Shown: piece after piece, positions 1 through 34,176 of the stretch | Layout: every line of letters begins with the position of its first letter | Position numbering within the stretch: the first letter of the stretch is position 1 | Assembly (NCBI GenBank): GCA_003156795.1 | Contig: PMHU01000182.1 | Span: forward strand, 366-34,541 | Source of the DNA: Acidimicrobiaceae bacterium | GTDB lineage: Bacteria > Actinomycetota > Acidimicrobiia > Acidimicrobiales > Palsa-688 | DNA length: 34,176 nt | Direction of reading: 5' to 3' | Made by a program: the position numbers and the translations under genes | Notes under the pieces: model-generated | Told to the model about the DNA's origin: nothing | The model's input: only the letters and a program-made list of their open reading frames with translations | The model's database searches: none

Positions 1-411
1 GGCAACGGGACGACCGGCGGGCCAGACGGAGACTACGGCTACGACACGCCCCAGGCTGTAACGGGCCTAAGCGACGCCGTTTCGGTGAGCAGCAACGGTA
101 ACTACGGCTTTTGTGCGGTGCTTTCGACCGGCGCCGTCGACTGCTGGGGATACAACTACTACGGGGAATTGGGCAACGGGACGACCGGCGGCCCTGACGG
201 AACCGGCACTCCCCAGGCCGTAACGAGCCTTAGCGACGCGGTCTCTGTGTCCAGCAGCAACAACATTGACGGCGGCTATTGTGCGCAACTGTCGTCCGGC
301 CGTGTGGACTGCTGGGGATACAACGCTAACGGGGAGCTGGGCAACGGCACGACCGGCGGGCCTGACGGAAAGGGCGGCTACGACACGTCCCACCCGGTAG
401 CTGCTGCCTGA
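1..411 (+). CDS. RCC1-like repeat (beta-propeller) protein, C-terminal part; the 5' end lies outside the window
   Basis: Frame 1 is open from base 1 to the TGA at 409-411. The translation shows three ~56-aa blades, each with ...VDCWGYNxxGELGNGTTGGPDG, the RCC1-type repeat signature. The repeat is also visible in the DNA (ggcaacgg.acgaccggcgg at 1, 172 and 340). Confidence 0.7.
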   Translation, partial: GNGTTGGPDGDYGYDTPQAVTGLSDAVSVSSNGNYGFCAVLSTGAVDCWGYNYYGELGNGTTGGPDGTGTPQAVTSLSDAVSVSSSNNIDGGYCAQLSSGRVDCWGYNANGELGNGTTGGPDGKGGYDTSHPVAAA

Positions 412-433
412 CCACCCACGACCGGAGGAGTCT

Positions 434-1894
434 TCAGGCGACAGGCCCGTACGGGTTAGGCCTCACCCGACTTCTCTCGAAAACTTGATCCGTTGTCGCA
501 CGCTTATCGCTCGACGTTTGCCGAGAGGCCCCGAGGATGGCGTCCGAACCGTCCGCCACGGACCGGTTACCGACGAGGTGGTCGATGGTGGTGGTTCGTT
601 CGCGTAGGAGGTCTCCTACCATCGCGGCCAGGCGCGTGTCGCGGGCGCCGATCATCTGCCAGGCACGGGCGATGGCGATCATGAAGAACACGATGATCAG
701 TAGGGCCTGGAGGTGGACGGTGCCTGTATCTGTCGGATTGAGCAACATGTCGATTCCGTTGAGGAGCTGGATGATATATAGGGCTCCGAGCGCGGGGATG
801 ATGGCGAGGCCCCACAGGTGGCGGGCTCCGGGCCAGTTTCGTTGTGTGAGTCCAGCCATGCCGATGGTCGAGCTGATTCCGGTGCAGGCCAGGAACACGC
901 TGGCGGAGCCGAGGTCGTTGCCGGGGAGGACGGCGACTAGCGCGACGACTAGTGCGTTCAGCAGGGTCGTGAATGCGACGGCGGCCTGGACCTGGAACGT
1001 GAGCGGGGCGCGTTTGCCGACGTCGTTGTGGGGGGACACCGATATGGCCACGAACAAGAGGTCGATGAGAGTGCCGGCGACGGAGGCGCAACCTTCGAAG
1101 TAGGTGGCCTCGACGACCTCCTCGCCGGTAACGCCCGCGAAGGTGTCCCAGGCGGCAGATCGTGTCTTGCCGCTGCCCGGCGGCAATCCGTTCTCCGGGC
1201 TGCTGTAGGCGCCCACCGAGACGATCTTGTGATCGTCGCTCACCACGGCGATCCCGCACACCATGGCCCGCGTCCCCTCGACGGCGTGGCGGGCTAGGCC
1301 AGCCAGGATCTCGCCGGTCGGCCCCGTTCCGACCAGTTGGGCGGTGGTTTGGGACAGGGCCACCGCGGTGCGGGCGGCCGCCCGGGGGCCGGTGATGTCT
1401 TGGAGTATGGCCACACCGTGGGGGCTCCCGTCGATGTCGATGGCGAACATCAAGCAGACCATCTCGCGCTCTGAGCCGTCGGCGCCGTACAGCACAGAAG
1501 TGAACCGGGCGGCCGTACCACCAACCGTCTGGGGGAGGTGGGCGACCAAGGTGGCGTGCTCTCGGGACGGGAAGGTGTCCAGAAAGTCCCGGCCCCGCAA
1601 CTGCTCGAGCGGATGGCCGAACATCTGACATGCCGCCGGGTTGGCATAGACGTAACGCCGGTCGGCGTCGACTAGGCACAGCCCATCGTCTGTGCCGACC
1701 AGCAGGCCGGCCAGTGCTGGCAGGCCCAGCGCGGCGGCGGCAGCCAAGGCCGAGGAGGCGCCGATGACATCCGGGTTACGGACCGTGGCAGCAGCTCCGG
1801 TGGTCTTCACCTCATTCGTCACAGCATCGGTCACGACCCCGACAGCCTCCCACAGCCATCCGGGAACCAGAGCGCCCGCCTGACAACACCCCAA
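434..1894 (-). CDS. PAS domain sensor with a GAF-like segment and a C-terminal multi-pass membrane domain; no recognisable output domain
   Basis: 486-aa ORF. PAS core: GLCLVDADRRYVYANPAACQMFGHPLEQLRGRDFLDTF...GVAILQDIT. A GAF-like stretch follows (ILAGLARHAVEGTRAMVCGIAVVSDD), then about 5 hydrophobic helices (e.g. LWGLAIIPALGALYIIQLL, LQALLIIVFFMIAIARAW). The longest ORF starts at a TTG, so the true start is uncertain. Confidence 0.65.
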   Translation of the reverse strand: MGCCQAGALVPGWLWEAVGVVTDAVTNEVKTTGAAATVRNPDVIGASSALAAAAALGLPALAGLLVGTDDGLCLVDADRRYVYANPAACQMFGHPLEQLRGRDFLDTFPSREHATLVAHLPQTVGGTAARFTSVLYGADGSEREMVCLMFAIDIDGSPHGVAILQDITGPRAAARTAVALSQTTAQLVGTGPTGEILAGLARHAVEGTRAMVCGIAVVSDDHKIVSVGAYSSPENGLPPGSGKTRSAAWDTFAGVTGEEVVEATYFEGCASVAGTLIDLLFVAISVSPHNDVGKRAPLTFQVQAAVAFTTLLNALVVALVAVLPGNDLGSASVFLACTGISSTIGMAGLTQRNWPGARHLWGLAIIPALGALYIIQLLNGIDMLLNPTDTGTVHLQALLIIVFFMIAIARAWQMIGARDTRLAAMVGDLLRERTTTIDHLVGNRSVADGSDAILGASRQTSSDKRATTDQVFERSRVRPNPYGPVA

Positions 1895-2011
1895 TTATGG
1901 TGAAGGCCACCAGTTTGATTGGGCTGCCGGCTTTCGCCGTCAACGTGCCGATTCTGTTTCAGATTGTCCCAGGACCGTCCCGATTAGAACCGGGGCCTCG
2001 AGGCCGTAATT

Positions 2012-2818
2012 TCATTTGTGGGCCAGGTGGATGGCCGCCTCCGGTGTGTTGATGCGGAATGCGAGGCTCTCTTCGATGTAGAGGTGCACGTCATCGGCGT
2101 CGGCCCTGGAGAAGCCGATCGAGAAGTCCTGTCCTACGGTCATCTCGAAGTCCCCGCCTCGTTGACTCACGATTACGGCACCGTCCACGGCGGGCGCCCA
2201 AATGACGTCGCCTCCAAGGATGTTGCGTAGATGTTCGAATACGGGATATCCGCCGTGTTCGGTCGTCTCTGTGACACCCGTGAAACACCGTGGTCCCATC
2301 GCTATCGCATAGGGTCCGGCGACGCCAGCGTCGCGCAGCAGCGCAACCGCCTTGGCCACATGCTGGGGGTAGTGGGCGTAATCGTCGCCTATGGTAACCG
2401 CCTCGTGCGGCGACGACGGGACGATCCCGGAGATGCCGCCGGCCCCGTAGCCGTGAAAGATCGCTGCGTCCTCGGCCAAGGCCGCTGATCGGCTGGCACC
2501 GATAACGGCAGAGAGATCGAGGTCGCGGGCGCCGCGCTCGGCTTCCGCCAGTTCGACCGACGTTATAGAGAACGGGGCCCGAAACTCGACGATGGGGAGC
2601 ACTTTGCGTCCAGCTGCTTCGACACCCTCGGCCGAGAGCTCAGACAGGGATTCTGTGCGCCCGAGGCCGACCGAGGAGTACTCCCACCCGAGAGGGCCGG
2701 TGAAATCAATCAGCCGTCGCGCCGCCAGATAATGCTTCAGCGATCTGCGCGCTTCGGCATCGATCTGCTCCCAGGCCGCGTCCGAGATCGGTGCAAGCTC
2801 GCGCAACAGGTGGTTCAT
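2012..2818 (-). CDS. Family 1 encapsulin nanocompartment shell protein (linocin M18/HK97-fold type)
   Basis: The 268-aa product matches my recollection of the T. maritima and M. tuberculosis encapsulins along its length: MNHLLRELAPISDAAWEQIDAEARR..., GPLGWEY, LPIVEFRAPF, DAGVAGPYAIAM, IWAPAVDGAVIVSQRGGDFEMTVGQDFSIGF, HLYIEESLAFRI. An SD-like GAGAGGGAGA lies ~8 nt upstream of the ATG. Confidence 0.95.
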   Translation of the reverse strand: MNHLLRELAPISDAAWEQIDAEARRSLKHYLAARRLIDFTGPLGWEYSSVGLGRTESLSELSAEGVEAAGRKVLPIVEFRAPFSITSVELAEAERGARDLDLSAVIGASRSAALAEDAAIFHGYGAGGISGIVPSSPHEAVTIGDDYAHYPQHVAKAVALLRDAGVAGPYAIAMGPRCFTGVTETTEHGGYPVFEHLRNILGGDVIWAPAVDGAVIVSQRGGDFEMTVGQDFSIGFSRADADDVHLYIEESLAFRINTPEAAIHLAHK

Positions 2819-3549
2819 TAGAGTCTCCCTCTCTCATTTCGTAGGCTTCCGATGCCGAGACTGGTGTCGCCCGGGCCAAGTCTGGCCAATGGATTTGGAA
2901 TGGGTTCGGCAACCTTGTGCAACGTGTTGCGATCGACGTGGTGGAACGGCACTTCGCGCCCCGGGATTTCCAGCACTCCCTCTTCCTCGTACGACCAGGT
3001 CCCATCGTCGTTGACCGTTACGTGAATCCGGTAGCTGGTCGTCCGAAATGCCCGATCAAGGAATGGGTTGGAAAGGATGCCGTGGACTTCGGACCCCAGG
3101 GCTGCAGTGAGTTCAAACTCCTTGGCGTCGACGTCGACTGATCCTGCAGCAAGCAGCACTTGCCCTCTAGGGATCGCAAGGGTGAATGTAACCATGGATG
3201 CCGCTGGTTCCCAGAGCCAGTAGCCGATCTGATCGTGGAACGTCACTATCTGACCGGGTTCGACGATGTGGGTGTGGTAGCGCAAGCCGTAGAAGAGCTG
3301 GGGTCCGTTCGTCTGGAAATCGATTGGTTGGAGCTCGTAGTGCTCGACGAACACGCTGTGCTCGGACCCGTCGGCAACCGGATGGTCGTCAGATCCTTTC
3401 GTTCCCTCCCAGACCCCGGCAAGGGGCCGCAGCGGTCCGAGGCTGTTCAAAGTGTCCGGATCCCCGGGCGGCTCGGTATAGATATCAGTGCCGTAGGGAT
3501 CTGACGCCGTTTGGCGTACCCCGGACTCCACTCGATCGACGATGGCCAC
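2818..3549 (-). CDS. Nitrobindin-like haem-binding beta-barrel protein (THAP4 haem-binding/former DUF1794 type) with a C-terminal encapsulin cargo-loading peptide
   Basis: 243 aa. Nitrobindin-type landmarks: LRPLAGVWEGTKG, FYGLRYHTHI, IGYWLWEP, SYRIHVTVNDDGTWSYEEEG, and a candidate proximal His in FHHVDRNTLHKV. A Pro/Gly-rich linker (EPIPNPLARLGPGD) leads to TSLGIGSLRNERGRL at the C-terminus. The TAA stop overlaps the encapsulin ATG (TAATG). The start is a GTG without a clear SD, so the 5' end is uncertain. Confidence 0.85.
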   Translation of the reverse strand: MAIVDRVESGVRQTASDPYGTDIYTEPPGDPDTLNSLGPLRPLAGVWEGTKGSDDHPVADGSEHSVFVEHYELQPIDFQTNGPQLFYGLRYHTHIVEPGQIVTFHDQIGYWLWEPAASMVTFTLAIPRGQVLLAAGSVDVDAKEFELTAALGSEVHGILSNPFLDRAFRTTSYRIHVTVNDDGTWSYEEEGVLEIPGREVPFHHVDRNTLHKVAEPIPNPLARLGPGDTSLGIGSLRNERGRL

Positions 3550-3674
3550 GGGGATACTCTTGCACGCGGGCGCCGATCGTCACCGCGGGTCCGGCTAGGC
3601 GTCTGCCGAGTCCCCCTGAAGGTATGGCTCGGTGGTGATCGGGCGGACGAGCCCGGAGTGTGCTTGGAACCCAG

Positions 3675-5624
3675 TTACGTTCCCGAGACGGCGCGTTCTC
3701 GGCGGGCGCGGGCGGCCTTCTTGGCTTCGTACATGGCTTGGTCGGCTTGGCGGACGAGCGTCATGGGATCGGTGTCCTGGTCACATTGGGCGAGGGCGAC
3801 GCCGACGCTGGCCTCCAAGGGAACGACGCCCGCCTTCACGGAGATCCGGCACTGCGCCACGGCCTGACGGATTCGCTGCACCACGGTATCCCCGTCGCAG
3901 CTGTGGCCGTGGCACAGCACGACCAGGAACTCATCGCCGCCCAGGCGTCCGACCACGTCGCACGCGTCGGTGACGCGGGTGAGGGCCATTGCGGTGGCGG
4001 TGATGGCGGCGTCGCCTGCCTCGTGCCCGTAGACGTCGTTGATGGGTTTCAGGCCGTCGAGGTCGATGAACAACACGGCCACTGTCTCACCAGCCTCTCG
4101 GCGCCGACTCACGTCGTCGGTGAGATACTCGAGCACCGCACGCCGGTTGAGCAGCCCCGTGAGCGCGTCGTGGGTGGCCGCCTCGTGCAGGAGCTGGCGT
4201 TGCACCTGCCGCTCGTGTATCCGGTCACTGAGGGCGTCGATCGATACCTGCAGGGCCTGGCCGGTCCGGCCCGGCAGGGGTTTGCGCAGCTCAGGATCGG
4301 AGAGGTCCTCAGCCGCCAGGCCGACGGCCTTCTCCTCGACGGCCTTCAGGGTAGAGGCCATGTCGTTGAACGCGGCGATCGTGGTCACGACCTCTCTGGG
4401 ACCTTTGTCGGCCAGGGGTTCCAGGTCGAACTCCCCGTTGCTTACTTGCAGGGCGCCGGCCGCCAACCTCTTCAGCGGCTGGGTGAGCATGCGACCGGCG
4501 GCAAGCACGCCGCTGATGCAGAGGAGCGCCAGAAGGGAGAGGAAGACGATCTCGTCGGTGAGTTGGCGGGTGGCGGCAGAAGCCTGGGCCATGGCGGTGT
4601 CGTGGAGGTCCTGGGAGGCCGAGGTCACGAGGCTGTTCAAGTCGGCCAGGTAGTTGAGCGAGGGCGCCAGGGCGGAGCCGCTGAAAGCCAGGTTGCCGCT
4701 CAGCGACGGCTTCGTACCGTTGACTGCGACGGTGACTGCCTTTTGGATGGTGGCGGCGAAGCGCACGTCGGTGGGGGCGGTCTGCAGGTGGCGCCATGCC
4801 TGCTCGGCCTTGGGGCCCAGCTGGCCGGCGAACTCACCTTCTGCGGTCTGGTATTCGCCGGCGGCCTGGATCAGTTGCTGCTTGGCGTTGGCGGGACCGA
4901 CGCCTTCGAGGACGTAAGCGGAATCCCCGATTTCGTTTCCGCCGGCCAGGAACGCTTGGTAGGTTTGCAACAGTGCGGCCATATGCGCTTCGAAGGACGC
5001 CGGGGGCCGCCAGGACTTGATGTCGGTCTGGAGCTGGTTGTAGTCCCGGTACCAGATGTCGTCGATGTCTGAGTCGGTCTTGACGAAGAAGGCGTTGACC
5101 CGGTCGAACGAAATGGTCCCGGCGACTATTGCGGGGATGATCGCCTGCAACTGCGAGATGTCGGCCCGCATGGTCGGCGTCGACGAGAGGGTGGGATAGC
5201 TCGCCAGGATGGTCGCACCCTGCGCCAGCTGGTCCTGGAAAGGCACGGTCGGGTGCAGCAGGTTGTCCAGTACCGATATGCTGATGCCGAGCTGGGCGGC
5301 GTAGGACACCGCCGTGAACGGCAACTGGAAGCTACTCAGCTTGGCCCTGGCCGAGGCGACCACCGCCAGCTGGGTTGCGTCTTTGGCTGCTTTCCCAGCG
5401 TCGCGGTGGGCTCCCCAGGCAGAGGTGGCCGAGGAGGCGACGAGGATGCAAGTCGCCAGCATCGGGATCAGGACCACCGAGATCAGCAGGAACCGTACGC
5501 CCAGGTGGTGTCGCCCGCTCTTCGGAATGGCGGGCAACTCCAGAGCTGTCCCGTTTAGAGAGATCAACTTGGAGGGGCCTGGCGGGGAGCCAGTGCCGGT
5601 TCGGTTGCGGGTTGGATCCGCCAT
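3675..5624 (-). CDS. Membrane-bound diguanylate cyclase (TM, large extracytoplasmic helical sensor, TM, HAMP, GGDEF)
   Basis: TM1 is FLLISVVLIPMLATCILVA; a ~300-aa extracytoplasmic region follows; TM2 is IVFLSLLALLCISGVLAA; a HAMP-like segment is RMLTQPLKRLAAGALQVSNGEFD...FNDMASTL. GGDEF domain: HDALTGLLNRRA, LFIDLDGLKPINDVYGH, GRLGGDEFLVV, ADQAMYEAK. The start could be the ATG at 5624 or the GTG at 5633. Confidence 0.9.
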   Translation of the reverse strand: MADPTRNRTGTGSPPGPSKLISLNGTALELPAIPKSGRHHLGVRFLLISVVLIPMLATCILVASSATSAWGAHRDAGKAAKDATQLAVVASARAKLSSFQLPFTAVSYAAQLGISISVLDNLLHPTVPFQDQLAQGATILASYPTLSSTPTMRADISQLQAIIPAIVAGTISFDRVNAFFVKTDSDIDDIWYRDYNQLQTDIKSWRPPASFEAHMAALLQTYQAFLAGGNEIGDSAYVLEGVGPANAKQQLIQAAGEYQTAEGEFAGQLGPKAEQAWRHLQTAPTDVRFAATIQKAVTVAVNGTKPSLSGNLAFSGSALAPSLNYLADLNSLVTSASQDLHDTAMAQASAATRQLTDEIVFLSLLALLCISGVLAAGRMLTQPLKRLAAGALQVSNGEFDLEPLADKGPREVVTTIAAFNDMASTLKAVEEKAVGLAAEDLSDPELRKPLPGRTGQALQVSIDALSDRIHERQVQRQLLHEAATHDALTGLLNRRAVLEYLTDDVSRRREAGETVAVLFIDLDGLKPINDVYGHEAGDAAITATAMALTRVTDACDVVGRLGGDEFLVVLCHGHSCDGDTVVQRIRQAVAQCRISVKAGVVPLEASVGVALAQCDQDTDPMTLVRQADQAMYEAKKAARARRERAVSGT

Positions 5625-5873
5625 AGCTCCCACAAGTTGTCGTCACGCGGGGCTCTCTTCTTGAGCTATGAGGCCTATATGGCGGGCGCTGTCGTGGTTC
5701 CCGTCTCGCCCGCCCCAGACCGGCTGACCGGACTGACCCGAGTCATACCGATGACAGCCGTGACGATGCGGTACCGGGGGCCGCTAGGAGCTCGTCCATG
5801 CCCGCTCCGATGCCCTCCGCCATGACGTCGACATCCGGGGCATGGTCGTAGTCGCCGGTAACCTATAGACCCA

Positions 5874-6191
5874 ATGGATCAAGTCTATTTGCTCCCTCGC
5901 AACGGCCTTGATGCCTTCAGCCCGGCCAAATCGCCTTCGCGCCGCCACGCGAAAGCGTCGGCGTTACTCCGGTCGCGCCAATCGGCTCCTGCATCGGGCG
6001 GACTGGGAGAGGAGCGTCGCGTAGAGTTGGCGCGGTGGCAGCGGTGGTGCTCTGCGGTGACGCTCCACACAGCCCCAGACACCGTCTGCGGGCCATTCGA
6101 TACTCTCGAAGAGGCGGAGGAGTGGGTCCGTGGTCAGCCGACACAACCGGCCCGATACGCCGGGGCGATGCCATTGACCAAGCCCAAGTGA
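5874..6191 (+). CDS. Hypothetical small protein (weak call)
   Basis: 105-aa ATG-initiated ORF in an otherwise unassigned 650-bp gap. Third-position G+C is moderately high. There are no recognisable motifs and no clear SD. Confidence 0.25.
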   Translation: MDQVYLLPRNGLDAFSPAKSPSRRHAKASALLRSRQSAPASGGLGEERRVELARWQRWCSAVTLHTAPDTVCGPFDTLEEAEEWVRGQPTQPARYAGAMPLTKPK

Positions 6192-6288
6192 GCGAAGTGG
6201 CGCTGTCAGGGTCGTCGTTCGGTAACGCCCTTCAGCACGGGCATCATCGACAACGCGATTGCACAATCAGCGACAGGGAGTAGCACAC

Positions 6289-6975
6289 ATGACCGTGACG
6301 CTAATCACCGGAGCGAACAAGGGGCTCGGCTATGAGACCGCCCGACAACTGATCGAGCACGGCCACACCGTCTATCTCGGGGCACGCAGCGTCGAGCCCG
6401 GGAAGGCGGCCGCATCCGAGCTCGGCGGCCAGTTCGTGCAGCTCGACGTCACCGACGACACGTCGGTGGAGACCGCCCTCGTTGTCATCGCCGAACGCGA
6501 AGGCCACTTGGACGTCCTCGTCAACAACGCCGGGATCAGCACCATTGCGGCGGTCGACGGCCCGGAGGCGCTCCACGTCTTCGACACCAATGTGATCGGT
6601 GTCATCCGTGTCACCCAGGCCGCGCTTCCGTTGCTGGAGAAGTCTGACAACCCTGTCGTGGTCAACGTCTCCAGTGCCCTCGGCTCGTTCTGGGCCGTCA
6701 CAAATCCCGATCGGCGCCAATTCCACTACCCGGCCATCATGTACGGCGCGAGCAAGGCCGCCGTGTCGATGCTGACCGTCCAGTACGCCAAGGCACTGCC
6801 AGGGATCAAGTTCAACGCGGTCGAGCCCGGCTTCACCGCCACCGACCTCACTCCCTTCAGCGCGGCGGGCCAGCCCGTGGCAAAGGGCGCAGAAGTCATC
6901 GTACGCATGGCTACCATTGGCAAGAACGGCCCCACCGGCACCTTCCATGAGAACGAAGGCGAGCTTGCCTGGTAG
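6289..6975 (+). CDS. Short-chain dehydrogenase/reductase (SDR) family oxidoreductase
   Basis: Motifs present: TGANKGLG (TGxxxGxG cofactor motif), NNAG, and YGASKAAV (YxxxK catalytic motif). ATG at 6289 is preceded by AGGGAG at 6275-6280. Confidence 0.9.
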   Translation: MTVTLITGANKGLGYETARQLIEHGHTVYLGARSVEPGKAAASELGGQFVQLDVTDDTSVETALVVIAEREGHLDVLVNNAGISTIAAVDGPEALHVFDTNVIGVIRVTQAALPLLEKSDNPVVVNVSSALGSFWAVTNPDRRQFHYPAIMYGASKAAVSMLTVQYAKALPGIKFNAVEPGFTATDLTPFSAAGQPVAKGAEVIVRMATIGKNGPTGTFHENEGELAW

Positions 6976-7112
6976 TGACACACCACCTCATTTGGCGCCG
7001 TGGGCGTCAGATCTGTCGGGCCAAGGGGTCTGTCGGGAATGTGGTGTAACGGCGTGATCTAGGGTTCGCGACCAAGGCGCGAAGCTTGTGCGATGGTCAG
7101 TTCCTCGCTCCG

Positions 7113-7943
7113 CTAGAGCTTGCCCAAGACGGTGGCCAACGGTTCGAGCACTCCGGGATCGAGGGGCGGTCGGAGGGAGACAATGCCCAGTTCGGCGCCG
7201 ACGTCGGCCAGTGCGGCGGCTTGGTCGGCGGTGGCATTCGCGTCGCCGGCAAATATGACGTGGCTGGACAGGAGGATCTCGTTCGGGTCGCGGCCGAGGT
7301 CCTCACAGTGCTGATGCAGGATGTCGCGCTTGCGGGTGAACTCCTCGGGCGTGCCACGCACGAAGTTCCAGTGCTGGGCGAACCGGGCCGCGGTGCGTAG
7401 CGTCCTCCGCTCACCACTACCGCCGATGCAGATCGGCGGGTGAGGACGCTGGATTGGCTTGGGCTCGTTGCGGGCGTCGGTGAGCTGGTAGTACTCGCCG
7501 GTGAAGGTGGTCGTCTCTTGGGTGAGGAGCCCGACGATCATCTCGCAGGCTTCCTCGAAGCGGTCACTGCGCTGGCCCGGCGTGCCCAACTCGATCCCGT
7601 AGGCTCCCGACTCCTCCTCGTTCCACCCGGCCCCGATCCCGATCTCCAGCCGTCCCCGCGAAACGATGTCGAGGGTGGTCGCCATGTTGGCCAGGATGGC
7701 CGGGTGGCGATAGTGGATGCCGGTCACCAAAGTTCCCATGCGCAGGCGGGTCGTCGCTTGGGCCAGCGCCGTTAGGGTGACCCACCCTTCCATGCAGGGG
7801 CCCGTGCTGTCGGAAAAGATCGGGTAGAAATGGTCGACGGTCCAGCCCGACTCGAACAGCTCGATGTCGTCCGCCTCCTTCCACACCGCGAGCATGTCGG
7901 TCCAGGTCGTGCCCTGGGGCGAGGTCTTGAATGCGAAGCGCAT
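7113..7943 (-). CDS. Luciferase-like monooxygenase (LLM) class F420-dependent oxidoreductase
   Basis: 276 aa with typical LLM/F420 landmarks: MRFAFKTSPQGTTW, GWTVDHF, EGWVTLTALA, LRMGTLVTGIHYRHPA, GRLEIGIGAGWNEEE, PKPIQRPHPPICIGGSGERR. Confidence 0.9.
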   Translation of the reverse strand: MRFAFKTSPQGTTWTDMLAVWKEADDIELFESGWTVDHFYPIFSDSTGPCMEGWVTLTALAQATTRLRMGTLVTGIHYRHPAILANMATTLDIVSRGRLEIGIGAGWNEEESGAYGIELGTPGQRSDRFEEACEMIVGLLTQETTTFTGEYYQLTDARNEPKPIQRPHPPICIGGSGERRTLRTAARFAQHWNFVRGTPEEFTRKRDILHQHCEDLGRDPNEILLSSHVIFAGDANATADQAAALADVGAELGIVSLRPPLDPGVLEPLATVLGKL

Positions 7944-7990
7944 AGGCCCACGCTAGGTCCGGCCAGGCGAGTTGGCGATACCCGCAGCGT

Positions 7991-9193
7991 CTAAGACCTG
8001 CCTCCGAGCCTGGTGTCCCAGAAGCTGAGGTCGTACGTCTCTCGAATGGTGTCGTCAGTATTGAGCCCACGGACCTCTCTCAGCCCGAACCGAGGTCGCT
8101 GTGTGTCAACCGCGAGGACTGGCCGGGCGAAGCCGACGTAGAACCGTAGACCGTCGATCGGTGCATCTCGGCACGGCGGGAGATCACGTTCCGCGCCGTC
8201 GTGAGTGACGAGGATCACCCTGACGATGGACGGGTCGGTTCGGACAACGATTGCGAGCGGTCCGTCGTCTGTTTGGCTGCTGTAGACGTTCATCACGTCG
8301 TCGTTCGACAGCTTCGGGCCACCCATTCCGCCCCCGGAGGTGGCACCGGATTGGTCTTCTAGGTGGAGCACGGTCGAATAGCTTTCGTCGTCTCCGCCGG
8401 CTTGAAGTGCCCAGCGCACCCCGTCGTCGGTGACTCCTTCGGCGATCAGTCGTTCCTCGTCGGGCGCCGCCGGGGCCCGCTCTGCCTCGGCCGACAGAGT
8501 GCCATCCCCCGGACGCCGCTTTCCGCCGAAGTCACCCGTAGGTCTATGGGCCACCACCACCCCGCAGAGCAGGCAGTAGACGAACGCGACGTCGATGGTC
8601 CTGGACTCGTCCCCTGCCTCAGGACGGACCGGAAGGACTCGATAGCGGACATGGTCTTCGAGGGGTGATTGACAGGTAGGGCATCGGGGGCCTTGTCTCG
8701 ATGATGCCTCGGTCATCGTCGTGGCCTCGGCGGTGGTCTCAGTCGGAGGGTCGCCCAGTAGATGGATCACCTGGTAGCGAACCCGAGCCAGGTCGACACC
8801 CAAACCGACGAGCACCTGGGTGCCCACCCCCTCGCCTTCACGCAGGAGGCCCAAGAGCAGATGTTCGGTGCCGATGTACAGGTGCCCGAGCTGGAGAGCC
8901 TCCCGCAGGGATAGCTCTAGTACCTTCTTGGCTCGTGGGGTGAATGGCGGCGAGCCCGTGGTCGACGACCCGGATGGGCCGATCGTTTCTTCTACCTCTT
9001 CACGAACGGTTTCAAGGGCGACGCCCAGCGAGGTCAGTGCCTTGGCCGCGATGCCCTCGCCCTCGTGGAGCAGCCCGAGCAGAACATGTTCGGTCCCGAT
9101 GAAGTTGTGGTTGAGAAGCCTCGCCTCTTCCTGGGCCAGCACCAAGACCCTGCGGGCTCGGTCGGTGAACCGTTCGAACACGCTCACCATCAT
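7991..9193 (-). CDS. Clp R (Clp_N) domain protein with a Cys4 zinc-ribbon-like segment and an uncharacterised C-terminal domain; no AAA+ module
   Basis: The N-terminus (M)[40 protein letters not shown] plus a second repeat [21 protein letters not shown] form a ClpC-type double repeat. Next come CPTCQSPL...CLLCG and ~200 aa of unknown fold. The start could be 9193, 9190 or 9181 (GTG giving MFERF); the ORF extends to the ATG at 9244. Confidence 0.8.
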
Positions 9194-9250
9194 CGCGCTC
9201 TGGTTCGTGCCAGTTCGACGAGGTATGGGGACATGGGGCAGCATCGAACC

Positions 9251-9556
9251 ATGACCGAACAGATCGAGATCCTTTCCCTAGGCGAACACGCCTACAGAGT
9301 CACTCTGCGAAATGGCAATACAACTACCCGTCACCACGTCGTTGTGCCGTCAGCGCTGACAACCGACCTCGGCTTGGGACCCGACGATGACCAACGCCTC
9401 GTGCGAAGTTCGTTCGAGTTCCTGCTGGAACGTGAGGAGGCTACGTCCATCCTGGAACGGTTCGATCTCGACGTTATCGGCCGCTACTTCCCGGAGTACG
9501 TTTCGACCGTCCGCCTCCGACTTGGGCCGCCAGCCAACCGGCGGTCGTCAGGCTGA
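9251..9556 (+). CDS. Hypothetical protein (101 aa)
   Basis: The ATG at 9251 starts [32 protein letters not shown].... The composition looks protein-like. It is divergent from the Clp_N gene and convergent with the DUF885 gene. No motif recognised. Confidence 0.55.
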
Positions 9557-9601
9557 CGATGGAGAGTATGGCGCCGTTTCGAGCCGAGGGCTGGACGGGG
9601 C

Positions 9602-11275
9602 TCAGCTAGTGCTGGCGGCCACCGACTCGACCCAGCGGTCGATGTGGCGGTGCAGGACCGGCATGGGGAGGGAGCCGCTGTCGAGCAGTGCAGCATGGAA
9701 GGCCGGCAACGCGAATGCCGCGCCGAGTCGCGCCTTTGCCCCGTCCCTCGCCTTGACGATCTCCAGTTTGCCCGTCATGTACGACAGGGCCTGGCCGGGC
9801 ATGGCCAGGTAGCGGTCGATTTCGTTGGCGGCGAACTCGGGTGGCACGGGGACGTGTTCGACGAAGAACTGGAGCGCTTTGTCCCGGCTCCAGCCGAGGG
9901 CGTGCATACCGGTGTCGACGACCAGCCGGGCGGCGCGCATGAGCGACGCGGTGATCATGCCGAGGCGGGCCTCAGGGCCGGAGTAGATGCCCATCTCGTC
10001 GGCGAGCTGCTCGGCGTAGAGGCCCCAGCCTTCGGAGAAAACGGTGAGGTAGCGGGTCCGTTGCAGGTCGGGCAGGCCGGTCAGCTGCATTATCCGCCCG
10101 AACTGGAGGTGGTGGCCCGGGACCGCCTCGTGGAAGGCGACGACTTCGAGGTCGAAGCCGGTGCCGGCGGTGGGGCGGTGGGTGTTGAACCAGTAGGTGC
10201 CGGGCCTGGTGCCGTCGGCGCGGGGCGGCGTGTAGTGGGGGGCGGTGCCGCTGACGGCGACGAACTCGGGCATGGGCTGGATGTCACATGGCGGGGGCAG
10301 GGGAGCGGGGAACACCTCGCCGGCGTGGACCTCGGCCCGGCGGACGGCCTCGATCGCGATCCGGATGGTCTCCTCCGGCGGGCGCCGACCGGCGCTGGCC
10401 CGCTGTGCTTCGTGGACGGCCTTTAGGTCGTGCAGGCCGATCGATGCGCCGAGATCGAGGGCATGGGCTTCGAGGGCGGCGACTTGGTCCAGGCCGGTCT
10501 GGTGGATCTGATCGGCGGTAAGCGAAAGCGTGGTGTGCAGCCGGATGAGGCGCTGGTAATCCTCGTCGCCGCCGGGAATGTGGGTGAGGCCAGCCCTGTT
10601 GGCCGGGCGGGACTGGGGGAGGAGATCCCGAATGGTGTCGATCCATCGGCCCATCGCCGGCCTCACAGTGTCGGCGGCGATGCGGTCCCGCTGCTCGACC
10701 CAATCGTCGGCTCCGGCCCAGCCGCGCGGCGGCTGCGGAGCGGCCAACGGGCCGGGGACCGGCGCCGCCACTAGTTTCTCGGCCCACTCGACGGCGTCGG
10801 CCACCAGCGAGGCGACGGGCAATCTCCCCTTGGCGGCACCGGTACGGAGACGTTCGGAGAGTTGATCGATGTAGTCGCCACTCCGGGACAGCCGGGTCAG
10901 GTAGGTGGAGGCCTCGTCAGAGTCGGCCGGAACTGTGCGTGCGGCCACGGCGAAGAACTGGGCCGGCGGCGCGAAAGGCTGCGAGGACACGATGTGCTCG
11001 ACGCCGGCCGAGTCGATGACCGCGATCTCCTGCTCGATGAACGTGGTGACGCAGCCGAGAGTCACGCTGTCGGCTGGCGACGGCGTCGCCGCTTCGAGGG
11101 TCCGGGCCTCGGCCAGCATCTCCTCCATCTCTGCCCGCCGGCCCGCTTCGCCGGCCTCGCTGGCGTCGGGCACCAGATCGTCATAGCCGGAGACGCCCAT
11201 GTAGCTGGCCTCGAACGGATTGGCCCTATTCATGGCGGCATCGAGACGGTCGGCCAGCTCCCGAGCGGTACTCAT
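9602..11275 (-). CDS. DUF885 family protein (putative metallopeptidase-like)
   Basis: ~557 aa starting from MSTARELADRLD. It has an HExxH-type site (FHEAVPGHHLQ), and length and order are typical of DUF885 (GWGLYAEQLADEMG, TGMHALGW, EIDRY). The upstream 41 codons of the ORF are Arg/Pro-rich and probably not coding. Confidence 0.85.
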   Translation of the reverse strand: MSTARELADRLDAAMNRANPFEASYMGVSGYDDLVPDASEAGEAGRRAEMEEMLAEARTLEAATPSPADSVTLGCVTTFIEQEIAVIDSAGVEHIVSSQPFAPPAQFFAVAARTVPADSDEASTYLTRLSRSGDYIDQLSERLRTGAAKGRLPVASLVADAVEWAEKLVAAPVPGPLAAPQPPRGWAGADDWVEQRDRIAADTVRPAMGRWIDTIRDLLPQSRPANRAGLTHIPGGDEDYQRLIRLHTTLSLTADQIHQTGLDQVAALEAHALDLGASIGLHDLKAVHEAQRASAGRRPPEETIRIAIEAVRRAEVHAGEVFPAPLPPPCDIQPMPEFVAVSGTAPHYTPPRADGTRPGTYWFNTHRPTAGTGFDLEVVAFHEAVPGHHLQFGRIMQLTGLPDLQRTRYLTVFSEGWGLYAEQLADEMGIYSGPEARLGMITASLMRAARLVVDTGMHALGWSRDKALQFFVEHVPVPPEFAANEIDRYLAMPGQALSYMTGKLEIVKARDGAKARLGAAFALPAFHAALLDSGSLPMPVLHRHIDRWVESVAASTS

Positions 11276-11410
11276 CCGGCTGATGCTAGCGATGAGGTCC
11301 GGAGCGGATCCGCGACCGCACGGCCTGTGGTCTCGACGGCCCGGGCGTCGTCTCGGCTGTCGACTGCGGTGACGCAGAGGGCCTGGGAGCGGCGCCATGC
11401 CGTGGGCTGG

Positions 11411-11641
11411 TCATATGCCTTCAGGGCCAGCAGATGCTGTCGGTCGGTAGAAGCGGTGGATGGCGATCAAACACCAGATCGCCTCAACGACACCGAAGGG
11501 CCAGGCGCCACTGGCGAAGCCGTAGCTACTCGTGAGCGCGCATCCCAGCGCGAACGCCAGGACGAACTTCCGGTCACGCCCCTCCAGGGCATACATAACC
11601 ATCATGAAGGTCAGGACGCTTACCCCGTAGACCGTCAACAT
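11411..11641 (-). CDS. Small integral membrane protein (76 aa)
   Basis: Three hydrophobic helices: VYGVSVLTFMMVMYAL, FVLAFALGCALTSSYGF, PFGVVEAIWCLIAI. ATG start. Same strand as the DUF885 gene. Confidence 0.6.
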   Translation of the reverse strand: MLTVYGVSVLTFMMVMYALEGRDRKFVLAFALGCALTSSYGFASGAWPFGVVEAIWCLIAIHRFYRPTASAGPEGI

Positions 11642-11828
11642 GCAGTCACCCTACGTCCCAGAGCCACTCGAATCGACATCCACTCGCGCCCCCCGGACGT
11701 AAGTCTCCGGGCCCGCTGAGAATCTCTCGTTCTAGCCGTCCAGCTCCGGCTTAGCCGCCTACCGGACCGCCCTGCGACCGACGTCTTTTGTCAATACCTA
11801 CTGGGATTTCCGACCAGGCGGGCTTGGA

Positions 11829-12503
11829 TCAGACGCCCAGTCCCGGGAGGAGGATGGCGACCAACCCGCTGGCGTGAGCCTCGATCCACTCTGGGTCGTC
11901 CGGCTCCCGGCCGGTGAGCAGGCGAACCTCCGGTGCGTTGACGTACGGCAGAGACGCCGCCCCCACCAGCACGTAGTAGAGGATCTGGCCGTCGATAGGT
12001 GCGGCCACCCCGGCGTCCCGAAGTAGCTGCCAAGCCGGTTGGATGGCGTCGAAGAACGGCTTCACGTGGGTCTCGGTCATCCACGCCAGGCGGTCTGTGG
12101 CAGCAGTGCCCTCATGGACCATGATCTGGTTGAGCTCGGGGTGTTCGGCCGCGAACCTCACGAACCGGCGTATCCCTTCGGCGAAGGCCGGCCCGATCTC
12201 CTGCGCTCCAACCCCGGCCAGATCTGCGGGGACCATTCCTCTCAGGGCCTGTCCCAACAACCCGAAGAGGTAATCCACCGACGCCGTCCACAGAGCCGCC
12301 TTCGACTCGAAGTGGTAGTTGATCTGGGGTTGATGGGCTTCGACCCTCTTCGCGATCGAACGCGTCGACGCGCCATCGAAGCCCTTGGCCCCGAACTCGA
12401 CCAGGGCCGACTCCAGTAGGGCCTCTCGTATATCGGTCCGGGCCCGGCGGACCCGGACGGGGTTCGTCTTTGGCGTCTGCGTTCGGGTCTTGCCTGGCAT
12501 CAC
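11829..12503 (-). CDS. TetR/AcrR family transcriptional regulator
   Basis: N-terminal HTH: IREALLESALVEFGAKGFDGASTRSIAKRVEAHQPQINYHFESKAALW. The C-terminal ligand-binding region is helical. It is divergent from the 12558-14963 operon. Confidence 0.9.
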   Translation of the reverse strand: MMPGKTRTQTPKTNPVRVRRARTDIREALLESALVEFGAKGFDGASTRSIAKRVEAHQPQINYHFESKAALWTASVDYLFGLLGQALRGMVPADLAGVGAQEIGPAFAEGIRRFVRFAAEHPELNQIMVHEGTAATDRLAWMTETHVKPFFDAIQPAWQLLRDAGVAAPIDGQILYYVLVGAASLPYVNAPEVRLLTGREPDDPEWIEAHASGLVAILLPGLGV

Positions 12504-12518
12504 TCCTCAGTGTAGTCT

Positions 12519-12536
12519 TATTATCAATCGATAATA
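12519..12536. promoter_or_regulatory. Candidate TetR operator: AT-rich inverted repeat TATTATC-AATC-GATAATA
   Basis: Perfect 7-bp arms with a 4-bp spacer. It lies in the 54-bp gap between the TetR start (12503) and the divergent ATG (12558). The site is strikingly AT-rich for this GC-rich sequence. Confidence 0.4.
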
Positions 12537-12557
12537 GTGAGGGTGAGGTAACGCAGG

Positions 12558-13172
12558 ATGAGCACCACGGGTGAAGTTGTGAGTGAAGGTGGAGGCGGCG
12601 CCGCAGTGCGTCTTTTGCCCCTGTGCAGGGATCCGTTCCAGGCTCCGACCGATCGAGACATGCTGCCTTCAGAGAGACGGGAGTTTGTTCGCACCCACCG
12701 GACGTGCATATTCGGCTATGGACGCCAATCGGATGGTCCGGCGATGTCGGTGGTCTACTACGTCCCAGCCGACAACGACGACCTGTTGGTGGCGACCATG
12801 GGGGCCCGGGCCAAGGCCAAAGCTGTGGCCCGGAACGGCAAGATCAGCCTCTGCGTCCTGGATGAGACCTGGCCCTTTTCCTACCTGCAGGTCTACTGCG
12901 ACGCGGTGATCGACGACGACGGGGAAACGCTGGTGGACCTGATGATGGCGGTGGCGGAGCGAATGTCGGGTGAACCGTTGGGGCCAGAGCTCCGGCCGAT
13001 GGTCAAGGCGCTAGGTGAGGAGGAAGGCCGGGTCCTCCTGCGCTGCCGACCGTACGCCACCTTCGTCACGCCGCCTCGACACCTTCAGAGCAACGACCAG
13101 GACGAGAAGCTCACCCATTGGGTCTCGGCTTCGATGCCCTGGGATGCTCCCGACAAGCCCGACCTACCTTGA
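12558..13172 (+). CDS. PPOX-class (pyridoxamine 5'-phosphate oxidase-like) probable F420-dependent oxidoreductase
   Basis: Split-barrel type landmarks: REFVRTHRTCIFGY, PAMSVVYYV, LLVATMGARAKAKAVARNGKISLCVLDE, YLQVYC. ATG at 12558 is preceded by GGTGAGG. An alternative internal ATG at 12660 would remove a Gly-rich N-terminal extension. Confidence 0.8.
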   Translation: MSTTGEVVSEGGGGAAVRLLPLCRDPFQAPTDRDMLPSERREFVRTHRTCIFGYGRQSDGPAMSVVYYVPADNDDLLVATMGARAKAKAVARNGKISLCVLDETWPFSYLQVYCDAVIDDDGETLVDLMMAVAERMSGEPLGPELRPMVKALGEEEGRVLLRCRPYATFVTPPRHLQSNDQDEKLTHWVSASMPWDAPDKPDLP

Positions 13173-14026
13173 CATTCCGCTTCGCCAACATCGAAGGCCG
13201 CGCCGCACTGGTCGACTACGACGGCCGCTGGTTCGACGCGGAGCGGGTAAGTAGTGGTGTCGTCAGCGCCGATCCGATGGAAGCGTGGTTTCAGCTCGAC
13301 GACCTCCACGTAGCCGCCCGCAAAATCGCAGAGGCGCGGCCGGACGGGAACATCAGCGTCGCCGTTCTCGGGCCGCCGATCCCTTCGCCTCGTAGCGTGT
13401 TCGCCGTCGGGCTGAACTATCAGGCCCATGCCGACGAGGCCAAGATGAAAGTGCCGGACGTGCCGGTCGTGTTCACCAAGTTCCCGAGTTGTCTCGCTGG
13501 CCCCACCGACGCGGTGGTCCTCGGCGGAAGCGCCGATGACTACGAAGCGGAGCTTGTGGTGGTCATCGGAGTCGGGGGCCGGGGCATCCCACGGGAGGAC
13601 GCCTGGCACCACGTCGGCGGCCTGACCGTCGGCCAGGACATCTCCGATCGAGCCCTGCAGTTCGCGGCGGAGCCCGCCCACTTCGATCTGGGCAAGTCAC
13701 GCGACACCTACGGGCCGATCGGCCCTGTCGTCGTCTCCACCGACTCGTTCGCCGACCCGGCGGACCTCCTTCTCACCTGTCAGGTCAACGGAGAGCGGCG
13801 CCAAGAGGACCGAACCTCGAATCTGATCTTCGATGTCCCGACCCTGATCAGCTATCTGTCCAACATTCTGACGCTGACGCCGGGTGACCTGATATTCACC
13901 GGCACCCCAGAAGGAGTCGGGGCAGCCAGCTTCCGGTTCCTGGCCGACGGGGACGTGATCACCACCACGATCGAAGGCATTGGCACCATGGCCAACCGGT
14001 GTCGACAACCAGACCAACCCGCCTAG
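13169..14026 (+). CDS. Fumarylacetoacetate hydrolase (FAH) family protein
   Basis: FAH-domain landmarks: VFAVGLNYQAHADE, PVVFTKFPSCL, DYEAELVVVIG, VGQDISDR, GKSRDTYGPIGP, LIFDVPTLISYLS, LTPGDLIFTGTPEGVG. A probable TTG start at 13169 overlaps the upstream TGA (TTGA), giving (M)TFRFANIEG. Confidence 0.88.
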   Translation: MTFRFANIEGRAALVDYDGRWFDAERVSSGVVSADPMEAWFQLDDLHVAARKIAEARPDGNISVAVLGPPIPSPRSVFAVGLNYQAHADEAKMKVPDVPVVFTKFPSCLAGPTDAVVLGGSADDYEAELVVVIGVGGRGIPREDAWHHVGGLTVGQDISDRALQFAAEPAHFDLGKSRDTYGPIGPVVVSTDSFADPADLLLTCQVNGERRQEDRTSNLIFDVPTLISYLSNILTLTPGDLIFTGTPEGVGAASFRFLADGDVITTTIEGIGTMANRCRQPDQPA

Positions 14027-14042
14027 GAGAGGAGGATCGTCA

Positions 14043-14963
14043 GTGGGCCTGCACAGACTGGCGTCAATCACGATCGGCGTTCCCAACGTCGAAGAGACAG
14101 CCGACTACTACGCCGAGTTCGGGTTAGCCCGTGACGGTGACCGATTCTCCACCGCCGACGGCGGCGAACAGCTACGTATCGTCGCCCGTTCCAGCCGCCG
14201 GCTGGTCGAGCTGGTCGTGGGCGTCGACGATCCCGACGACTTGGATCGCGTGATGGATCGACTGGGCCGGCTCGGCGTCACGACCGAGCGCGACTCCGCG
14301 AGCCTCAGCGCGGTCGAAACCCACAGCGGCGCTCGGGCCGTGGTCAAGATCCTGCCCCGGATCCCACAACATCCGGCGGCGAGTACCCCGTACAACGGCC
14401 CGGGCCGTGTCGAACGAGAGAACCTGCGTGCACCGGGCGTCGTGCGGGACGGCCCACTTCGTCCTCGCAAACTGGGACATGTCGTCATCGGCACACCAGA
14501 CGCCGAGGCATCCCAGCGGTTCTTCGTGGATGCGATCGGGTTCAAGATAAGCGACGAAGTCCCTGGCATCGCCACTTTCATGCGGTGCTCCACCGACCAT
14601 CACAACCTGCTGCTCCAACCCTCCCCGGTGGCGTTCCTCCATCACACTTCTTGGCAGGTCGACGATGTCGACGAAGTCGGGCGTGGTGCTATGCGAATGC
14701 TCGAGGGCCATCCCGAGCGGCATACGTGGGGGTTGGGACGTCATTACATCGGTTCCAACTTCTTCTGGTACCTGCGCGACCCAGCCGGCAACTTCTCCGA
14801 GTATTACTCCGACATGGACACCATCACCGACGATCAGTTGTGGAAACCCGGCACATGGGAACCATCGCTCCGGGCCCTTTATGCGTGGGGTCCCGACGTG
14901 CCACCGTCGATGCTCCAGCCCGACGATTTGGCCGACCTCATGGCCTCTTCGCACCGAGGTTGA
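14043..14963 (+). CDS. Two-module VOC-superfamily protein, probable extradiol ring-cleavage dioxygenase
   Basis: The GTG at 14043 follows AGGAGAGGAGG. There are two glyoxalase/VOC modules (LASITIGVPNVEETADYYAEFG and LGHVVIGTPDAEASQRFFVDAIGF). Candidate His/His/Glu metal ligands are GHVV, HHTSW and NFSEYY. Confidence 0.85.
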   Translation: MGLHRLASITIGVPNVEETADYYAEFGLARDGDRFSTADGGEQLRIVARSSRRLVELVVGVDDPDDLDRVMDRLGRLGVTTERDSASLSAVETHSGARAVVKILPRIPQHPAASTPYNGPGRVERENLRAPGVVRDGPLRPRKLGHVVIGTPDAEASQRFFVDAIGFKISDEVPGIATFMRCSTDHHNLLLQPSPVAFLHHTSWQVDDVDEVGRGAMRMLEGHPERHTWGLGRHYIGSNFFWYLRDPAGNFSEYYSDMDTITDDQLWKPGTWEPSLRALYAWGPDVPPSMLQPDDLADLMASSHRG

Positions 14964-15019
14964 CCTGAGGCGGTTCCGGGGACTCGATGCTGCAGGCACG
15001 TTGCTCGTAGCATCTCTGA

Positions 15020-15433
15020 ATGAGCGTCGTGATCCGGACAGCAGGCGTGGAGGATGCGTCTCAAGTCCTTTCGCTATGGCGGAGGGCCGAGGCCGAACCT
15101 AGCCATACCGATGACGTTGACAGCATCGCGGCGCTGGTAGTCCGTGACCCCGAAGCCCTCATGGTGGCTGACGACGGTGATGGTATCGTGGGCTCGATCA
15201 TTGCCGGCTGGGATGGCTGGCGAGGGTCTATCTATCGGTTGGTGGTGGCGCCGGGTCAGAGACGCCGCGGTCTCGGGGGCCAGCTCGTTGAAGCCGCCGA
15301 GCAGCGGTTGGCAAGGGCCGGGGCCGCCCGGTTGCAGGCGATCGTCGTCGAGACCGACTTACAGGCAACGGCGTTCTGGCGAGCGACCGGCTGGGAACAA
15401 CAGGTAGCACGTCTTCGCTTCGTCAAGGGCTGA
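15020..15433 (+). CDS. GNAT family N-acetyltransferase
   Basis: 137 aa. Acetyl-CoA motif A: YRLVVAPGQRRRGLGGQLVEAAEQRL. The tail AFWRATGWE is typical. Confidence 0.9.
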   Translation: MSVVIRTAGVEDASQVLSLWRRAEAEPSHTDDVDSIAALVVRDPEALMVADDGDGIVGSIIAGWDGWRGSIYRLVVAPGQRRRGLGGQLVEAAEQRLARAGAARLQAIVVETDLQATAFWRATGWEQQVARLRFVKG

Positions 15434-15606
15434 CCTTCTCGAGCCGTCCTGGGCCGACCCAGGTTGAATGTCGAAACGGTCACGGCCTCGGCGGTTTATG
15501 GCGGGCTTCGCCCTGCCGGGCATGAGGTGTTGGTCTCAACCCGAGTGACGACCGGAGATCTGCAGACGAGAATCTCGGCGCCGCGTCGAGGCTTAAAGTC
15601 AAACGC

Positions 15607-16299
15607 ATGCCTGATCACAATGAGGACGAACGAGCGACTCGCCTGCTCGAAGCGCAGTCCAAGGCCGCGGCCCTCTTCGCTCTCGTCGAGTCCCACGAGG
15701 TCGTCCAAGCCGGCGTGCTCGAGAGTGAAGCGAGCAGAGCAGTCAGCGATCTCGCTGCGGACCTGCTGGGCGTCACCCGACATTGGCACAAGCGGATCGT
15801 CCGCTCCGGGCCGAACACTCTGCAGACTTTTGATGCGAGCCCTCCCGATCGGGAGATCACCGATGACGACATCGTGTTCGCCGACTTTGGTCCGATCTTC
15901 GACCAGTGGGAGGCGGACTTTGGCCGTACGTGGGTGGTCGGGGATGACCCGGTCAAGCTCCGGCTTCGAGACGACCTACCCCGGGTCTTTGCGGCCGGCA
16001 AGCGGTGCTTCGAAAACAATGCCGACGTCACCGCCGCGGAGTTGTACGGCGAGGTGGTGCGGTTGAGCACCGAGCTGGGCTGGGAGTTCGGAAATGTTCA
16101 CTGCGGTCACCTGGTGGGCGAGTTTCCCCATGAGCGTTTCGCCGGTGACCGAGCCAAGTCCATGATCAGAGCCGACAACGAGCTGCCAATGCGGCGACGG
16201 GACCCCTCGGGGCGGGCCGGCCATTGGATCCTCGAAGTGCACCTAGTAGACCGCAGTCGACAGATCGGCGGCTTCTATGAGGAATTGCTGACGCTGTAG
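15607..16299 (+). CDS. M24 family metallopeptidase (pita-bread fold, catalytic domain only)
   Basis: 230 aa: HKRIVRSGPNT, IVFADFGPIF..WEADFGRTW (Asp ligands), HCGHLVG (His ligand), HWILEVHL and GGFYEELL (Glu ligands). Confidence 0.8.
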   Translation: MPDHNEDERATRLLEAQSKAAALFALVESHEVVQAGVLESEASRAVSDLAADLLGVTRHWHKRIVRSGPNTLQTFDASPPDREITDDDIVFADFGPIFDQWEADFGRTWVVGDDPVKLRLRDDLPRVFAAGKRCFENNADVTAAELYGEVVRLSTELGWEFGNVHCGHLVGEFPHERFAGDRAKSMIRADNELPMRRRDPSGRAGHWILEVHLVDRSRQIGGFYEELLTL

Positions 16300-16431
16300 A
16301 CAGTTCATGCGGGAGCCGACTGACAGCCCGCCATCTTGACGGCCCGCACGGCGACCCGATCCTAGGATCCGGCCCTCCTCTTGAAGGGGTGGCCGGCCCA
16401 AAAGGGTGGCCTCCGCCGTGGCCTAGCTTCG

Positions 16432-17184
16432 CTAAGGCTCGGAGACGAGAAGTCGCAATGACCCGTCGAAGCCGTCTTGGTTACGAAGGTGTCCCCACCG
16501 CCGGTCCCAGGCGCCGGTGCGTAGATCGTCTGCCAAGCGACCCACGATACGTTCCTCAGCACCGGGGGCCAGGAGCGGCCAGAACGACTGGGCCGACCGT
16601 ACCCGTGCATCGAGAAGAGCCTCCGGGCGGCGCCAGAACGCCTCGAGGAAGCCGTCGGTGCATGCTGCGGGGGTCCGAATCCGCTCGACCCGGGCCCTGC
16701 CGCCCAGAACTTCAGCGATGGTGTCGAGGGAAGGAAACCGAGACTCGTCCATGATCAGCGCCTCCTCTAGGTAGTAGCGCTGCCATGCCGGCAGGGCGGA
16801 CAATTCGAAGGTCAAGACCACAACTGGTCCTGCGGCTACCCGGCGCATCTCCGCCAGGCCAGCGGCGGCCGGCCTCCAATGGTGGATGGTCACGCTGGCC
16901 ATCGCAGCGTCGAAGGCTTTGTCGGGGAATGGAAGCGCCTCGGCTCGGCCGGCCACCACCGGACTGGCGCCAACCGGGCGCTGGGCGCGCATCACTGCGC
17001 TCGGCTCCACCGCAACCACGGATCGATCCGTGGGCTCGTATGAGCCGGCTCCAGCGCCGACGTTGACCACGGTTTGGGCCTCGTCCAAGGCCGTCGAGAT
17101 CGCCGCTGCGATGGTGGGGTCGGGCTGTCGGTGGGCGGCGTAGGTTCGACCGTGCCGCTCGTAGTCGACGAAGGGAAGTGACAC
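16432..17184 (-). CDS. Class I SAM-dependent methyltransferase
   Basis: Motif I is VVNVGAGAGSYEP, and the post-I/II region is AEALPFPDKAFDAAMASVTIHHW. GTG start at 17184. Confidence 0.85.
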   Translation of the reverse strand: MSLPFVDYERHGRTYAAHRQPDPTIAAAISTALDEAQTVVNVGAGAGSYEPTDRSVVAVEPSAVMRAQRPVGASPVVAGRAEALPFPDKAFDAAMASVTIHHWRPAAAGLAEMRRVAAGPVVVLTFELSALPAWQRYYLEEALIMDESRFPSLDTIAEVLGGRARVERIRTPAACTDGFLEAFWRRPEALLDARVRSAQSFWPLLAPGAEERIVGRLADDLRTGAWDRRWGHLRNQDGFDGSLRLLVSEP

Positions 17185-17423
17185 ACGGTGACGCTACAGC
17201 TGACGCAGCGACCGACGGTGCAATGGAAGGCTCGCGGGTGCCCGACAACCGCGCCGGCTGACGGGCCTTGCTCGTCGGAAGGGACCGGGCGGCGTTCGAG
17301 CGACGCCGGGACCATGCATCCGGCTCGCCGACCTTATGGTGCATTTCGGGCTGGCCGGCGCCGGCGCTTCTTGGTCGCTTGGATCGGCAGTGCAGACCAG
17401 CGTCAATCGTGTCACCATTGGGC

Positions 17424-19007
17424 ATGACAGAACCGCGGTACAGCCGTAGGCAGGTATTGGCTGGGGGTCTTTCCTCCATGGTGGCACTGGGTGTTTCCAG
17501 GTCCAGCGTGCTAAGCGGGAACCGGAGTGCCATGCTCAGGGCCGCGGCAGCGGTGCGGCCGAAGGGCTCGGATTTGGGGGCGGTCGAGCACGTGGTGTTC
17601 CTCATGCACGAGAACCGTTCCTTTGACCACTACTACGGCGTGCTGGGAGGCGTGAACGGCTTCGACGCCAATTCGACGGCCTTCGCCCAGTCCTGGCCGG
17701 GGGGGCAAGACGCGACCCTATTGCCATTCCATCTCGACACCGCCACGACCATGGCGGAATGCACATACGACCTGTCGCATTCGTGGCAGGCCGAGCATGC
17801 CTCCTGGAATGGCGGCGCCATGGACAGCTTTGTCTCCACCCATACATCGAGTGACTACGAGGGCCAAGATCTCGGCACCATGACCATGGGCTACTACGAC
17901 AGTTCGGACCTGCCCTTCTACTACGACTTGGTGCAAAACTTCACGATCTGCGACAACTACTTCTGTTCGGTGCTCGGGCCGACGCATCCCAACCGACTAA
18001 TGCAGATGACAGGCACCTTGGATCCGGCTGGCGTTGCTGGTGGACCGATCCTCGTTACCAACTCCAACAACGATCTGGAGTTCACGTGCTCGTGGACCAC
18101 GATGCCCGAGGTGCTCGCCGATGCCGGCGTGACGTGGAAGGTGTACAACCCCTACGGCCCGAACTACAGGCCAGGGCACGCCCTTTCCATGACTCTGTGC
18201 AAGAACGTGCTGATGTATTTCCAGCAGTACCAGAAGTCAGTGAACCCCACCCTTTATAAGAACGCCTTCAACTACTACGGGCCGAACGTTCCCGCCAGCG
18301 ATCCGGGCCTTACGGGGGGCATGGGCCCAGACGACTTCGCCAGTGACGTGTTGCACAACACGCTTCCCGCCGTGTCGTGGATCATCCCGCCCGACGGGTA
18401 CGACGAGCATCCCCCGGCGCCGGCTTCGCTCGGCGAGTGGTACACGTCGAAGGTGTTGACGACCCTGATGTCCAACAAGGAGGTGTGGGAGAGCACGGTG
18501 GTGTTCATCATGTACGACGAGAACGATGGATGGTTCGACCACGTCTCACCGCCGTTCCCGTCTGATCCCAGCACCGCAGGCGAATATGTCACCGCATCCT
18601 CGGACTCAGCCAGCTACCCCGGCCCCATTGGGCTCGGGGTACGGGTACCCATGCTGGTCGTGTCTCCATTCAGTGCGGGAGGATGGGTGTGCTCGGACAC
18701 CTTCGACCACACATCGCAGCTGCAATTCGTGGCGGAACGATTCGGAGTCACCATCCCGAACGTCTCGTCGTGGCGGCTAGGTACCGTCGGCGACCTCACT
18801 CCCGCCCTGCCGACGCTCGGAACGCCGATCAACAAGCGCCCCACCTTGGCGGCGACACACCACAGCGTCGACAAGCCCCCCATCGAGGGGGAGTGCAACG
18901 CCAGCCAGCTAATCGAGCTGAACCCCACGACGCCGGCCTACCCGATTCCGATGCCTCAGACTCAGCCCACCCAAGGGCCTGACACCCTCATGCCCACTCC
19001 GAGCTGA
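17424..19007 (+). CDS. Tat-secreted phosphoesterase-family phospholipase C (non-haemolytic PLC type, catalytic domain only)
   Basis: The ATG at 17424 gives MTEPRYSRRQVLAGGLSSMVALGV (a twin-arginine signal). PLC landmarks: VEHVVFLMHENRSFDHYYG, LPFHLD, DLSHSWQAEHASWNGGAMD, TMPEVL, YDEHPP, ENDGWFDHV, GVRVPMLVVSPF. The upstream 52 codons of the ORF are probably not translated. Confidence 0.9.
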   Translation: MTEPRYSRRQVLAGGLSSMVALGVSRSSVLSGNRSAMLRAAAAVRPKGSDLGAVEHVVFLMHENRSFDHYYGVLGGVNGFDANSTAFAQSWPGGQDATLLPFHLDTATTMAECTYDLSHSWQAEHASWNGGAMDSFVSTHTSSDYEGQDLGTMTMGYYDSSDLPFYYDLVQNFTICDNYFCSVLGPTHPNRLMQMTGTLDPAGVAGGPILVTNSNNDLEFTCSWTTMPEVLADAGVTWKVYNPYGPNYRPGHALSMTLCKNVLMYFQQYQKSVNPTLYKNAFNYYGPNVPASDPGLTGGMGPDDFASDVLHNTLPAVSWIIPPDGYDEHPPAPASLGEWYTSKVLTTLMSNKEVWESTVVFIMYDENDGWFDHVSPPFPSDPSTAGEYVTASSDSASYPGPIGLGVRVPMLVVSPFSAGGWVCSDTFDHTSQLQFVAERFGVTIPNVSSWRLGTVGDLTPALPTLGTPINKRPTLAATHHSVDKPPIEGECNASQLIELNPTTPAYPIPMPQTQPTQGPDTLMPTPS

Positions 19008-19166
19008 CGCGGCCATAGGTCTACACGTCGGCGCGTCACCGCCGCCGACCCTGAGAGCCGCTGATTTCGGTCGCGACAGCTCCTGAGACCCAGAACGAGT
19101 CCTCAGCCTGCTTTGTCGCGGAGATCCTCGACGCGCCGTGCAAGCTGGTGGGGGAGTGAGGTATGG

Positions 19167-19670
19167 CTAGATGGTGGCGCTGCCGATGTCGCCCATGGAG
19201 GCGAGCAAGCTCGCTTCGGCGACGGCCTTAATCTGTACGAGGGTGCGGTTGAGACCCTGACGTAGCACCCGACCTCGGGGCAGGAACAACTCGCCGATCC
19301 GGCTGGGTACCGGGCACCATACGAACTCGAAGGACTCACTTAGATTCGTCCCTAGACCCGATGGGCTGAGGCGGTACCGCCACCGGGTGGACTCCCGGTC
19401 GTTCTTGTCGGACAGCACGGTAAAGGCGAACTCTCGACCTGGGTCAGCAGTCACGATCTCGCAGGTTGTGGACCACTTGATCGGCCCCATCCGGTTGTGG
19501 CCACGAAAGCGAGCCCCGACCATGGGTTCGTGGACCTCACCAATCCACTCGCAGCGGTGGCACTCGGGACTCCACTCGCCCATACGAGTGATGTCGGCCA
19601 CCATTTCATATACCTGGGCCGGGGCCACGGCGATGTTCACCGTGGCCGAACCATACTTGGGGGTCGGCAT
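19167..19670 (-). CDS. SRPBCC (polyketide cyclase/START-like) family protein
   Basis: The ATG at 19670 is preceded by GAGGAGGG. Sequence MPTPKYGSATVNIAVAPAQVYEMVADITRMGEWSPEC...WRYRL is typical of SRPBCC ligand-binding proteins. Confidence 0.85.
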   Translation of the reverse strand: MPTPKYGSATVNIAVAPAQVYEMVADITRMGEWSPECHRCEWIGEVHEPMVGARFRGHNRMGPIKWSTTCEIVTADPGREFAFTVLSDKNDRESTRWRYRLSPSGLGTNLSESFEFVWCPVPSRIGELFLPRGRVLRQGLNRTLVQIKAVAEASLLASMGDIGSATI

Positions 19671-19813
19671 CGAGTCCCTCCTCTCATCCGGAGACAATGC
19701 GACTGTAGGACGTGAGCATCTGACGGTGGCGTAAGTACGTGACCGGGTCCGTTCTCGTCAACGGGGCCCACGGCCTATGCCTCGACGCGTGTTGGATGGC
19801 CCCCACGGGGTCT

Positions 19814-21139
19814 TCAGCCGGCGGGTTGCACGGGGGCCAAGGAGTTGCCGGGTGCGATCTGCGAGCAATCATTCGGTGCTTGGTCTCCGGCGAAGAGGCT
19901 GTCGAGCCAGGTGAGGGCGGCTGGTGTCCACGCCGGGAAGGTGGTGACGTGGCTGAGGGTGTCGTACTCGGTGTAATCAACTGCCGTGCCGGTGGCACAG
20001 AAGTCGCGGGCCAGCGTGCGCACGTCGCCGGTGACCATGACGCCGTCGCCGGCGCCGATGCCGGGCTGGTCGCCGACGGTGCCTTCGAGGATGCCGTTGG
20101 CCCCCTGTCCGATAAACATGGGAATGGTGGGCGGCCCGAGGCTGGCGGTATTCAGCTCGTTTTCAACTTTGACAAGGACGGGGATGCTGGCCGGATTAGC
20201 GAATTGTGGCTTGACTAGCTGGGCATAGGTCAGCCCCGGGTACTGGCCGAGCACGTCGGTGATCGAAGCCGTCTGAAGCTTCTTGTAGAGCTGACGTCCG
20301 TAGCTGCTCAGGTAGGGCTTGATGGGGATGTCGAAACCTCGGGCGATGCCGATGACGGACATGGGGATGACACCCGCCCAGACCAGGCTGCCGTTCACGT
20401 AGGTCAGGTTGTGGGCGGGGTCGACCAGCACGCCACCCTCCGCGGCGCCGACGAGCTGACGGTTGACTTTGGGGGCGTAGGTGGGTGCCATCTGGGCGGC
20501 CCAGTCAGTGGCGATGGCACCACCTGAGTAGCCGAACAGACCGATGGGGGTGGTGGTGTTGAGTCCGGTGACCGGTGAGCTGGTGGCGGCTCGTATGGAG
20601 TTGAGGGTGTTCACCCCGTACTCGGGTCCGGCCGCGAAGTCGGCGGTTTGGCCTTCGGTGTCGGGAACGATGACGGTGTAGCCCTGCAGCAGCAGCGGGA
20701 CGATGACCGACGACTCGGCGTCCGCTATGCCCCCACCCAAGCTGACGCCGCCCGCTATCTGAACGGACGGCTCGTCGGCCGGGTTGAGCGAGTCGTAGAA
20801 GGACTGGTACGACACGGCGCGGGGCGAGGCGAGGCTGACGGGTGGCTCGAGCACCGAGGTGACGTTCGTGGTCGGCTGGCCCAGTGCGCCGGCGGACCGG
20901 TACAGGAGCTGGACGACTTGGATCGGTAGGGGGATGCCGGCGACGTTGTAGTACAGGGTCTGGGTCTTCAACACGGTGCCTGGCTTCATCTGAGCCAACG
21001 GCGTGGTGCCCGTGTAGGCGTAGAAGGAACCGGAACCGCTATCGGTCGCCGCTCGAGCGGTTGGGGATGGCAGGGCGAGAAGGCCGACCACCGCCAAGGC
21101 CATACCCGTCGTCACGGTCACTTTGGATCGGATCCGCAT
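19814..21139 (-). CDS. Secretory lipase (LIP family), alpha/beta hydrolase with signal peptide
   Basis: Signal peptide: MRIRSKVTVTTGMALAVVGLLALPSPTARA. Nucleophile elbow: GLFGYSGGAIAT. LIP-type order is present: LLYRS, SYQSFYDSL, GYTVIVPDTEG, PMFIGQGANG. Confidence 0.9.
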   Translation of the reverse strand: MRIRSKVTVTTGMALAVVGLLALPSPTARAATDSGSGSFYAYTGTTPLAQMKPGTVLKTQTLYYNVAGIPLPIQVVQLLYRSAGALGQPTTNVTSVLEPPVSLASPRAVSYQSFYDSLNPADEPSVQIAGGVSLGGGIADAESSVIVPLLLQGYTVIVPDTEGQTADFAAGPEYGVNTLNSIRAATSSPVTGLNTTTPIGLFGYSGGAIATDWAAQMAPTYAPKVNRQLVGAAEGGVLVDPAHNLTYVNGSLVWAGVIPMSVIGIARGFDIPIKPYLSSYGRQLYKKLQTASITDVLGQYPGLTYAQLVKPQFANPASIPVLVKVENELNTASLGPPTIPMFIGQGANGILEGTVGDQPGIGAGDGVMVTGDVRTLARDFCATGTAVDYTEYDTLSHVTTFPAWTPAALTWLDSLFAGDQAPNDCSQIAPGNSLAPVQPAG

Positions 21140-21323
21140 AGATATCGCCTTCCCCAGTCTCCCCGGACTCGCGGGAGTATGTTACTCGAGAGTAGATACG
21201 GAGACCAAGCTTCCTGGCACCGATTGACCGCGAGGGCCGGGGCTGTGGTTTGACGAGTACCCCCGGAGCAGGCCGGCCCGATCGTCAAGCTCGTGTACCG
21301 ATTCCAGCAGGCTCCACTGGCGT

Positions 21324-21953
21324 TTAGCCGTACGTGGGATGCTGCGGCCAACCTGGTGGCGAGTCCTCCCAGTCCTGCTGCCTTCCGTAGGGCATGAGGT
21401 CGAGGATGTTGTTGACGAAAAGTAGACGGTCTACACCGCGAGCGGTGGTGCAATAGGTTCGGTAGACATCGTCGACGACCCGTAAGAAGACGCTGAGCAT
21501 GAAACCGCCGTCGGCCCCGCAGTCGTTGGCGAAGGTCGTGTTCCGCGATGATACGAACGGCATCGTCCAGCCCATGCGAGCCTTATAAGCCTCGATCTGC
21601 GTGAGCGGCATATTCGATACCGTCGACCAGCTGACGTCGACGTCGGCCAACATGGCCAGGCCCACCACGTTGTTGGTGAAGTGAGTGCAGCCCGGGCAGT
21701 GGTCGTCGGGACCGTTGTCCATGAATTGGTAGACGACGAGCTGGTCTCGACCGGCGAACAAGTCGAGCAAGGTTGTTGGGCCGGTTGAGGACTCGAACAC
21801 GTACCGGCTGTCGTCGAACTTGACCATCGGGAGGCGGCGCCTTCGCGCTGCGAGCCCGTCGAGGGTGCGCGTGGCCTCTTTTTCAGCCCGCAGCAACTCG
21901 TCTCGTTCCCGCTGCCATTCCTCGGCCGAAACGATCTTCGGTATGCCGGACAT
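21324..21953 (-). CDS. DUF899 domain protein (thioredoxin-like)
   Basis: The ATG at 21953 is preceded by AAGGAG. Landmarks: IVSAEEWQRERDELLRAEKEATR, RRRLPMV, LVVYQFM, CPGCTHF, YKARMGW, RGVD. Confidence 0.9.
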   Translation of the reverse strand: MSGIPKIVSAEEWQRERDELLRAEKEATRTLDGLAARRRRLPMVKFDDSRYVFESSTGPTTLLDLFAGRDQLVVYQFMDNGPDDHCPGCTHFTNNVVGLAMLADVDVSWSTVSNMPLTQIEAYKARMGWTMPFVSSRNTTFANDCGADGGFMLSVFLRVVDDVYRTYCTTARGVDRLLFVNNILDLMPYGRQQDWEDSPPGWPQHPTYG

Positions 21954-22185
21954 CTTTGCTCCTTGGTAGAAGTCCATCTTCGCTCAGTCACTCGACTGCT
22001 TCGACGCGACAAGGTGCTTACCACCTAAGACGTCTCGGCCCGATGGAACTCATCGCAGCGGTGCGACTGGCCGGATGCCACCAACCTCGGTACGGCCGGT
22101 CGGGCGCACCAGGTCGTCGGGCCCGGTCCGAGATCGCCGCGGAGTACACATATAACCCTACTGATCGGAGCTATTCGGAGGCCGT

Positions 22186-22932
22186 CTAGGGAAGGTATTT
22201 GCTCCATTGATATGGGGTCAGCGTGTGGAAGGGCGCGGCGAGAAGTGGGATGGTGCTTCCGGTCGACCAGCGTTCTTTCAGCTCGGCCCGTAGGCGGTGA
22301 GCCGTTTCAACCGGATCGTCATCCAAGTACAGAAGAGTGAGTTGGAGGTCTTCGGGGGCCGTGCTGCCGAACTCGAGGGTTGGAAACCCGCGGTACCACC
22401 ACGATCCCGCCACCCCGGCGACGTTGACGAGTTCAGCCGCTGATGTGGTTCCCTGTTCGACTATCACGTAGACGCCACGAGCCGGACGCCACGGAATCAC
22501 GTCGGCGCCGACTACGGCGCTCGGCCGGGCGGCGGTACCCGAGAGTTGATAAGTGCCGTATTCCACCTTTGGTAATCGCAGGGGCATTCGCCCTCCGGCG
22601 GCGAGCGCGGCGCCGAGCGCGGCGAAGTTGGAGAGGCAAGAGCGATCGGTGAAGAGGTAGATCATGATGTGGTCTACCGGGTCGAATCGGGGGGTGCTGG
22701 CGGATCGCGCTGCTCGACATGATGGTGTGGACACGACTCGGAGCGATCCCCGTAACCCCGGTAACCGATACTGCTCAGGTCGGTGGTCGAGGGAGTGCCA
22801 TTCGATGTACTCGGCGTCCCTTCCGCCGGGTTGGCGTGCCGACATCGAGACGAAGGCGACTAGGGCGTCCGTCCTCCCGTTGGCGAGGACATGGGGGAGA
22901 TCGTCAGACGGTGTTCCAGGCAGGTCCATCAT
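22186..22932 (-). CDS. Conserved-looking hypothetical protein
   Basis: 248 aa counted from the MMDLPG start. No motif recognised, though the composition is coding-like. The start is uncertain; the ORF extends to 22971. Confidence 0.55.
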   Translation of the reverse strand: MMDLPGTPSDDLPHVLANGRTDALVAFVSMSARQPGGRDAEYIEWHSLDHRPEQYRLPGLRGSLRVVSTPSCRAARSASTPRFDPVDHIMIYLFTDRSCLSNFAALGAALAAGGRMPLRLPKVEYGTYQLSGTAARPSAVVGADVIPWRPARGVYVIVEQGTTSAAELVNVAGVAGSWWYRGFPTLEFGSTAPEDLQLTLLYLDDDPVETAHRLRAELKERWSTGSTIPLLAAPFHTLTPYQWSKYLP

Positions 22933-22983
22933 CGATGCGGGTCTTACTGATGTCGGTTTGGCCCAGAGCAAACTTACGGGCGA

Positions 22984-23445
22984 CTAGGAGCAGCCTGCCG
23001 GCGGGCTGCCCTCCAAGGCCTCCAAGGCGCAGAAGGTGGCTTTGGCCACGAGCCACTTGCCACCCTGCTTGGTGGCGTAACCGGTCGCATTCGGCAGCGC
23101 TGGCGTGCCGTTCACTGCGATGGTGTAGGTCACCTCCGCGCACGGCGCCGGCACACCGGCGGACTTACAGGCTGCGCTGCTTTGCACCACGACCTTACTA
23201 ACGGTGGCCGAGGTCCCCTTGCCCAACGAACCGCTCCTGCTCTTGACGTAGGCGGCTTGCAGTTGCGGGGTCATGCCTTGCACCTCAGCGGCAGAGCCGG
23301 TCGACCCGAAGAAGGATTCGTACACGCTGGTGATGGCGGCGGTAGGCGGTACGGAGGAAGAGCTTCCTCCTCCGCAGCCACCGAGAACCAGGGTCGCCAG
23401 CGCAAGGATCAGGACAAGACGAGATGATGTTCGTACGTGGCGCAT
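22984..23445 (-). CDS. Putative lipoprotein
   Basis: The ATG at 23445 gives MRHVRTSSRLVLILALATLVLGGC (signal peptide plus LGGC lipobox), followed by a GGGSSSS linker and a small Cys-containing domain. The upstream 100 codons of the ORF are Arg/Pro/Gly-rich and unlikely to be coding. Confidence 0.75.
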   Translation of the reverse strand: MRHVRTSSRLVLILALATLVLGGCGGGSSSSVPPTAAITSVYESFFGSTGSAAEVQGMTPQLQAAYVKSRSGSLGKGTSATVSKVVVQSSAACKSAGVPAPCAEVTYTIAVNGTPALPNATGYATKQGGKWLVAKATFCALEALEGSPPAGCS

Positions 23446-23587
23446 CCCCGATATCGACCTTTCAGGCGGCGTGGGTCGCTGATCATCTGTCAGCGGGCAG
23501 CACACTGTAGGCCCTGACCCGGCCGGTGGGCTTGATCCGGCCCATCCTGCAATCCGGCTCAACCGAACCATCCGTGTCCGAGTCGCC

Positions 23588-23941
23588 TCAAATGGGGTCC
23601 AGGTCGACGTTGACCGAGACCCGGCCCCGTCGGTCCCGGCTGGCCGTCGCCTGTCCGGGTCGATCGGAGCCCCGCAACCCGAGGCTGATCGGCCCTCCGT
23701 CGCCTTGGAAGTTGCGCCACCAGCTCTTCTCTCCAGAGAGCGCAACCCGGATGGTCACCTTGTCACCTCGGCGCCGATAGAAGACCGGGGTGCTGAAGGT
23801 GCGACCGGAGCGTCTCCCGGTGTAGGTGACCACCACCACGTACCGGTCGACCAGCCAGCGCCACCGCGGCGACGCGGCCAGTGGGACCATCACCCTGTTC
23901 ATGCCCCTGTTGACGGTCGCGAACAGATCCCCGAGTGCCAC
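23588..23941 (-). CDS. DUF385-like (deazaflavin-dependent nitroreductase family) small protein
   Basis: VVVTYTGRRSGRTFSTPVFYRRRGDKVTI and SWWRNF resemble the F420H2-dependent split-barrel family. It is short (117 aa). The start could be the GTG at 23941 or the ATG at 23902. Confidence 0.5.
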   Translation of the reverse strand: MALGDLFATVNRGMNRVMVPLAASPRWRWLVDRYVVVVTYTGRRSGRTFSTPVFYRRRGDKVTIRVALSGEKSWWRNFQGDGGPISLGLRGSDRPGQATASRDRRGRVSVNVDLDPI

Positions 23942-24048
23942 CCGCGGAGCCTACAGCCGGGCGGTTGCCGAAGTCTCGCCCAGCGGTGCGGCAAGGTCCG
24001 CTCGGGATGGCCGACCCGCAGGCCGCCAGTGGCCGGTCGCTTGTTGCT

Positions 24049-24522
24049 TCACAGTTCGCGTTCGTAGACGTACATGACCGGCCCTTGGCCTCCGCCTTCC
24101 CGGTTGGTGAAGCCGAGGCTTTCGTAAAGGCGGCGGGCTACGAAGTCGGTCTCACTCGTGCCCAGGTCCATCCGGTCCGCGTGGCCCTCACGAGCCGCCT
24201 CCATGGCCGCGTCCATGAGGGCCCGGCCCAGTCCGTGACCCCGCTCGGCTGGAGCGACGTAGAGCTCGGCCAGATAGCACTCCTGACTCGAACTCCAAAT
24301 GGCGGGACGGAACCGGAGCACGGCCAGGCCATCAGGTCCGGCCCCAGCCAGGAGGACGACCGTGTCGCCAAATCCCAGAAGCTGTTGGATGCGCTCGGCC
24401 AACTCGGCTGGAGGGGGCGTGGGTTCGTCGTACTCACGATTGAAGTCGTGGAGCAACTGTCCGACGGCGGCCGCGTCGTCAAGGTCCGCTCGCCGCACCG
24501 AGAGATTGTCCGAGGACTTCAT
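24049..24522 (-). CDS. GNAT family N-acetyltransferase
   Basis: The ATG at 24522 gives MKSSDNLSVRRADLDDAAAV.... Motif A is LAELYVAPAERGHGLGRALMDAAMEAA, and the tail RRLYESLGF is typical. Confidence 0.85.
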   Translation of the reverse strand: MKSSDNLSVRRADLDDAAAVGQLLHDFNREYDEPTPPPAELAERIQQLLGFGDTVVLLAGAGPDGLAVLRFRPAIWSSSQECYLAELYVAPAERGHGLGRALMDAAMEAAREGHADRMDLGTSETDFVARRLYESLGFTNREGGGQGPVMYVYEREL

Positions 24523-24700
24523 GGTTCGGACTGTAGCGATGGTCGGCCCTGTTGAGGCCCCGGATACCGCGAGCTGTATGGGTGTCGTCGGGGCTAGTCG
24601 CCGACGTGGCCGTCGATAGCCGGGGCGGATCAGATCGAACTCCGACTCGCCGGGGTCAGGGTCGATTCGCACGGGTCCATCCTTGCCTCGCCTCCTACGG

Positions 24701-25144
24701 CTATTGGAGGCCGGTCTCCAGGCTGAAGCCTTCGTCCTTCCAGCCCTCGATCCCGCCGATCATCTTCTTTACCGGGCGACCGAGTTGGGCCAAGCGGACC
24801 GCAGCCTTATCTGCTCCGTTGCAGTGCGGTCCGGCGCAATAGACGACGAAGAGGACGTCTGGGCCGCACGGTTCGAGCTTTCGCTGGTTGATCCGGCGGT
24901 GGGGGAGGTTGATCGCCCCCGGCAGGTGGCCCGCAGCAAACAGCTCCGGGCTGCGGACGTCGAGCAGCACGAATCCTGGATCTGGCAGGTCCAGTGCTTG
25001 GTGCACGTCCCAACAGTCGGTCTCGTAGGCCAGGAGCGCCTCGAAATGGCGCAAGGCGTGGTTGGAGGCCGCGGCGGGGACGGCAGTCACGGCGTTGGCG
25101 GTCGATAGCTCCGGCACGAAACACAGCATCGCGCGCCGGGCCAT
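24701..25144 (-). CDS. Rhodanese-like domain protein (putative sulfurtransferase)
   Basis: FVLLDVRSPELFAAGHLPGAINLP, an active-site loop VVYCAGPHCNGA, and IGGIEGWKDEG. The start could be the ATG at 25144 or the next Met. Confidence 0.85.
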   Translation of the reverse strand: MARRAMLCFVPELSTANAVTAVPAAASNHALRHFEALLAYETDCWDVHQALDLPDPGFVLLDVRSPELFAAGHLPGAINLPHRRINQRKLEPCGPDVLFVVYCAGPHCNGADKAAVRLAQLGRPVKKMIGGIEGWKDEGFSLETGLQ

Positions 25145-25211
25145 GCTCGACTCTCTACATTTTGCGGCGGTCGGGCTGGAGGTGTCGGAGCGGACGGCGA
25201 GGATCTCGTGA

Positions 25212-28200
25212 TCAGGTCGTCGGAGGCGGGGCGACCTCGCCTTGCAGGACCGTCCCCACCCGACCGGCTCCAAGAAGAGCCTCGTAGCCGTTGGACAGGG
25301 AGGCGATCGCAAAGCACTCGCCCGTGGTTGGACAGGCGATCGCGGTTATCCCGGTGACGCCCACGGGGATGGGTTGGGCGGCCCAGTCGCCCGTTGAGAC
25401 AGGGCGAGTAGGGACGGCAGAGCGGGCGATGGAAGTCGTGGCCGTCGTCGATGCCGCGGTGGTCGACGTGCTGCTCAACACGCCGGCGGCGGCCGTCAAG
25501 TGGAGCGTTCTGTACATCTCGGTCACCGTCGTATTCGAGGCGGAGGAGCCGGCAGGCACGAACTGGCCGGCCAGCCAACACACCTTCGTGGTGACGCACT
25601 CAATGGCGGTCAGGGCCCGCACGCCGGCGGGGATGGCGACGTCCTGCCAGGCGGCCACCCCAGAGGAATCGATGGTCCCATCTAGCAGTTGAGGGCCCGA
25701 CGCTCCCGTGGCCAGGAGCAGACACTGTGAGGGTCGCGGGCAGGTGATCGCTCCGACGTCCTGGGTGCCGAACGGCACAGGGAGCGTCGCCCACGTGGAT
25801 CCAGACCGGCGCAGCACCTCGGGTTGGCCGTTGACCTGAACGCTGACCAGGCAGATCGTCGGTTGGGGGCAGGCCAGACCGGTCACCGACTGGACGCCGG
25901 CGGGCAGCGGGATCGTCACCGGGTTGCCGGGGCCGGACAGTTGGAGCCGCACTACGGTGGCCCGGTTGGCGGAGGTGGTGTTGCCGGCGGCCACGCACGC
26001 GGCGGAGGTGCACGACAGCTCAGCTAGACCGCCGATTGCCGGGTCGCTCGCCTCGATGGTCGAGTAGCCCCCTCCGGGCGCCAGGCCGACGAGCACCCCC
26101 ATGGGGCTGCTGGTGGGCAGGATGAAAGCCCCCAGGTGGTTTCTCGTCAGGTCGGGGAAGGCGCCCGAGGCGTAGCAGTCCGTGGCGGTAAGACACGAGA
26201 GGGCCGACACCGTCAGCTTGGGCCCATAGAAGTCCACGGCCCAGCCGCTCCCCCCGTCGGTCGTGAAACCTACGCCGCTCTGGCCCGAGAGCCAACAGCC
26301 CGCGGCGCCGGGACAGTAGATGTCGGGGACGAACGGCATGGTCTCCGGGGCGAGATGAACGGCCCACGTGACCCCCCCGTCAGCCGTGGACAGGAAGTAC
26401 GGCGAGCCGCTCGAGCTCTCGAGACCGCCCCACTCGACCGTCCCGTCGACCAAGCAGGATGTCGGCGTCCAGCAGGATACGGAGTCGAAGCCGTACGGCT
26501 GGGGAAATGACGGGAAGGCCACGCGCGACCAGGTCGCGCCCCCGTCGGTGGTCCGGTTGATCGTGCCGATCTGGCTCTGCAAGCTGTTGGTGTACTCGCC
26601 GACGACCCAGCAGACGCTGGCGTTGACGCAGTCGACGGAAGCTGCGGTATAGAGCAGGCCCGGCAGGCCAACGGACGTCCACGTGGCACCGGAGTCGTGG
26701 GTGGCCTCGGCCGTCCCGTCGGCGATCCCCACGCACGAATCGGCCGTGGAGCAGGAGATGGTGGTGATGGGTCCTGACCCGTTGGGCGTCGGGACTTGCG
26801 TCCACTGGCCCCCACCCGAGTTCTTGAAAAGGCCGGATCTGGATGCGGCCCAACACTCGGTGGCGCCGGGTACGCAGCTGACTCCAGTAAACGCTCCTGT
26901 CCCCGAAGGGAGCGAAGCGGCCCGCCAGGTGAGGCCGCCGTCGGCCGTGGCGAGAGCGGTGGCGTCGCCGGACGACGTCGCTCCGACCGCGATGCAATAG
27001 GTGTCGGAGGCGCAAGAGATGTCGGCGATGGTCCCGCCGCCGGCGGGAATTTGGGACAAGGTCCGCTGCCCGCCAGGTCCGAGGATCAGGATGGCTGAGC
27101 CGAGGTCGACCCAGCAGTGGGTGGCGTCCGGACAGGTGACCTCGGTCGCCTGGCCTGACCCGGACACGGTGGTGAAGGCGCCGGCGACAGCGGCCGGAGA
27201 CCCGATCAAAGACAAGGCGGTCGCCACCCCGCCGACGACGGCGACGGTCGCGACAGCAGACACCGGGTGGGCGGTAGCGGCGTGGTGGACGCGCGACGCC
27301 AACCGCCGGATGCGGCGAAGACGCCCGCTGGTCGGAATCGAGGGGCCGGCGGACGCAGCTGCGCTGGACCCGCCGGCCAGTTCTGTAGCGCCGGCGCTCA
27401 GGGCTCCGATCACGGCGCCGGCCACGGCCGCGAGGGACGCCCGCCTGCGCCAGTCGGGTCCGTAGCCGGCTTCGGCCGCCTCGCCCAGTTCGGCGAGAAA
27501 CTCTTCAGCCGTCGCGGGCCGGTCCCCTGGACTCTTCGACAACGAGCGGGCGACCAGATCTCCGACTGGATCCGGTACGCCGTGCAGGCGCGGCGGCGGA
27601 GAGTCCCGGTGGGCGGCGGCCACCGCCCCGGCGGTGCCGACAAATGGCGGCCGGCCGGTCAGGAGCTCGTAGAGGATCAGGCCGGCGGCGTAGACGTCGG
27701 AGCGGGCGTCGACCGGTTCGTCACGGAGCGCTTCGGGAGAGGCGTAGGCGGGGGTGCCACCAGACGGCTTGGAGCCGGTTGGGCCGGCCTGGCCGAAGTC
27801 GACGAGCTTGGATACGCCTTCTTCGGTGACGATCACGTTCTCGGGCTTGAGGTCGCCGTGGACGACCCCCAGCCGGTGGGCCGCGGCGAGCCCTGACAGG
27901 GCCCCGGCCAGGACGCCGAGGGACTGTTCGGGGGTGAGGCGTCGTCCGTCCTTCACGACTTCGCGCAGCGGTGCGCCGGGCACGTACTGCATGACCAGAT
28001 AGGCCCCGCCGTCCCGTTCGACGTAGTCGTAGACGTCCACCAGGTTCTCGTCGTCGAACTGGGTCATGAGGCGGGCTTCGGCTCGGAAGCGCTCCCGGAA
28101 CCCGGGTGCATCCAAGCGCCATGCTGCGAGCACCTTGACCGCCACGTCTCGGTCGGTCGAGGACTGGCGAGCCAAGTAGACGGTGCCGGTGGTGCCCGAT

Positions 28201-28265
28201 CCGAGGACCCGGCTGAATTCGTAGCCTGGAAGGAACGGAAGGTCGTCCGTCCTGGTGCCCGACAT
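25212..28265 (-). CDS. Receptor-type Ser/Thr protein kinase (non-RD, HGD) with TM segment(s) and a large Asp-box (BNR)/Cys-pair beta-propeller ectodomain
   Basis: Kinase motifs: LGSGTTGTVYLA, VAVKVL, VVHGDLKPENVIV, VDFGQA, TPAYASPE. Hydrophobic segments: ASLAAVAGAVIGALSAG and VSAVATVAVVGGVATALSLIG. The ectodomain has Asp-boxes (TADGGLTW, THDSGATW, TTDGGATW, TADGGVTW, TTDGGSGW) and 13 C-x(4-6)-C motifs. The preferred start is the ATG at 28265 (GAGGGGG lies 6 nt upstream). An alternative ATG at 28310 sits 1 nt after the upstream stop. Confidence 0.9.
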   Translation of the reverse strand: MSGTRTDDLPFLPGYEFSRVLGSGTTGTVYLARQSSTDRDVAVKVLAAWRLDAPGFRERFRAEARLMTQFDDENLVDVYDYVERDGGAYLVMQYVPGAPLREVVKDGRRLTPEQSLGVLAGALSGLAAAHRLGVVHGDLKPENVIVTEEGVSKLVDFGQAGPTGSKPSGGTPAYASPEALRDEPVDARSDVYAAGLILYELLTGRPPFVGTAGAVAAAHRDSPPPRLHGVPDPVGDLVARSLSKSPGDRPATAEEFLAELGEAAEAGYGPDWRRRASLAAVAGAVIGALSAGATELAGGSSAAASAGPSIPTSGRLRRIRRLASRVHHAATAHPVSAVATVAVVGGVATALSLIGSPAAVAGAFTTVSGSGQATEVTCPDATHCWVDLGSAILILGPGGQRTLSQIPAGGGTIADISCASDTYCIAVGATSSGDATALATADGGLTWRAASLPSGTGAFTGVSCVPGATECWAASRSGLFKNSGGGQWTQVPTPNGSGPITTISCSTADSCVGIADGTAEATHDSGATWTSVGLPGLLYTAASVDCVNASVCWVVGEYTNSLQSQIGTINRTTDGGATWSRVAFPSFPQPYGFDSVSCWTPTSCLVDGTVEWGGLESSSGSPYFLSTADGGVTWAVHLAPETMPFVPDIYCPGAAGCWLSGQSGVGFTTDGGSGWAVDFYGPKLTVSALSCLTATDCYASGAFPDLTRNHLGAFILPTSSPMGVLVGLAPGGGYSTIEASDPAIGGLAELSCTSAACVAAGNTTSANRATVVRLQLSGPGNPVTIPLPAGVQSVTGLACPQPTICLVSVQVNGQPEVLRRSGSTWATLPVPFGTQDVGAITCPRPSQCLLLATGASGPQLLDGTIDSSGVAAWQDVAIPAGVRALTAIECVTTKVCWLAGQFVPAGSSASNTTVTEMYRTLHLTAAAGVLSSTSTTAASTTATTSIARSAVPTRPVSTGDWAAQPIPVGVTGITAIACPTTGECFAIASLSNGYEALLGAGRVGTVLQGEVAPPPTT

Positions 28266-28311
28266 GCCCAACCCCCTCGCTGCCCCTCCGTCTCGCCAGC
28301 TGCCGGCCATG

Positions 28312-29622
28312 CTAGGCCGCGGCCAGTTCGGGTTCCCGAGCGAGGCCCAGGATCGGGGCGATGTCGCCGAGCACATCGAAGTCGGGGCTAAGGGTCCGGC
28401 ACAGCCCGCTGATGTACAGCATCTGCTTGAAGAAGGCCACGAGTGACTCCGGCAGGGCGAAGCCGTTGCGGGATGCGAGTTGGAGGATGGCGCCGATCGC
28501 GTCTCGCACGTCGATGCCGGCGAGCGGCTTGTCGATGAACTCACCAATCAGAGCCTGGACTTGAGGTATCACCGAGGTCAGGTCGATGCCGCTCGGATCG
28601 ACGATCTGGAACATGGCCATGACCGCGTCGCCGAAGCGCCCTTCGGCTAGAGCGGCGAGAAGGTCGGAGGTGGCGGGCCTGACGATGTCGTCGAGGTGGG
28701 CGATCACTCCGAAGTCGAGCAGTCCCAACCGGCCGTCGTCGAGCACGAGCATGTTGCCAGGGTGCATGTCGGCATGGAAGACACCGCTTCCGAGGGCTGG
28801 TACGAGGAGGGCGGATATGACCGACTCGACCACGTGTGAACGGTCGATGCCGAGTCCCTCGACGGCCTCGACGTCGTCGGCGCGAGCGCCTCGCAGCCGC
28901 TCCATCACCAGTACCCGTTCGGTGGACAGCTCTTCGTACACGGCGGGGACTTTCACCGGCAGGAAAGATAGGGCGAGCGCCATCCCCCGCGCGTTGGCGG
29001 CCTCGCCGCGGAACGAGAGCTGCTCCTCGAGCCCCCGAGCGAAGTCGTCCACCAGAGCCATGGGGTTGGCGGCCGCGCAAGCCGACGAAAAGCGGGCGGC
29101 CAGCCTCGCCGCGGTGCGGAGCAGGCGGATGTCCTCGGACAAGAGCTTCTCCAAACCAGGGCGCTGCACCTTGACCACGACCGGGGTTCCGTCTGCGAGC
29201 CGGGCGGTATGCACTTGGGCCATGGACCCGGCGGCGAGCGGCTCGGGGTCAACGTCGACGAGTTCGGCGCGGTTGGCGCCCAACTCTTCGGCCAGCAGTT
29301 CGGACACCGACCGCCAAGGCGCGGGTGGAACGTCGTCGCGACAGTGGGCCATCTCGTTCACCCACGTCTGGGAGAGGGGACCGGCCGAGGAGGACATCAG
29401 CTGGCCGGCCTTCACGAAGGTCGGGCCCAGGCGCTCGAACGCCTTTCTAACTCGGTGGGCGAGGAGGGCATCGGCGTCCGCCCCCCGCCGGGTCAGGCGG
29501 TCGAGAGCGGTTCCGACCACGATCCTGGCCGCGGCCAGGGCGAGGGCGATCACCCGGGTGAGGGGGAGTCCGGACCGGTTGAAAGGGTGGCTGGCGGGAG
29601 GCTTGGTCACGTTCCTAAGCAT
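28312..29622 (-). CDS. ABC1/UbiB-family atypical protein kinase
   Basis: LGPTFVKAGQLMSS, AAGSMAQVHTARL, VVKVQRPG, GVFHADMHPGNMLV, LGLLDFGVIA. The ATG at 29622 gives MLRNVTKPP.... The longer ORF up to 29865 would overlap the divergent FHA gene. Confidence 0.9.
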   Translation of the reverse strand: MLRNVTKPPASHPFNRSGLPLTRVIALALAAARIVVGTALDRLTRRGADADALLAHRVRKAFERLGPTFVKAGQLMSSSAGPLSQTWVNEMAHCRDDVPPAPWRSVSELLAEELGANRAELVDVDPEPLAAGSMAQVHTARLADGTPVVVKVQRPGLEKLLSEDIRLLRTAARLAARFSSACAAANPMALVDDFARGLEEQLSFRGEAANARGMALALSFLPVKVPAVYEELSTERVLVMERLRGARADDVEAVEGLGIDRSHVVESVISALLVPALGSGVFHADMHPGNMLVLDDGRLGLLDFGVIAHLDDIVRPATSDLLAALAEGRFGDAVMAMFQIVDPSGIDLTSVIPQVQALIGEFIDKPLAGIDVRDAIGAILQLASRNGFALPESLVAFFKQMLYISGLCRTLSPDFDVLGDIAPILGLAREPELAAA

Positions 29623-29706
29623 GAATAGGCAGGGGTCGCCGAAGAACCGCCGCGAAGGGGGTCGTTCTCGGCGCCGGCGGGGGTCTTTCCCCCCGCCCTG
29701 GAGGGG

Positions 29707-30357
29707 GTGCGCCGCTACCATCGGCGGACGGTGGATGCCTTCCTCGAACCACGCGGGTCGGCGGCGGCCGGGATCGTCGCCCTGACCAAGGACCGCACCA
29801 CCATCGGCCGGGCCGCCGAGGCGGACTTGAGCCTGGAGTCGGACGGAACCGTTTCGAGGTTGCACTCGGCGATCGAGCGCTATCCCGGCGGCTGGGTGCT
29901 CAGGGACTTGGGTTCGTCGAACGGGACGTTCGTCAACGGCGAGCGCGTCGTCGGCGACCGTCCCCTCAATTCAGGCGACGAAGTCAGGGTGGGATCGTGC
30001 GTGTTCCTTTTTCACAGCGGAAGCGGCCAGGTCGACGAGTTGGAGACGGTGCAGGGGAGCCCGCCGCCAGTTCTGACCAGGCGGGAACACGAGGTGCTGG
30101 TCGAGCTGTGCCGGCCGCTCGTCGACCGGACGACCGCTTTCGGCCGGCCCAGCTCGGTCGCGGAGATCGCGGCGCGCCTGTACATCGGGCAGGCGACGGT
30201 CAAGTTCCACTTGGACAACCTGTTTGACAAGTTCGGTTTGTTGGAGCCGGGGGAAGGGCGCCGGTTGGCCCTGGCCAACGACGCGCTACGCCGCGGGGCC
30301 GTCAGCTTGGCCGAACTTCGCCAGGCGTCCGGGTCCGGCGGGGGCTCCATCCCCTGA
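29707..30357 (+). CDS. FHA domain / LuxR(GerE)-type HTH fusion regulator
   Basis: FHA domain: TIGRAAEADLSLESDGTVSRLHSAIERYPGGWVLRDLGSSNGTFVNGERV...GDEVRVGSCVFLF. C-terminal HTH: LTRREHEVLVELC...SVAEIAARLYIGQATVKFHLDNLFDKFGL. The GTG start at 29707 follows GGAGGGG; an alternative GTG is at 29731. Confidence 0.85.
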   Translation: MRRYHRRTVDAFLEPRGSAAAGIVALTKDRTTIGRAAEADLSLESDGTVSRLHSAIERYPGGWVLRDLGSSNGTFVNGERVVGDRPLNSGDEVRVGSCVFLFHSGSGQVDELETVQGSPPPVLTRREHEVLVELCRPLVDRTTAFGRPSSVAEIAARLYIGQATVKFHLDNLFDKFGLLEPGEGRRLALANDALRRGAVSLAELRQASGSGGGSIP

Positions 30358-30377
30358 GCGGGATAACCCGCCCGCCC

Positions 30378-31868
30378 ATGACCATCGCCGCCAAGGAGCT
30401 CGACCGGCTGAGAGAAGCCGGCTACGTGGTGGAGGACGAGATCGGGAGGGGAGCGTCGGGGGTCGTGTACCTCGCCACTCAGCAGCTGCTGGCCCGGCGG
30501 GTCGCGCTCAAGCGCGTCGGGTTCGACCCGGCCGCCGGGGAGACGGTGCGGAGGCGCCTCGACACGGAAGTGGCGGCGCTGGTGGCGCTGGAGCACCCAG
30601 GGGTGGTTCGCCTCATGGATGTGCAGAGGTATCCAGGGGCGCTGTGGTTCGTGATGGAGTACGTCAACGGACCGTCGCTCCGACAGGTCCTGGACTCGAC
30701 CACCTCCGGTGTCAGGCCACCTGAAGCGCTGCGAATATTGGAGGAGCTGACCGGAGTCCTGGACCACCTGGCCAGCCGCGGGATCGTCCACCGGGACCTG
30801 AAGCCGGCCAACGTGTTCCTCACCGCGGACGGGCGGACCAAGGTCGGCGACTTCGGAATCGCCCTCGTCCATGCGCCGGAGGGAACGGCCGACGCCCTGG
30901 GCCGTCTGACCCAGCCGGGGGTCGTCATCGGGACTCCGGCCTACCTCTCGCCCGAGCAAGCCGGCGGCCGCGACGAGCTCGGGAGTGCGTCGGACCTGTA
31001 CAGCTTGGGCGTGATGGCGTACGAGCTCTTGGTAGGGCGCGTCCCGTTTTCCAGCCCCGGCAACGTCCTCGCCCTCCTGGCCGCCCAGGAGACCGAGCCA
31101 CCTCCAGCCCCGCGCAGCATCCGGCCGGAGCTGAGCCGGGCGGTCGAGGCGGCGCTCCTCGGCCCGCTGGCCAAGGCCCCATCCGACCGGCCTCCGAGCG
31201 CAGGGGCTTTCTGGTCGCAGCTCGAACTGGCGGCCGAGGAGGCGTGGCCCCGATGGCGAGCGTCGGCAGACACCGTGGCCCTGTCCGGTCGCTTGGCCAG
31301 GGGGAGCCGCCCAGTGCGGGCCACCGGGGCCCAGGACGACGCCACCGTAGGGGCGACGGGCGACGGCCTGGCGGCAGAGTCAGTGGTGGCTTCGAGCGGG
31401 CCGGCGTCCGCCGAGCGCGGCGACGAGCCGCAGCCGCCGCCCCGAGTGGATGCACGCCCCCCGCCCAAGCGCGGCGGCGCCCAGAGGTGGGCGCTCCCGG
31501 CGGTCGTGTTCGTGGTCGCGGTGGTGGGGGGCTTCCTAGCGGTCCGGGCCGTGACGGCCAAAGGCGCCGCGGGGCTGAGGGTCGCCTCGATGAGCCTGGC
31601 CTTCCAGCCCGCTCCATCCGGGTGCGCAGTCGTCGCCCGCCTACAGACCAACGGCGTCCGGGGGCGGCTCAGGTACGAGTGGGCGGACGGTGGCGGTCCA
31701 CCGCCGGTCGAAGGTTCGTTGACGGTCAGCGGCCGACCGGTGGTGGTCGTCGACCATAACCTCGATGGCACGACCGCGGCCGGGCCGGCAGCCACGACCG
31801 TGACCTTTTCACTCCTGAGTCCGGGGCCGACGCGACGAGAGTCCCTCCCCGTGCCAGCGAGCTGCTGA
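30378..31868 (+). CDS. Ser/Thr protein kinase (RD type) with a single TM and a small extracytoplasmic domain
   Basis: IGRGASGVVYLA, VALKRV, IVHRDLKPANVFL, VGDFGIA, GTPAYLSPEQ, DLYSLGVMAYELL. TM helix: WALPAVVFVVAVVGGFLAVRAV. It starts 20 nt after the FHA-LuxR stop. Confidence 0.92.
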   Translation: MTIAAKELDRLREAGYVVEDEIGRGASGVVYLATQQLLARRVALKRVGFDPAAGETVRRRLDTEVAALVALEHPGVVRLMDVQRYPGALWFVMEYVNGPSLRQVLDSTTSGVRPPEALRILEELTGVLDHLASRGIVHRDLKPANVFLTADGRTKVGDFGIALVHAPEGTADALGRLTQPGVVIGTPAYLSPEQAGGRDELGSASDLYSLGVMAYELLVGRVPFSSPGNVLALLAAQETEPPPAPRSIRPELSRAVEAALLGPLAKAPSDRPPSAGAFWSQLELAAEEAWPRWRASADTVALSGRLARGSRPVRATGAQDDATVGATGDGLAAESVVASSGPASAERGDEPQPPPRVDARPPPKRGGAQRWALPAVVFVVAVVGGFLAVRAVTAKGAAGLRVASMSLAFQPAPSGCAVVARLQTNGVRGRLRYEWADGGGPPPVEGSLTVSGRPVVVVDHNLDGTTAAGPAATTVTFSLLSPGPTRRESLPVPASC

Positions 31869-31894
31869 CACTGGGAGGGACTCGAGCGGTCGGG

Positions 31895-32185
31895 TCAGGG
31901 ACGGCCGATGGAGCAGAGGATGACGAACTCGAGGATGACGGCGATGATGCCGAGCACTAGGCCGGCGGTGGCCACGCCTCGCTGGCCCTTGTCGGTGAGG
32001 GCGGCCCGGCCGCCGCGTACGCCGGTGAAGATCGCCGTCGCCGCAGTGGCCACGAACAACCATCCGCCCCAGCAAAAGATGACCGACACGATGCCGGCGA
32101 CGAGCGCCGCTACGGCCATGCCGTTGGTTCCACTGTTTCGGTCGGTCCCGGAGATGGCATTGGTTGGGATGGAATCGGTGTTCAT
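31895..32185 (-). CDS. DUF4190-like small membrane protein
   Basis: 96 aa with two long hydrophobic helices (MAVAALVAGIVSVIFCWGGWLFVATAATAIF and GVATAGLVLGIIAVILEFVIL) after a short polar N-terminus. This is the DUF4190 architecture. Confidence 0.7.
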   Translation of the reverse strand: MNTDSIPTNAISGTDRNSGTNGMAVAALVAGIVSVIFCWGGWLFVATAATAIFTGVRGGRAALTDKGQRGVATAGLVLGIIAVILEFVILCSIGRP

Positions 32186-32382
32186 GGCTGGTGTGTCTCC
32201 TTGTGGTTACCCGTTGCCCGTGTGGCAAACCGTGTTTCTAACCATGCGCCTCGGAAGGCCTCAGGGGTAACAGCGCGAAGGGGGGATTGTCCCGGCCGGG
32301 GCGGGGGGCGTTTCCTGTCTCCGGGGAGGGGGTCCTTGCCAGAGGGCGACGGTTGGGTGTTTCATCGGCTCCTGGAGGCAGA

Positions 32383-33288
32383 GTGTCAGACAGGTTGACG
32401 GGTGCGTTGTTGATAGCCACGACGCCACGGTCGGGCAGCTGGTTGCTGAGCGACTTTCTGGCGCGTACCGGCCAGGTTGGCGTGGGCCGGGAGTATTTTC
32501 ACGTCAACTACGTGGCCGCCATGTCCCACGAGCGCGGCCTGGCCACGACGCGAATAACGGAGGAGTACATCGGAGAGATCCTGCGTGAGGCATCGGACGC
32601 GGGAGTGTGCTTCGCGACCAAGCTGCACTGGTTGCAGATCAACCAGTTGGTAGACGCTTTACGGGTGATCCACCCGGAGCTGGCGGCGGCGAACGCGATG
32701 GCCACCGACCTGATCGAGGCCTCGCTGCCGGGGTCTCGCTACCTGTACCTGTCTCGGCGGGACAAAGCCCGCCAGGCCATCTCCATGTTTAGGGCCATGC
32801 GCACCGAAAGGTGGTGGGAGCTCGACGACGCTCCGACAGGCCCAGAGTCGACAGGCCCAGAGTTGACAGGCCCAGAGTCGGCGCCCTTCCCTGACTACCT
32901 GGCCATCCGATGGTTCGAGGATGGCCTGCGTAGCGAAGAGGCCGAGTGGGATCGCTACTTCCGAGTCTTCGGAATCGTCGCCCACCAGGTGGTGTACGAG
33001 GACTTGGTGGCCCAACCGCAGCGGGTGTTGCGGGGTGTTCTCGATTGGCTCGGCCTGGACCAAGTAGCACCGCCCGCGGGCCCGAGCCGCTTGCGTCGCC
33101 AAGCCGATACCGAAACCGAACGGATCCTCGCCGAGTACCTGCATATTCGCGACGACCTACCCTCCCGGCCCCCGGGTTGGCAGTGGTCGTTCCAGCGGGG
33201 CGGTTTCGGCTTTGCCGATCGGCAACCCGCCGCGGACGATGCCCGGATGGTGCCACCAACCGCGGTCAGCCACCTGTCACCGCTATAG
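32383..33288 (+). CDS. Stf0-family sulfotransferase (trehalose 2-sulfotransferase-like)
   Basis: LLIATTPRSGSWLLSDFLARTG (a PAPS 5'-phosphosulfate-binding loop of the PRSGS type), KLHWLQ, and RYLYLSRRDKARQAISMFRAMRTERWW resemble M. tuberculosis Stf0. The start could be the GTG at 32383 (GGAGG lies 4 nt upstream) or the TTG at 32395. Confidence 0.8.
   Translation: MSDRLTGALLIATTPRSGSWLLSDFLARTGQVGVGREYFHVNYVAAMSHERGLATTRITEEYIGEILREASDAGVCFATKLHWLQINQLVDALRVIHPELAAANAMATDLIEASLPGSRYLYLSRRDKARQAISMFRAMRTERWWELDDAPTGPESTGPELTGPESAPFPDYLAIRWFEDGLRSEEAEWDRYFRVFGIVAHQVVYEDLVAQPQRVLRGVLDWLGLDQVAPPAGPSRLRRQADTETERILAEYLHIRDDLPSRPPGWQWSFQRGGFGFADRQPAADDARMVPPTAVSHLSPL
32835..32879 (+). repeat. In-frame 15-bp tandem repeat (3 copies) inside the Stf0-like gene
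   Basis: gacaggcccagagtc / gacaggcccagagtt / gacaggcccagagtc, read directly from the sequence. It encodes TGPES-TGPEL-TGPES. Confidence 0.9.
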
Positions 33289-33321
33289 GCGGTACGTCAT
33301 CGGGCTATGGGGCCGCCTGGG

Positions 33322-34176
33322 TCACGGAGCCTCGGCCGGACTCAGGAATCGTTCGGTGTAGGCCGCAAACCGGTCCGCGAGGTCGTCACGGTCCAGGCCG
33401 ACGTCCTCGGCCCGGTAGTCGATGCTCCCGTGCCGGTCGCGTTGGTGGGTCGCGAGGTAGGTCTCCATGGCGGCCAGGTGGTCTTGGGTCACCGTCTCGT
33501 TCGCCACCTCGTAACAGCGCACCGCCGTGGCCAGATCGTCGGCCATGAATTCACCGAATCGGATGTCGAGGGAACGCCCGGATGGAAGGCGGTCACGGTC
33601 GCGGATGAGGCTGTCGAGCATGAGCGCGATGCGGTCCCGCCAGTAGCGCCCGATCTGTTCGACGGGAACCTCGTCGCGATGCATGCGGGCGGTGTAGGCG
33701 ATCATGGTCGCCATGGAGACGACCACCTCAGCCGGGTCGCGATGGGTGATGACAACGGTGGCGTCCGGAAACACCGCGTTCAGCACCGGGAGCTGTTCGA
33801 GGTGTTGCGGCGACTTCAGCAACCAGCGTCGGGCGCCGCCCAGATGCTGGAGCGCCCGCAGTTGGGTACGCAGGTACGAGTAGTGGGGCGTCTGATCATG
33901 GTCTAGGTAGTAGTCACGCCAGGCGGGTATCTCACCTAGGGTCTCGAAGAACATGGTCGAGAAGTCATTGGCGAGAAGCTGGATCTCCTCGTGGACGTGG
34001 TCCGCGGTCATCTCGTGCATGAGCTTGAAGTAGGGCATGGCGAGGTCGACGAACCACAGGCCTTGCTCGGCCCGGGCGCGTCGAGGGTCGGGTTCGGTCC
34101 CGATCTCGGCCGGTAGGGGGAAGGGTTCGAGGGACTCCCAGTACGGGAGGGAGCGAAAGGCGGGGCCGGCTGCGAG
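33322..34176 (-). CDS. Sulfotransferase family protein (Sulfotransfer_3-like); the N-terminus lies outside the window
   Basis: The frame stays open from 34038 to the window edge (...LAAGPAFRSLPYWESLEPF...GLWFVDLAMPYFKL). RWLLKSPQHLEQLPVLNAVFPDATVVITHRDPAEVVVSMATM is the characteristic 3'-phosphate-binding region of actinobacterial sulfotransferases. Confidence 0.8.
   Translation of the reverse strand, partial: LAAGPAFRSLPYWESLEPFPLPAEIGTEPDPRRARAEQGLWFVDLAMPYFKLMHEMTADHVHEEIQLLANDFSTMFFETLGEIPAWRDYYLDHDQTPHYSYLRTQLRALQHLGGARRWLLKSPQHLEQLPVLNAVFPDATVVITHRDPAEVVVSMATMIAYTARMHRDEVPVEQIGRYWRDRIALMLDSLIRDRDRLPSGRSLDIRFGEFMADDLATAVRCYEVANETVTQDHLAAMETYLATHQRDRHGSIDYRAEDVGLDRDDLADRFAAYTERFLSPAEAP

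Follow-up and report, generated by a model that had tools for sequence, protein, structure and literature searches.

The analysed window, a stretch of 34,176 nucleotides from an uncultured Acidimicrobiales bacterium, carries two adjoining minus-strand genes (Table 1), and our ORF analysis of the whole window recovered both as they had been given in the preliminary description. The upstream or cargo gene opens with a GTG codon, and the N-terminus which it encodes, MAIVD, is common to the close homologues P0009 and P0005. It is the gene just upstream of the shell gene, in the same orientation, and the stop codon of the former and the start codon of the latter have one base in common (cTAATGa), as was earlier described for this pair. 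This 1-nt overlap suggests, from the sequence of the junction, that translation of the shell may be coupled to that of the cargo. The same arrangement of cargo and shell is repeated in 32 genome loci and in 5 further shell loci, and the junction is tight in related loci as well: in 28 of 32, the distance from the end of the cargo match to the shell start is 0-21 nt. A promoter and terminator scan gave no signal above background, and no sigma-70-like site was detected in the presumed promoter region by a scan model which is without actinobacterial promoter types.

Table 1. Features of the cargo and shell locus, in positions of the window
Feature	Position	Strand	Basis
Cargo gene, 243-aa nitrobindin-like (PF08768) protein with C-terminal encapsulin targeting peptide	2818..3549	-	ORF, Pfam
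N-terminal extension, residues 1-36, with motif YG.DIYTEP.GDPDTL.NLGPL	3442..3549	-	Homologue alignments A1, A2
Beta-barrel domain, residues 37-212, whole THAP4_heme-bd profile	2914..3441	-	Pfam, AF2 model
His105 codon (FHDQIGYW), aligned with At-Nb His76 in the haem cavity	3235..3237	-	HMMER, hhalign
His204 codon (PFHHVDRNTL), candidate proximal haem ligand	2938..2940	-	Conservation, hhalign
Flexible linker, residues 213-229, AEPIPNPLARLGPGDT	2863..2913	-	AF2 pLDDT, homologue alignment
Targeting peptide SLGIGSLR, residues 230-237	2839..2862	-	Consensus match
TAATG junction between cargo and shell	2816..2820	-	Sequence
Family-1 encapsulin shell gene, 268 aa, ATG start	2012..2818	-	Linocin_M18, encap_f1
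125-bp intergenic stretch upstream of the cargo gene, presumed to hold the promoter	3550..3674	-	Position

Both proteins were compared with profile HMMs, as the preliminary description had proposed, and the family assignments which it had made by eye stood up in both cases. Judged by its sequence, the shell protein is a family-1 encapsulin: it scored 317.3 bits with the NCBIfam equivalog NF041155 (encap_f1), the cut-off of which is 100, its residues 4-265 covering positions 1-261 of the 261 in the profile, and it matched Pfam PF04454 (Linocin_M18) with an E value of 1.5e-88 over profile positions 1-253 of 253. The sequences of 34 solved encapsulins match it at E <= 1e-10, with 9ry4 in front (about 1e-83); other near relatives are K. 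pneumoniae 8u50 and M. tuberculosis Cfp29. Among the best matches are T=1 shells, those of K. pneumoniae, M. tuberculosis, B. linens and T. maritima, and the T=3/T=4 EncA shells match at only about 1e-14; from this similarity to solved relatives, a shell of T=1 size is likely. In the alignment, R34, D38 and D231 of the window shell are identical to R34, D38 and D229 of the targeting-peptide site of KpEnc, which lies on the luminal P-domain, and I230 of KpEnc is conservatively substituted by F232. Mutation of R34 or D229 in KpEnc nearly abolished cargo loading (PMC10960027).

The upstream ORF had been said to end in a flexible linker followed by SLGIGSLR, and this is what we observed. In the AF2 model residues 221-240 have a pLDDT of 50-59, and the linker between the barrel and the tag is predicted to be disordered; past the PNPL motif homologues differ in its sequence and length, and inserted stretches reach about 40 residues. 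The C-terminus of the cargo, GDTSLGIGSLRNE, matches the consensus for targeting peptides in family 1, SDGSLGIGSLKRS (PMC8346489), and SLGIGSLR, which ends 6 residues short of the stop codon, is the consensus core. The Flp tag of H. ochraceum, GSLGIGSLR, which is known from a structure (PMC10960027), contains the identical peptide, and residues L231, I233, L236 and R237 of the cargo correspond to the KpDyP contacts L340, I342, L345 and K346. A search of all six frames of the 34-kb window returned no targeting-peptide-like motif other than SLGIGSLR. The cargo has more than 8000 homologues, and among the best 120 of these the tag is present in 119.

The preliminary description had further proposed testing whether homologues of this barrel protein carry the tail only where they sit beside an encapsulin gene. 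We compared 78 related loci from species-representative genomes: 32 have the tag and an adjacent shell gene, 25 have the tag only, defined as no shell gene within 8 kb, 21 have neither, and in none was a shell gene found without the tag. An adjacent shell gene is present at 32 of the 57 loci with tagged homologues versus 0 of the 21 with untagged ones (Fisher p = 1.3e-6, the loci being treated as independent, which is not fully so). The expectation was largely borne out, all 32 adjacent shells following a tagged homologue and none a tag-less one; in addition, 25 tagged genes are unlinked. Since the tag co-varies with the adjacent shell gene across loci, SLGIGSLR is not a chance match. Tag-less proteins occur at six or more distinct points of the tree. 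Two tag-less loci, L024 and L029, share full synteny with operons that carry the tag, L022 and L037; in both, homology ends right after PNPLA and resumes past the shell stop codon, tag and shell being jointly replaced by about 700 bp of unrelated DNA. A shell elsewhere in the genome was traced for one of the 25 tag-only genomes, on chromosome OY969793.1, where the tag-bearing gene and an orphan shell gene are 1.58 Mb apart, and no second tagged ORF was found within 10 kb of that orphan shell. Furthermore, the tag is equally conserved in unlinked and operonic genes, and a PF08768 gene lies directly upstream in all five of the further shell relatives. Physical encapsulation of the cargo in the shell is, from these comparisons, very probable.

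Two other readings of the locus bear on this point. Tag and adjacency could be coincidental, the barrel being free in the cytosol and the shell loading something else or nothing, and the 25 tagged homologues without a shell gene within 8 kb may be counted in favour of it. Against this, the tag is identical, over all eight residues, to one that has been validated by structure, and it is kept in all but one of the closest 120 homologues while the linker preceding it varies freely; the shell is never beside an untagged homologue, tag and shell are jointly lost in syntenic loci, one tag-only genome has an orphan shell, and there is no other tagged ORF in the window or beside that shell. We consider coincidence highly improbable. 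The other reading is that the shell gene encodes the HK97-type major capsid protein of a prophage, for which there is a sub-threshold match to Pfam Phage_capsid (21.4 bits against a cut-off of 24.2). Such a weak match is, however, expected, as the HK97 fold is common to encapsulins and phage capsids, and it stands against the encap_f1 score of 317 bits and the matches to solved encapsulins at about 1e-83. Pfam annotation of the window and of a 20-kb public contig gave only metabolic and signalling genes, and portal, terminase, protease and tail genes were not found in the 34-kb window or its extension. With an equivalog-level encap_f1 match and no phage genes nearby, the prophage reading was rejected and its probability is negligible.

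The cargo protein is, on the evidence of its sequence and modelled fold, a member of the nitrobindin/THAP4 haem-binding superfamily. It matched Pfam THAP4_heme-bd with an E value of 2.5e-21 (76.8 bits, cut-off 25) over profile positions 2-151 of 151, and the landmarks on which the nitrobindin-like assignment had originally been based (LRPLAGVWEG, IGYWLWEP, SYRIHVTV..GTWSYEEEG and HHVDRNTLHKV), along with SLGIGSLR, are all present in its translation. The AF2 model (pLDDT 79.7, pTM 0.75) has its strands at residues 45-214, and Foldseek returned the human and Arabidopsis nitrobindins as its nearest structures, with 3ia8 at E 8e-8 and a target TM of 0.81 and 2a13 at a target TM of 0.77. A PDB sequence search with the cargo alone or with a profile of its close homologues gave no match, and a broader family profile matched At-Nb by HMMER marginally and without significance (E 0.044). 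The link to nitrobindins needed Pfam, the fold search and hhalign, in which the cargo profile aligned with At-Nb and Mt-Nb at a probability of 93.8%; these three lines agree. Identity to characterised nitrobindins is 16-20%, and the protein is not a member of NCBIfam NF040572 (heme_bind_FMP), which it matched with 47.2 bits against a cut-off of 150 over profile positions 1-133 of 273.

The nitrobindins with which it may be compared, At1g79260, M. tuberculosis Rv2717c and the C-terminal domain of human THAP4, have the same Pfam family, PF08768, the same fold and a common N-terminal PL..L.G.W.G motif, and H76 of At-Nb has a counterpart in H105 of the window cargo, and H158 a candidate one in H204. 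Nevertheless, the barrel of the window cargo is about 25 residues longer and is preceded by a conserved extension of 36 residues, modelled with low to medium pLDDT (44-72), the motif of which is conserved in the cargo family and absent from canonical nitrobindins. It also has extra invariant His, Arg and Glu residues, and it ends in a PNPL-linker-tag module which none of the characterised nitrobindins has. To our knowledge, nitrobindins occur as free proteins or, in the case of THAP4, joined to a DNA-binding domain, and none is compartmentalised.

Of the two histidines, H204 is invariant in alignment A1 and at least 90% conserved in alignment A2, and H105 is at least 90% conserved with distant tag-less relatives included; both remain at this level in tag-less relatives at about 40% identity. 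In the extended hhalign alignment H204 lies opposite H158 of At-Nb, the identity of which was confirmed from the H158L mutant in the PDB, with a local confidence near zero and a one-residue gap after H204, and the spacing from this His to the following Leu is one residue off that of canonical nitrobindins. Further invariant polar residues in the cargo family are H56, R90, Y91, H92, H94, D106, Q107, E114, R128, Q130, N161, W185 and E189, and these could form a different active site. We predict, with somewhat better than even confidence, that the cargo binds haem; chemistry on reactive nitrogen species (NO or peroxynitrite) is a tentative prediction, with the weight of probability against it.

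Combining these results, we propose that the locus is probably a two-gene family-1 encapsulin operon in which a haem barrel of the nitrobindin superfamily is held inside the shell by its docked tag. The shell protein, of about 29 kDa, would self-assemble into a T=1 icosahedral compartment of 60 subunits, by similarity to its solved relatives, while the upstream, translationally coupled gene would supply a 26-kDa beta-barrel of the THAP4 haem-binding type. During assembly SLGIGSLR would dock into a conserved pocket, formed by R34, D38, D231 and F232, which every shell subunit has on its luminal side, and the barrel protein would thereby become enclosed. The barrel would most likely hold one haem b, with His204 as iron ligand and His105 in the cavity, and may act on a small diffusible oxidant which passes the shell pores, be it NO or peroxynitrite, as with characterised nitrobindins, or peroxide.

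What the enclosed barrel binds and does could also be read in two other ways. Some members of the nitrobindin superfamily, Rv0813 for one, are not haem proteins, and in its fold the cargo resembles cyclases and bilin lyases too, the Foldseek search having returned Rv0813 (2fwv, target TM 0.50), OlmO (7sfn) and CpeS (4tq2). The cargo might be encapsulated but without haem, binding or transforming a hydrophobic small molecule such as a lipid, a polyketide-like substrate, or a bilin or tetrapyrrole precursor. It would then resemble Rv0813, which is similar to fatty-acid-binding proteins, the spirocyclase OlmO or the bilin lyase CpeS, and the invariant polar residues would make up its enzymatic site. 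Those residues are more numerous than haem ligation needs, the N-terminal extension is not a nitrobindin feature, the NCBIfam haem-binding score is below its cut-off and the proximal His is aligned with low confidence, all of which would fit such a protein. On the other hand, the haem nitrobindins are the top matches by far (E 1e-7 versus 1e-3, target TM 0.77-0.81 versus 0.5-0.6), the alignment to Rv0813 being worse still at 0.50, and the residues conserved at 90% or more down to about 40% identity include both of the histidines that match At-Nb. A non-haem cargo is in our estimate unlikely.

The cargo may, alternatively, bind haem in a compartment with a role other than NO or peroxynitrite detoxification, either as a haem store or buffer, the haem analogue of encapsulated ferritins, or as a peroxidase-like nanoreactor functionally replacing the DyP cargo, from which system the shell lineage seems to be derived. 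The nearest solved shells are of the DyP-associated T=1 type and the tag is of the DyP/Flp type, which suggests a cargo swap, and with a cargo of small size the occupancy could be high, as it is with monomeric SUMO-tag constructs (PMC10960027). Moreover, in one large synteny group the operon adjoins genes for MsrB (SelR), rubrerythrin and Fur, a context which, judged from the gene content, is one of oxidative stress and iron and not of nitrogen oxides. Against these observations, genes for haem uptake, synthesis or degradation were not found nearby, the neighbourhood varies and is not common to all tagged loci, and the activities characterised for the superfamily are NO binding and peroxynitrite isomerisation (PMC6275384, PMC7763097). 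A haem store or peroxidase role has in our estimate a probability below even, close to that of the reactive-nitrogen chemistry. Within the window itself no DyP, haem-related or NO/nitrite-related genes were found. The flanking HAMP-GGDEF and PAS genes were considered as parts of the system and rejected, as their recurrence is confined to contigs of this same organism that are nearly identical, and they occur in 0 of 80 related loci.

The proposed haem-barrel encapsulin may be set beside three known kinds of system. The DyP family-1 systems of K. pneumoniae, M. tuberculosis (Cfp29/DyP), M. smegmatis and B. linens likewise have the cargo gene directly upstream of the shell gene; their shells, of 264-268 aa, are T=1 relatives of the window shell (E 1e-65 to 1e-72), their tags are alike in type and register (L-x-I-x-x-L-K/R) and in their pockets R34, D38 and D229 match its own residues. 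DyP is a haem-b protein which acts on small oxidants, and the window cargo would be alike if the haem prediction holds. The two cargos are unrelated in fold, the window protein being an all-beta barrel of roughly 210 residues and DyP a ferredoxin-like alpha+beta hexamer of roughly 340-residue subunits, and, as canonical nitrobindins are small and single-domain, occupancy could be much higher than with DyP. Unlike the DyP systems, operons with a nitrobindin-like cargo are found almost only in uncultured Acidimicrobiia.

In the hemerythrin encapsulins of Actinobacteria (Streptomyces sp. AA4), a T=1 family-1 shell is likewise combined with a small NO-binding iron protein, and E. coli which expresses them is protected from H2O2 and NO, a protection that depends on encapsulation (Giessen & Silver, bioRxiv 10.1101/085266). 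By analogy, no other system comes as close in function to a compartment against nitrosative stress. Hemerythrin is, however, a four-helix-bundle di-iron protein and the window cargo a beta-barrel with predicted haem, so that the chemistry would differ, being haem peroxynitrite isomerisation or reductive nitrosylation here and di-iron binding of NO and O2 in hemerythrin. The third comparison is with BfrB and FolB of M. tuberculosis, unlinked 'secondary' family-1 cargos; in about 30% of the loci which we sampled the tag is likewise away from a shell gene. Unlike the case of BfrB and FolB, the OY969793.1 shell has no adjacent core cargo, and the unlinked nitrobindin-like protein would therefore be its primary and not a secondary cargo.

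Encapsulins are classified by their cargo, from which their physiology is also inferred, and the catalogued cargos comprise DyP peroxidases, ferritin-like proteins, IMEF, bacterioferritin, hemerythrins, NIR-HAO and a few secondary cargos. The preliminary description had held the present cargo type to be uncharacterised, and the searchable parts of the literature and of the catalogues agree with this. No publication was found which links encapsulins with nitrobindin, THAP4, DUF1794, UPF0678, peroxynitrite isomerase or haem-binding barrels, nor one which mentions 9ry4 or its sister PDB entries. In the accessible part of the 2021 encapsulin catalogue PF08768 occurs only once, at a distance of ten genes from a Mycobacterium DyP operon, and no Acidimicrobiia entries were found there; a nitrobindin-like cargo is thus likely absent from that catalogue, as far as its accessible part goes. 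It would be a new cargo class of the known family-1 system, and a structurally new one, being all-beta and small. We put forward, as a possibility still short of an even chance, that this is a widespread, uncatalogued class of nanocompartment in uncultured Acidimicrobiia of soil and peat, which holds a haem-b nitrobindin-like protein as a reactor for reactive nitrogen or oxygen species or as a haem depot, the tag being gained and lost together with the shell.

If this is true, repeated gain and loss of the tag with the shell has left one enzyme in a natural series of forms, some encapsulated and some free, by which the contribution of encapsulation may be directly tested. Within one family, closely related proteins with and without the tag, and shells that are linked or unlinked, amount to a built-in comparison. 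Dedicated sequestration also suggests a reaction, intermediates or a cofactor worth isolating, and so offers a route to the function of nitrobindins. Nitrobindin is already a popular scaffold for artificial metalloenzymes, which makes a small, natively targeted haem protein attractive for nanoreactor engineering. The family lies almost wholly in uncultured Acidimicrobiia, and surveys of cultured genomes would for this reason miss the system. The system is nevertheless common, with at least 592 loci in species-representative genomes and thousands of proteins from metagenomes, and soil metagenomes are among those in which this cargo type is frequent.

The two adjacent genes encode a family-1 encapsulin shell and, directly upstream of it, a tagged protein of nitrobindin-like fold. 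Both reading frames and all the landmarks quoted in the preliminary description were recovered in translation, and its assignment of the downstream product as a family-1 encapsulin was borne out. The product matches Linocin_M18 over the entire profile (Pfam, E 1.5e-88) and, at 317 bits, passes the cut-off of 100 set for the NCBIfam family-1 encapsulin shell equivalog model. Its nearest solved structures are without exception family-1 encapsulins, headed by 9ry4, one of a set of recent PDB entries (9ry4, 9ry7, 9rzm, 9rzu, 9s05, 9sqr; 280 aa, 77 chains, E 1e-83) which are titled only 'Type 1 encapsulin shell protein' and for which a full-text literature search found no citing paper. The next solved relatives are the T=1 shells of K. 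pneumoniae, M. tuberculosis (Cfp29), B. linens and T. maritima (1e-72 to 1e-46), whereas T=3/T=4 EncA-type shells reach only ~1e-14; since the T=1 shells are far closer, a T=1 assembly of 60 subunits is likely. R34, D38, D229 and I230 bind the targeting peptide in the K. pneumoniae shell, which loads almost no cargo once R34 or D229 is mutated (PMC10960027). This tag pocket is conserved in the window shell, where R34, D38, D231 and F232 are aligned with it. Neither the window nor the public sequence that extends it contains phage genes.

The cargo stop and the shell start have one base in common (ctcTAATGaac), which suggests that the pair is translationally coupled. The targeting tag of the cargo, SLGIGSLR, occupies residues 230-237, six residues from the C-terminus, and is preceded by a linker of variable length. 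It agrees with the family-1 consensus SDGSLGIGSLKRS, which is the cargo-finding motif of Andreas & Giessen (PMC8346489), and with GSLGIGSLR, the Flp tag of H. ochraceum, which has been structurally solved in complex with its shell (PMC10960027). It also lies in the same register as the contact residues (L, I, L, K/R) of the tag of KpDyP, the DyP cargo of K. pneumoniae. The linker that bears this consensus tag is flexible, and the six frames of the 34-kb window contain no other motif of the kind. The identities of shell and tag are secure.

Features of the encapsulin operon and other genes of the window
Feature	Position	Strand	Description
RCC1/WD40_RLD-repeat protein gene	1-411	+	GYN.YGELGNGTTGGPDG repeats; truncated by window start
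PAS-domain protein gene	434-1894	-	hydrophobic C-terminal half; 117 bp downstream of operon
Shell ORF	2818..2012	-	268 aa, ATG start
Cargo ORF	3549..2818	-	243 aa, GTG start
Membrane HAMP-GGDEF diguanylate cyclase gene	3675-5633	-	125 bp upstream of operon
Signalling genes	25212-31868		1111-aa and 496-aa Ser/Thr protein kinases, ABC1 atypical kinase, rhodanese
Two Stf0-type sulfotransferase genes	32287-34038		after signalling cluster

We examined the association of tag and shell among relatives of the cargo. A homologue search gave at least 8000 candidate proteins, and the tag was present in 119 of the 120 best homologues (66-100% identity). Among representatives clustered at 50% identity the family shrinks to 1056 clusters (E <= 1e-3), most of them untagged, only 4 of 44 such representatives with an intact C-terminus carrying the tag. 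With close homologues tagged and the representatives mostly not, the tagged proteins are one diversified subclade within a wider, free-standing family. Many members of this mostly untagged family at 50-60% identity (P0121-P0270 and the broad cargo-family alignment) have the N-terminal extension DIYTEP...DTL.NLGPL and a C-terminal PNPL, both of which are missing from relatives at ~40% identity (~190 aa); PNPL may be the ancestral C-terminus, to which linker and tag were later added.

A scan of species-representative genomes gave at least 592 loci, of which the best 80, a sample biased toward the query's relatives and almost all from uncultured Acidimicrobiia, were examined and 78 classified. 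Tag and adjacent family-1 shell occurred together at 32 loci; at 28 of these the shell starts 0-21 nt downstream of where the cargo match ends. The preliminary description had proposed to test whether the tag occurs only beside a shell. The result largely agreed with this: none of the 21 untagged proteins had an adjacent shell. A further 25 tagged loci had no shell within 8 kb (Fisher's exact p = 1.3e-6 for tag versus adjacent shell, over 78 phylogenetically non-independent loci). Untagged proteins fall at no fewer than six separate places in the neighbour-joining tree. The clearest case is that of two untagged loci, L024 and L029, which have their entire neighbourhood in common with the tagged operons L022 and L037; DNA homology ends right after the cargo PNPLA motif and restarts right after the shell stop codon, ~700 bp of unrelated sequence standing in place of tag and shell together. 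These comparisons show that tag and shell are evolutionarily coupled.

The tag-only loci keep the tag as well as the operons do (L-G-I-G-S-L-R in 21-25 of 25), and no conserved neighbour gene is common to them. One of them, L019, lies on the same 4,158,686-bp chromosome as a shell protein (P0369) 70% identical to that of the window. The latter is encoded by an orphan gene (locus L087) 1.58 Mb from the tagged cargo gene, with no PF08768 gene or tagged ORF within 10 kb. This shell gene is flanked first by acyl-CoA dehydrogenase, SelR and SSB and, on its other side, by CoA-transferase, enoyl-CoA hydratase, DUF3501, rubrerythrin and Fur, and in four other genomes with this type of block a PF08768 gene is directly upstream of the shell. 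L019 and L087 are a split operon, and the pairing thus survives unlinking in the one genome traced. The wider synteny group (L087-L092 with L022, L037 and L024) has the same three genes on the first side, SelR being MsrB, and on the other the same five with a glycerol-3-phosphate-dehydrogenase-like flavoprotein. The MsrB, rubrerythrin and Fur neighbours hint at oxidative stress or iron as the context; the block is not universal and is absent from the window's own locus. At positions 3200-4000 of both L088 and L090 the PF08768 gene that precedes the shell is split over two or three frames, with N-terminal motif, barrel and tag (SLGIGNLRHESRTLP / SLGIGYLRTESRMF) each intact in some frame, which reflects either long-read assembly indels or recent pseudogenes. 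As to the tags themselves, the fifth position is N, D or S in the operonic cargos (32 of 57 tagged loci), which have a conserved post-tag tail R-N/S/H-E-S/R-x-x-L (Glu at +8 in 27/32), while unlinked cargos have Ser at that position in 23/25 and no conserved tail. Two subtypes of shell may lie behind these differences, or the tag may be extended in operonic systems.

The cargo itself had been placed in the nitrobindin/THAP4 haem-binding superfamily, and profile and structure comparisons agree. Residues 37-212 match positions 2-151 of the 151 of THAP4_heme-bd (PF08768, Pfam, E 2.5e-21), and the broad alignment matches the Arabidopsis and M. tuberculosis nitrobindins (At-Nb and Mt-Nb, their sequences checked against the PDB) with 93.8% profile-profile probability. 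An AlphaFold2 model (27 homologues, mean pLDDT 79.7) has a beta-barrel at residues 45-214, disordered residues 1-14 and a C-terminal tail where pLDDT falls to 44-59. Its best PDB match is the human THAP4 nitrobindin domain 3ia8 (E 8e-8, target TM 0.81), with Arabidopsis nitrobindin 2a13 and engineered variants (target TM 0.77) and M. tuberculosis Rv0813 also at the top, and OlmO, CpeS and other barrels four orders of magnitude weaker. The predicted nitrobindin-like fold is secure. Sequence identity to nitrobindins is 16-20%, barely detected by plain HMMER, and a direct sequence search found no similar PDB chain. A conserved N-terminal extension (YG.DIYTEP.GDPDTL.NLGPL), ~25 extra barrel residues, many additional invariant polar residues, and a score well below the cut-off of the NCBIfam haem-binding model count against a simple nitrobindin identity.

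His105 (FHDQIGYW) aligns confidently with At-Nb His76 of the haem cavity. His204 (PFHHVDRNTL) is set opposite At-Nb His158, the proximal ligand confirmed by the H158L mutant PDB entry, at low local confidence and with a one-residue gap after it. Both are at least 90% conserved, including in tagless relatives at ~40% identity, and of the 'HH' pair only the second His is fixed, the first position being occupied by H, R, S, A or P. Haem ligation by the cargo is probable. Following established family-1 behaviour, the tag would dock in the luminal pocket as the shell assembles, so that the T=1 shell would enclose the barrel; by distant homology, the cargo would bind one haem b via His204 and, once enclosed, act on small species passing the shell pores. 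Characterised nitrobindins bind NO, are subject to reductive nitrosylation and catalyse peroxynitrite isomerisation (PMC6275384, PMC7763097). By analogy an NO/peroxynitrite function is a reasonable guess, for which the hemerythrin encapsulin (bioRxiv 10.1101/085266) offers a precedent in nitrosative stress. Possible alternatives are a cargo that acts as a peroxidase-like substitute for DyP, with which the DyP/Flp-like shell and tag are consistent, a compartment that serves as a haem depot, and a non-haem barrel with a ligand-binding or enzymatic role.

The preliminary description also took the pairing to be uncharacterised. A nitrobindin-like cargo is mentioned neither in the 2017 encapsulin catalogue, nor in the main text of the 2021 catalogue (2,383 family-1 systems), nor in a 2025 review or the full-text matches among non-subscription papers. 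The main text of the 2021 catalogue gives DyP, Flp-type, IMEF, hemerythrin, bacterioferritin, fusion types and NIR-HAO as cargo types, besides 90 unassigned 'Minor' systems without defined cargo (PMC8346489). The class was probably overlooked because nearly all its carriers are MAGs published after the 2017 and 2021 surveys, and we think it rather unlikely that an existing list already includes the pairing. What is new is the class of cargo; the kind of system it belongs to is well understood. The finding is real, its interpretation is supported as far as computation reaches, and the cargo-shell pair merits experiment.

The window is metagenome-derived; both genes have identical copies on contigs in ENA and Logan, the longest of 137,847 bp, and the nearest named relatives are MAGs of uncultured Acidimicrobiaceae and Acidimicrobiales. 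The HAMP-GGDEF and PAS genes flanking the operon recur only in near-identical contigs and are absent from the 80 related loci; co-regulation with the operon through PAS or c-di-GMP signalling is conceivable but lacks support. The signalling cluster and the sulfotransferase genes are unrelated to the operon. The RCC1/WD40_RLD-repeat protein, recorded both at the start of the window and at 13139-14947 of locus L081, is of a beta-propeller repeat type uncommon in Actinomycetota.

Follow-up and report, generated by a model that had tools for sequence, protein, structure and literature searches.

The window, that is, the whole stretch of 34,176 nucleotides that was analysed, carries a gene for a putative receptor Ser/Thr kinase at positions 25215-28265 of the minus strand. 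The gene lies inside a minus-strand open reading frame (25212-28547), and its product is 1017 aa in length. The most plausible start was the ATG at 28265 (MSGTRTDD...), which is preceded within a few bases by GAGGGGG and the position of which is shared by the orthologues. The GC content at the third codon position of this frame was 0.84, compared to 0.65 and 0.61 at positions 1 and 2, and an identical protein (P0001) was present in a JGI metagenome. The region singled out in the preliminary description, 25215-27203, proved to be exactly the C-terminal 663 aa of this 1017-aa protein. No DNA-level tandem repeats were found in the receptor gene; the periodicity of the ectodomain is therefore an old protein-level repeat. 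The overall features of the gene, all on the minus strand, were as follows.

25215..28265, minus strand: whole gene, predicted single-pass receptor Ser/Thr kinase (kinase, linker, transmembrane helix, double-propeller ectodomain), based on the reading frame, start, GC3 and P0001
27504..28223, minus strand: Hanks-type protein kinase domain, residues 15-254 (Pfam Pkinase, E 6.3e-45)
27837..27860, minus strand: catalytic loop HGDLKPEN, non-RD, HGD[LV]KPEN in the intact kinase-fused relatives
27381..27440, minus strand: juxtamembrane segment of moderate hydrophobicity, rich in Ala and Gly, residues 276-295 (Kyte-Doolittle 1.4-1.8)
27189..27263, minus strand: putative sole membrane-spanning helix, residues 335-359 (Kyte-Doolittle 2.0-2.45 throughout the family)

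The N-terminal domain scored 154.1 bits against the Pfam Pkinase profile, compared to a gathering cut-off of 31.7, which identified it as a Hanks-type kinase. The motifs GSGTTGTV, VAVK, HGDLKPEN, DFG and SPE were all present and were kept across the family. Since Gly stands in place of the Arg of HRD, directly before the catalytic Asp, the receptor is a non-RD kinase. The sequence HGD[LV]KPEN was observed in every intact kinase-fused relative examined, the exception being P0123, in which the kinase motifs are degenerate. Judged by these motifs, the domain appears to be catalytically intact, although non-RD. PADLOC matches to PD-T4-6 and mad6 were rejected as evidence of a defence system, since only the generic kinase domain was covered.

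The segment at residues 276-295 was conserved in most family members and fell below the Kyte-Doolittle threshold in one of them (P0009). It is followed by a low-complexity stretch and then by the Arg-rich sequence RLRRIRRLASR, on the N-terminal side of the second hydrophobic segment (335-359). By the positive-inside rule, an Arg-rich loop between the two hydrophobic segments would be cytoplasmic. The first segment is thus probably a linker and not a transmembrane helix, and residues 335-359 would form the only transmembrane helix, with the Arg-rich side in the cytoplasm.

Cysteine pairs and predicted fold of the ectodomain

The 13 cysteine-pair peptides quoted in the preliminary description were all present in the translation, as was the reported lack of unpaired Cys: all 26 Cys of the 1017-aa protein fall in 13 C-x4-6-C pairs, and the kinase domain has none. 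Eleven pairs are C-x5-C, one is C-x6-C (CVPGATEC) and one is C-x4-C (CTSAAC). The pair-to-pair spacing was 40, 46, 41, 41, 52, 53, 40, 61, 47, 43, 48 and 88 aa, so that the initial estimate of about 40-55 aa held for ten of the 12 intervals and failed for those of 61 and 88 aa. Four canonical Asp-boxes and one degenerate one had been reported, and five [ST]xDxGxxW motifs were indeed located, at residues 440, 522, 572, 627 and 668; the degenerate copy, TTDGGSGW, lacks the Thr. The Asp-box is kept in only five of the 13 blades and in none of those of the second propeller. The pairs, Asp-boxes and blades were mapped as follows.

25314..27134, minus strand: all 13 Cys pairs, overall span
27114-27134, 26994-27014, 26853-26876, 26733-26753, 26610-26630, 26454-26474 and 26295-26315, minus strand: Cys pairs 1-7 (sequence, AF2 model, homologues)
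26175-26195, 25995-26012, 25851-25871, 25722-25742, 25578-25598 and 25314-25334, minus strand: Cys pairs 8-13 (sequence, AF2 model, homologues)
26925-26948, 26679-26702, 26529-26552, 26364-26387 and 26241-26264, minus strand: five Asp-boxes, all in propeller 1
26226..27173, minus strand: predicted seven-bladed propeller 1 with Cys pairs 1-7, ectodomain residues 11-326 (AF2 strands, Ycf48 alignment)
25266..26213, minus strand: predicted six-bladed propeller 2 with Cys pairs 8-13, ectodomain residues 331-646 (AF2 strands, spacing, conservation)
26274..26636, minus strand: most conserved part of the ectodomain, residues 190-310 (per-residue identity of 10 kinase-fused orthologues, placed on the AF2 secondary structure)
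25383..25505, minus strand: Ser/Thr/Ala-rich disordered insert in blade 12, ectodomain residues 567-607 (pLDDT <50 for 585-601)

When 26 Cys were placed at random in 663 positions, all of them fell in disjoint pairs in none of 200,000 trials. A plain shuffle count of C-x4-6-C (13 observed, maximum of 11) included overlapping matches and was hence uninformative. The pair columns were common to the receptor and 47 homologues, and were invariant or nearly so in homologues of 20-58 % identity. Scored per blade over 48 homologues, both Cys were present in 639 cases, neither in 30 and a single one in 3. This both-or-neither pattern is a strong signature of disulfide bonding; taken together with the exported location of the relatives, it makes one structural disulfide per blade, rigidifying an exported propeller, the most likely interpretation.

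AlphaFold (AF2) modelling of the ectodomain (pLDDT 86.2, pTM 0.78) gave two beta-propellers with approximately 13 four-stranded blades, arranged as 7 + 6, in agreement with the earlier proposal of one or two propellers. The proposed hairpin position of the pairs was also borne out by the model, in which all 13 pairs flank the loop between strand 1 and strand 2. The DSSP register of the model would place the two Cys diagonally, rather than directly opposite, in about half of the blades. Each of the five Asp-boxes lay between the third and fourth strands of its blade, as in BNR/Asp-box propellers.

The 7 + 6 assignment follows from the pattern of pair spacings, which was invariant in 13 family members apart from the last interval. 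That interval, 88 aa in the receptor, ranged from 53 aa (in P0009) to 113 aa among the orthologues. A MAFFT consensus with 14 pairs had suggested that the 88-aa gap is a decayed 14th blade; this was rejected, since a length that varies from 53 to 113 aa denotes a variable insert. Propeller 2 has no canonical Asp-box and was poorly conserved among the orthologues. The most conserved region, residues 190-310, comprised the long hairpins that strands 2 and 3 form in blades 5 and 6, together with the strand 4-1 connections from blade 5 to 6 and from blade 6 to 7. It is a candidate ligand-binding patch and, from propeller topology, would lie on the top face of the propeller.

The best whole-domain structural matches found by Foldseek were the GH74 tandem propellers (E ~1e-15 to 4e-16, TM 0.27-0.49, with 0.43-0.49 at E ~4e-16, probability 1.00); Aip1 (TM 0.58) and Ycf48 (TMt 0.62, probability 1.00) were also retrieved, the latter matching one propeller well. 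In a profile search against the PDB, Ycf48 was the closest solved sequence relative (E 3e-14), with GH74 enzymes at E 4e-10 and GH33 sialidases also among the matches. These searches assigned the ectodomain to the BNR/Asp-box superfamily, in line with the guess that remote homologues would be of the BNR/Ycf48 type. Pfam PSII_BNR reached 22.3 bits, below its gathering threshold of 27, and NCBIfam NF010237 (PRK13684) reached 22.8 compared to a cut-off of 326. No Pfam match to NHL or PASTA was obtained in the ectodomain, and the NCBIfam PknB_PASTA and PknD matches were confined to the kinase domain. As had been suspected, no characterised kinase sensor domain corresponding to this module was found in Pfam, NCBIfam or the PDB. 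A search of open-access papers, where absence is no proof, found no report of a Ycf48/BNR domain as a kinase sensor or anti-sigma domain.

Distribution of the propeller and the conserved gene module

The Cys ladder was present in at least 233 of 260 retrieved relatives, typically as 7 or 14 pairs. The family counted 1362 cluster representatives at E ≤ 1e-10, and the ladder was seen in 135 of the 140 newly retrieved top representatives. Among 3009 pairs, the spacer was five residues in 93 %, and the modes were again 7 and 14 pairs per protein. Like the receptor, whose 13 blades each carry a single C-x(4-6)-C pair where strands 1 and 2 form their hairpin, these unnamed proteins have a C-x5-C pair in each blade and the blade consensus VSCxSxxxCxAVG...DGGxTW. 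They are annotated as 'photosystem II stability/assembly factor-like', 'YCF48-related' or 'WD40/YVTN/BNR-like', and occur in Actinomycetota and Chloroflexota.

A survey of kinase-fused as opposed to stand-alone forms, which had been proposed earlier, showed that most relatives are stand-alone exported proteins and that the fusion is a small clade. Stand-alone members mostly have 7, 14, 21 or 27-28 blades, whereas the kinase-fused clade has 13. A strongly hydrophobic segment lay within the first 60 aa of 61 of 87 non-kinase ladder relatives, and the visible N-terminal examples resembled signal peptides, lipoboxes or N-terminal anchors. Partner domains in the stand-alone relatives included TIG, PKD, FN3, dockerin, CHB_HEX_C, phosphoesterase and PASTA; apart from FN3, these give a hint, and only a hint, of cell-surface or glycan biology. 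ECF sigma genes preceded ladder relatives in two cases checked.

The kinase-fused clade formed a separate, tight group, with a sharp drop in E-value beyond it. Those related loci that carry a source name were labelled Acidimicrobiales or Acidimicrobiia, and the clade probably belongs to the Acidimicrobiales. A scan of GTDB genomes with the ectodomain returned no close relative, only proteins of 25-31 % identity with no kinase seen; close relatives were missed because the scan relies on exact peptide patterns. The propeller type is common in actinobacteria but unstudied, and its fusion to a kinase is rare. Since the Cys ladder is not peculiar to the receptor kinase, the novelty lies in the fusion and in the gene module rather than in the ladder.

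This module, which was located in NCBI metagenome-assembled genomes by means of the FHA-LuxR gene, comprises the receptor gene and four neighbours.

28312..29622, minus strand: ABC1/UbiB-family atypical kinase, 436 aa (Pfam ABC1, E 7e-58)
29707..30357, plus strand: FHA and LuxR/GerE-HTH regulator (Pfam FHA, E 4.5e-18; GerE, E 9e-7)
30378..31868, plus strand: second Ser/Thr kinase, RD type (HRDLKPAN), one transmembrane segment (Pfam Pkinase, E 4e-42)
31895..32185, minus strand: DUF4190-like membrane protein, 96 aa (open reading frame, positional counterparts)

The ABC1/UbiB gene shares the strand of the receptor gene and begins the list 46 nt upstream of it; its NCBIfam UbiB match (E 1.6e-81) was below the cut-off. 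It occupied the same position in L001, L007, L008, L009, L011 and L012. The FHA-LuxR gene, with a probable GTG start at 29731, is divergent from the ABC1-receptor pair, and its product was 60-87 % identical in the related loci. It was found beside the receptor in the window and in eight loci (L001, L007-L010, L012-L014), a conserved genomic linkage of kinase and FHA protein; none was called in L011.

The second kinase has an ectodomain of about 100 aa (~95-110) with two conserved Cys, which was intact in four of the six loci examined and shortened or truncated in the L008 and L009 copies. In all six loci the catalytic loop read HRD[LI]KPAN; the partner kinase is therefore RD, compared to HGD in the intact receptors. 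The DUF4190-like gene is convergent with the RD kinase gene. A gene for 92-93 aa was present in this position in L001, L007, L008, L009, L011 and L012, with a weak or faint DUF4190 annotation in L007, L011 and L012; L009 had an additional 89-aa DUF4190 gene further off. All five genes were called in the window, L001, L007, L008, L009 and L012, where the flanks differed. L011 and L013/L014 were each one gene call short, and L010 kept only the FHA-LuxR neighbour.

Proposed function and alternative explanations

Several characterised proteins resemble parts of the receptor. Mycobacterium tuberculosis PknD is a receptor kinase with an extracellular six-bladed NHL propeller, as given in PMC6213207 with reference to Good et al. 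(2004). Like the receptor, it has an N-terminal cytoplasmic Hanks kinase, one transmembrane helix and an extracellular propeller sensor. In contrast to the single NHL propeller of PknD, which belongs to an unrelated repeat family, the receptor has two predicted BNR/Ycf48-type propellers and a predicted disulfide ladder, is non-RD, and is encoded in a module with an FHA-LuxR regulator and a second kinase. Propeller-sensor receptor kinases are already known; the predicted disulfide-laddered double-propeller version is new.

Ycf48/HCF136 (PDB 2XBG, 5OJP, 8AM5), a seven-bladed BNR-type photosystem II assembly factor, shares the blade motif of the receptor (...sF...Gw.vG..g.i..T.DGG.tW). It is a single propeller that functions in photosystem II biogenesis and has no Cys pairs, with Phe and Gly-Trp at the pair positions, whereas the receptor has two predicted propellers, the Cys ladder, the kinase fusion and, most probably, a non-photosynthetic actinobacterial host. 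The GH74 xyloglucanases (5FKR, 2CN3, 1SQJ) are built from tandem Asp-box propellers, as predicted for the receptor, but they are 7 + 7 enzymes that are secreted and possess a catalytic cleft, whereas a 7 + 6 arrangement tethered to a kinase is predicted here. The Bacteroides hybrid two-component sensor BT4663 binds glycan fragments through tandem seven-bladed propellers in the periplasm, with disaccharide ligands on the propeller entry faces (PMC5121618). By description it is analogous in function, since here too a tandem propeller serves as the extracytoplasmic sensor and is linked across the membrane to a kinase; it differs in its Reg_prop repeats, Y_Y_Y domain and histidine kinase output, and in having no Cys ladder. 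Plasmodium falciparum CyRPA, a six-bladed propeller of the sialidase fold with five intra-blade disulfides (PMC5349852), offers a precedent, in that an enzymatically inactive propeller of the Asp-box type is stabilised by local, sequential disulfides, one to a blade. It is a eukaryotic single propeller without a regular C-x5-C motif, and its likeness to the receptor is by description.

The explanation that we favour, and consider reasonably likely, is that the protein is a single-pass non-RD receptor kinase with extracytoplasmic, disulfide-stapled 7 + 6 propellers that signals through the products of its module. As regards disulfide formation, topology in the membrane, the ligand and its site, and the phospho-relay, we infer the following. 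The N-terminus would be cytoplasmic, and the C-terminal 660 aa would form two extracytoplasmic BNR/Asp-box (Ycf48/GH74-like) propellers, with the C-x5-C pair of each blade closing the hairpin of its innermost two strands. By topology these staples lie opposite the usual binding face, so a ligand would more likely be bound where the loops of blades 5-7 in propeller 1 are strongly conserved, or else in the inter-propeller cleft. The leading guess for the ligand is a glycan or a fragment of the cell envelope, the binding of which would cause an oligomeric or conformational change in the receptor. The non-RD receptor kinase would then act jointly with the co-encoded RD kinase, and the FHA-LuxR regulator encoded nearby would be drawn, by its FHA domain, to the resulting phospho-threonines and so change transcription; gene adjacency is what suggests this last link. 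Two further products, the ABC1/UbiB protein, co-transcribed with the receptor, and the small membrane protein of the DUF4190 type, would serve as conserved accessories.

It is possible, if unlikely, that the propellers instead bind a protein or peptide partner, in the manner of Ycf48 and D1, the partner being the RD kinase ectodomain, the DUF4190 protein or a secreted peptide. In its favour, Ycf48, the closest solved sequence relative, is an assembly factor that binds peptides and proteins (PDB title 'YCF48 bound to D1 peptide'), and the module conserves both a small membrane protein and an RD kinase whose ectodomain is small. The proposal overlaps the favoured explanation, however, and differs solely in the class of ligand. 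A more speculative and rather unlikely extension is that the system resembles plant pattern recognition, with the non-RD receptor, which would bind its ligand through the large ectodomain, and a co-encoded RD 'co-receptor' of small ectodomain phosphorylating docking sites for the FHA-LuxR transcription factor, and that the Cys-ladder propeller is a general, hitherto unrecognised extracytoplasmic sensor module of Actinomycetota, used by Ser/Thr kinases, pseudokinases and ECF anti-sigma factors.

A C-x5-C pair across a tight hairpin forms a cross-strand disulfide, and such bonds are often redox-labile. Together with the extreme selection on the pairs, this could mean that the ladder is itself functional, either as a redox sensor in which 13 strained cross-strand disulfides switch the conformation of the propellers or in metal binding. 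We regard this as improbable. Hundreds of exported stand-alone proteins carry this ladder next to widely differing partner domains, which speaks for a general role in stabilisation; the staples lie, by topology, away from the conserved loop patch, and pairs in separate blades would not match the usual geometry of a Cys4 metal site. A rhodanese gene directly downstream in the window could have supplied a redox partner; it was rejected as such, since it is not kept in the other loci compared.

That the ectodomain is a membrane-tethered GH74-like or sialidase-like glycoside hydrolase, on the activity of which the kinase reports or which it regulates, is quite improbable. The GH74 xyloglucanases were the best structural matches, GH74 and GH33 enzymes were found by profile, a weak NCBIfam match to the F510_1955-family glycosylhydrolase was obtained (E 4e-5), and some stand-alone relatives carry dockerin or CHB_HEX_C domains. 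Identity to GH74 enzymes was only 9-15 %, however, at the low TM values given above, and the scores for hydrolase families were all far below their cut-offs. The second propeller, which in GH74 provides half of the cleft, is six-bladed here and poorly conserved among orthologues, and Ycf48 and CyRPA show that the fold often occurs without catalysis (PMC5349852). Finally, it is extremely improbable that the C-terminal domain is cytoplasmic, with two transmembrane helices (276-295 and 335-359) and Cys pairs that are reduced in vivo; two hydrophobic segments are kept in most family members and, were the first a true helix, the propellers would lie in the cytoplasm, where disulfides are unlikely, but that segment is Ala/Gly-rich and only moderately hydrophobic, the loop between the two is strongly Arg-rich, homologous propellers bear signal peptides or lipoboxes, and the both-or-neither conservation of Cys is what a disulfide predicts.

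To our knowledge, a sensor domain other than PASTA is known for very few receptor Ser/Thr kinases of bacteria, and a ligand for hardly any. The receptor described here would add a new type of sensor, a predicted disulfide-stapled tandem BNR/Ycf48-like propeller, drawn from a large exported family that is currently mis-labelled as 'photosystem II assembly factor-like'. Its hosts, probably Acidimicrobiales, are uncultured, which sets a practical limit. With its C-x5-C staple in each blade, the family illustrates a simple design rule, found in nature, by which propellers are stabilised. The five-gene module is compact and conserved, with the FHA-LuxR regulator as an obvious read-out that would make the pathway tractable, and its constant combination of a non-RD with an RD kinase could become a test case for a receptor and co-receptor.

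The receptor kinase gene and its paired cysteines

The mechanical open reading frame of the receptor spanned 25212-28547 (-), and the interval 25215-27203 of the preliminary description corresponded to its C-terminal 663 codons. The start was placed at the ATG at 28265, for a protein of 1017 aa, in view of the kinase domain, a purine-rich GAGGGGG a short way upstream and the agreement of all orthologues. In this frame the GC content at codon position 3 was 0.84, compared to 0.65 at position 1 and 0.61 at position 2. Three features preceded the ectodomain:

Residues 15-254: Hanks-type kinase domain (Pfam Pkinase, E 6e-45)
Residues 276-295: Ala/Gly-rich, weakly hydrophobic stretch (Kyte-Doolittle 1.4-1.8), with a low-complexity linker next to it
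Residues about 335-359: strongly hydrophobic helix (Kyte-Doolittle 2.0-2.45)

The Gly-rich loop and the VAVK, DFG and SPE motifs were intact, and the kinase looks catalytically intact. Its catalytic loop, HGDLKPEN, was of the non-RD class, as in every intact relative in which such an ectodomain is fused to a kinase. A conserved Arg-rich stretch (RLRRIRRLASR in the receptor) preceded the second hydrophobic segment; from the positive-inside rule we infer that this segment is the single transmembrane helix and that the C-terminal 660 aa are extracellular.

All 13 cysteine peptides quoted in the preliminary description were found in the translation. The receptor contained exactly 26 cysteines, every one of them within 13 C-x4-6-C pairs between residues 378 and 984 (spacers of five residues in eleven pairs, six in one and four in one), and no unpaired cysteine was present anywhere in the 1017 aa, kinase domain included. 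This all-paired pattern was obtained in none of 200,000 random placements of 26 cysteines. Five Asp-boxes ([ST]xDxGxxW) were located at residues 440, 522, 572, 627 and 668, which confined them to the first half of the ectodomain. The earlier observation on cysteine pairs and Asp-boxes was confirmed. No DNA-level tandem repeat was found in the receptor gene.

Predicted propeller fold and probable disulfides

Searches of Pfam and NCBIfam with the single sequence returned Ycf48/PSII_BNR matches only, all sub-threshold, and a PDB sequence search reached Ycf48 at E 0.003. The suggested remote homology to Ycf48 and BNR propellers was borne out by a family profile, which matched Ycf48 at E 3e-14 and GH74 at E 4e-10.

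An AlphaFold2 model of the ectodomain, built from a 48-sequence alignment, was of high confidence (mean pLDDT 86.2, pTM 0.78) and all-beta, and disorder was limited to a Ser/Thr-rich insert (ectodomain residues 585-601, counted within the C-terminal 663 aa) and the last 14 residues. As had been proposed, a propeller fold was predicted, with roughly 13 blades of four strands each. Every one of the 13 blades had its first cysteine where strand 1 finishes, or close by, and its second where strand 2 begins, or close by, so that the pair closes the hairpin between these two strands. Asp-boxes occupied the turn between strands 3 and 4, as they do in sialidases. When the model was compared with the PDB by Foldseek, GH74 xyloglucanases, which have tandem BNR propellers, ranked first (E 4e-16 to 1e-12, TM 0.27-0.49), followed by further two-propeller proteins (Aip1, TM 0.58) and then by one propeller of Ycf48 (TMt 0.62). 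The cysteine ladder, that is, one C-x4-6-C pair per blade, was absent from solved structures in the PDB fold and profile searches.

Successive pairs in the receptor were spaced by 40, 46, 41, 41, 52, 53, 40, 61, 47, 43, 48 and then 88 residues. A 14-pair MAFFT consensus raised the alternative that the Ser/Thr-rich stretch is a decayed blade. This reading was rejected because, across 13 kinase-fused relatives, the first 11 intervals were nearly invariant and the last alone varied (53-113 aa); for the same reason the stretch is a variable insert of blade 12. Stand-alone relatives, which have no kinase, typically contained 14 pairs at a median spacing of 46, and the kinase clade contained 13 pairs; its 13 blades are best read as 7 + 6.

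At the 14 pair positions of 48 homologues, both cysteines were present 639 times, neither 30 times and a single one 3 times. Among 233 ladder proteins, 6018 of 6594 cysteines were paired, with a five-residue spacer in 93 % of pairs. A strongly hydrophobic segment occurred within the first 60 aa of 61 of the 87 non-kinase ladder relatives, and their visible N-terminal segments resembled signal peptides, lipoboxes or N-terminal anchors, which argues that these proteins are exported. An Asp-box-type propeller with a single local disulfide in each blade has a precedent in CyRPA (PMC5349852). On this strong, indirect evidence it is likely that each receptor blade carries one structural disulfide, and the disulfides would act as staples of the propellers.

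The five-gene module and the wider ladder family

The receptor was part of a five-gene module that recurred at related loci in other sequences, where the flanking genes differed:

25215-28265 (-): non-RD propeller receptor
28312-29622 (-): ABC1/UbiB kinase, divergent from the FHA-LuxR gene
29707-30357 (+): FHA + LuxR-HTH regulator
30378-31868 (+): RD kinase (HRDLKPAN) with one transmembrane helix
31895-32185 (-): DUF4190-like small membrane protein

All five genes were called in the window and in loci L001, L007, L008, L009 and L012. L011 was without a called FHA gene, L013 and L014 were without a called ABC1 gene, and L010 kept the FHA-LuxR neighbour only. In L008 (4962-9343, on a long ENA contig) the ABC1 and receptor genes were each split into two calls, protein P0006 being the C-terminal 780 aa; these splits are likely frameshift errors of long-read assembly rather than real truncation. 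The FHA-LuxR proteins were 60-87 % identical across related loci, and their family comprised >1000 clusters, named mostly Acidimicrobiia or Acidimicrobiales; on that account the window most probably derives from a member of the Acidimicrobiales. The RD kinase had an ectodomain of ~95-110 aa, intact in four of six copies examined. Of its two conserved cysteines, one was about 25 aa past the transmembrane helix and the other ended the protein, so that the tail resembles a small domain closed by a disulfide.

A rhodanese-domain reading frame (24701-25312, -) started inside or just past the 3' end of the receptor gene, and was not conserved beside the receptor in the other loci compared. A PAS-GGDEF-EAL gene was found near the receptor in L001. 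Elsewhere, window 434-5633 (-) contained:

434-1894 (-): PAS-domain protein
2012-3549 (-): encapsulin shell and nitrobindin-like gene pair, with stop/start overlap
3675-5633 (-): HAMP-GGDEF diguanylate cyclase

The shell gene (Linocin_M18, E 1.5e-88) was preceded by that of a THAP4/nitrobindin-like haem-binding beta-barrel protein (PF08768, E 2.5e-21). The C-terminus of the latter, ...DTSLGIGSLRNERGRL, resembles an encapsulin cargo-targeting peptide, which suggests that the protein may be encapsulin cargo.

An exhaustive HMMER scan over 1.84 billion cluster representatives gave 5133 matches at E <= 1e-3, 1362 at E <= 1e-10 and 107 at E <= 1e-30. The ladder was present in 135 of 140 newly retrieved top representatives (the best of the 5133 matches). 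The number of pairs per protein had modes of 7 and 14, and some proteins contained 21 or 27-28. In their source records these proteins were labelled 'photosystem II stability/assembly factor-like', 'YCF48-related' or 'WD40/YVTN/BNR-like'; named hosts were Acidimicrobiales, Solirubrobacterales, Frankiaceae, Coriobacteriia and Chloroflexota. Partner domains included TIG, PKD, FN3, Big, dockerin, CHB_HEX_C, phosphoesterase and PASTA. A PF04185 phosphoesterase (phospholipase C / acid phosphatase family) was encoded at window 17268-19007 (+), and this domain was joined directly to ladder propellers in P0036, P0037 and P0040, once with PASTA too.

The kinase fusions formed a small, tight clade (P0001-P0010, P0124, P0143 and fragments; ectodomain identity down to 36 %), divided from the stand-alone proteins by a sharp drop in E-value. 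In one member, the metagenomic P0123, the kinase motifs were degenerate (HGCMTPSR, DVG), the Gly-rich loop was missing and the linker was long and rich in Gly, Ala and Ser; this protein is a predicted pseudokinase version of the receptor. Two single-propeller (7-pair) proteins, L015 62-2094 and L016 3421-5359, were encoded directly downstream of ECF sigma-factor genes and had a cytoplasmic N-terminus and a transmembrane helix, an arrangement as in an anti-sigma factor; they are putative anti-sigma factors with the same type of ectodomain.

Relationship to known sensors and a candidate ligand site

The ectodomain belongs to the BNR/Asp-box superfamily, and it cannot be filed as GH74. Orthology to Ycf48 was rejected, since scores fell below the cut-offs and the receptor has two propellers and is fused to a kinase; Ycf48 also holds Phe and Gly-Trp where the receptor family has the two cysteines. 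No NHL or PASTA domain was found in the receptor with Pfam and NCBIfam, which makes it neither an NHL nor a PASTA kinase. With PknD it shares the common design of a propeller-sensor receptor STPK (PMC6213207). No description of a ladder propeller as a kinase or anti-sigma sensor was found in the open-access literature.

Among ten orthologues, ectodomain conservation peaked at residues 190-310, which comprise extended hairpins between strands 2 and 3 in blades 5 and 6 (GEYTNSLQSQIG, EWGGLESSSGS) and blade-to-blade connections (FPQPYGFD, APETMPFVPD); propeller 2 was poorly conserved besides its Cys and Trp residues. From propeller topology, the stapled strand 1-2 loops would be on the other side of the propeller from the canonical binding face. 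The conserved loops of residues 190-310 are a candidate ligand site, because all of them would sit on the 'top' face. The ligand class hinted at by the structural neighbours and by the partner domains is glycans or fragments of the envelope, and the tandem-propeller sensor BT4663 is a parallel on the glycan side (PMC5121618); the comparison with Ycf48 hints instead at a peptide or protein partner. Within the module, phospho-Thr sites on either kinase, or on both, would draw in the FHA domain and so control the LuxR-type DNA-binding domain, in keeping with the general STPK-FHA scheme known in mycobacteria.

That the hosts of the receptor are uncultured is a practical limit. The locus constitutes a compact signalling module that lends itself to testing and in which a non-RD and an RD kinase form a fixed pair, and the receptor exposes a large, mis-annotated sensor/binding family.
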